Assembly (NCBI RefSeq): GCF_000018105.1
Contig: NC_009929.1
Location: 60,001-92,000 of the forward strand
Direction of reading: 5' to 3'
Length of the DNA: 32,000 nucleotides
Source: Acaryochloris marina MBIC11017
GTDB taxonomy: Bacteria; Cyanobacteriota; Cyanobacteriia; Thermosynechococcales; Thermosynechococcaceae
In this document: piece by piece, positions 1-32,000 of the stretch
Position numbering within the stretch: position 1 is the stretch's first letter
Layout of the letters: each line of letters starts with the position of its first letter
Notes under the pieces: model-generated
Database searches by the model: none
The model's input: only the letters and a program-made list of their open reading frames with translations
Told to the model about the DNA's origin: nothing
Translations under genes and position numbers: made by a program

Positions 1-167
1 CCGGAGCATCCAAGGTATTGCCAGTCATTTAAAGCTAGAAAAAACGAACAAGTTTTGTAACTCTGATGAGCTTTCAGTCGGTCTTTTGCGATCGCAACTA
101 CGATACCAATCATCTGAAGAAATATTTGAGATTTATTTGTTCCGAGAGCTAAGAAATCTGGGGAGAG

Positions 168-503
168 TTGTTACTAGAAGCACTGGAAAAGTTGCTCAAC
201 GACTTAAATCAATCTAGAGGACAACTCATGAATCCATCTCAGACTTCAAACCTAGCCACAGAAAAAAAACCTCAAGGGATGAGACTGAGGGACAGATTGA
301 TTTTATTTGGATTGCAAGAGGGTTACTACGACGTGTCTTCGCTGACCGCTTTCTATAACCTCAATCGTCCCAGCATGACGGCTCAGTATGGAGAGCAAAT
401 TCCCGGAGAGCGGTATTGCTATCGAATCACTGAACTGGGGATTATCTGGTGCCAGATTTGGCGTTCGAAACCTCTGATACCCATCCCCAGAACTTACACC
501 TGA
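168..503 (+). CDS. hypothetical protein; the tracked ORF starts at TTG 168, but ATG 228 is a more likely start
   Basis: Open frame of 111 codons. AGAGGA lies about 8 nt upstream of ATG 228. No motif recognised. Confidence 0.35.
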   Translation: MLLEALEKLLNDLNQSRGQLMNPSQTSNLATEKKPQGMRLRDRLILFGLQEGYYDVSSLTAFYNLNRPSMTAQYGEQIPGERYCYRITELGIIWCQIWRSKPLIPIPRTYT

Positions 504-526
504 AACTACTTTATGGAGGTTATCTA

Positions 527-637
527 ATGAAAGGCTGTCTGATAGTTCTTCTGATCCTGATTACCCCCTTACTGCTCCTCGCAGGCCCCATCGGTTGGGT
601 CTTAGGGATTATCGCTTGGATTTTGCTCCTGAAGTGA
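527..637 (+). CDS. small hydrophobic membrane peptide, 36 aa (MKGCLIVLLILITPLLLLAGPIGWVLGIIAWILLLK)
   Basis: ATG at 527 lies inside tracked ORF 449-637 in the same frame. GGAGG sits 7 nt upstream. The sequence is almost entirely hydrophobic, with a basic residue at each end. Confidence 0.45.
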   Translation: MKGCLIVLLILITPLLLLAGPIGWVLGIIAWILLLK

Positions 638-694
638 GGTGCTAGATTTTTTAGTTTTGCACCAATTCCGACTTCACACCTGAAATCACCCCAC

Positions 695-1025
695 TTTTCA
701 GATTCCATCTGGAAACTGAACTCTTAAGCTATGACCGACAACCCGCCAGAACCAACTGAGGTTAACCCTTCCGGGCAGACTGCTAGCCCCACAGAGAAGC
801 GGGTTCTGGAGGCATTTGCAGGCATGATGCGGAGTTGCGATCGTATCCGCGATACCGTCCGAACGACCAGAGAGCGAGTAAATAAGGAAACGACAAATTT
901 ATAGATTCTCTAAGGAATCTGTATTACCTAATCATTTCAGTCTCCGCGTGGAATCTGAGTTACCTAGCCCATAGAGTGCCAACTTACTAATTTTCAGAAT
1001 CCACAGAGATTCTGTATTACTTAAC
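695..1025. repeat. four dispersed copies of an imperfect palindromic motif, roughly TTTCAG-AWTCC-N4-GGAWTCTG-(T/A)(A/G)TTACCT
   Basis: Copies are cagattccatctggaaactg (699-718), agattctctaaggaatctgtattaccta (903-930), cagtctccgcgtggaatctgagttaccta (938-966) and cagaatccacagagattctgtattactta (995-1023). The last copy ends about 18 nt before ATG 1042. Confidence 0.6.
731..904 (+). CDS. small hypothetical protein, 57 aa (MTDNPPEPTEVNPSGQTASPTEKRVLEAFAGMMRSCDRIRDTVRTTRERVNKETTNL)
   Basis: Hand-translated ATG..TAG frame, below the ORF-track length cutoff. It lies among the repeated palindromic motifs. No SD sequence. Confidence 0.3.
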   Translation: MTDNPPEPTEVNPSGQTASPTEKRVLEAFAGMMRSCDRIRDTVRTTRERVNKETTNL

Positions 1026-1041
1026 TGCTGGAGTAAAAACT

Positions 1042-4000
1042 ATGACTGCAACAAAAGACGAAACACTGACCATTGTTCCTGGCTGGAGCGAGGATAATTC
1101 GAGCGATACCCCAGACGCATTGAAGGCATTCCTAGACACCAAGCCGATTAATCGCAGTACCTATATCTCTGCCCCTGGATATTCGTTTGATTTGGAAGTC
1201 CATCACTGGGGTGATCGTTTTACGATTACAGCTCGAATGGGCGAGGATGCCTGGAACATTTACAGCTCCCACACTTTTGACTTCAGCGACCAGGAAAGCT
1301 CTACAGATAGTTGGTATCGATCAGATGATATTCAGATGACTCCACAGCATTACGAAGCTGTGACCAAGCTTATTGGCGATATTGGCATTGAAGGGCCAAC
1401 TATACCTACAGAGTTGAGCGGCTGGGTGAGTCAGGACCGAAGTGAGTCAAGGCATTTAAATTTTCGGTTCGAGGATAAAGGGAACAGGCATTACCTGGGA
1501 CTCGACCTGGTTAGGCATGGCGACCCAGATAAGATTGACAGACTGATTCGTGATCATCGTTTTGATGAGCTGGTTGCTCTGGCAACTGGTGAGACAAATG
1601 CCCACCTGAATTATCCCCACCATGCAAATTTAACCAATTTGAGTCCTCGACAGATTGAGGATTTCATTCTAGCTGAGGCTGCTTGCTTAGCCCCAGAGTA
1701 TGAGCTAGAGCCTCACCAGATGCAAAATATCCTCCAAGACATGTCAGCTTCAGTACTGAACTCTCGGGGATACAAGCCAGACTATGGGTATCAGATTGCA
1801 GCAGGTAATTCAGTCGAGCCTCGGACTAATGACTTCAGATCATCGGTTACGTGCAGGGGGGAGTGGGCACTGGAATTTAATTGGGAAGATGACTATCACT
1901 CGATGCCACTTGGTGGTGAACCGGGTGATACCTTCCAATCAGACGAGGATCGGGCCGCAGTCGTCACGGATTATGGGAACCTGGGCGCGATTGAGAAGAT
2001 GATTCAAGATTCTCGCTTTCGTGAACTGGCAACTGCTTCAGTCAGCGCCCCTGCTCACTACCATTACTACCCTGAACTGAACAATATGCAAGGGGTATAT
2101 CCAGAGGTAGCCAAGGAAAGAATAGAATCCCACCTGCTTCTTGTCGCTACTGAATATGGCCTCGCGGAACGAGGGGTTCGGTTGCTTGAGGATATGCGAT
2201 TGAAGGTGATGGAGGATCGGGGAGACCACAAGAACCACTCCTACGATGGATTATTGGGAATTGATCGTGTACCCCAAGATGAGTTGCAGCAAACCTTGCC
2301 AGAGCTGGATGTGAAAGCATCTGGTGTTGAGCTGCTGCCTAATATTCAGGAAATACCCCAATCAAACCAACAGCCAAACATCGATCTTTATCAATCCTTA
2401 TACGGAGCTGCTGATCAATATGGAGACTTCGATGTTGGTTTTACTGAGCTGGCATTGGGTAATGGGTACTCTGTGACAACCACCGATCAAAGCTTGAATA
2501 TTTTCAAAGATGATGAGCGAATCATTCACGTTGTCGCTGAAAACCCCAGCCCTTATGATGGATTTTTGCAAGAGCCTTTGCAAATAGAGGACAAGACTAC
2601 TCCAGGACAGAGAGAAGAGCTTCAGGTTGAGCTACATGAGCTAAAGCAGTGGGCAGAGAGAGATTTTGAAAAAAACCTTCAGGAAACACCAATCGCGGAA
2701 GGTGCTATTACCTTAGAGCAGTTAGCGAATAACACTCAGCAGATTAAAGGGCTAGCTGACACTCAAGTAACTAAAACGCCTTCTGTTCCCATCATCAAAT
2801 CCACTCAAAACGTTTTCTGGATCACCCATGAGGCTAGCTACCTTAAAAGTAATCTGACCTGTGTCAAAACAACCAGAACCCATACCCAAGCAAAGCTTGA
2901 TGCCTACTACATAATCAATGAAGGCTATGATCATTACGAGATTAATGATATTGAGCCACTGCCAGAATCTGTCTGTCACTTACTGGTCAAATTCTTTGGC
3001 TATGAGATTTGTGAGTATGATGATTCAGCGATAGAGATAGACCTGCTGTACATCTGGCAAGGGCCAAGAGATCCTGATATTAAGGTAGGAAATAAGAGCT
3101 GGTATCTGTGGCTGAATCTGTCAAGATTCCGCTGGGGGTTTTATCCCGAGCTAATGGCAATCATGGAAGGTCGCCTCAACGTTAATAGGTTGCCCCAGTA
3201 TCCTTGGAATTCTCAGCATGAGTCAGTGACTGGCTGGGATTGTGGTGATTATGTCATTGAAGTAGCGTTTAATTTGTTCAACAGCCAATCAGAGGCTGAA
3301 GAGTTTGGGGAGTCCTGCTATGCCCTTGCTCTCTATGAGGAATATTGCAACCTTCTCAAGCTCCTCTACATCGATCCATATGGTGATGAACAGCGTACCC
3401 CTATCCGCAAGGATGAGGTTAAGGTCTTTCTCAGTTCATCCGTTTTTGATATCAGGTCTGGAGATCTGCGTGATCGCGATGAATGGGAGCTTGTCCCAAT
3501 AGATGAATGGGACACCCCTAGTCTAGTTATTGGCGCTCAACTTTACTGCCAAGGTCGGGATGCTAAAGCAATAATAGCGTTAGAAATTCAGGAGCTGGGT
3601 GAGAAGGCGCATGACAAAGAGGAGGTGGTAACTGAGTCATTCAACGAAGACCAGTCTCCTGAGTGTATTCAAGAGGATCTGGAAAATCATCTAACTGTGG
3701 AGTTGATCGACGGTGAAGGCGAAACCCAAATTCGGCAACTCAGAATGACGATTCGAGATGTGGTTGTTGGTGTGAAAATTGGTTTTGAATCCTATCGAGG
3801 TGGGTTTAAGTCATACTATGAAGTTGATTTATCCGTTGTCGAGTCGATTGCAAAAGATCCACGTTTCAAGGAGCTGGTTGCTATCTCATCTGGGATGATC
3901 GATTACCCCTATGTAAAATACCCGGATTTTAGTAATGTCCAATGTTTGGACTCTGGAGATGATTTGAAGCGATTCGTCGAAAGTCGGGCATATAAACTTG

Positions 4001-4683
4001 GCGAAGAGTATGGTGATTCATCAATTGCTGGGAAGCTGATCGACGAGGTAAATCATTGCTATGCCCTGGAAGTAGATGTTTCTAGATATAAGATCCGCAA
4101 CGACGCAGTAAAGGGTATTCCTTTCAAGCCGTCAAAATTTAGAGGTGGCAAGATCGACCAAAGCGGTCGCCTTCCTGAATCCTATGTCAGTGTGGGCAAG
4201 GTTTACACCGACGACCAGACAAAAAATCTAGAATTGCCGATCAGGATTGGCTCTGAAGAGTTTACTGTGACCGTGGGTGTCGAAACCCAGAATGGCACGA
4301 GCTACAGCTATGGCGATTCATTAGAGCCTGTTCAGGGTATTACCCAGGACCAAAGATTCAATGAGCTGGTGGCAGCGACTGCTGGGATTAAAGAGTATCC
4401 CTATACCCATAATTTGGATTTTCGACATCCAGACAAACTAACGGTTGAAGAGGTGCAATCTACCATTAATCGACGTGCTGAGATCCTTGGGGAGGAGTAT
4501 GGAGTAAGGATTATGGGGGAGTCTTTGGTGGCTTGCATTGGCACTACTTATGCTGCATTACGAGGAACCACCAGAGAAGCTTTATTGCAGAGCTTTGTTG
4601 ATCCCAGTCAAGAAATTGAGCTAGAGGCGAATTGCCAATGCGAAAACAGTAGATCGTCCGATCAGGTTCTCACGAGTAGTTAA
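1042..4683 (+). CDS. large hypothetical protein (1213 aa) with four copies of an unrecognised internal module
   Basis: Uninterrupted 3.6 kb frame with GGAG about 10 nt upstream of the ATG. The repeated core D-x-R-F-x-E-L-[VA]-[AT] occurs at nt 1552-1578, 2008-2031, 3856-3882 and 4348-4374. No Walker A motif seen. Confidence 0.85.
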   Translation: MTATKDETLTIVPGWSEDNSSDTPDALKAFLDTKPINRSTYISAPGYSFDLEVHHWGDRFTITARMGEDAWNIYSSHTFDFSDQESSTDSWYRSDDIQMTPQHYEAVTKLIGDIGIEGPTIPTELSGWVSQDRSESRHLNFRFEDKGNRHYLGLDLVRHGDPDKIDRLIRDHRFDELVALATGETNAHLNYPHHANLTNLSPRQIEDFILAEAACLAPEYELEPHQMQNILQDMSASVLNSRGYKPDYGYQIAAGNSVEPRTNDFRSSVTCRGEWALEFNWEDDYHSMPLGGEPGDTFQSDEDRAAVVTDYGNLGAIEKMIQDSRFRELATASVSAPAHYHYYPELNNMQGVYPEVAKERIESHLLLVATEYGLAERGVRLLEDMRLKVMEDRGDHKNHSYDGLLGIDRVPQDELQQTLPELDVKASGVELLPNIQEIPQSNQQPNIDLYQSLYGAADQYGDFDVGFTELALGNGYSVTTTDQSLNIFKDDERIIHVVAENPSPYDGFLQEPLQIEDKTTPGQREELQVELHELKQWAERDFEKNLQETPIAEGAITLEQLANNTQQIKGLADTQVTKTPSVPIIKSTQNVFWITHEASYLKSNLTCVKTTRTHTQAKLDAYYIINEGYDHYEINDIEPLPESVCHLLVKFFGYEICEYDDSAIEIDLLYIWQGPRDPDIKVGNKSWYLWLNLSRFRWGFYPELMAIMEGRLNVNRLPQYPWNSQHESVTGWDCGDYVIEVAFNLFNSQSEAEEFGESCYALALYEEYCNLLKLLYIDPYGDEQRTPIRKDEVKVFLSSSVFDIRSGDLRDRDEWELVPIDEWDTPSLVIGAQLYCQGRDAKAIIALEIQELGEKAHDKEEVVTESFNEDQSPECIQEDLENHLTVELIDGEGETQIRQLRMTIRDVVVGVKIGFESYRGGFKSYYEVDLSVVESIAKDPRFKELVAISSGMIDYPYVKYPDFSNVQCLDSGDDLKRFVESRAYKLGEEYGDSSIAGKLIDEVNHCYALEVDVSRYKIRNDAVKGIPFKPSKFRGGKIDQSGRLPESYVSVGKVYTDDQTKNLELPIRIGSEEFTVTVGVETQNGTSYSYGDSLEPVQGITQDQRFNELVAATAGIKEYPYTHNLDFRHPDKLTVEEVQSTINRRAEILGEEYGVRIMGESLVACIGTTYAALRGTTREALLQSFVDPSQEIELEANCQCENSRSSDQVLTSS

Positions 4684-4731
4684 CCCCAGCTAAGGTGCAA
4701 GCTTTCACCTGGCCTTGTACCTTGGGCATCT

Positions 4732-5419
4732 GTGTCAAGCAAGCGGTTGCTGGAGAAACCAATCACCTGCACTAGGGCAAAGACCTTGCAGCAAGAACTG
4801 GATAAACATCGTCAGATCAATAAAGAGCCGCTTGCCCAAGTTTCAAAAATTGTAGATCTTGAGGATGAGGTTGAATTACTACGTTCTCAGAATCGAGAGT
4901 TGCTGGCTGCGCGGAAAGTAACTCAAGAAAAGGTGGTCAACTTACCAATTAGAAACCAGCCTGTGCACAAAAGTGATGTTAGAAAGGATAACTTTTCTGT
5001 GCAGATTAAAACTGAGCTAGAAACACTTGGGATTAAATTAACGAATACGCTACGCAAGACAATGGAAGTTGCGCATGAAGAAACTGTTGTCGAGGCCATT
5101 GAAGCCTTGATAACAGCTCTAGAAACAAGTGATATCAAGAGTCCTGGTGGGTTGGCTTAAAAAAGCTATCGAAGGTGGTTGGAGTCACAATGAAAGGCTC
5201 CAGAAACAAAAGAAGGTTCTGTATCCTGAAGGATTTAAAAAGTGGCATGAACAAGCAGTAAAGGTTAACTTTGTTCTAGATATTCCTATAGAATATCTAA
5301 ACCTTGATGAACGGAATGAAGCAAAAGTGAAGATAAATAAGCCAGGAATCTTTGGTGCACCTTATAGGGATCTGCATTGGAAGGAAGCTAAAATAGAGAT
5401 GCTAAATTTTCATAATTAG
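4732..5419 (+). pseudogene. single gene broken by, or requiring, a +1 frameshift (tracked as ORFs 4732-5160 and 5129-5419)
   Basis: The two ORFs overlap by 32 nt in adjacent frames. Skipping the T at 5152 (GGG T TGG) joins ...DIKSPGG to WLKKAIEGGWSHNE..., which reads as one continuous motif. Confidence 0.55.
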
Positions 5420-5452
5420 AATACATTTATATTATGAAAATTTAGCATCTCT
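5395..5452. repeat. 22-bp perfect inverted repeat with a 14-nt loop
   Basis: Arm agagatgctaaattttcataat (5395-5416) pairs with attatgaaaatttagcatctct (5431-5452). The loop contains the TAG stop (5417-5419) of the preceding ORF. It sits exactly where composition drops to AT-rich. Confidence 0.9.
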
Positions 5453-5546
5453 TCTGAGGAATGAGTTAATTTATTTTTATGAGAAATTTGGAAAAATATT
5501 CTTGCAAATCCTCTTGATGCTGCCATAGAGTAAAATTTAATCATAA

Positions 5547-7403
5547 ATGAGAAATAATCATAAAAAGAAAAAATTCAAAAAACAGAAAGACAATAACCCT
5601 CTAGACACAAAACAAATAGATTTAGAGATCCGTCTTGATGCAATTCTAAAAAGTAGATGCGGGGGAGCATATAATATTAATGGTATTAGATACCAAATCC
5701 TATATTCTATACTTAGAGGATTAGAACTCTATAATACACAATGCTCATTTAGCTCCATTAGATTAGAAGGTATTGAAGATTTAGATTGTCTAAAAATCAA
5801 CTTAAATAATGAGTATATACAAATTAAAACATCTAAAAACTCATGGAATTGGGCGAAGCTAAAAGAACCAGTTAAAAACTTCTTAATAGTTCTAAGTGAA
5901 AGTCCTAATTCGCTTTTTTCAATAGTTTTAAACTCTACATTTAAATCGGATGTTTTGAAGTTATCCAAGAAAGATAAACTTAACTCTAATGAATATGAAG
6001 GAATCAAGAATAAATTCATAAAATTATGTTCTGATGTTGGAGCTTCAAGAAATGAGGCTGAATTACTTTTTGAAAAAATAGGTATTAAGAATTTACCAGA
6101 GAAAGAAATTTATGAGGAGATAAAAATAGGGCTAACGAACGATTTTCAATTAGGTAGCAATCTAGTAGACACATACTTAGCTGTTCTAGTTAGTAAGTTT
6201 CTTTACTGGGCACAAGAAAGAGTAACTATTTCAAAAAAAGATATAGAGTTAATCAGAGTATCAATTGGTGACCATATTGCAAGTGAAGAACATCAAGCTT
6301 ATGGAAGAGGATTGATTGACAGGATATCTTGGAATATAGATGATAAACAGTCAGATTTTTTTGAAGGCAAAGGTACAAGACCTGGTCAAATATCAGCTGG
6401 TGTTGATGTAAGGAGAATACGCTGGCTGGAAAAAATTGACACTGCAATATATAAAACTAAAATTTGTGTACTCAAATCTTCCAGTGGTCAAGGAAAATCT
6501 GCACTACTTTACAGGTATGCTTACGAATACTGGAGGCATGAAGAGATTTATATTCTAAGAGTTGCTGAAACTGATGAACAAGCAGAGGCAGTATGTAAAT
6601 ATATTAGATTTATAGATAGCTTAGGCTTACCAATTCTCTTGCTTATTGATGATGCTGGGTTTCGAGCCAGAAAATGGCCTCAAATAGTTCGAGAATGTGT
6701 ATCACTGGGCATATATGTTCTAATGTCGGTTAGACATGAAGATTGGTTTAGATTTGCTAGAAGGGATATAACGAACTGGGAAGTCATTGAGCCAACTTTA
6801 GATTTAGCAGAAGCAAAGCAGATATATTCGACATTAAAAGCAGAGAATTATGTACATTCAAACGCTACGTCTCCTGAATGGGCATATGAAAAAATTGGTA
6901 CACCTAAACTTCTAATTGAATATACATATCTACTTACTCATGGGCGCATGATTGAAGACAGGCTCAGAGATCAAATTCAGCAGATTCAAGACCATAAAGA
7001 AGACCCTGCAAAAATTGAAATTCTAAGAAGAGTTGCACTGGCCGATACTCTCGGAACGCCTGTAGTTGCAAGTAGATTAATCAAGGACATTTCCCTAAGC
7101 TCAGACCCTCAACAACTTCTTAAATCACTGGTTGATGAGTATATAGCACTAGAAGAGACAGGAATACTAAGAGGTTTACACTGGGTTCGTTCAAATCACT
7201 TGACTTCGATTCTTCACGAAGGATATCCAAATATAGTAGACACCTTACTAAAGACAATAAACTCAGTCTTAGATATTGATCGTAAAAGATATATTGCAAA
7301 ATCATTATGCATAAATGATCTTAATCTGAATGAGTTTATTACTGGATTATCACAATTAGTCTCAAATGAAGACTTAATGACTTTTCTTGGCGTTGCTCAA
7401 TGA
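5547..7403 (+). CDS. N-terminal fragment (614 native aa plus GVAQ from the IS) of an IS-split Cap4/DUF4297-like nuclease and P-loop (STAND-like) NTPase
   Basis: Nuclease-like signature: GG (aa 39-40), RYQ (48-50), EGIEDLD (74-80), IQIK (91-94). Walker A SSSGQGKS is at nt 6477-6500 and Walker B LLLIDDA at nt 6636-6656. The last four codons and the stop lie inside the IS left inverted repeat. Confidence 0.8.
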   Translation: MRNNHKKKKFKKQKDNNPLDTKQIDLEIRLDAILKSRCGGAYNINGIRYQILYSILRGLELYNTQCSFSSIRLEGIEDLDCLKINLNNEYIQIKTSKNSWNWAKLKEPVKNFLIVLSESPNSLFSIVLNSTFKSDVLKLSKKDKLNSNEYEGIKNKFIKLCSDVGASRNEAELLFEKIGIKNLPEKEIYEEIKIGLTNDFQLGSNLVDTYLAVLVSKFLYWAQERVTISKKDIELIRVSIGDHIASEEHQAYGRGLIDRISWNIDDKQSDFFEGKGTRPGQISAGVDVRRIRWLEKIDTAIYKTKICVLKSSSGQGKSALLYRYAYEYWRHEEIYILRVAETDEQAEAVCKYIRFIDSLGLPILLLIDDAGFRARKWPQIVRECVSLGIYVLMSVRHEDWFRFARRDITNWEVIEPTLDLAEAKQIYSTLKAENYVHSNATSPEWAYEKIGTPKLLIEYTYLLTHGRMIEDRLRDQIQQIQDHKEDPAKIEILRRVALADTLGTPVVASRLIKDISLSSDPQQLLKSLVDEYIALEETGILRGLHWVRSNHLTSILHEGYPNIVDTLLKTINSVLDIDRKRYIAKSLCINDLNLNEFITGLSQLVSNEDLMTFLGVAQ

Positions 7404-8184
7404 CGGGATGACTCACGCAGGAATAGGTACTTCCCCAAACTTGAGATAGTGGATCAATAGTCGAATTGAATGCTTGAGCATGTCCACCGACTTTGAATAA
7501 CATAAAGTCTTGCGATGGAGCCGTGCCAAGTAATGTCGTAAACGAGTATTTTCTCCCTCTACTCGTGTCATGTAGGTCTTGCTAACAATCTGGTCACCCT
7601 CTGGGATAAAGCCTGGATAGACGGGATTGCCATCACTGACCCAGAAAAAACATTGCCAACAGACGATTGCTTGCCATAACGGTCGAAAGGTCTCAGCACT
7701 ATGGTCACCCACAACCCAGCCTAGAATGCCGGGGTGAAAATGATCCACCACAGTCCAAATCCAGACCTTATTGCGTTTTTTGCCCACAAAGGTTTCGAGT
7801 TCATCTAATTCTCCGACCTGTGGGATATCGTCGGGGTCATAAGCATCGGGTAATAGAACTCCAACTTGTTGAACCCAATGAATCACAGTGGTATGAGCAA
7901 CGCCTATGACTCGTTCGATACCCTTCAACCCCATTCCATTGACATACATTCTCAGGCAGAGTCGTTTCGTCCAATCACTGTAGCCACGCTTTGAGTAAGT
8001 TGAAAGAAACTGTCGTCCACAGGTCACACAGATATGATTTTGTTTACCTCGACGATGCCCATTCTTATGGATATGTTGACCACCACACTCAGGACACTTC
8101 ATACAGATTCCTCATGATGTTTGAAATAGTCATGAGGTTATCCTGACGCAATCCAATTAATTCATCCCGTCATTGAGCAACGCC
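7389..8184 (-). mobile_element. IS1-family insertion sequence (796 bp)
   Basis: Perfect 23-bp terminal inverted repeats: GGCGTTGCTCAATGACGGGATGA at 7389-7411 and its reverse complement at 8162-8184. An 8-bp direct repeat CTTTTCTT flanks them at 7381-7388 and 8185-8192. Size, inverted-repeat length and duplication length fit IS1. GC is host-like (33/60 on line 7681-7740) inside an AT-rich gene. Confidence 0.9.
7413..8102 (-). CDS. IS1 family transposase, single fused ORF (229 aa)
   Basis: N-terminal zinc finger CPECGG...CVTCGRQF, an HTH-like GIERVIGVAHTTVIHW, and DDE-type segments (IWTVVDH, VSDGNPVY, EGENTRLRHYLARLHRKT). Confidence 0.9.
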   Translation of the reverse strand: MKCPECGGQHIHKNGHRRGKQNHICVTCGRQFLSTYSKRGYSDWTKRLCLRMYVNGMGLKGIERVIGVAHTTVIHWVQQVGVLLPDAYDPDDIPQVGELDELETFVGKKRNKVWIWTVVDHFHPGILGWVVGDHSAETFRPLWQAIVCWQCFFWVSDGNPVYPGFIPEGDQIVSKTYMTRVEGENTRLRHYLARLHRKTLCYSKSVDMLKHSIRLLIHYLKFGEVPIPA

Positions 8185-8192
8185 CTTTTCTT

Positions 8193-10376
8193 GAGTATTT
8201 AGAGGGAATTTATGAAGGTGGAGAAAGACTATGTTTTCAGAAAAATAAACATCTTTTTGAGCAATCATATGAATTACAAGGAACAAGAGGTCCACAATTT
8301 CTAGTCATATATTCATCACCAATTATCAAAAATGAAAAGCTAGATAATTCTTTAGATAGCTTAGCTAATAATATAGCTGCCTTAGAAGATATTCAGTCTA
8401 TCTCGTCAAACTTTGATAACTCATTAAGAGGTATAGAGTTATGCAGAGAATTCTTGCAGCAAATTCAAGATAAAATTTCAATTACAGGTGCTCAAAATAA
8501 TTTTGCCCAGTTAGGTAAGATTTTAGACTGGTCAGCATTAGCAGAAGTTACATTACTTAATTGGCATGAATTATTATCAAATATTTCATCGACACAAATA
8601 ATTTTTGAATTATCAATAGATGAATTTTGTATATTTTCTCAAGGATTTTATCGCTATGATTCCAAAAAATATTGTGATTGGTTTAATCAGAATTATGACT
8701 CTATTATTGGATATTTGAAGCTTAATCTTGACTGTTTATCGCTTGAATTATTTGATGATGAATTATATTTCGAATTCTTAGTTGATTTGAATTCTGATGA
8801 TCCGAGTGGGTATGAAGAAACAAATTCACGACTAAGGAGATTTCGTTCAGCAATTCCTTTTTGTAAACAATATCAATCACATGGAATCTGGTTGTCGATA
8901 AAAACACCATTATTTAATGATACAGATAAAAATGTGAATAAGGATTTACTACCTTATAGTTCAGATGGTACTAAAGTTAATACTTGGCATGAAGTTGCCT
9001 ATTCAAACTTCATACCCGATAGTTATTATGATTTTCAAAAGGCATGGAATCTCATCAGAACCGATGCAATTGAATTTGTCAAGTATTTATCAAAATTTTT
9101 TCGTAGTCTTCTTACTCATGGCTCGGATCCAAAAATAAAAAATCATACCTCAAATATAGAAGTTTTTATAACTTTAGATAAAGCACTCGATAACTTTCCA
9201 TCTAGCTATGATGATAGTTCCGAGATAATTAGTTCATTACTACCATGTTCCTTACAAACTATCTTGAAAAAAGATAGTTATACAAATAAGTTATATCAAA
9301 GTTTTCATACATTTTTTTATAAAATGCGTGACTCTTTATTAAATCCAGAAAGTATAAATAACACAAAAGATATTATATTAAATTCATTCCTATTTGCTAA
9401 TTATTATTTACCAAAGCTACACCATGAATTTGATACGCTATTTGAATCTTGTCCTGATTACTTCAATATAAAATCGTTGAACTCAATTGAGAAGTCTGCT
9501 TATAGTACTCTAGAAGATTTGTTGCAGGCATGTTTTTCATTTAAAATTTTTCTAATTAATGAAATAGAAAAAGAATTACAAAAATCAAGAGAATATCAAG
9601 TTCAGATTTTAACTAATAAAACAACTGAAGTATCTAATTTCTTAAAAGATATTGGTATCGATACAGTTTTATCATCAGATGTATATAATCTGTATGATGA
9701 AAAACATGATTACATAAATAGGTATTTCTCTCTTGCTTTCTCTGTCCATAATCCATTGAATTATCTTGAAGTTCTCAGATCAGTACTCGAAGCTATTTTA
9801 AAAATAAGTAATATTGCAGATTTCTTCTGCCTAATTCCTGTTTACAAAGAAAAATTGTTTTTACCACCAAGAAATGGATATCATATTAGCTCCCTTTCAC
9901 TACTTAATATTCTAGGTAGTGGTGAAGATCTAAATTTACTTGAATTAGTAAGTATTACCCATTCTTTGACCATTCAAGAACTACCAGAATCTACTTTTTC
10001 ATATCTGCCAGAACTAGAGTATGAAGAATATCTCCCTTTAACACTAAAAGGTGAAGCTGTAGCACTATATACATTAGTAATATCACTTGTAAAATACGCT
10101 CGAGCTATTCACAGACTTATGGCAACAAGAAATGATTATGAAGTTAAGCTTTATGAACAACATCTTAGTAAAATCTATGCTTTTAACAGGAATATTCTCA
10201 ATAAAATTCATGAGTTAAAAGATAAATTTGCTTCATACTCAAACCAGCAAATTATTGACATGAATTTACTTAGTTTTCAACAATTCATTTATAAAGCATC
10301 TGAAAACTTAGAAACACCATCAATTGATAATATTTTATCTATTGATATATCTTCTGATTCTATTGATTTATCCTAA
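8193..10376 (+). pseudogene. C-terminal 727-codon fragment of the IS-split nuclease-NTPase gene (tracked from TTG 8454)
   Basis: The frame is open from 8193, immediately after the right target-site copy. 8193 is in phase with 8454 (261 nt apart) and with codon 7386-7388 once 7389-8192 is removed. No ATG, GTG or TTG occurs in frame between 8193 and 8454. Very AT-rich. Confidence 0.75.
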
Positions 10377-10741
10377 CTGAATTCAAAGCAAAATGGTTTG
10401 AAATTTTAAGAAAGGCTATCAGATTAAATGAGCGTCATTGTTTATCTTTACTTATAAATTTCTTTGGATGAGGTAACTCAAAAAACTTATGACTTATCGT
10501 TTATTTGAATGCTCAAGCTGAAAAGCTTTTCACTGAAGGCATTATAAGAATAACCAATAGTAAACTGTCCTTCCGAGAGGGTGGAAATAGAAAGCACTCG
10601 TCAAGGTCTGCTGCTGATTTAGTTGTCACCAGCATGTCTGTCCCAGACCTTTCGTTAGCAGGGGAGCTGTCGGGTGAATATGGGTTGCTGCATAGCTCTG
10701 ATTGATCTACTTAGTGTGGGGAAGATATAGTTGAACCTCGT

Positions 10742-12997
10742 CTAATTCTCTTTCAAGGTGGCAGCAAATCGTTTTCGTAGCAAGTCATGGACAAAGCGGT
10801 ATCGACCACCAGTCCGCTGAATGAATCGTTGGTTTTCGGCATGGTCGAGGAATCTTGCGTAGTTCCAAGGAGCGACCCCTGAGTGATAAAGGGCTATTCG
10901 CAAAGATAGGTGTTTACATGCTGCATTTAAGCCGAAAATCAACCCTCCAGTCAGCCCTCCAGTCAGCCCTACAATCAACCCTCCAGTCAGCTCGTTAAAT
11001 AGCCCGCCAACTACCCCACTAATCAGCCCGAAAATTAGCCAAACAATCAGTCCATTGCTGATAGAGTCTTTAATCCCTTGATTAGCATTTGTTTTATCCC
11101 GAGCATCAATTTGAGAAGCTGTTATTCCGCTAATTAGCCCAAAAATCAGCCCACAACTCAACCCGCCGAAAAGCCCGCTACTTAATCCGCTACTCAACCC
11201 GCCAAATAGTCCGAAAATCAGCACGCTGCCCAGTCCGCTTCGATAGAAAGCACCCCAAGAGAAGCTGAGCTTTTCTGATGTTGTGATATGAGTCAGTCCG
11301 CCAAATAGTCCGAAAATCAGCCCGCTACTCAGCCCGAAAATCAGACCGCTACTCAGCCCGCTACTCAACTTGTGAATCAGCCCATAAATCAACCCGCCAA
11401 TCAACCCACCAATCAGTCTGAACATCCAGCAATACTGATTATAAGCTTTGGAAGTATCCAACCATGAAGGTTGCAATTTCTCAATTAGAAACTCTGCTGA
11501 TCCTTCAAAATCTAGTTTGCTTGCTAACCAACTTAGATAGTGATGTGTTTGCTTTGGAGTGGGAGCCTTTCCTTTGGGGTATGCTCCTCGAAGGTTCAAA
11601 TCATAGAGTTGTTTATGGATATATTCATCTAGTAATTCTTCTGTACTACTTATGTTTTGCCCTTTATACGCAACCACTAAAATAAGTAGAAATAATGGTG
11701 AATGAGCTAGTTTCATGAGTTCAGGCTGGCTTTGAAGTGCTTCCCATAATGAATCTCGCTTTCGTTCCGGGAGCTTTAGCTTATGGAGATAGTCATGAAT
11801 CTGATCATCTTCTAGTGCCTGTAAGTAAATTGCTCCATTCAATTGCTTTAGATATTCCCCTTGTTGTTCAAGTGCTTCATATTCCTTGCGCCGACAACAC
11901 ACAACCAGGGGTAAAGCGAATCTAGTTAGAAAGGCATTGATTTCCCGTACGCATTGAATCTGTTTTGCTATCCATTGTTGGTCTAGAACTTCAGGTGTGA
12001 TCTCATCACTCGCTACTGCACGAATTTGACGGTTTTTATGGAAGAAAATTTGAAACGACGCAAATACCTTCCTAACTGCTGAGGGAATCCAAAATTGCTG
12101 GTGTCTGAAACCCCTAATTAAGGATTTCATTTTTGTTTGCTCGTAACCTTCAAATTTATGCACATCTACCCTTCTCAGTTCGTCTAAGCCATCCAGCAAT
12201 GGAAGTAACTGATGATGTCTCATCCAGTGCTTCGAAACAACGAAAGGGACACTATACTTCTCAAACAATTGCTGAGCTAGCCAATCAGCAAAATCCTGTT
12301 CTGCTTTCCATTCGGATAGTTGAAAGATTACGGGAATAGGTTTATCAAGTGATTGCTGTGCTTGGCTCAGTAAATCTCTAGCTAGAGCTAACAGTTCATT
12401 TGTCTTACCAGACCCCGGTTCTCCTAAGATCAACAAACGTCCTTTAATACTCTCCTGTTTATAGAGTTCTTGAGTAGATTTGCTGGTACTTACAGCTTTG
12501 GGTGGTGTGGATTCTAGGAAACGCTGGAATGTGCGTCTGATAAAATTTACGGTTATTTGTTCAGTTTCTTCTTCTTGAGCAGGTATTAAATTTCCCTGCC
12601 CAACCCGTTGCCGTTGCTCTTCCCTCTTAATGTCAATACGAATTTTGTTGTAGAGAGAGTCTTCCAAACGCTCAACAACTTGCTTGAGCAAGATCTCAAT
12701 TAGTTCTTCTCGTACTTTTTGTCGTTGCGCTTCTGTGATTTCAGGTTTCTTGCGAACGAGGTACTTTTGAGCAAAGACGATGATTGTATCTAGATTGCCT
12801 GTCCAAATAGCGATAGCTGTTGTAGCCACAGCTATAACAGCAAATCCTGCAACGCCCCACCTAATCGTTGGATTTTTGTTTAGTAAATCTATTACTGGAT
12901 TATTTTGTGAGTTATCCACTTGTTGGACTATGATGTTCGCTAGTATCCTCAGCAAATGAATTGTACGTAGGCTGCCCAATTCAGAAATTACAAACAT
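10742..12997 (-). CDS. NACHT-type STAND NTPase with an N-terminal TM helix and C-terminal glycine-zipper TM arrays (751 aa)
   Basis: Walker A GEPGSGKT at nt 12401-12424 and Walker B LLPLLDGLDEL. The N-terminal hydrophobic stretch is WGVAGFAVIAVATTAIAIW. There are three C-terminal hydrophobic blocks of GL-x-x-GL repeats. The tail ...WNYARFLDHAENQRFIQRTGGRYRFVHDLLRKRFA is typical of cyanobacterial NACHT proteins. Confidence 0.85.
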   Translation of the reverse strand: MFVISELGSLRTIHLLRILANIIVQQVDNSQNNPVIDLLNKNPTIRWGVAGFAVIAVATTAIAIWTGNLDTIIVFAQKYLVRKKPEITEAQRQKVREELIEILLKQVVERLEDSLYNKIRIDIKREEQRQRVGQGNLIPAQEEETEQITVNFIRRTFQRFLESTPPKAVSTSKSTQELYKQESIKGRLLILGEPGSGKTNELLALARDLLSQAQQSLDKPIPVIFQLSEWKAEQDFADWLAQQLFEKYSVPFVVSKHWMRHHQLLPLLDGLDELRRVDVHKFEGYEQTKMKSLIRGFRHQQFWIPSAVRKVFASFQIFFHKNRQIRAVASDEITPEVLDQQWIAKQIQCVREINAFLTRFALPLVVCCRRKEYEALEQQGEYLKQLNGAIYLQALEDDQIHDYLHKLKLPERKRDSLWEALQSQPELMKLAHSPLFLLILVVAYKGQNISSTEELLDEYIHKQLYDLNLRGAYPKGKAPTPKQTHHYLSWLASKLDFEGSAEFLIEKLQPSWLDTSKAYNQYCWMFRLIGGLIGGLIYGLIHKLSSGLSSGLIFGLSSGLIFGLFGGLTHITTSEKLSFSWGAFYRSGLGSVLIFGLFGGLSSGLSSGLFGGLSCGLIFGLISGITASQIDARDKTNANQGIKDSISNGLIVWLIFGLISGVVGGLFNELTGGLIVGLTGGLTGGLIFGLNAACKHLSLRIALYHSGVAPWNYARFLDHAENQRFIQRTGGRYRFVHDLLRKRFAATLKEN
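10920..11430 (-). repeat. in-frame short tandem repeats (12-nt periodicity) encoding GL(I/S/T)xGL glycine zippers
   Basis: Visible DNA repeats such as cagccctccagtcagccctccagtcagccctacaatcaaccctccagtcagc, and agcccgctactcagcccgaaaatcagaccgctactcagcccgctactcaac. Confidence 0.8.
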
Positions 12998-13411
12998 ACC
13001 CCAAAAGTCTTGTGAATATAACTTTTTTATTGCATTGTAGTTTTAAAAGTCATAATATAGCTTCGTTTTTCTGGTGCTTACCCTTGAGCTTCAATAGGAA
13101 AATAATTTTAGATCCTAATATAAAAATTAGATCCCTCAAACTGCCTAGCTTAACACTTCATCCCAGTAATTTGAATGATATTGTACAATCTAAACTTGAT
13201 CGTAAGAGATAGTAAAATTAATAATGAATTTATAAATGTATCTGACAAAAAAATTAAAATAGAAAACTTCGAAATATGTTGATAGGTAAAATAACTAAAA
13301 TTCACTATAAATATGAAGTATGGTGCCTAAAATACGCTGCTTTAACATTAGCAATGATGAGATGATAGAATACTCCTTAAACATATTTTTTAAAGTAATT
13401 AATCATTTGAT

Positions 13412-13915
13412 ATGTTATTCAAAATTAGACTCTTTGTTGCAGGATTAATGGGAGCAATTATAACATTTATAGGATTTTACATATTATTAGTTTTGACCGA
13501 CTTAATTGTTCCTTACACTAGTCGATTATACTTTCTGCATATAAATACTATTTTGCAGATATTAATTGGGATAATCCAAATGTTTGCTTTAATTGGTCTA
13601 GGTGATATTGTTGGTAGATTTGTATCATTTTTTGCAAAAAATAGATCAAGTAATTTGACAAGAAAGGTAGCAAGTTTTTCCTATCTATTTGGCTGCTCTA
13701 TTGTAGTAATTTTCTACTTTTCTAATTTAAAATCAGAAAATTTATCTAGGAATATATTTTTCAAGGCCGTTAATATAATACTGTCTCTTATTCCTTCCAT
13801 AATACTTACCTTGAGGACAGGAAGAGTAGAGCCTTTATATACATGGATTTTGATAATTCCTAGAGTAATTGGTATGTATGCAGGTAGTACCCAAGCCTAC
13901 GAACAAGCAAGCTAA
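13412..13915 (+). CDS. hypothetical multi-pass membrane protein (167 aa)
   Basis: At least four hydrophobic segments. AT-rich like the split gene. No SD sequence and no recognisable family. Confidence 0.55.
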   Translation: MLFKIRLFVAGLMGAIITFIGFYILLVLTDLIVPYTSRLYFLHINTILQILIGIIQMFALIGLGDIVGRFVSFFAKNRSSNLTRKVASFSYLFGCSIVVIFYFSNLKSENLSRNIFFKAVNIILSLIPSIILTLRTGRVEPLYTWILIIPRVIGMYAGSTQAYEQAS

Positions 13916-14165
13916 TTGATCGTAGCTATTGACTTATTGATGCCTTAGCTTACGAGATGTTAACTTTTGATTTTGTTAGGTTAATTTTCTTTATTCGCTA
14001 ATGAATTATCCTAACACCTACTTATTCTTTAAGTTCACTCCCATAATTAATTCAATACTACCAATAGTCTCCTATAAATCTGTCAGGATTAGTTAGCCAG
14101 ATTTCATGAATTAGCCATTCCCTCCTCAAACTTTCTGATTTTTAGTGAGTAAGGCAATACATGTC

Positions 14166-14195
14166 AAACCCCTGACCATTGCAGCCAGAGGTTTT
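14166..14195 (-). terminator. putative intrinsic terminator downstream of the 14214-14651 gene
   Basis: On the minus strand CCTCTG..CAGGGG forms a stem with one mismatch, followed by TTTG. It lies 19 nt past the stop codon. Confidence 0.4.
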
Positions 14196-14213
14196 CCTTG
14201 TATTCTCTGTTAC

Positions 14214-14651
14214 TTACGCCACCATCCCCAGCGGATCGGCTGGCAGCTCAATCACCTGACCCTTCCGACTGGCCTTGCAGCCCGCTAGCAACTCCTCCCA
14301 AGCCTTCCGGGTGCTGAGCTTGTCGTGGGAAATTCCCCAGTCCTTCAGCTTGGCCTTGAGTGCATTGGTATCGCTTACCTCATAGTGAGCAAGAACTTCG
14401 GTTTTGATATCACTGAGCTTGGTCTTGGTGGCCTTGGCATCCTTCCAGGGTTGATTGTCGATGTCGAAGTAGGTTGCCAGTCCAAGCCAGTAGCCACGGG
14501 TACGGGCATCGTTGGTATCATCGGGCCACTTAGCGGAAACGGCCTTTCGTAATTGGGCAGAGGTGGCAAACTCGCCTTCAAAACCTGGCTTGCTAGAGGC
14601 AGTAGCTGCGGCAAGAACTGCACTCTTTAGAGCGGATAGTGTGTATCTCAT
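14214..14651 (-). CDS. hypothetical protein (145 aa)
   Basis: GGAG about 11 nt upstream of the ATG and protein-like composition. The C-terminal half shares a ~45-aa motif with the product of 15762-16088. Confidence 0.65.
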   Translation of the reverse strand: MRYTLSALKSAVLAAATASSKPGFEGEFATSAQLRKAVSAKWPDDTNDARTRGYWLGLATYFDIDNQPWKDAKATKTKLSDIKTEVLAHYEVSDTNALKAKLKDWGISHDKLSTRKAWEELLAGCKASRKGQVIELPADPLGMVA

Positions 14652-15001
14652 TGTTTAATACTCCATTTTTGTAGTGTTGCGGATGGTCCGCATTCGGGCC
14701 TCGTCTAACGCTCTGAGGGGCGGGCGTTTATCGAGATGCCTTCTCGCTGATTTCAAGGGTTATCAGGAACCTTTTCGATGTAATTAGTATAAATCCCCTG
14801 ATATTGGGAATCAAGGACTTCACACTAGGAATTTCTTATCGATTCTCTTGGTTGAATAAGCAAATGCTAGTGTGCTAGTGGTTGCAACATACTTGAGACT
14901 TTTATCTCTTCAAAGATATCTTGGTATGGCCTTGGGTACACTATGTATATGGCTAAACCTTTTTTGAGAAGGTCAATTAGCTTCGTTCGACCGAAAAAAC
15001 G

Positions 15002-15757
15002 ATGCCTAGTCCCACTGAAAGACCAAATACAGATTATACGAAGCGAAACAATATTCGTAGAATTGTCAAAATTGCATGTGCTCCTTTACTTTATAAGGTT
15101 TTAGTTGAGAAGAGAGACCTTGCGGGTGAGTTGGTCAGAGATGCACAAGGGAAAAAGGTTCTTGAAGAGATACCGCTACAGGATGCCACTAGCGCTCAGC
15201 TTTTTAATCACTATCGCCACAATGTTACTAATTACGAGGAGGCTATAGATTTAATTAAACAGTCTCAGAATGGCTATATTAGCGATAAGCAGGTCAAGTG
15301 GTGCTCTGCTGCTTCTGCTGAAGTGGTTATGGCTGTTTTAAGGACTGAGCATGAGATCACGTTAGAGAAATACTTTGAGCTGGAGAGTGATTTTCAAGAT
15401 ATTATTGAAGCCGCTCAGACCAATAACCTATTTGATATTATTCAACTGATCAGACAGTCAGTCGGTAACGCTGTGGAGTCTACTCTTCAAAAGTCATTAA
15501 TCAGAGCGAATAATAGTAGAAACACGTATCGTAATGAGAATAACTTACAGCGTTGCAAGCTCTACCTGATTGATGACACTGTTAACCATGAAGATGATCT
15601 TAGTGTCATCAGAGAACGGGTAAACATAGTTCTAAAACAGCGAGGGACAAACAAATTAGCTGAGGCTTGGGCGAAATTAACTGACTGGGAAAGTTCTGAG
15701 GTTATTGAGCTTTTCAAGCGTGAAGGACTTATTCGAGACCTAAAAAAATTGGAATAA
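15002..15757 (+). CDS. hypothetical protein (251 aa), first gene of a three-gene operon
   Basis: Long open frame. Contains NHYRHNVTNYEE, reminiscent of the RH-x-x-T-x-Y-(D/E) signature I associate with DUF2293; this is unverified. Confidence 0.65.
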   Translation: MPSPTERPNTDYTKRNNIRRIVKIACAPLLYKVLVEKRDLAGELVRDAQGKKVLEEIPLQDATSAQLFNHYRHNVTNYEEAIDLIKQSQNGYISDKQVKWCSAASAEVVMAVLRTEHEITLEKYFELESDFQDIIEAAQTNNLFDIIQLIRQSVGNAVESTLQKSLIRANNSRNTYRNENNLQRCKLYLIDDTVNHEDDLSVIRERVNIVLKQRGTNKLAEAWAKLTDWESSEVIELFKREGLIRDLKKLE

Positions 15758-15761
15758 GTCT

Positions 15762-16088
15762 ATGAAGAAAATCAAAGAATTGAAGTCAGAGGTTTTTGTC
15801 TTACTGAATGTTACTTCTACAATTCAATTAAAGAAAGAATATAAATCAATAGCCAGTGGTAAGGATTTCCGCTTCAAGAAAACGTGGATTGAATTACTAG
15901 AGAGTCTTACTAAATGTATCGACTTGAAGGCATCGGCTAAGGTAATTAAACAGAGTATGCATCGAGTTGGCCGGGCTGTCGGCAACTCCTATCAACAGAC
16001 AGAAGAGCAGATAGCAACTATAAAAGAGCGCGTACGGCTCAAAAAAATTGCTCAAGGGAAAGATCGTCTTGTTGGTGGGGGAATATGA
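15762..16088 (+). CDS. hypothetical protein (108 aa)
   Basis: Starts 4 nt after the upstream stop. Its stop overlaps the next start (ATGA at 16085-16088). Confidence 0.6.
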   Translation: MKKIKELKSEVFVLLNVTSTIQLKKEYKSIASGKDFRFKKTWIELLESLTKCIDLKASAKVIKQSMHRVGRAVGNSYQQTEEQIATIKERVRLKKIAQGKDRLVGGGI

Positions 16089-16384
16089 GATTTACAACGG
16101 CGAAGTCTTTAATCAACCTTGATCCTCTACCTGAAATCTGCGGTATATATTTTGTTGTGACTGCGGAAGATGAAATTATATATGTCGGCCAAACAACGAA
16201 TCTCAAAAATAGATGGAAAGATGGGCATAAGGTTCTCAAGCGTATGCTTGCAGAAGGTATAGACCCAACTAAAGCAAGATTAGAGTGGCAAAAATTTCCA
16301 AAGCGCCTGTTGAACAGAGTTGAAAACTGTGCAGTAAGGGTTCATCAACCACGTCTTAATGAAAAATCTCCACCTGTTTTATAA
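16085..16384 (+). CDS. minimal GIY-YIG nuclease domain protein (99 aa)
   Basis: GIYFV...IIYVGQTTNLKNRW...GH...VENCAVRVHQPRLN carries the GIY, YIG, Arg, His, Glu and Asn positions of the GIY-YIG core. A G-rich SD (GGTGGGGG) lies upstream. Confidence 0.75.
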   Translation: MRFTTAKSLINLDPLPEICGIYFVVTAEDEIIYVGQTTNLKNRWKDGHKVLKRMLAEGIDPTKARLEWQKFPKRLLNRVENCAVRVHQPRLNEKSPPVL

Positions 16385-16606
16385 ATCTTCCACAGGATAC
16401 TTTAGATTTATTTTAGTAGAGAATGTATTTGTCGGATTCTCTAAGAAATAAATATGTATACCTATAATAACTTAGATTTTTGGCCTGGGTGAAGCTGTTA
16501 AACCCTTTGGTTATTCTAGGCTCAATAAGTTTCAAAATATATTTAAAGTTGAAGTAATCCCTGGGAAATACTTGATGAACTCACTAATGCTTTAATCTCA
16601 AATGTT

Positions 16607-17578
16607 ATGAATAATCCGTTAATTTACTTACTAGAAGTTGCTAATAACCTTAATAGTCTTGCGTTTGGATACTATAGTCAAGGACGGTATGAGGAAGCAA
16701 GCCCTCTCTATCAACAAGCCCTGGAGATATACCAGCAGCTAGATTATAAACATCTTGATGTTGCTAGTAATCTTGACAATTTAGCAAGAATCAAAATGTA
16801 TCAGTTTGGAAATCTTGAAGAAACAGAGTCTCTATATCTTCAAGCGTTGGAGATGAGGCAGAAGCTCTTGGGTACAAATCATCTTGATGTTATAGCAAGC
16901 CTCAGTAGGCTTGCTGACTTTTACTTCAAGGTAACAAGGTATGAGGATGCAGAACCATTCTACCTACAAGCACTTAAAACAAGTGAGAAGCTACAAAGTA
17001 ATGAAACTACTGATATTGCAGATTTCCAGAGTGCCTTGGCACTAAATTACTCAATACTAGAACGTTATGAGGAGGCGGAATCTTTCTATGTGCAAGCCTT
17101 GGAGATGAGGCAGAAGCTCTTGGGAACCGAACATCCTGATGTCGCGACCAGCTTCGAAGATCTGGCAGGCTTCTACAAATATCAAGGACGTTGTGAGGAG
17201 GCTGAAACCCTTTATATGCAAGCCTTAGAGATAAATCAGAATTTTTTTGGCTATGAGCATCTCAAAGTTGCAGCAAGCCTCAGTAGTCTAGCAGGCTTCT
17301 ATTTCTACCAAAGACGTTATGAGAAGGCAGAATATTTCTATGTGCAGTCCCTTGAGATACAAGAGAAGCTAGATTCTGAAGATTTTTGTGACATATGTGA
17401 TCTTCAGAATCTAGCGCAACTCTACTATGACCAAGGAAAATATGAGGCAGCAGAGCATTTTTATGCCAAGCTTCTTGTATATTTTCAAGAACTAAATGGA
17501 TATGAAGATGATAGTGCAGTTACAGCTCAAAGAAATTTAGATGACTGCCGTCACAAAATAATGGAGTTAAATACTTAG
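16607..17578 (+). CDS. tetratricopeptide (TPR_10/TPR_12, kinesin-light-chain-like) repeat protein (323 aa)
   Basis: About seven repeats of the form Y-x-QALE-x-x-QKLLG-x-x-H-x-DVA-x-SL-x-x-LA-x-x-Y. The DNA string ttggagatgaggcagaagctcttggg occurs twice. Confidence 0.9.
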   Translation: MNNPLIYLLEVANNLNSLAFGYYSQGRYEEASPLYQQALEIYQQLDYKHLDVASNLDNLARIKMYQFGNLEETESLYLQALEMRQKLLGTNHLDVIASLSRLADFYFKVTRYEDAEPFYLQALKTSEKLQSNETTDIADFQSALALNYSILERYEEAESFYVQALEMRQKLLGTEHPDVATSFEDLAGFYKYQGRCEEAETLYMQALEINQNFFGYEHLKVAASLSSLAGFYFYQRRYEKAEYFYVQSLEIQEKLDSEDFCDICDLQNLAQLYYDQGKYEAAEHFYAKLLVYFQELNGYEDDSAVTAQRNLDDCRHKIMELNT

Positions 17579-17603
17579 TTGTCTGTTAAATTTAATTTAG
17601 ATG

Positions 17604-17626
17604 TTCAGCTATTCAGTATAGCTGAA
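17604..17626 (+). terminator. hairpin downstream of the TPR gene (weak terminator candidate)
   Basis: ttcagctat / atagctgaa forms a 9-bp stem with a 5-nt loop, 26 nt after the stop. The trailing T-run is poor. Confidence 0.35.
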
Positions 17627-17862
17627 ACTCTTTATCATGATAAATACGCTAGTACAAAAATATGTATTTTAGTGCAATGTTTTAGTTGCTACACATCTCA
17701 AAAAATAGAGATTTATAACATTAAAAGCTAGAGGTTTTTATATTGACATCAGATTGATAAGTTGATGACGCAGCTATAGATTAGGGCTTTCAGTCCCTTC
17801 TTTAACCTCTAGACTTCAAGTCTAGAGTAGTTAAGTTTTTAAAAAAAATTATAAAGTACATT

Positions 17863-20013
17863 TTACTCTGTTTCCAACTCCCCATATTTCGGACTCCACC
17901 ACCGTCCCTTGCTGGCAAAATAAACGGCATTCTTATGCTTTTTATTAGTCCTTGCCTTTGGGTCAGAACACCTGAGCATTTGCTTGGGCTGACTATCCTT
18001 CTCGTACCTATAAATCTCCAGCTTCGCCTTGCAAACTGGGCATGGGTAATCCGTCAGTTCTGCTGGTGCGGTGGGCTGGTCAGATTTGGCTTTTGGTAAT
18101 TGCCAGCTCTTGTCCCGGTCAGACCAGAACATCACCAGACCCCGACCATCATCAGCCGTGCAGCCGTCCTCACACTTGAGGAAATGCCCCTTTTTGACCT
18201 TCTTGCTGGGCACTTTGCCCATAGGCTGGCTACATTTAGGGCACTTGGTTCTGGACTTCTGCAAAGCCTTCCCCCCATTACTGCCGTAAGAGGTGGGTTC
18301 GGGTAAACCTTGCTTAGCCTTAGCCAGGGCTGGAGCAAAGTAGCTCCGATTCCAGCCGATCAAATAGTCTTGCCATTCCTGATTCCCTTCTGAGATCGCA
18401 TCCAAGGAACTCTCCATCTGAGCCGTGAATTCAGCCTCTAATAACTCAGGGAGCGCCCCACCCATGAACTGGTCAACCTCAAGGCCCATAGAAGTCGGTT
18501 GGAGTCTGCCTTTGATAAGCGTCACATAGCCACGGCTTTTGATGGTCTTGATCGTGGGGGCATAGGTGGATGGTCGGCCAATCCCTTTCTTCTCCATCAG
18601 TTGCACCAACTTCGGTTCACTGTACCGAGAGGGGGGCTGGGTCTGCTTCTGCTGAGAATCGGCCTGGGCCAGGGTGAGGGGCTGTTGCTCCTGAAGAGTG
18701 GGCAGCTCAGTATCGGCCTTGATGTCTTTCCAGTATTTCGAGTAGCCCTTGAATTCCACGAGATTCCCCTTAGCTTTCCATTGAATCTCGCCAGATTGAC
18801 TGATGACAATGGTCTTTCGGATCTGAGCGGGTTTGCATTGGGAGGCTAAAGCCCGTGTCCAAATCAATACATACAGCTTGAACTGATCGTCGGGTAGCGC
18901 TTGCTTCAGTTCTGCGGAGGGTTTGAAGATGTCCGTGGGTCGAATAGCCTCGTGCCCTTCCTGGGCTTGCTTTGAGACCTTCTGCTTGGATACTTTCTTG
19001 GGGACATTATCAGCGTCATTCTGCTCCAGCCATCGCTTGGCCGCTAAGCAGTAGTCTGGGGACAGCGCGACAGAATCGGTTCTCATATAGGTAATTAAGC
19101 CAGCCTCATAAAGCTTTTGAGCAACCTGCATGGTCTGCTCTGGACTGAACTTGAGACGTGAACCTGCGGCCTGCTGTAAGGCTGAGGTGGTGAAGGGAGC
19201 AGGGGGCTTCTTGGGTGTGATTTTGCCCTCGATAGAGATGACCTGATGAGGGTTGCTACGTGCGATCGCAACCAAGGAATCGGCCTCAGCCTGGGAAAGC
19301 ACTCGTGTGGATTCTTCGGTTTTGGTCTCTGAACCAGAATCATCAATGCTGTGTTCGTCCTGGCCGTTTGCTTGGGTGCTTCCGTGATAGTAAGCCCTGA
19401 AGCCCTCGGCGTAATCCACGAAGACCGACCAATAATCCTGGGGAACAAAGGCTTGTATCTCCCGCTCTCGCTGGCAAACTAAATGAAGGGTCGCTGATTG
19501 GACTCGGCCTACTGATTTGGCCCCATTGTTCAGTCGCCAGACTAAGGGAGAGCCACGATACCCCACGAGTTTATCGAGGCAGTCTCTGCAACGACCAGCC
19601 TCAACTAAATCCATGTCTAGCGATTTTGGGTTAGAGATGGCCTGTCTAACGGCTCGTTCTGTGATTTCCTGATAGACAACCCGCTTGGGCTGCTTGAGAC
19701 CTAGCACCTGGGCAACATGCCAACCGATAACCTCGCCTTCCCGGTCGGGGTCGGAGGCAATGAAAATCTCGTCGGCTTGCTGGGCTGCGGCCTTGAGATT
19801 GGCTATGGTCTTTTTCGCCCGGTCATCTCTGGGTTCGTAGCGGCATTTAATTTTGCCGTTTTCAGCAACAAAACCAAGATTGTCGGTGCCTTCATTTGCC
19901 AATTGCCGTATATGTCCAACCGATGCCTGGACATTCCAGCCTGGACCGAGGATGGAGCGCAGTTTCTTGATTTTGCCGGGGGACTCAACGATTAAAAGGC
20001 GAGACATGATCAT
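17863..20013 (-). CDS. type IA DNA topoisomerase (716 aa) with C-terminal zinc ribbons
   Basis: TOPRIM motifs LLIVESPGK and SDPDREGE, active-site GLITYMRTDS, and Cys4-type ribbons CPKCSQ...CEDGC and CPVCKA...RCSD. Confidence 0.95.
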   Translation of the reverse strand: MIMSRLLIVESPGKIKKLRSILGPGWNVQASVGHIRQLANEGTDNLGFVAENGKIKCRYEPRDDRAKKTIANLKAAAQQADEIFIASDPDREGEVIGWHVAQVLGLKQPKRVVYQEITERAVRQAISNPKSLDMDLVEAGRCRDCLDKLVGYRGSPLVWRLNNGAKSVGRVQSATLHLVCQREREIQAFVPQDYWSVFVDYAEGFRAYYHGSTQANGQDEHSIDDSGSETKTEESTRVLSQAEADSLVAIARSNPHQVISIEGKITPKKPPAPFTTSALQQAAGSRLKFSPEQTMQVAQKLYEAGLITYMRTDSVALSPDYCLAAKRWLEQNDADNVPKKVSKQKVSKQAQEGHEAIRPTDIFKPSAELKQALPDDQFKLYVLIWTRALASQCKPAQIRKTIVISQSGEIQWKAKGNLVEFKGYSKYWKDIKADTELPTLQEQQPLTLAQADSQQKQTQPPSRYSEPKLVQLMEKKGIGRPSTYAPTIKTIKSRGYVTLIKGRLQPTSMGLEVDQFMGGALPELLEAEFTAQMESSLDAISEGNQEWQDYLIGWNRSYFAPALAKAKQGLPEPTSYGSNGGKALQKSRTKCPKCSQPMGKVPSKKVKKGHFLKCEDGCTADDGRGLVMFWSDRDKSWQLPKAKSDQPTAPAELTDYPCPVCKAKLEIYRYEKDSQPKQMLRCSDPKARTNKKHKNAVYFASKGRWWSPKYGELETE

Positions 20014-20090
20014 TCCTCTTTGATGCTTTTTGGAAACATACCCAGAAAATCATCGCTTCAGTTTTGGCACTTACCGTTTTGATGATGACT

Positions 20091-20900
20091 TCAGGCAGAT
20101 ACTGCATATCTCTCCAGCTTCTTCATTATTTTGTTGAGGATTAATCGTATAGCTTCATGGCTCAATCCAATCTGTTGGCCGATGGCTTTCATCGACTTGG
20201 GTTGATTATCTTCCAAGCCATATCTCTGGCTGAGTACAAATCGTTCTCGTTCATCGAGATTCGCCATTACCTGAGACAGTTCTTCGTCAAGTTGCAGTGA
20301 CTCCATATACTGAGTAGGCTGATCATCTCCAGCCAGTAAATCGAGGAGAGAATCTTTTTGTTCAGGACCAACGGGCTGATCGAGGGACGATACCTTTTGG
20401 AATAATTGCAGGGTACGATTAATGGTTTTCGGCTTGATATCGGTGGCTTCCGATAATTCTGAGAGGGATGGTTTTCGACCTAGTGTTTGATTGAGTTCTC
20501 GATAGTGCTTCTTGATTTTGTTGGCCTTATCCCAATGATTATGAGGTAGGTAGATGGGACGTGATTTTTCTCGCAGTGCAGCCGTAATCCCTTGTCGAAT
20601 CCACCAGTAGGCATAGGTGCTGAAACGACAACCTTGGGCAAGGTCAAACTTGTCTACAGCAGTACTTAATCCAATGCTGCCTTCTTGGATCAGATCCAGC
20701 AGTGGTAGTCCTCGGTTCTGATGTTTCTTGGCAATAGAGACAACTAAGCGCAGGTTGCATTCGATCATCCTTTGCTTAGCCCGGAGGCTCCCCGCTTTTG
20801 CTTGTCTAGCCAGCTCAATTTCTTCTTCATGGGAAAGGAGAGGATATCGAGCCATTTCTTTGAGGTAGAAATGAAGACTGTCATGTTTGGTAGCCATCAT
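20091..20900 (-). CDS. sigma-70 family RNA polymerase sigma factor (269 aa, no region 1.1; group 2/3-like)
   Basis: Region 2: [20 protein letters not shown]...[18 protein letters not shown]...[11 protein letters not shown]. Region 4: [15 protein letters not shown]...[19 protein letters not shown]. Confidence 0.95.
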
Positions 20901-21154
20901 TGAACCTGGGAAACATCACTGGTAGAGAATTACCCTGAATTGCCTGGTATGGGAAGGATAATTGATGTTTCTTAAGGTGAAGGCACCCATAAGGAAGCTG
21001 ACAGAATCATAGCAATATCTGCCAGCTTGGTTGAGTAGGATTCGAGTGATTGAATTTGACGTAGTTTTAGTCTATCAGCCCTTAACCTTATCTTTGAAGT
21101 CCTTACCCGCACTGAATGCAGGGACTTTCATTGCTGGGTTTTTCATGGCTAACC

Positions 21155-21190
21155 AAAAACTCCCCAGCATAAGACCTTGCTGGGGAGTTT
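21155..21190 (-). terminator. intrinsic terminator of the cyAbrB-like gene
   Basis: On the minus strand AAACUCCCCAGC-(10 nt)-GCUGGGGAGUUU is followed by UUGGUU. It lies 23 nt after the stop. Confidence 0.7.
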
Positions 21191-21212
21191 GTTGCATCAG
21201 TATTTCAATGGA

Positions 21213-21590
21213 CTAAGCAACCTTGGTCAAATGAATGTGTTTGCGACCGACAGCAATTTCAAATTCATCTCCAGGTTCAAGTTCCAAGGCTTGGGTATAT
21301 GTACGGCCCACCAAAATATTGCCATTGGATTGAACGCTGACTTTATAACTGGCTTTGCGCCCACTATTGCCGTTTCCGTTAGGAGATTGGCTATCTAAAT
21401 CGATGCCTTCCGCATCCAATAGAGCATTGAGAAACGCGATAGTTTTAATTCGCTCAGAGCCATCTTTATCATTAGAAACATATCCGCAAGCTTTCGCTTT
21501 TTCTTCACGAGTGTAATCACTCAGTTGTTTTACTTTGGCTACTAAGTCTTTTCCTGTTAAGGGTTTAGCTTGCTTTTTCTTTCTCGGCAT
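21213..21590 (-). CDS. cyanobacterial AbrB-like (cyAbrB) transcriptional regulator (125 aa)
   Basis: The N-terminus MPRKKK..PLTGKDLVAKVKQL...EEKAKACGY and the C-terminal AbrB/SpoVT-like SYKVSVQSNGNILVGRTYTQALELEPGDEFEIAVGRKHIHL match the cyAbrB architecture as I recall it. Confidence 0.8.
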   Translation of the reverse strand: MPRKKKQAKPLTGKDLVAKVKQLSDYTREEKAKACGYVSNDKDGSERIKTIAFLNALLDAEGIDLDSQSPNGNGNSGRKASYKVSVQSNGNILVGRTYTQALELEPGDEFEIAVGRKHIHLTKVA

Positions 21591-21764
21591 GGGTTAAAAA
21601 ATCTCTCTAGCAGTATCACGATGACCACTAAATGATTGCATATAGTTTTAGATTTATGGTTAGCGGATAACCGATCCAATTAGTCAGGATGGCATTGGAT
21701 ATCGAATTTTTACATAAGAAGCTTCAACTGAAATAAGATGAGCGATTCTGTTAGTAACTCAGCT

Positions 21765-22007
21765 CTAAATCTTCGATAATTCCTTGGTTTTAACCGTAGA
21801 CCCAGAATTTTGCCCTTGAGTAGCATCCTGTTTGTAAAAGTCCAAGTCCAGAGCCGAACCAATGACCTGCCCGTTCGCAGATATCTCATACCAACGACTC
21901 GTAAAAATATTCTGGGCAATCGTTGCATGAGACATCCCACACCGAGATATGCCTTCTGGTTTTTCTTTCAGAGGAATACCTCTAATTGGATCACGAGTGC
22001 TGGGCAT
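21765..22007 (-). CDS. hypothetical protein (80 aa), weak call
   Basis: The most protein-like of three mutually overlapping ORFs. No SD sequence at a usable distance. Confidence 0.3.
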   Translation of the reverse strand: MPSTRDPIRGIPLKEKPEGISRCGMSHATIAQNIFTSRWYEISANGQVIGSALDLDFYKQDATQGQNSGSTVKTKELSKI

Positions 22008-22169
22008 TTGGAATATCTTGTCAGTTGTCTCCTTTAGTGGCTGAGCATTTATCTGCTCCCAGATACTGCCTTACACTATGGGCGAAGAGAAATCTAAAGA
22101 AGATCATAGATTTCCCTTCGCTTAAATTAGAGACTTGAATACAAAGATGAACGACTAGTGTCAGTTGTT

Positions 22170-22655
22170 TTAGGAGTTGTGGCTAGCCTCTAGTGCAGCC
22201 TGTGATGTTTCCCCCTTGTTTAGAAGGTTGACTTTGACAACTTTGTTCTGCTCCTCTTCAACTTTAGGTAGCCTAAGGGTAAGAAGACCTTGCTCAAAAG
22301 ATGCCTCAACTTTGGTGTTTTGAATAGCAACAGGCAGTTTGCTGGCTCGACGAAAGTGACCATAATTGATGTCAGAGAATAACCGCTTGGTTCCTTCCTG
22401 CAGGTCTTCAGGGTGACGTTCTCCAGCGATAGAAATAGATTCACGAGTGGCTTGAATATCTAAGCTGTCCGCATTAACTCCAGGTAGAAAGGCTTTGAGA
22501 ATCAGGGCATCACCCGTGTCCCATAGCTCTACGGCAGGTGCCCAACTCGGATAATTTGAAGATTTGCCTGTATCGATGGCATCCTCAAAAAGGTGATCGA
22601 GTTGTCTGCGAACGGTATCAATTTCTTCAATTGGGTTCCAGTAATTAATCATCAT
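22170..22655 (-). CDS. Hsp20/alpha-crystallin family small heat-shock protein (161 aa)
   Basis: Alpha-crystallin core: WAPAVELWDTGDALILKAFLPGV...LDIQATRESISIAGER...FRRASKLPVAIQNTKVEASFEQGLLTLRLPK. Confidence 0.95.
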   Translation of the reverse strand: MMINYWNPIEEIDTVRRQLDHLFEDAIDTGKSSNYPSWAPAVELWDTGDALILKAFLPGVNADSLDIQATRESISIAGERHPEDLQEGTKRLFSDINYGHFRRASKLPVAIQNTKVEASFEQGLLTLRLPKVEEEQNKVVKVNLLNKGETSQAALEASHNS

Positions 22656-23272
22656 ATGATTTTTACCTCACAGTTACTTGCAATCGAATAGCGAAAACAA
22701 TCGCTTTCTTTGTGTTGCATCTAATATGCAATATCTGGCCTTCGTTGAGAATCTTGAGAACCCCACTTTTCATGTCGAGAAAACCCTACATATTTGGCAA
22801 TGACTATAAGACAATAACTTTCGGGAGAGTTGATTATTGGAGTGAGTTTATTTCGAGTTGACTTAATTCAGTGTCAATGGCCGGGTTTGATCATTCATCA
22901 TGCCAAACCATGATCTCAACCCCAATACTTCACACCTAACTTCCCCTAAAACTCCCACCACCTGAACAATTACTGGGAAAACTTAGGTCTGATGATGTTC
23001 TAGAAGTGAACCCAAGAAGCTCCAATGAATAATCCGAGGGTTAAGCTGAGGATAATTGCGCTTTTTCGGGTCATAGATTGCTCACCCGTGTATTTTTTAA
23101 GCAGCAGTTGAACTCTGAGAGCTGAATAGGAGTAGATCTAAAATGTGTCTTAGAATTAGCTTTCTGTAACCTCTCCAAGCTAGTGATAGGTTAGGTTTCC
23201 TCCATGCTTGGGGACGGCACTTGAAGCGATAAAGCTCTGAATTGTCCTGTCTTGATTGATGCGATTAGCAGC

Positions 23273-24064
23273 CTAATCTTTAACCATCATTGAGATCTCT
23301 GATTGCGCTTGCACTAAATTTAACCAGCAATGATCGGGTGCTTGCTCTAGGTCATTAATGATCTCCTCAGAATACTTACCCGTTAATATAAATGCTGTTT
23401 GAAATCCCATGGCCTTTCCGCCCCCTAAATCAGAGATAGGATCGTCGCTGATTAACAAGATCTCTTCTGGACTCAGGTCCCAGTCTAGGGTTGCTTTCGT
23501 AAAATACTCAGGACTAGGTTTTCCTAGGGTTTTGGCTTTTCTACCCGTTGAATATTCCAATCCAGTAACGATACATCCAACATCAGGTCGAGTAATGCCA
23601 TTTGCATCTTTGAACACTCGATTTTTATGCAAGCAGAGGAAACGGCTTTTTTCATGGGCAATTGCTGAATATGCTGCATCAATATTGTGATTGTTAATGC
23701 TATATCCGCCACCACAAATCACAGCATTAACGTTAGGGGTGTCGTCTACCTCAACATCATGCTCTTGTATGAAAGTTTTGAGCGTTGGGCTACCGATTAC
23801 GAGAGCTGTGTCGATATTCAGTAGTTCGCTCGATAAGAATTGAAGAGGTGTGAGCAGTTGATTTGCCTCAATAGAAAGCTCTCTTTCATTGAGAAGAGTG
23901 ATTAGAGTCTCAGGACGTTTAACAGTGTTATTTGAAATAACCCCAAAGGGTAGTTGATTGAGACGACAAAAATCTATTAGTTCTACTGCTCCTATTAGCA
24001 CTTCATGAGTCTTAGCTTTAAGCAGTACACCTTCGAGGTCGAATAATATGCCAGATACACGCAT
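23273..24064 (-). CDS. HAD superfamily (subfamily IIA-like) hydrolase (263 aa)
   Basis: Motif I FDLEGVL, motif II ISNNT, a Lys region GKPSPEYF, and motif IV LISDDPISDLGGG. Confidence 0.75.
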   Translation of the reverse strand: MRVSGILFDLEGVLLKAKTHEVLIGAVELIDFCRLNQLPFGVISNNTVKRPETLITLLNERELSIEANQLLTPLQFLSSELLNIDTALVIGSPTLKTFIQEHDVEVDDTPNVNAVICGGGYSINNHNIDAAYSAIAHEKSRFLCLHKNRVFKDANGITRPDVGCIVTGLEYSTGRKAKTLGKPSPEYFTKATLDWDLSPEEILLISDDPISDLGGGKAMGFQTAFILTGKYSEEIINDLEQAPDHCWLNLVQAQSEISMMVKD

Positions 24065-24215
24065 GTTATCTCATACCCATAAATGATGAGCCAGGTCGTC
24101 TATCTGACTACTATCAAGCTTTGTCGTTAAATCTAAAGCTTTACTTCGTTATTCTTCATATCTATCTAATGAGGAGCAAGAGGCTTCAGATCCTTCTGTA
24201 TAACCAGTATCGATC

Positions 24216-24614
24216 TCAGTAAAGCAACCTACCTAGCAAATCATTCACGGAAGTCTGCCATAGTTCAAAATCATCTGAATTCTTCCACAACTTTTTGAGT
24301 TCAGACTTTTCTGAAATGGCCTCGGCAACATATCTCGCTTGAGATATCATCGTTGCGGGTGGGGCTGGCCGTCCTTCAACCCATACCTCCACCTCCTCTG
24401 GGCAATCTTCAGTAGGCTCACCCATCCAAGCTGCCACAACCTCCACCGCTGCAAGGGCAACCGCACAATCTGGGGCTTCTGGGGACTCATCTGCTTGGTC
24501 GATGACGGTGTTTAGAGCATCAATGATCGGATTGTCGTCATCTGAATCGGCCAGTTCCGCCATCCAGTCTAATGCGTCGTCATTCTCGAAGCTGCCTGGT
24601 CCCCATATGCTCAT
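24216..24614 (-). CDS. DUF4259-like protein (132 aa)
   Basis: The N-terminus MSIWGPGSFENDDALDWMAEL is the signature I associate with DUF4259. The protein is acidic. Confidence 0.65.
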   Translation of the reverse strand: MSIWGPGSFENDDALDWMAELADSDDDNPIIDALNTVIDQADESPEAPDCAVALAAVEVVAAWMGEPTEDCPEEVEVWVEGRPAPPATMISQARYVAEAISEKSELKKLWKNSDDFELWQTSVNDLLGRLLY

Positions 24615-24851
24615 CGCTTATCCCCTGGTGAGTTCCAGGGACAATTTACCGTGAGGACAGAGGATAAGCCAAGGAATGCCGTCTTGGATACAGTGAGAGT
24701 GGGGCAAGAGTTCTCTTGGGAATGGTCAGTGATGTCATCAGCAATCTTGATAAAGCTGAATGGGTTGATATTCAGAAACTAAGAGAGACTCAAAAATCAA
24801 GCAATGCCAAGCATCGGGTTGCCAATATCCAGTAATTGAGGAGGCACGAAT

Positions 24852-25199
24852 ATGAAGAAACTCAGCGATTATGCAATTGGAGTCTTCTTGATAGTTATTG
24901 CTCCCCTGGTAATCGTGGTTGCAGGATTCCTTTACATCGACTTTGGGCATGTTGGACCGCCCACGGTCGAACAGTTGCTGGTTAAATATCCTACGTGTGA
25001 ACAGCGAGGAGAATTTGTAGCAACACACATCAAAGAAAGTCAGACAACGCCAACGGCATTGATCAACAGACCAGCCAGAGACCTGGATGGTCTATGGCAG
25101 CGATATCGAGCTAAGGTCGAGAACATTCTTGAGGATCGAGATGAACGTATATTTGCCCATACTCTTTACAAGCTAGGTAGCGGCTGTTGGCACGATTGA
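24852..25199 (+). CDS. hypothetical protein with an N-terminal TM helix (115 aa)
   Basis: Strong SD GAGGAGG about 7 nt upstream of the ATG. Hydrophobic stretch IGVFLIVIAPLVIVVAGFLYI. Confidence 0.6.
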   Translation: MKKLSDYAIGVFLIVIAPLVIVVAGFLYIDFGHVGPPTVEQLLVKYPTCEQRGEFVATHIKESQTTPTALINRPARDLDGLWQRYRAKVENILEDRDERIFAHTLYKLGSGCWHD

Positions 25200-25394
25200 A
25201 CTTCGCGTTTAGTTGAGTCTGGGTAGGGTTGAATCTAGAAAGGGTACATCTCCGCTGCTTGCAGCGAATTACTGGGCTTACCATCCAAATCGACGGTTTA
25301 GGAGTGAAAGATCTTTGATACCTCGTCCGCTTGTGGAAAGGTGGTTAATTTGATCTTAGAGGTCTATGCTGTTCGCCTCTATGCGCCACCCATA

Positions 25395-25643
25395 CTATTG
25401 GCTTGTATACTCAGCGTTGCTCGAAAGGTTATTGCACTTCCTAGTGGGTGCTTGCCAAATCGATCTCAATCGCTGTAACCCCTTTGGGTTGATATGGATC
25501 TTGTCTTCTATCAGTTTCAATTCGCCATTAGCAAAGGTCGAACCAGCCGCCCAGAGAATACTCGTAAAGTCGTCACGTTTAAGAGACGAGGGAGCGTATA
25601 TCACTAGACCTTCATCGGATAATATTTCATATATTTTCTGCAT
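25395..25643 (-). CDS. hypothetical protein (82 aa)
   Basis: Follows 25656-25886 after a 12-nt gap on the same strand. More protein-like than the overlapping plus-strand ORF. Confidence 0.45.
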   Translation of the reverse strand: MQKIYEILSDEGLVIYAPSSLKRDDFTSILWAAGSTFANGELKLIEDKIHINPKGLQRLRSIWQAPTRKCNNLSSNAEYTSQ

Positions 25644-25655
25644 GGTAGCTGGATA

Positions 25656-25886
25656 CTAAGTGTCTAGTGCTCGGATATAGAGTGAGAGCAAGGGCATGGG
25701 ATTATTCGTCCCGAAAATGGCATAACAGATGTAGGTAGAAGTAGTCACCATCCAAGTCGCTATCTTATGCGGATCGGTGGTACGGTCACGAGCCATCTCT
25801 AACACGAGATCGACCATATTTTGCCTGAAAGGAGCATCAAGACGAGTCTCTATGTTTTTCCAGAGGGCTAGGTTAATTGGATCCAT
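25656..25886 (-). CDS. hypothetical protein (76 aa)
   Basis: Open frame co-oriented and tightly spaced with its neighbours. Confidence 0.5.
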   Translation of the reverse strand: MDPINLALWKNIETRLDAPFRQNMVDLVLEMARDRTTDPHKIATWMVTTSTYICYAIFGTNNPMPLLSLYIRALDT

Positions 25887-25921
25887 ATAAGTCTAATCTT
25901 TTTAATTAATATTTCTAAGCT

Positions 25922-26038
25922 CTAATCTTGTTGTAGCTCCTTCAGTAGATCATCAAGGTCAATATCATCTAGCTCGTCAATCTCTGACAAGATATCGGTT
26001 TCATCTATAGGAAGATTTTCTGTTTCTAACGGTGACAT
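25922..26038 (-). CDS. small, very acidic peptide, 38 aa (MSPLETENLPIDETDILSEIDELDDIDLDDLLKELQQD)
   Basis: Hand-translated ATG..TAG frame, 35 nt upstream of the next co-oriented gene. Below the ORF-track cutoff. Confidence 0.3.
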   Translation of the reverse strand: MSPLETENLPIDETDILSEIDELDDIDLDDLLKELQQD

Positions 26039-26314
26039 AGTTGTTAATTGCTATATATACTTATCTATTTATTTCCCTATAGTAAATAAGCTCTTGTGGA
26101 TTCTGTATCCGAAAGTTCACGGAAATCCAGTGATACAAGATGGGTCAGATCCACATCATTCTCTGGCAACACGGCTTGCTCGACCTTGAGCAACTGGGGC
26201 AAAATTTTGAGTGGCGAATGAGCAAACAGGTGGAGTCGGCTAAGCAAAAGTGTCCAGTCGGTAAAAACTTGGTGGCGAAAAACAGGTAAACGCCAGGTTA
26301 GGCATAGGTATGAA

Positions 26315-26797
26315 TTAATGCTGGATTGGGAAAAATGCAGCGGGAGATACTTTAAAAAACTCTGCCAATTCCTGTATATGCCTTGCTGTTAGCTGTCTTC
26401 GTTACTTAAAGACATCTGAGACAATTGACTCTGCCTTAAAGATAGGCACTAGATCTTTCTGCCTTAGCCCTCTCTCCTCCACTAGAACCTTCAGCAACTC
26501 GACCCCATTAATGTCAGGAATAGGTTCTAAGGTCTGCTCGTATTCCCAAACCAGTGTTCCCAAGATGTCCAGGTAGTCAGATTCATCTGAAGTGAGTTCA
26601 CGCTCTAAATCAATAAGAGCATCAATTCTATTTTGAGCAGCTTGTAGCTGGCTATCGTTATGGATGGGTCGAGGTGGGAATTCCTGTATTAATCCTTCAT
26701 AGCTAGGTGCATCATTGATTCCAAGGATCATTTTTCCATCTGCCTTTGTCATATTCGGCATGGGGTAAAACGTCAGGATGAAAACGAACAACCCCAA
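26315..26797 (-). pseudogene. HigA-like/XRE-type antitoxin-like gene interrupted by an in-frame TAA
   Basis: The tracked ORF ends at TAA 26402-26404. The same frame continues RRQLTARHIQELAEFFKVSPAAFFPIQH to TAA 26315-26317, which is the normal C-terminus of this family. The likely real start is ATG 26752 (MTKADGK). Confidence 0.65.
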
Positions 26798-26815
26798 AGA
26801 TGTTAAACGCTGGTC

Positions 26816-27136
26816 TCATATCTTAGAAGATGCTTCTTCTATGGGTTTGAAATCGATTGAAAGGCCCACTGCATTCAAGACCGCTGCCAATGTCTCCAAA
26901 GTTGGATTGCCATTACCTGATAAGAGTCGATGAAGATGTTGTCGTGTGATGTCGGCAGCCGTAGCAATATCCTTAACTTTGCCCTTGGCTTCGATCACAT
27001 TCTTGAGTGCCAACAAAAATGCTTCTGTATTGCCGTCCTCAAGGGTTTCGTCCAGAGAAACCTTTAGATATCTCGCGGCATAATCGGAATCCGAGAGTCT
27101 AATCAGTAGGTCATCTTGATAGCTTTTTACGGGCAT
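26816..27136 (-). CDS. addiction-module antidote protein, HigA-family HTH (106 aa)
   Basis: ...AFLLALKNVIEAKGKVKDIATAADITRQHLHRLLSGNGNPTLETLAAVLNAVGLSI fits the antidote family that pairs with the upstream killer protein. The intergenic gap is 3 nt. Confidence 0.8.
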   Translation of the reverse strand: MPVKSYQDDLLIRLSDSDYAARYLKVSLDETLEDGNTEAFLLALKNVIEAKGKVKDIATAADITRQHLHRLLSGNGNPTLETLAAVLNAVGLSIDFKPIEEASSKI

Positions 27137-27139
27137 CGT

Positions 27140-27478
27140 CTAAGCTCCTCCCTGTTCATCTTTGTAAGCAGCCCATAGCTTTTGTGCCGTTTTGATATCC
27201 TTATTTTGCTGTTTTTTGGACCCACCCAGGAGTAAGAGAATGATCTGCCCTTTCATCTTGCCAAAATAGAGTCGGTAGCCTGGCCCGAAAAAGAATCGCA
27301 ATTCATAGACCCCTTCTCCTAGCTGCTTGTGATCACCAAAATTTCCTAGCCTCAGTCGATCTAGTCGGACATCAATTCTTACTTGGGAGTTGGGATCAAG
27401 GTTGTCAAACCATTCATCAAAAGGGCATTGACCAGCAACCGTGACATATTTTTGAATGTCCCACTGCTGCTGATTCAT
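27140..27478 (-). CDS. type II toxin, RelE/ParE superfamily ('addiction module killer protein' type, 112 aa)
   Basis: CPFDEWFDNLD...RLDRLRLGNFGDHKQLGEGVYELRFFFGPGYRLYFG...ILLLLGGSKKQQNKDI matches the family signature as I recall it. Confidence 0.8.
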   Translation of the reverse strand: MNQQQWDIQKYVTVAGQCPFDEWFDNLDPNSQVRIDVRLDRLRLGNFGDHKQLGEGVYELRFFFGPGYRLYFGKMKGQIILLLLGGSKKQQNKDIKTAQKLWAAYKDEQGGA

Positions 27479-27677
27479 GCTATCTCCTATTTATAAGTGT
27501 CGCATAAATGTGACAGTAATAGCCATCTTCAATTTTTAGGTTGTGAACGTATCCCTGATGCCACTACCTCTCAAAATTCCTCGATAGCCTAGTGAAGCGC
27601 TAGAGGCAGACCCCAGAAATTCCTAGGATAAGTCCAAGGATAGGGCTGTAGTTTCTGATTCCTTTTCCCAGTACTTT

Positions 27678-27971
27678 CTAAGAAGTTGGGTTTCCCCCTC
27701 GACCTATTTCTCCATCTCTAGAAAGAAGATAGTCAACGGCACGTTTAAGTTGTTTTGCTTCTTCACGAGTCTCTAGCATGGCTTCAGATAACACACCCAT
27801 TTGAGCTTGTAATCCCAGTTGCCCTTCCATGAGACGTTCAAAGGCAGATTGTTGCTTTTCCTGCACTTGGAGAACACTTTCAATGGAACGTTGCTGATTG
27901 TCTTGAATATTGACCAAGCGTTCAAGCATTTGTTCAATGCGATCCAGTCGATCCGGTTGGCTAGCAGTCAT
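27678..27971 (-). CDS. coiled-coil hypothetical protein (97 aa), second gene of the XRE module
   Basis: Its start overlaps the stop of the HTH gene by 4 nt. Heptad-like, Q/E/L-rich. N-terminal motif QPDRLDRIEQMLE. Confidence 0.65.
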   Translation of the reverse strand: MTASQPDRLDRIEQMLERLVNIQDNQQRSIESVLQVQEKQQSAFERLMEGQLGLQAQMGVLSEAMLETREEAKQLKRAVDYLLSRDGEIGRGGNPTS

Positions 27972-28204
27972 ATTTGAACACCCTCAACGTCATCAGGTTC
28001 CCAGTCAATTTCAACCAAGTCAGCAATTGTTTTCAGTCCAAAGTATTTGCAAAGCTGGGTGACGGTATGGTTATCAATCCGGTCAAAATGTCCGCGATAG
28101 ATTTTTCCAACCGTAGTCGGACTAAGCCCGGTTCGAGCAGAGAGGGTTTTTTGATCAATCCCCACCTGTTCCATTAATTCTGGCAATTTAGTAATCACTT
28201 TCAT
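27968..28204 (-). CDS. XRE-family helix-turn-helix transcriptional regulator (78 aa)
   Basis: QKTLSARTGLSPTTVGKIYRG is an HTH of the Cro/C1 type. Confidence 0.8.
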   Translation of the reverse strand: MKVITKLPELMEQVGIDQKTLSARTGLSPTTVGKIYRGHFDRIDNHTVTQLCKYFGLKTIADLVEIDWEPDDVEGVQI

Positions 28205-28248
28205 AACTCCATCGTACTATCCAACGATAACACGATATCAGTTTCATG

Positions 28249-28277
28249 TTGACATGATATTAGTATCGTAGTATTAT
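28249..28277 (+). promoter_or_regulatory. near-consensus sigma-70 promoter (TTGACA, 17 nt spacer, TATTAT) overlapping an imperfect palindrome
   Basis: TTGACA at 28249-28254 and TATTAT at 28272-28277, with a spacer of exactly 17 nt. The palindrome arms 28234-28249 and 28252-28267 are 12/16 complementary and cover the -35 box. Confidence 0.5.
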
Positions 28278-28524
28278 CAGGGCATACCGAAGGAAAAGGA
28301 AAGCGCCTCAAGAAAGGCTTCCACCACAACTAAAGACCGGGCGACAGCGACCTTCCCCCAACCGCTAGCAACCACCTGAAGCTGGTGCCGCGACCGTAAG
28401 GCGATGCCCTCTAAGGCTAAAAACTAGAGACGATTCAAAAAACTTTCATTGACGAGAGCCGCTGGGATTCCGACCAAGAAAAAACAGCGGCTCTCCTAGC
28501 AAACCTACTAAGAGGTATTAGCCA

Positions 28525-28713
28525 ATGTTAACCGATACATTAACCCAAGCTTGGCAACCCTGGACTGACGCTGAGCTTTCAGAGCGTAATAAGCTAACTC
28601 CTAAGAAATGGCTCCAAGTCCCTATCCAGAATGGCTATCAGCACCAGCCTTGGGAATCTGGAGACTCTCGTCATTTCACCTCTGACACACATCCAGAAGA
28701 CACCTGGAACTAA
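28525..28713 (+). CDS. hypothetical protein (62 aa)
   Basis: AAGAGG lies about 8 nt upstream of the ATG. First ORF after the long leader. Confidence 0.5.
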   Translation: MLTDTLTQAWQPWTDAELSERNKLTPKKWLQVPIQNGYQHQPWESGDSRHFTSDTHPEDTWN

Positions 28714-28778
28714 CTCCAGGTCAAGCAAGGGGCATTTATTGCCCCTGCTTCATTACAGGAAAATCAGAGGACATAATT

Positions 28779-29123
28779 ATGGCAACTATTGAAACAACCG
28801 CACTATCCCCCATTGCCCAACTTAATGACCGATTTCGCCAAGGCGACTACACCCTAGGCCAGGTCTTCACCACTCAAGGTGTCCAGGCTCTTTCATCAGT
28901 CGTTCAACAGGAACTCTTTCGACTGGTCCGCACGTTCGATGAGTTTACCCCAGGAAATGACCCGTATGGTGAGCACAATTTTGGGTGCATAAAATTGAAT
29001 GGCGAAGTCTTCAACTTCAAAATTGATTACTTTGCCCCGGATCTGATTCATGGTTCAGAAGACCCAGGGGATTTATCCAAGACAACCAGGGTTCTGACCC
29101 TCATGCACTCCAGCGAGTACTAA
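28779..29123 (+). CDS. DUF3768-like protein (114 aa)
   Basis: LNDRFRQ...FTPGNDPYGEHNFG...FKIDYFAPDL..GSEDPGD...TTRVLTLMHSSEY is the DUF3768 pattern as I recall it. AGAGGA SD upstream. Confidence 0.75.
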   Translation: MATIETTALSPIAQLNDRFRQGDYTLGQVFTTQGVQALSSVVQQELFRLVRTFDEFTPGNDPYGEHNFGCIKLNGEVFNFKIDYFAPDLIHGSEDPGDLSKTTRVLTLMHSSEY

Positions 29124-29210
29124 CTCCGCATTTCCTCTTGTATCCTGGCTTCCGGGCTGGGGTGCTTCTCATTCTCGGTTGATACAATGACAATAACCAA
29201 GGAGCCTCTG

Positions 29211-29423
29211 ATGACAGTATCAAACCCTGATCACCTTGACCGCATTGAAGAGTTACTGACTGGCTTTGGTGAGGATCTAAATGCCCTTAAAGAGCAAACT
29301 ATTAAAACTAATGAAAGGGTGGAAATCTATCAGAAAGCTAGCCAACAGGTTGTGAATCTGGCCTTTGGCCTCATCCTTACTGCTGCGCTTGCAATCATCA
29401 TTCCGGTTATCACCAACAGCTAG
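29211..29423 (+). CDS. small protein with a C-terminal TM helix (70 aa); start moved to the SD-preceded ATG
   Basis: AAGGAG lies 6 nt upstream of ATG 29211, within tracked ORF 29187-29423. N-terminal motif NPDHLDRIEELL. C-terminal hydrophobic stretch LAFGLILTAALAIIIPVI. Confidence 0.6.
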   Translation: MTVSNPDHLDRIEELLTGFGEDLNALKEQTIKTNERVEIYQKASQQVVNLAFGLILTAALAIIIPVITNS

Positions 29424-29453
29424 CTCTTATCCCGTCACCCCAATATTTGCAAC

Positions 29454-29481
29454 GCCCTGGCTCTTTCTGCCGGGGTATTTT
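29454..29481 (+). terminator. intrinsic terminator after 29211-29423
   Basis: CCCUGGC-(7 nt)-GCCGGGG forms a stem with one U-G wobble, followed by UAUUUUG. It lies about 30 nt past the stop. Confidence 0.6.
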
Positions 29482-29775
29482 GCCATGTCCTTTTCTGAAG
29501 CTGGACCCATGTCTCCTGAAATCACATATGCCTTTGTCTGGGTTGAGGACCAAATCAGGATTCCCCGCTCCCACGGCTTGATACCAGCTTTTCTTTCCCC
29601 TGATTGGTTAAGACCTTGATTAATATGTACCCAAATTTACAACTTGATTGGGTCTATAAATGTAGTCTAAAACCTAACAATAATTAGCATTATCTAGTAT
29701 TTAAGCCTCAATACTTCATTTTTGAGTTTCTTCTCTCACCGATTGGGTTTGTCACTCGATCTTCGGTTACTCTCT

Positions 29776-29805
29776 AAAACCCCGGCATCTCCTGTCCGGG
29801 GTTTT
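29776..29805. terminator. bidirectional intrinsic terminator
   Basis: AAAACCCCGG-(10 nt)-CCGGGGUUUU is a perfect 10-bp stem flanked by A-runs and T-runs on both sides. Confidence 0.65.
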
Positions 29806-29850
29806 CCCTTTTAAATCATTGGAGGGATATCTCCAAGCCTTGCAACCCAA

Positions 29851-30036
29851 TTAAAAGTACCCCCTTCCCCAAAACCTTCTCTTTGATTTCTTATCTTTAC
29901 TAATCAGCTCCTTGGTATCCCCCATCAAGGGGCCTTTTTCATGATGCCCGGAGGCAATTCCATGAAAATCCATGTTGCTCAAATCCTGACCTGGAATGGC
30001 CGCACGTTCTAGGTGATTGATTTGCATCAGGCCCAA
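29851..30036 (-). CDS. hypothetical small protein (58-61 aa), weak call
   Basis: The only support is that its stop lies 45 nt upstream of the bidirectional terminator. No SD sequence; TTG or ATG start. Confidence 0.25.
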   Translation of the reverse strand: MGLMQINHLERAAIPGQDLSNMDFHGIASGHHEKGPLMGDTKELISKDKKSKRRFWGRGYF

Positions 30037-30267
30037 ACCCAGGAAAACCTTGGGTCGGTCATCAGGGAGTACGTGGCTGCGATGGGGGTGCGGTTAGTTT
30101 ACTGGAGTAAGGTATTGTAATCCTGGTCTCAGCGGATGCGATCACTGGCGGTTCATTTGCAATCGCATCCACCTACAAGCTAGCTCAAATCATTTCCCTT
30201 GCTTCACACCTATTAATTACCCCTGGCTTATTCGCTGGGGGTTTCGCGTATCTGGAGAAAAAATAAT

Positions 30268-30801
30268 ATGACCGTTTCAGTACCACCACCCACATTGACC
30301 TCTGAGTCTCCAAGACTTTCTCATTCTTCATTCAACCGACCGCTAGGCTTAGGTCCAAGCCCTAGTGGATTGGCAATATTCTGTAATCGGGCCAACACAA
30401 AAACTTGGTATACCCTCGATGCTAATACCCAGCCACAAGAACTGGAATACCCAGCTCTAACAGGGTACTTGGTGAGTATAGAATTTCCTCCAAAAGAATA
30501 TAGAGGCGAAAAGAGTCATAAGCTTCGATTCAAGATGCAGGCTGATCGGTTGTATACCCTGGAGGCAGGTTATAAGTCGGTGTTCGCTAAGGGATTCCTG
30601 AGTGAGATCGCAATGCTTACCCCAGAGCAACTCCGACAACCCATCACTATTGAAGCAACCCCTTCCGATCAAGAGGAAAAAGTGTTGTTTTGTTCTGTGT
30701 GGTTGGGTTCTGAGAAAGTCTACTTCCATTGGGATGACCAAACAAATTGGAAGGCGATTGCTCAAAGAGCTATGGCTAATGTGGCCGGGATAAGCGGTTA
30801 A
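30268..30801 (+). CDS. hypothetical protein (177 aa)
   Basis: GGAG about 11 nt upstream of the ATG. No family recognised. Confidence 0.65.
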   Translation: MTVSVPPPTLTSESPRLSHSSFNRPLGLGPSPSGLAIFCNRANTKTWYTLDANTQPQELEYPALTGYLVSIEFPPKEYRGEKSHKLRFKMQADRLYTLEAGYKSVFAKGFLSEIAMLTPEQLRQPITIEATPSDQEEKVLFCSVWLGSEKVYFHWDDQTNWKAIAQRAMANVAGISG

Positions 30802-31033
30802 CGACTCTCATCAGAGATATGGAAAAGGGCGACCAGGAGTGTAGTGTGTCGCCCTAAAAGAGATTGCTGTTCACAATCGCATCAGAATTTACCACGACGG
30901 CAAAATAATCCGTGTGATGTTCACAAATCTTTTGCTGTCGAACCAATAGACCAATAAAAAGGCGATTCCCTGTTAAAAGACTCGCCTTCAGTTGAAGCAA
31001 TTAATTGCTTCTGTTTCCTAGGGAGAATCTATC

Positions 31034-31411
31034 ATGCCAACCGAAACTAGAATCCCAACCCGAATCAGGCTTGGAGATTGGAACGTGCAGAAGAAAGCAG
31101 GGGCTTATGTCTTGAAGACTCCACTCATGACGCACTGCTGGAGATGCAAGCAATACCACCTTGCGATCGCAGCTCTGCCAGTAAGTAATCCCAAGCAAAC
31201 GCAATTCAAGTGGTTCTGCCAAGAATGCGCTCGTAATCTGGGTATCCAACCCAGTCAAGAACTGCTGAAGAAGTTACCGACAATGCACACCTTACATATT
31301 CAACATCGCAAGACTCAGATCAAGCGATTGCAGAATATCAGGTGGGCTGGGGTTGATTTGGAAAAATGCCATCAGGCTGCAATCGAAAATCGAACTGATG
31401 CTGTGTTCTGA
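31034..31411 (+). CDS. hypothetical Cys-pair (zinc-ribbon-like) protein (125 aa)
   Basis: GGGAG about 9 nt upstream. Cys pairs CWRC...CQEC. Its stop overlaps the next start (TGATG at 31409-31413). Confidence 0.6.
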   Translation: MPTETRIPTRIRLGDWNVQKKAGAYVLKTPLMTHCWRCKQYHLAIAALPVSNPKQTQFKWFCQECARNLGIQPSQELLKKLPTMHTLHIQHRKTQIKRLQNIRWAGVDLEKCHQAAIENRTDAVF

Positions 31412-31875
31412 TGCTTTACTCTGCCTCATACTTTGAACCTCATAACCATCATGGTTTGTTGGTATCCATTTCGCGATCTCATCCTCGATCCTTCCAGGTT
31501 GATACCAAGCTACCCTTCCTGGCTCCGTCCCAAGCACTGCTTGATGATTGGAAGCATCACCAGCTCACCGAGGCAGGATATATCGACCGATATCGTCAGG
31601 AACTCCAGCAGGCATGGCCCCAGGTAAATTCTTGGTTAGCCTCCCTTACCCCAGAGGGAGATTGCACCCTATTGTGCTGGGAAAAGACGGGCGAGTTCTG
31701 TCACCGAAACCTGGCAATGAAGGTGGTTCGCAAGCATCGACCCGATTGCTACGGTGGCCGCGATATCTCCGCTGATCCAGGGCTGCAATGCTCTAACTGC
31801 CAATCTCTAATCATTCCCGGTGTTGATCAGAGTTATTGCCCTCGCTGTGGCGAGTGGATTCCTACACCGATATAA
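31411..31875 (+). CDS. DUF488-like protein with a C-terminal zinc ribbon (154 aa)
   Basis: MLYSASY...LLVSISR..P.....LPFLAPSQALLDDWK...YIDRYRQEL...TLLCWEKTGEFCHRNL is DUF488-like. The C-terminus has CSNC...CPRC. Confidence 0.7.
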   Translation: MLYSASYFEPHNHHGLLVSISRSHPRSFQVDTKLPFLAPSQALLDDWKHHQLTEAGYIDRYRQELQQAWPQVNSWLASLTPEGDCTLLCWEKTGEFCHRNLAMKVVRKHRPDCYGGRDISADPGLQCSNCQSLIIPGVDQSYCPRCGEWIPTPI

Positions 31876-32000
31876 ATATTAGACTCAGCTACACCTCGAA
31901 TATCAAGGGCAACCCACGGCAAGAAAGTTGCCCTACTACAACGCATCAGTTTCCGCTAAGTGAAATTTACCACGTCTACTCACAGCTACATGCGGCTCCC

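Follow-up and report, generated by a model that had tools for sequence, protein, structure and literature searches.

Single polypeptides such as Avs3 and Avs7, in which a Cap4-type PD-(D/E)xK nuclease is followed by a STAND NTPase and a large C-terminal domain, are the closest described systems to the locus analysed here, and their genes are solitary and at times located in defence islands. The working mode of the Cap4-STAND proteins and their sensor-mediated auto-inhibition have been described (PMC13581612; bioRxiv 10.64898/2026.08.25.746987). In apo Avs7 the C-lobe of the sensor sequesters the Cap4 domain (PMC13581612), deletion of the sensor auto-activates Avs2-trypsin (bioRxiv 10.64898/2026.08.25.746987), and some STAND NTPases are transcription regulators (PMC13581612). 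'Novel STAND' clades were defined computationally in the work of the Aravind group on conflict systems, including nSTAND1 and nSTAND2 (PMC8195603); no text describing nSTAND5 itself was found in the literature searched, and the Pfam family PF25199 (nSTAND_NTPase5) is a domain model that holds no function, trigger or structure for the present architecture.

The window, i.e. the whole 32,000-nucleotide stretch of DNA analysed, lies on a 226,680-bp plasmid of Acaryochloris marina MBIC11017 and carries a solitary gene with the domain order of Avs3 and Avs7, split by an insertion sequence (IS). The insertion is an ordinary, recent knock-out in an Avs-like nuclease-STAND family, for no member of which experimental work was found in the searchable literature. 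We consider it likely that the gene represents an IS-inactivated, plasmid-borne single-protein antiviral sensor of the nuclease-STAND type, which is dead in MBIC11017.

The disrupted gene and its insertion sequence

The IS split one gene and its removal restores the frame. When 5547-7388 and 8193-10376 are joined, the resulting 4026 nt comprise 1341 codons and a stop, with no internal stops, as reconstructed in the initial annotation from 614 + 727 codons. The insertion point at codon 614/615 lies directly past the STAND module, and both fragments remain open reading frames. The 5' part is now read as a 618-aa ORF (5547-7403; ABW32570.1 / WP_012167795.1) with its stop four codons inside the IS, and the public annotation of the 3' part covers just 8454-10376, as a 640-aa hypothetical protein (ABW32572.1).

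Table 1. Coordinates of the disrupted gene, its domains and the inserted element, in positions of the window
Feature	Position	Strand	Details
AT-rich module	4785-10564	+	31.5% GC without the IS; flanks 46% and 43.6%
Disrupted gene, 5' part, codons 1-614	5547-7388	+	nuclease, nSTAND5 NTPase, helical/winged-helix part, start of C-terminal region
PD-(D/E)xK nuclease domain, Cap4/DUF4297/LmuA type	5661-6401	+	~aa 39-285
P-loop NTPase core of STAND module (Pfam nSTAND_NTPase5)	6354-6746	+	aa 270-400
Walker A	6477-6500	+	SSSGQGKS, aa 311-318
Walker B	6636-6656	+	LLLIDDA, aa 364-370
Target-site duplication, left copy	7381-7388		8 bp, CTTTTCTT
IS1-family insertion sequence	7389-8184	-	796 bp, 46% GC
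Terminal inverted repeat, transposase-distal end	7389-7411		23 bp, perfect, arm GGCGTTGCTCAATGACGGGATGA
IS1 transposase	7413-8102	-	single intact ORF, 229 aa; N-terminal zinc finger + DDE_Tnp_IS1
Terminal inverted repeat, transposase-proximal end	8162-8184		23 bp, perfect
Target-site duplication, right copy	8185-8192		8 bp, CTTTTCTT
Disrupted gene, 3' part, codons 615-1341 + stop	8193-10376	+	presumptive sensor/auto-inhibitory region

The transposase is encoded on the strand opposite to the disrupted gene. NCBIfam NF033558 aligns with it along the entire model (positions 1-199 of 199; 251.7 bits, cut-off 100), and PF03400 and the IS1/IS1595 zinc-finger model NF050000 are hit as well, which bears out the assignment to the IS1 family made in the initial annotation. 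The perfect 23-bp inverted repeats and the 8-bp target duplication reported there were re-found at exactly the same coordinates; the two repeat arms are the only matches to their sequence in the window at up to three mismatches, with none expected from shuffled sequences. A count of 9 bp is also possible for the target duplication, G being the following base on either side, and both counts yield an identical excised sequence. The element resembles the IS1 family, whose prototype is IS1 of E. coli, in its DDE_Tnp_IS1 transposase bearing a zinc finger at the N-terminus, its length of about 0.8 kb, its inverted repeats of about 23 bp beginning with GG and the 8-9 bp that it duplicates at the target. 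Prototype IS1 has an insA/insB' pair joined through a programmed frameshift, whereas the present element has one unbroken transposase ORF, the form common in cyanobacteria (more than 1000 relatives, mostly cyanobacterial, of about 229-230 aa). As the initial annotation presupposed, the ends of the element occur in further copies, being common to other cyanobacterial contigs and a plasmid of A. marina MBIC10699; another locus (L002) carries an identical 25-bp copy of the transposase-proximal end.

An uninterrupted orthologue is present in a related cyanobacterium, Acaryochloris sp. CCMEE 5410 (L008), where the unbroken protein of 1340 aa is 88.5% identical to the rebuilt one and has no gap at the junction (FL|EY). 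In CCMEE 5410 the counterparts of window positions 4785-7389 and 8186-10564 form a single uninterrupted stretch, in which the two aligned flanks overlap by exactly the 8-bp target, and the octamer is single-copy there. The gene being unbroken in the sister strain, the split-gene reading is therefore right. IS copies are a classic source of mis-joins, and an assembly artefact has nothing more specific in its favour; a mis-join would not place, on either side of perfect inverted repeats, precise 8-bp direct copies of a target present just once in the orthologue, with both gene flanks in one reading frame, so that an artefact is exceedingly improbable. The insertion is recent: the two inverted repeats agree without a mismatch, as do the two target copies, and the transposase and the two halves of the gene have stayed intact. 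Recency also follows from the comparison with the CCMEE 5410 orthologue, which gives a dN/dS of 0.16 in the N half and 0.31 in the C half, with dS at 0.24.

The gene halves have GC contents of 33% and 28%, against 42% for the window, and belong to a horizontally acquired, AT-rich, single-gene module; the distinction drawn earlier between an AT-rich gene and an IS of host-like GC is borne out by the values for the module, its flanks and the IS (Table 1). The module shows 89-92% DNA identity to a plasmid contig of CCMEE 5410, where it occupies a different genomic context, and both Acaryochloris alleles are plasmid-borne.

Domain organisation of the rebuilt protein

The nuclease and Walker motifs listed in the initial annotation were all located in the rebuilt protein, the former as GGAYNINGIRYQ at aa 39-50, EGIEDLD at aa 74-80 and IQIK at aa 91-94. 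The Cap4-like nuclease proposed there is supported by Pfam PF14130 (Cap4_nuclease), which covers aa 39-136 and gives 29.3 bits when the N half is scanned by itself and 26.1 bits at full length (cut-off 26.2), by the PADLOC LmuA nuclease model, which covers aa 45-285 (E = 3.5e-10), and by Foldseek matches of the N-half model to Cap4 (6wam, about 4e-8) and LmuA (9nxx). In a scan of 36 homologues, Cap4_nuclease was detected in 21 and the LmuA model in 30. Residues R37, G40, N43, Q50, E74, E77, D78, D80 and K94 are invariant in the family and Q92 nearly so; the active site is likely formed by D78/D80 and Q92-x-K94, which lie on strands two and three of the structure model. The nuclease domain thus resembles LmuA, the Lamassu effector, and CBASS Cap4 in its fold and in its match to the LmuA model; unlike in those systems, the nuclease here is fused to a STAND NTPase, and LmuB SMC partners, SAVED and CD-NTase are absent from the window and from the vicinity of the homologues.

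The STAND NTPase with its helical and winged-helix domains spans about aa 270-560. The window protein lies above the gathering cut-off of PF25199 and all 36 homologues match at E <= 0.001, in line with the STAND-like NTPase named in the initial annotation. S313, G314, Q315, G316 and K317 are invariant in the family and D368 nearly so, and the window allele keeps all the invariant nuclease and Walker residues. In most homologues Walker B is D-N rather than D-D/E (consensus LLLIDN), and NTP hydrolysis may therefore be slow or absent.

About 750 aa extend beyond the STAND module. A fold is predicted with confidence for the C-terminal 727 aa (pLDDT 87.7, pTM 0.83); it consists mainly of helices, carries two beta-sheet inserts and is not TPR-like. 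Searches of PDB and BFVD with the model gave no structural counterpart (lowest E = 0.13 and 0.07, respectively), just as no motif had been nameable in the sequence, and the term 'sensor' is thus drawn from position and architecture alone; the region is presumptively the sensor or an auto-inhibitory part. The C-half domain begins at residue 590-650 in homologues and occurs almost only in the present architecture (141 matches among 1.84 billion representatives). It shares 23-34% identity with the homologues, against 38-54% for the N half, the faster evolution being as expected of sensor domains.

Relatives, neighbourhoods and probable function

Cyanobacteria, methanogenic and ANME archaea and Planctomycetes encode more than 100 full-length homologues, all single polypeptides of 1290-1350 aa whose alignments span 93-98% of the rebuilt sequence at 33-44% identity. 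No genuine two-gene version was found among the homologues, and the C-half-only matches checked sit at contig ends. The Avs-like architecture suggested in the initial annotation agrees with the best Foldseek matches of the N-half model (pLDDT 87.3), Avs3 (8dgc, 6e-11) and Avs4 (8dgf, 2e-9), followed by Cap4, SAMD9, EfAvs5, LmuA and Apaf-1. Unlike Avs3 and Avs7, the window protein has an NTPase of the nSTAND5 clade, matches none of the PADLOC Avs/AVAST models (its PADLOC matches being to the nuclease domain only) and has a C-terminal region other than a TPR solenoid; Avs3, with about 2000 aa, is also far longer than the window protein (about 1340 aa).

By analogy with Avs3, Avs4 and Avs7, we infer that the intact protein was a single-chain pattern-recognition receptor with an antiviral function. 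Its C-terminal region would keep the nuclease and the NTPase auto-inhibited and bind a virus-derived (or other invader-derived) ligand; ligand and NTP binding would lead to oligomerisation of the STAND domains, which would assemble the Cap4 nuclease domains into a working DNase, and degradation of DNA would abort the infection. The insertion leaves a 618-aa nuclease and NTPase fragment and a promoter-less C-terminal remainder, and the system is most likely dead in MBIC11017, because the sole promoter-bearing fragment lacks the ligand-binding/regulatory part. Alternatively, the disrupted locus may be active in a new form, either through a 618-aa fragment that, relieved of the C-terminal inhibitory region, is constitutively or otherwise active, or through reassembly of the fragments, the C fragment arising from the TTG at 8454 or by read-out transcription from the IS. 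The N fragment does retain the promoter region and the start codon along with the full set of invariant catalytic residues, neither fragment has lost its open frame, and the effects of the sensor on Avs7 (PMC13581612) and Avs2-trypsin (bioRxiv 10.64898/2026.08.25.746987) described above are compatible with activation. However, a constitutive DNase would be toxic and hardly able to persist, the homologues are single polypeptides, the frequency of promoter-like matches in the region does not exceed that in shuffled sequence, and a recent insertion accounts equally well for the intact halves; activity in a new form is therefore rather improbable.

The gene is always solo and its neighbours vary, being often defence genes or mobile elements, such as type III CBASS (L010), NACHT and an integrase (L012), Shedu and a second STAND gene (L015) and ResIII with AAA_21 (L017); the window itself also carries a NACHT gene. 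In CCMEE 5410 the disrupted gene's orthologue comes immediately after three tyrosine-recombinase genes, an IS21 element and a DUF6262 gene, with ISL3 next after it. These recombinase genes and IS elements, the integrase adjoining the gene in L012, the plasmid location of both Acaryochloris alleles and the AT-rich module common to different contexts would also suit a STAND-type conflict module with a non-phage target, one that takes part in the rivalry among plasmids or other mobile elements or serves as a selfish addiction module carried as integrative-element cargo. Mobile context cannot separate this from the antiviral reading, because defence genes typically ride mobile elements; all characterised proteins that combine a Cap4 nuclease, STAND and a large C-terminal domain (Avs3, Avs7) are antiviral, and relatives share islands with CBASS, Shedu and restriction-type genes, which makes a non-phage target unlikely, if the least so of the alternatives.

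Several homologues (L009, L004, L005-7) lie amid housekeeping genes, including metabolic, metal-resistance or tRNA-synthetase genes, which together with the transcription regulators known among STAND NTPases (PMC13581612) could suggest a housekeeping or regulatory role, in DNA repair or NTP-dependent signalling, with no link to biological conflict. Such a role is very unlikely, given the patchy distribution across domains of life with so few representatives, the strongly deviant GC of a plasmid-borne gene that is dispensable in MBIC11017, an effector of the Cap4 nuclease type and the lack of an HTH output domain that would bind DNA.

IS1-family insertion and the reconstructed reading frame

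The window comes from Acaryochloris marina MBIC11017, where it lies on a plasmid of 226,680 bp that we take to be pREB4. The element that splits the gene encoding the nuclease and NTPase homologue was assigned to the IS1 family, as the initial annotation had proposed, since its transposase matches the NCBIfam equivalog model NF033558 (251.7 bits, cut-off 100, model positions 1-199 of 199), the IS1/IS1595 zinc-binding domain NF050000 at residues 3-34 (45.4 bits, cut-off 28) and Pfam DDE_Tnp_IS1 (PF03400; E = 3.4e-22), and since its size (796 bp), the length of its inverted repeats and its target duplication agree with those of the family. The perfect inverted repeats were recovered where they had been described; allowing up to three mismatches, their arms are the sole two matches in the 32-kb window, and there were none in 100 shuffles. 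In the IS1 prototype the transposase is produced from a frameshifted ORF pair, whereas the element here encodes it in a single ORF, the common form in cyanobacteria, with more than 1000 relatives at E <= 1e-40, nearly all of 229-230 aa, and a top cluster of 41 member sequences at 97% identity. The ends of the element are common to other copies. The exact 23-mer is also present in three other cyanobacterial contigs, one of which carries an IS copy (80% identity across 662 bp) whose terminal 25 bp are the same, and plasmid pREC4 of A. marina MBIC10699 has a 240-bp fragment, 96% identical, that starts at the IS end. This fragment alone was returned when PLSDB, whose entries do not include the window's own plasmid, was queried with the locus and with the IS.

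Joining 5547-7388 to 8193-10376 restores, in phase as claimed, one open frame of 4026 nt (1341 codons and a stop, with no internal stops), in which the nuclease motifs noted at the outset lie at residues 39-50, 74-80 and 91-94, Walker A at 311-318 and Walker B at 364-370. Since a G follows the octamer in either place, the target duplication can also be counted as 9 bp; the excised sequence is unchanged either way. The reported contrast in base composition also held, the gene halves having 33% and 28% GC against 46% for the IS and 42% for the window.

An uninterrupted orthologue, expected in a related cyanobacterium, was identified in Acaryochloris sp. CCMEE 5410, whose 1340-aa proteins (WP_262562645.1) fall in the same 90% cluster. 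Over 1325 residues WP_262562645.1 and the rebuilt protein share 88.5% identity without a gap, and the orthologue is continuous over the junction, where it reads FLEYLEGIYEGG. At the DNA level, window 4785-7389 aligns with 9241-11846, and window 8186-10564 with 11839-14219, of the CCMEE 5410 plasmid contig (L008); there both flanks abut, overlapping by the 8-bp target, which is single-copy (TTTTTCTT). Both window copies of the target carry the same variant base (C) relative to CCMEE 5410, the pattern expected from a duplication made at insertion. The CCMEE 5410 allele is therefore an empty-site proof as good as sequence alone permits. The initial observation of a split gene is confirmed and its interpretation as a putative defence gene knocked out by an IS is supported. 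The two proteins listed in the public records, which carry no pseudogene label, are halves of one IS-broken gene, and the annotation of ABW32570.1 and ABW32572.1 is corrected here to a single gene.

Features of the interrupted gene, the inserted element and a neighbouring operon of one homologue (window coordinates unless a contig is named)
Feature	Position	Strand	Size	Remarks
N fragment	5547-7403		618 aa	ABW32570.1 / WP_012167795.1, 'dsDNA nuclease domain-containing protein'
Target duplication	7381-7388 and 8185-8192		8 bp	CTTTTCTT; directly flanks the element
IS1-family element	7389-8184		796 bp	46% GC
Terminal inverted repeats	7389-7411 and 8162-8184		23 bp	Perfect
Transposase ORF	7413-8102	minus	229 aa	Complete; sole long ORF within the element
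C fragment	8454-10376		640 aa	ABW32572.1, 'hypothetical protein'; called from TTG 8454
Type III CBASS-like operon	12891-17004 of L010 (metagenomic contig)			Complete; 2 kb downstream of a family member

The gene was knocked out recently. There are no mismatches in the inverted repeats or the duplication, the transposase has stayed intact, and no stop has arisen in either gene half. Comparison with the CCMEE 5410 allele gave a dS of 0.24, with dN/dS at 0.16 in the N half and 0.31 in the C half; nearly all of the divergence therefore accrued under purifying selection. The C half (8193-10376) is now without a promoter.

Domain organisation of the rebuilt protein

The claim of a Cap4-like nuclease was borne out by three lines of evidence. 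Pfam Cap4_nuclease (PF14130; cut-off 26.2) matches the N half alone with 29.3 bits and the full-length protein with 26.1, and is matched by 21 of 36 homologues at E <= 0.001. The PADLOC model for LmuA, the Cap4-type nuclease of Lamassu, is matched by 30 of the 36 family members; for the window protein this match arose only when the N half was scanned alone, the PADLOC scan of the full 1341-aa protein giving no match. The third line is structural. The AlphaFold2 model of the N half (pLDDT 87.3) contains the alpha-beta-beta-beta-alpha-beta core expected for a PD-(D/E)xK nuclease and places D78/D80 and Q92-x-K94 on neighbouring strands (78-84 and 87-94) of the beta2-beta3 hairpin, and Foldseek searches of the PDB with this model retrieved Cap4 (6wam, 3.9e-8) together with Avs3 (8dgc, 5.9e-11), Avs4 (8dgf, 1.7e-9), SAMD9, EfAvs5, LmuA and Apaf-1. 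The columns R37, G40, N43, Q50, E74, E77, D78, D80 and K94 are invariant in the family and Q92 is nearly so. Judged from the alignment and the model, the protein possesses the predicted catalytic residues of the PD-(D/E)xK type.

After the nuclease the model continues with P-loop, helical and winged-helix-like domains, and the STAND-like NTPase proposed for this segment is upheld by Pfam nSTAND_NTPase5 (PF25199), which matches the window protein with 37.5-39 bits (cut-off 34) and all 36 scanned members, by the Walker motifs and by the Foldseek matches to STAND proteins. Walker A is invariant at S313, G314, Q315, G316 and K317, while D368 of Walker B is nearly invariant; the window allele retains all the invariant nuclease and Walker A residues as well as D368. 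In the family alignments, Walker B (residues 364-370) reads LLLIDN in most homologues against LLLIDD in the Acaryochloris protein. The second acidic residue is thus not conserved, which may, as far as can be judged from the alignment, indicate NTP binding without efficient hydrolysis.

The remaining C-terminal region of ~750 aa is confidently modelled (pLDDT 87.7 and pTM 0.83 for the C half), the predicted fold being helical for the most part with two beta-sheet inserts. It is unlike TPR domains and has no match among known sensors. Foldseek searches with the C-half model found no match in the PDB (best E = 0.13, TM about 0.1) or in BFVD (best E = 0.07), and a family profile found no significant match among PDB sequences. 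The AlphaFold and Foldseek check recommended initially thus yielded a confident model and neither a PDB or BFVD relative nor a TPR-like sensor. A C-terminus of the TPR/HEAT type is unsupported, there being nothing below E = 0.07 in the two databases.

Relative to the CCMEE 5410 allele, the C half has evolved at about twice the rate of the N half, and across the family its identity is 23-34% against 38-54% for the N half. Such faster evolution is typical of the ligand-binding domains of immune receptors. It is a speculative and rather improbable proposal that the region represents a new non-TPR sensor fold that defines a distinct Cap4-nSTAND5 receptor family, common to cyanobacteria, methanogenic and ANME archaea and Planctomycetes, with a trigger differing from those of the characterised Avs proteins. 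If true, the IS-split MBIC11017 and intact CCMEE 5410 alleles would constitute a ready pair of loss-of-function and wild type for a search for the trigger. To our knowledge, the triggers for the sensing of cyanobacterial or archaeal viruses are poorly explored.

Homologue family and comparison with known immune systems

The rebuilt protein has 238 relatives, more than 100 of which are uninterrupted proteins of 1290-1350 aa with 33-44% identity over 93-98% of the query; those named come from cyanobacteria, Methanothrix, Methanosarcina, Methanophagales (ANME-1) and Planctomycetes. These single-polypeptide homologues and the CCMEE 5410 orthologue dispose of the concern that the two halves might always be separate genes. 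When 1.84 billion representatives were searched exhaustively by phmmer with the C half, 141 matches were obtained, and in nearly all the full-length ones the match starts at residue 590-650 of a 1250-1450-aa protein, so that the family is rare and the C-terminal region essentially confined to one architecture. A few proteins of ~650-700 aa consist solely of the C-terminal region. Two were inspected (3-1994 of contig L013 and 86-2185 of contig L014), and in the latter the 85 nt upstream of the ORF have stops in all frames and encode no N half. They could be other disrupted alleles, for instance where a contig stops at an inserted repeat, or represent a genuine stand-alone form; both lie at contig ends and so do not establish a natural two-gene version of the family.

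Avs proteins carry large C-terminal sensors, usually TPR-like, that bind a phage protein. The window protein shares with them the front end, namely an N-terminal Cap4/LmuA-type nuclease and a central STAND NTPase with P-loop nucleotide-binding, helical and winged-helix domains. It differs in its C-terminal fold, which is unlike the TPR sensors, and by sequence it is not a member of Avs1-5; none of the PADLOC v2 Avs/AVAST models is matched by the window protein or by the 36 homologues. The Avs-like architecture claimed initially is supported for the nuclease and STAND front end. Two other assignments were considered and rejected. Lamassu would need LmuB, which is absent, and an SMC-type gene adjoins neither the window gene nor nine homologue loci. 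A Cap4 effector of CBASS does not fit a protein that has neither a SAVED domain nor a CD-NTase partner; the CBASS operon beside the family member on L010 belongs to a distinct system that has a SAVED effector of its own.

The disruption is directly established, as are the domains present and their fold relationships; a mode of action can be proposed by analogy, the protein most likely working like an Avs protein. According to a 2026 survey (PMC13581612), the C-terminal sensor of Avs3/Avs4 and Avs7 has two roles, binding a phage protein and sequestering the Cap4 domain while the protein is in the apo state; ligand binding leads to STAND tetramerisation and assembles the active nuclease. The intact protein would, by comparison with Avs3/Avs4 and Avs7, be a monomer kept in an auto-inhibited state until it recognises an invader-derived ligand; it would then oligomerise, and the oligomer would cut DNA, so that the infection would be aborted.

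The IS lies ~50 residues past the winged-helix domain, and the sole promoter-bearing fragment thus comprises the nuclease and the NTPase without the presumed regulatory part. Since a preprint reports that removal of the sensor auto-activates Avs2-trypsin (bioRxiv 10.64898/2026.08.25.746987), it is conceivable that the sensor-less 618-aa fragment keeps a deregulated activity. A constitutive DNase produced from this fragment would, however, be toxic, and a simple loss of function in MBIC11017 is more likely than a deregulated fragment.

IS-disrupted defence genes are commonplace and the architecture fits the established Avs paradigm; both the phenomenon and the architecture are thus expected. 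The NTPase clade is already modelled in Pfam (nSTAND5), and the family has probably been seen computationally, the 2026 survey (PMC13581612) describing 589 STAND clades, including nSTAND clades, and 684 sensor clusters, with seeding based partly on Cap4 BLAST hits. The literature searched yielded no experimental work on the family and no description of the nSTAND5 clade. Because a Pfam model exists, the family is probably catalogued and the literature searched contains no experimental work on it, the locus is a new IS-inactivated member of an already recognised kind of protein. Two aspects add value, namely that nature supplies an intact allele alongside the disrupted one, and that the C-terminal domain, although modelled with confidence, is without a structural relative in the PDB or BFVD. 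The locus provides a clean and fully resolved case in which a mobile element inactivates a plasmid-borne immune-type gene, with the intact allele of the sister strain as a natural control, and flags a rare nuclease-STAND family found in bacteria and archaea. Unusually clean evidence and a family spanning two domains of life stand beside a phenomenon and an architecture that were to be expected.

Genomic context

The gene is solo, a conserved neighbour being absent from the ~10 contexts inspected. Clear defence neighbours were found in four of these (CBASS, Shedu, ResIII/AAA_21 and NACHT), mobile-element neighbours in two and ordinary ones in three to four (L004, L005-7 and L009), which makes an association with defence genes suggestive. 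The CBASS genes on L010 encode a SAVED effector, a SMODS cyclase, a bacterial HORMA protein and an AAA/TRIP13-like protein. On one contig (L012) the neighbours are a 1516-aa NACHT protein and an integrase, and on an IMG/VR contig (L017) they are ResIII and AAA_21 genes. Another IMG/VR contig (L015) carries a distant family member between a second STAND gene (17-4411), whose 1464-aa product has a weak nSTAND5/AAA match, and a Shedu (SduA_C) gene (10261-11487); this amounts to a small defence island in a putative prophage.

The CCMEE 5410 locus has three tyrosine recombinases, IS21 and ISL3 as neighbours. Within L008 1-14219 the module is preceded by the three tyrosine-recombinase genes, IS21 and a DUF6262 gene, inside which the homology starts, and the disrupted gene may be cargo of a recombinase-driven element. 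In the window, an AT-rich block (31.5% GC, the flanks having 46% and 43.6%) coincides with 4785-10564, the stretch common to CCMEE 5410, which fits a horizontally mobile module and agrees with the earlier suggestion of horizontal acquisition. No att-like direct repeats were found at the module borders (4785 and 10564), promoter and terminator scans did no better than chance, and Rfam and tRNA scans of the window were empty.

Several other features of the window were recorded. Just upstream of the AT-rich module lies a 1213-aa ORF (1042-4683, plus strand; ABW32567.1, 'hypothetical protein') without Pfam or PADLOC matches. About 95 nt before the start codon and right after a small upstream ORF there is an inverted repeat (5395-5452) whose 22-bp arms match perfectly around a 14-nt loop, and the CCMEE 5410 allele keeps it with four mismatches; it could terminate the upstream gene or serve as an operator. 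Immediately past the disrupted gene and convergent with it, a 751-aa ORF (10742-12997, minus strand) matches NACHT (PF05729, 35.1 bits), with weak PADLOC matches, and may be a second STAND-type gene at the locus. It is followed by a second AT-rich patch (13001-14000, 28% GC) holding a 167-aa ORF (13412-13915) that has no Pfam or PADLOC match. Farther along, a 323-aa protein (16607-17578, plus strand) has only NPHP3/TPR_12-type repeats, with no NTPase attached, and upstream of it are the ORFs 15002-15757 and 15762-16088, for which there are no Pfam matches; the ORFs of 15002-17578 may be the remnants of another broken STAND-TPR gene.

Follow-up and report, generated by a model that had tools for sequence, protein, structure and literature searches.

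The closest described systems are the bacterial NACHT (bNACHT) proteins of Kibby et al., which have several features in common with the Acaryochloris marina MBIC11017 protein and its family: a NACHT module with a D[GAS]hDE signature, variable N-terminal TIR, EAD or peptidase domains, enrichment in cyanobacteria and multicellular bacteria, and TM segments that interrupt the NACHT module. These authors speak of "TM regions inserted into the NACHT module" and class TM regions of such a kind as sensors; the category receives one sentence in their work, without a test of such a protein, and the MBIC11017 protein is a new member of it. Its accession is absent from their Table S1, which carries no TM labels and lists from Acaryochloris only a clade-11 NACHT protein that is unrelated. 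No description of the triplet of hairpins built from period-4 GLxx units, of the conserved loops between them, or of the exact insertion point was found in the searchable literature.

The animal NLRs NLRC4, NOD2 and NLRP3 share the NBD-HD1-WHD fold with the Acaryochloris protein (Foldseek E about 1e-6; HMM E 7.6e-7), and NLRP3 also shares the strand-plus-histidine motif of the winged helix, F-x-H...F-A-A. The animal proteins are soluble and carry LRR sensors after HD2, whereas the Acaryochloris protein has neither HD2 nor a repeat sensor, and its winged helix is predicted to be split by a 180-aa membrane module. To our knowledge, all solved NLR/STAND mechanisms concern soluble proteins with repeat-type sensors. 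In plant CC-NLR resistosomes of the ZAR1 type, oligomerization of the STAND protein clusters N-terminal helices into a channel bundle that inserts into the membrane. The likeness to ZAR1 lies in this clustering and is a functional analogy only: ZAR1 belongs to another STAND clade (NB-ARC), has an LRR sensor and keeps its helices soluble until activation, whereas a membrane-integral resting state is predicted for the Acaryochloris protein. Glycine zippers are known from MscL, KcsA, VacA and the glycine-zipper toxins, where they pack the helices of oligomeric channels tightly together. The repeated (G/A/S)xxxG spacing in hydrophobic helices is found in the Acaryochloris protein too, but here it takes the form of unbroken arrays of 5-10 units arranged as hairpins, and in a Foldseek search against the PDB none of the solved glycine-zipper examples resembled it in sequence or fold.

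The window analyzed is a stretch of 32,000 nucleotides of A. marina MBIC11017, and the gene under study (Table 1) encodes the plasmid protein ABW32574.1 / WP_238549383.1. The NCBI annotations of this ORF start 26 or 56 codons downstream, giving proteins of 725 and 695 aa, respectively. The longer start is favored here because the hydrophobic stretch LLRILANIIVQQ matches, in a by-eye alignment, the WLWLLTA-type N-termini of relatives. The three database copies of the 751-aa protein all cluster at at least 90% identity, and the sole match of the source plasmid in PLSDB is a 75%-identical stretch from A. marina MBIC10699.

Table 1. Coordinates of the NACHT gene, its parts, and the neighboring elements in the window
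Feature	Position	Strand	Residues	Remarks
Cap4-nuclease + nSTAND5 gene	5547..10376	(+)		split by IS1-family element; tail-to-tail with the NACHT gene
IS1-family element	7389-8184			transposase 7413-8102 (-); perfect 23-nt inverted repeats; 8-bp target duplication CTTTTCTT
Whole ORF	10742..12997	(-)		751 aa + stop
Conserved 57-aa tail	10745..10918	(-)	694-751	helix, beta-hairpin wing, helix (AF2)
Hairpin 3	10919..11053	(-)	649-693	Asn-Glu turn
Cytoplasmic loop 2	11054..11116	(-)	628-648	conserved
Hairpin 2	11117..11239	(-)	587-627	
Cytoplasmic loop 1	11240..11290	(-)	570-586	conserved; motif I..E.L.FSW; short beta strand predicted
Hairpin 1	11291..11431	(-)	523-569	two GLxx helices with His-Lys turn
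Remaining NACHT module ahead of membrane insert	11459..12007	(-)	331-513	alignment, AF2, HMM
150-nt in-frame insertion	12008..12163	(-)	about 279-330	
NACHT nucleotide-binding domain	12086..12436	(-)	188-304	Pfam extent
Walker B LLPLLDGLDEL	12176..12208	(-)	264-274	
Walker A GEPGSGKT	12401..12424	(-)	192-199	
Helical linker + pre-NACHT helices	12602..12793	(-)	69-132	includes conserved R..SLH segment; family alignment, AF2
N-terminal TM helix WGVAGFAVIAVATTAIAIW	12803..12859	(-)	47-65	hydropathy, AF2

The initial annotation of this DNA had read the ORF as a NACHT NTPase, and Pfam, motifs, HMM and Foldseek agree on the NACHT/STAND identity. The Pfam NACHT model PF05729 gives 35.1 bits (cut-off 26.7; E 1.5e-8), the family profile HMM matches NLRC4 among PDB sequences (E 7.6e-7), and the best Foldseek matches of the protein are NLRC4, NOD2 and NLRP3 (E 8e-7 to 1e-4, probability 1.00). 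The Walker A motif lies exactly where it had been placed; GEPGSGKT conforms to the GxxxxGK[ST] P-loop of the NACHT clade, and its residues G192, G195, G197, K198 and T199 show no variation across 87 aligned sequences. The Walker B motif is likewise as annotated and contains D269-G-L-D-E273, in agreement with the NACHT signature D[GAS]hDE as defined by Kibby et al. Ahead of the membrane insert, the module continues with the sensor-1/CCRR region and helical domain 1 and then enters the winged helix, of which it contains the first helix and strand (HHYLSWLASKL...EFLIEKLQPSWL). When the whole protein was searched with PADLOC, no full-length match to a defence system was obtained, only P-loop-sized ones (e.g., PDC-M54A, 48 residues, E 6e-5), and the NCBIfam matches were also at the P-loop level only.

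The single TM helix that had been predicted near the N-terminus coincides with a hydropathy minimum (Hessa-scale sum 0.73) and is covered by an AF2 helix at residues 43-65. The positively charged segment KYLVRKKPE directly follows it, and the predicted orientation has the N-terminus outside and the NACHT domain in the cytoplasm.

The three hydrophobic blocks of period-4 GLxx units were found again at the positions given in Table 1. Of the two examples first quoted for them, GGLIGGLIYGLI is exact (11375-11410), whereas the other begins with K and not with G (HKLSSGLSSGL...). The glycine pattern is far from random: 22 pairs of glycines four residues apart, G(i)/G(i+4), were counted, while 10,000 shuffles gave 8.5 +/- 2.3 and never more than 18. 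There are 25 GL dipeptides, the hydrophobic helices display the (G/A/S)xxxGxxxG zipper spacing, and family-wide the glycine spacing peaks at 4, 8, 12 and 16. Leu (20%), Gly (17%) and Ile (12%) stand out in the composition of the blocks. Seven hydropathy minima occur, two per block plus the N-terminal helix, and the charge-free length of each block (median 42-47 aa) leaves room for two spans. Lys and Arg occupy the NACHT-side flanks of the blocks, and K543 is, by a count from the sequence, the only one of them at a turn. The AF2 fragment model of the hairpins has a pLDDT of 93.7 and a pTM of 0.86. Hydropathy, the positive-inside pattern and the helical hairpins of AF2 (pLDDT >90) support the view that the Gly-rich blocks are membrane helices, and each block is predicted to form a helical hairpin, giving seven spans together with the N-terminal helix. 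Hairpin geometry, like the packing of the tail on the NACHT core discussed below, was judged from secondary structure, confidence scores and motif alignment. An amyloid or beta structure of the blocks was considered and rejected in view of their hydrophobic composition, the absence of charge and the confident helix prediction. The second of the two loops between the hairpins has the family consensus PNQGI..S..N, represented by ANQGIKDSISN in the MBIC11017 allele, and its N639, Q640 and G641 show a conservation of 90% or more in the family alignment. The surfaces of the hairpins offer hardly any distinguishing features (Gly, Leu, Ile, Phe, Ser), which suits physical sensing or packing and not the recognition of a specific ligand.

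The blocks had been taken for the C-terminal third of the protein, but this was not borne out, as they are followed by a conserved and nonrepetitive tail. It is present in 87 of the 87 aligned relatives, with F735 and H737 invariant, and its motif RYRFxHDLLxxxFA aligns with the strand-plus-histidine motif of the NLRP3 winged helix. In hhalign, GRYRFVHDLLRKRFAATL of the tail was paired with KFYSFIHMTFQEFFAAMY of NLRP3 (E 3.6e-4; the NLRP3 segment was verified), and RYRFVH737DLLRKRFAA was aligned to NLRP3 FYSFIHMTFQEFFAA, a correspondence to the winged helix with its histidine that holds at the motif level only. Furthermore, when Foldseek aligns the protein to NACHT-only NLRP3 constructs, the number of alignment columns exceeds that of the target residues (e.g., 624 vs 471), consistent with an alignment that runs across the insert. 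A Pfam scan of the pre-insert part of the winged helix joined to the tail, in which a NOD2_WH-type domain was sought, returned nothing even at E 10; an HMM of the junction had no match at E 10 among PDB sequences; and the hhalign alignment of the insert-deleted profile with a canonical cyanobacterial NACHT protein (from L001) ends at helical domain 1.

Because the tail with its NLRP3-like motif lies behind the blocks, the membrane module of about 180 aa would be an insertion inside the NACHT winged helix, and the tail is read as the second half of this domain. On this reading, the winged helix is split after its first helix and strand, and its recognition helix, wing and histidine segment follow behind the insert. 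A cytoplasmic NACHT ATPase would be tethered twice to the membrane, by the N-terminal TM helix and by three hairpins with six predicted spans. In the Moorena relatives, the tail is followed by one extra TM segment with a signal-peptidase S26 domain behind it, an arrangement that fits a cytoplasmic tail. For genome annotation, glycine-rich repeats labeled "C-terminal" would thus represent an insertion in the NACHT module and no separate domain.

A search with the insert alone returned 882 representative clusters. The insert is linked to NACHT in every protein examined, and NACHT is detected at E <=1e-5 in 56 of 62 full-length representatives. The possibility that short matches (200-450 aa) are stand-alone membrane proteins was rejected: all 10 of the 10 inspected are fragments of the NACHT family, because the pre-insert TEFLIE/LQPSWL-type segment or more GLxx blocks precede the insert and the family tail ends each of them. 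Most members are from cyanobacteria, the others from Chloroflexota, further bacteria and one archaeon, with enrichment in filamentous/multicellular lineages. The distribution is patchy and there are multiple paralogues per genome; for example, a 98,881-bp contig of Mastigocoleus bears both P0091 and P0108, and two family loci (L040 and L084) lie on a single Egbenema chromosome.

The hairpin module, the two conserved cytoplasmic loops and the tail are the invariant core of this large family, and the termini vary. N-terminal domains of the relatives include TIR_2 (6/62), CHAT, EAD1/7/8, HTH and DUF4062, and additions such as WD40, TPR and S26 occur at the C-terminus; of 91 relatives, 23 have no hydrophobic segment at the N-terminus, 55 have one and 13 have 2-3. 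The N-terminus of the relative P0112 reads DRDIFNIDNKG, and a 136-aa protein encoded 3 nt upstream (L087), which has no Pfam hit, ends in GRDIFNVDNAG; from these motifs the two appear to be a pair of the amyloid-signalling type. The concept of such BASS pairs of NLR and Bell-domain proteins is from Dyrka et al. (10.1101/2020.01.06.895854), and the matching arrangement of motifs occurs in P0112 and its upstream gene only. P0111, P0117 and P0119 probably also have N-terminal N/Q/G-rich motifs. The Acaryochloris protein differs in having a TM helix in place of the amyloid motif and no such neighbor, and it has no motif in common with the neighboring ORFs at 13412-13915 and 8454-10376.

A role in conflict or immunity had been proposed from the start, and it is supported by the patchy distribution, the varied contexts, the relatives fused to TIR, CHAT, EAD or amyloid-signalling modules and, in MBIC11017, the position beside the IS-disrupted Cap4-nuclease STAND gene. 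Because death- and immunity-type domains replace the N-terminal helix in relatives, we infer that the family acts in conflict or immunity, via abortive infection or programmed cell death. The six family loci compared have six different neighborhoods, and in several of them further STAND genes or caspase, PIN or Uma2 genes occur. As an alternative to immunity, a membrane function of a housekeeping or developmental kind in filamentous bacteria (e.g., membrane homeostasis or cell-cell communication) could call on the enrichment in filamentous/multicellular lineages, on the ordinary metabolic genes that lie all around some loci, and on the fact that no PADLOC defence model matches. It is nonetheless highly improbable in light of the patchy distribution with several paralogues per genome (Mastigocoleus, Egbenema), the plasmid location of the MBIC11017 copy, the fusions to TIR, CHAT, EAD and amyloid-signalling motifs, and the variability of the neighborhoods.

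As for the mechanism, the initial annotation envisaged a STAND switch coupled to a pore-forming effector. The NACHT switch and the membrane blocks stand, but an effector appended at the C-terminus does not, as the insert would sit within the winged helix. The hairpins are constant while effector and adaptor domains are swapped at the N-terminus, and therefore the hairpins occupy the position of the sensor according to the domain syntax of NLRs. The winged helix of a STAND protein holds ADP and swings away upon activation. Were it embedded in the bilayer, the nucleotide switch would be linked to the state of the membrane or to an agent that acts in or on the membrane, and hence the hairpin module is read as a sensor and anchor built into the family. 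Activation would lead to ATP-dependent oligomerization and thereby cluster the N-terminal modules, which in relatives are TIR, CHAT, EAD or amyloid motifs and in the MBIC11017 protein a TM helix rich in small residues; in the latter case, membrane damage would then result from the clustered TM helices, perhaps with a contribution from the hairpins. The overall reading of a membrane-embedded NLR-like switch, with hairpins that serve as sensor and anchor rather than as a bolted-on killing domain, has in our estimate an even chance of being correct. Some relatives have no N-terminal domain or TM helix, and there the output must come from the core as well or be recruited by it, while in one relative with WD40 and another with TPR repeats after the tail, the hairpins would be redundant as a sensor.

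These same proteins bear on the model of the initial annotation, in which the hairpins are the effector. A NACHT ring would gather 6 x n helices into a pore or cause depolarization in a resistosome-like manner, and sensing would fall to the NACHT module, the loops or partners. Core-only relatives offer no other candidate effector, and the WD40 or TPR repeats behind the tail of some relatives could be the sensor. In addition, GxxxGxxxG zippers are reportedly enriched in homo-oligomeric channels and pore-forming toxins (Kim et al. 2005, PNAS), the hairpin helices are marginally hydrophobic (Hessa-scale sums -0.7 to +2.4), and a low-complexity sequence of variable length suits a physical role over recognition. 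However, the effectors of bacterial NLRs are typically swapped and N-terminal, and this is where TIR, CHAT, EAD, HTH and amyloid motifs are found, with the hairpins always present; members bearing TIR or CHAT would have two effectors and no sensor. A mobile effector cassette should also have other partners, whereas the module is found with NACHT only, and the winged-helix-plus-hairpin fragment has no likeness to a solved channel or toxin in a Foldseek search of the PDB (best E 0.6, the top matches all being generic membrane proteins). We consider the effector model, with its pore role for the hairpins, possible but somewhat unlikely. A one-protein NLR that is both sensor and executioner is a more doubtful proposal: a physical change in the membrane (e.g., depolarization, thinning, or the nearby insertion of a phage channel or holin) would directly pull the ADP-clamping domain off the ATPase, and the same hairpins would form a lethal conduit upon ring assembly, with no soluble sensor domain involved.

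The hairpins might also be a mere anchor that keeps an otherwise unremarkable NACHT switch at the plasma membrane or the thylakoid membrane, with partners or terminal domains in charge of sensing and acting. N-terminal TM helices are present in most members as well, and some loci have candidate partner genes, encoding a Bell-like small protein or pentapeptide-repeat proteins; yet no partner gene is conserved across the six loci examined. One TM helix would suffice as an anchor, whereas here six spans lie precisely in the mobile winged helix, and cyanobacteria, Chloroflexota and an archaeon alike retain them along with two near-invariant cytoplasmic loops. This speaks for a part in the switching itself and makes a simple anchor quite improbable.

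With the hairpins read as sensor and anchor, a large family (882 clusters) would have its switch-gating domain embedded in the membrane. If the coupling is real, switches of the innate-immune type would read membrane integrity directly, as a bacterial counterpart to the resistosomes that act on membranes, and the natural TIR, CHAT and amyloid-motif variants would be built-in reporters of core activation.

At the DNA level, the 12-nt tandem repeats that encode the blocks are real, yet imperfect. Tandem Repeats Finder reported arrays with a 12-nt period at 10939-10991, 11132-11202 and 11293-11415, with 70-84% matches, and there is just one exact duplication of a 12-mer, at 10946-10969 in hairpin 3. 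The suggestion that such DNA expands or contracts by slippage is supported over evolutionary time only, with block lengths that differ among relatives, often by multiples of four residues, but not for a fast contingency locus, which is unlikely because the repeats in the MBIC11017 gene are too degenerate. Among relatives, the blocks vary in length between 23 and 153 aa, which is rather loose for strict bilayer spans and counts against the hairpin reading.

The MBIC11017 allele, and no other, contains a 150-nt in-frame insertion, which adds 50 residues directly behind Walker B; the activity of this allele is uncertain. Its edges carry imperfect inverted repeats of 18 nt (12017-12034 and 12145-12162), and the AF2 pLDDT is <50 across the region. 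The insertion looks like a MITE; no further copies were found in the window or in PLSDB. The tail-to-tail neighbor of the gene that had been noted as a split nuclease-NTPase gene is indeed a STAND gene with a Cap4 nuclease, disrupted by the IS1-family element.

Seven membrane spans are predicted for the window NACHT protein, a NACHT switch, and six of them fall inside its winged helix. The protein has the same sequence as WP_238549383.1 / ABW32574.1 from Acaryochloris marina MBIC11017, which the databases name "NACHT domain-containing protein" or "conserved hypothetical protein (plasmid)" (record of 226,680 bp). The initial annotation had read it as a NACHT NTPase, and the Pfam NACHT score (35.1 bits against a curated cut-off of 26.7) agrees; Walker A lies where it had been placed, and Walker B, the single N-terminal hydrophobic helix and the three glycine-rich hydrophobic blocks were all recovered (see the table). 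One of the two strings quoted as examples of the blocks is exact and the other is wrong in its first letter only, and the blocks do not form the C-terminal third as claimed, since a conserved non-repetitive tail of 57 residues comes after them. Three starts, for 751, 725 and 695 aa, are annotated among the database entries, none with a clear ribosome-binding site ahead of it, and the start codon is ambiguous; the 751-aa reading was retained because the short hydrophobic N-terminal stretch of the relatives, aligned by eye, matches residues 14-26 of the long form.

Features of the NACHT gene, the layout of its family and the neighbouring split gene (window positions)
Feature	Position	Strand	Remarks
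NACHT protein ORF	10742-12997	-	751 aa
Start-codon region	12917-12997		ATG at 12997, 751 aa; RefSeq GTG 26 codons in, 725 aa; GenBank third start, 695 aa
N-terminal hydrophobic helix			residues 47-65
Walker A	12401-12424		GEPGSGKT
Walker B	12176-12208		LLPLLDGLDEL
In-frame 150-nt insertion	12008-12163		residues 279-330, directly after Walker B
Imperfect inverted repeats of the insertion	12017-12034 and 12145-12162		18 nt
Blocks 1-3			residues ~523-569, 587-627, 649-693
Turns			H542-K543; Ser-rich stretch; N668-E669
12-nt tandem repeat arrays	10939-10991, 11132-11202, 11293-11415		70-84% matches
Family order, N-terminal half			variable N-terminus, conserved helical segment R..SLH, NACHT domain, helical domain 1
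NACHT domain in family			P-loop and DGLDE invariant (87-sequence alignment)
Segment between helical domain 1 and block 1			YL.WLA......TEFLIE.LQPSWL
Family order, C-terminal half			block 1, loop 1, block 2, loop 2, block 3, tail
Loop 1 (between blocks 1 and 2)			I..E.L.FSW
Loop 2 (between blocks 2 and 3)			PNQGI..S..N; N639, Q640 and G641 at least 90% conserved
Tail motif			IQH..LR..L...G..PWNY..FL.HA..HRFIQRVGGRYRF.HDLLRKHFA; F735 and H737 invariant
Cap4-nuclease + nSTAND5 gene	5547-10376		tail-to-tail with NACHT gene; split by IS1-family element
IS1-family element	7389-8184		perfect 23-nt inverted repeats
8-bp target duplication CTTTTCTT	7381-7388 and 8185-8192		flanks IS1-family element

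A Hessa-scale scan that took no account of position gave exactly seven hydropathy minima, namely the N-terminal helix and two per block, whose sums lie between -0.7 and +2.4 kcal/mol; the median over the whole protein is 20. Within each block the charge-free stretch (family medians of 44, 42 and 47 residues) fits two spans, the charged residue found mid-block in about half of the sequences was read as a turn, and Lys and Arg, counted in the window protein sequence, are concentrated on the flanks joining the NACHT domain and the loops. Residues 476-751 were modelled by AF2 as three helical hairpins (pLDDT 93.7, pTM 0.86), and no structural relative of this fragment was found in the PDB (best E 0.6). 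The four-residue period noticed at first holds: G(i)/G(i+4) pairs number 22, where 10,000 shuffles gave 8.5 +/- 2.3 (shuffle maximum 18), and Gly-Gly spacing peaks sharply at 4, 8, 12 and 16 in blocks with Leu at 20%, Gly at 17% and Ile at 12%. Two Moorena relatives (P0078 and P0082) carry beyond the tail, at residues ~650-851, an extra TM segment followed by a signal-peptidase S26 domain; the S26 domain would sit outside the cytoplasm. Such an addition agrees with a tail that is cytoplasmic and an insert that crosses the membrane an even number of times.

In the solved NLRs NLRC4 and NLRP3, the winged-helix domain closes with a beta-hairpin and then an F-x-H....F-A-A helix, the histidine of which touches ADP. 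When the insert-deleted family profile was aligned by hhalign with the human NLRP3 segment 439-539, a reference 100% identical to PDB chains, GRYRFVHDLLRKRFAATL was paired with KFYSFIHMTFQEFFAAMY (E 3.6e-4). AF2 places a helix (481-498) and a two-residue strand (502-503) ahead of the insert, and a helix (713-722), two strands (726-729 and 732-735) and a further helix (738-750) beyond it. The full model (pLDDT 82.7, pTM 0.76) matches NLRC4, NOD2 and NLRP3, and columns outnumber target residues in its alignments to NACHT-only NLRP3 constructs, consistent with alignments that span the insert. The family profile matches NLRC4 by sequence over NBD and HD1; profile searches of the winged-helix junction itself gave no match, so that the assignment of the blocks as an insertion inside the NACHT winged helix rests on motif alignment and predicted structure.

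A search of 5.8 billion proteins returned 620 matches, most of them ~700 aa long with >90% query coverage, and a single architecture runs through the 87-sequence alignment (A1) from which the family layout was drawn. The insert alone (residues 510-700) matched 882 clusters at E <=1e-3 among 1.84 billion representatives; NACHT was present at E <=1e-5 in 56 of the 62 full-length representatives found in this way, and all short matches inspected (10/10) were fragments of the same NACHT family. Besides NACHT, domains seen in these 62 were TIR_2 (6), HTH (2), pentapeptide (2), EAD7 (1), CHAT (1) and DUF4062 (1), and other relatives carry EAD1, EAD8, WD40, TPR, S26 or a second STAND ATPase. Upstream of Walker A, hydrophobic segments number none in 23 of 91 relatives, one in 55, the class of the window protein, and two or three in 13. 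Members with the same layout occur outside the cyanobacteria, in Chloroflexota, Calditrichaceae, Thiotrichales, Chlorobiaceae, Syntrophobacteraceae and the archaeon Methanocrinis; those of Methanocrinis and Anaerolineales apparently have two blocks only, without the PNQGI loop, and the archaeal locus L029 (Candidatus Methanocrinis alkalitolerans) keeps the family pre-insert motif and tail.

Some relatives without the N-terminal TM helix open with N/Q/G-rich motifs. At the Leptolyngbya sp. FACHB-321 locus L087, a family member (P0112, 5001-6869) that begins DRDIFNIDNKG lies 3 nt downstream of the gene (4588-4998) for a 136-aa protein, which has a hydrophobic N-terminal helix, ends GRDIFNVDNAG and has no Pfam match; bacterial amyloid-signalling NLR/effector pairs show the same arrangement (10.1101/2020.01.06.895854). 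At L086:1847-6914 (Anabaena azotica), two pentapeptide-repeat genes lie 19 nt upstream, on the same strand, of a member without the N-terminal TM helix, with which they may form an operon. Kibby et al. mention this architectural class (TM regions within the NACHT module), and no paper describing the family in detail was found among those searched; the kind is already known but uncharacterised, and the window protein adds a member.

Because the N-terminus of the relatives holds recognised effector or adaptor domains, whereas no relative lacks the hairpin module, the hairpins would occupy a constant, sensor-type position in NLR syntax. The winged helix is the ADP-clamping element that rotates on activation, and with this element anchored in the bilayer a cue at the membrane could act directly on nucleotide exchange and oligomerisation; in the window protein the N-terminal helices, once clustered, would then damage the membrane, perhaps with help from the hairpins. 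That the hairpins themselves are the pore, as the initial annotation had it, is a less likely but plausible reading. Their featureless, length-variable sequence, the existence of core-only relatives and the WD40 or TPR repeats of some relatives favour it. Against it, the TIR- and CHAT-bearing members would be left with two effectors but without a sensor, and in all proteins examined the hairpin module is paired solely with NACHT. The family of these NLR-like switches, predicted to be membrane-intrinsic, is large, its insertion is unusual and well defined, and the natural TIR and CHAT variants could serve as reporters for testing what activates the core.

The 12-nt tandem repeats described at first were recovered by Tandem Repeats Finder. 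Among the relatives, the blocks vary in length between 23 and 153 aa, and for block 3 the lengths in 49 of 87 sequences share a residue class modulo 4 (nominal p 5e-10, overstated since the sequences are related). CTG accounts for 15 of 30 Leu codons in the blocks (10919-11431), compared with 6 of 75 elsewhere in the gene (p 5e-6), which is consistent with units derived from one duplicated 12-mer; this excess and the block 3 bias both agree with past duplication of 12-nt units. Rapid, phase-variation-like slippage is unsupported, since the units of this gene are told apart by synonymous differences, a single 12-mer is present as an exact double, and the three database copies, which differ in annotated length, form one cluster at at least 90% identity. 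This allele also carries an in-frame insertion that looks like a MITE: it is flanked by inverted repeats, has a GC content of 37% against 43% for the gene and folds stably, and its residues, modelled by AF2 at pLDDT <50, are without counterpart in 86 of 86 aligned relatives. Searches of the window and of PLSDB gave no further copy of it.

The gene neighbourhoods differ at all six loci compared, which come from different organisms, and have no conserved partner gene, so that the conserved housekeeping context named at first as speaking against a defence role was not found; other STAND, caspase, PIN or Uma2 genes occur at several of these loci. Divergent from the NACHT gene is an ORF for a very hydrophobic, multi-span protein of 167 aa (13412-13915, +), and a 1,213-aa ORF (1042-4683, +) lies upstream of the split Cap4-STAND gene; neither has a Pfam or PADLOC match. 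The tail-to-tail neighbour, correctly described as a split nuclease-NTPase gene, resumes its reading frame directly past the IS1-family element, and removal of the element and one copy of the duplication restores a single frame of ~1,340 aa; it appears to be an Avs-like defence gene that was inactivated recently.
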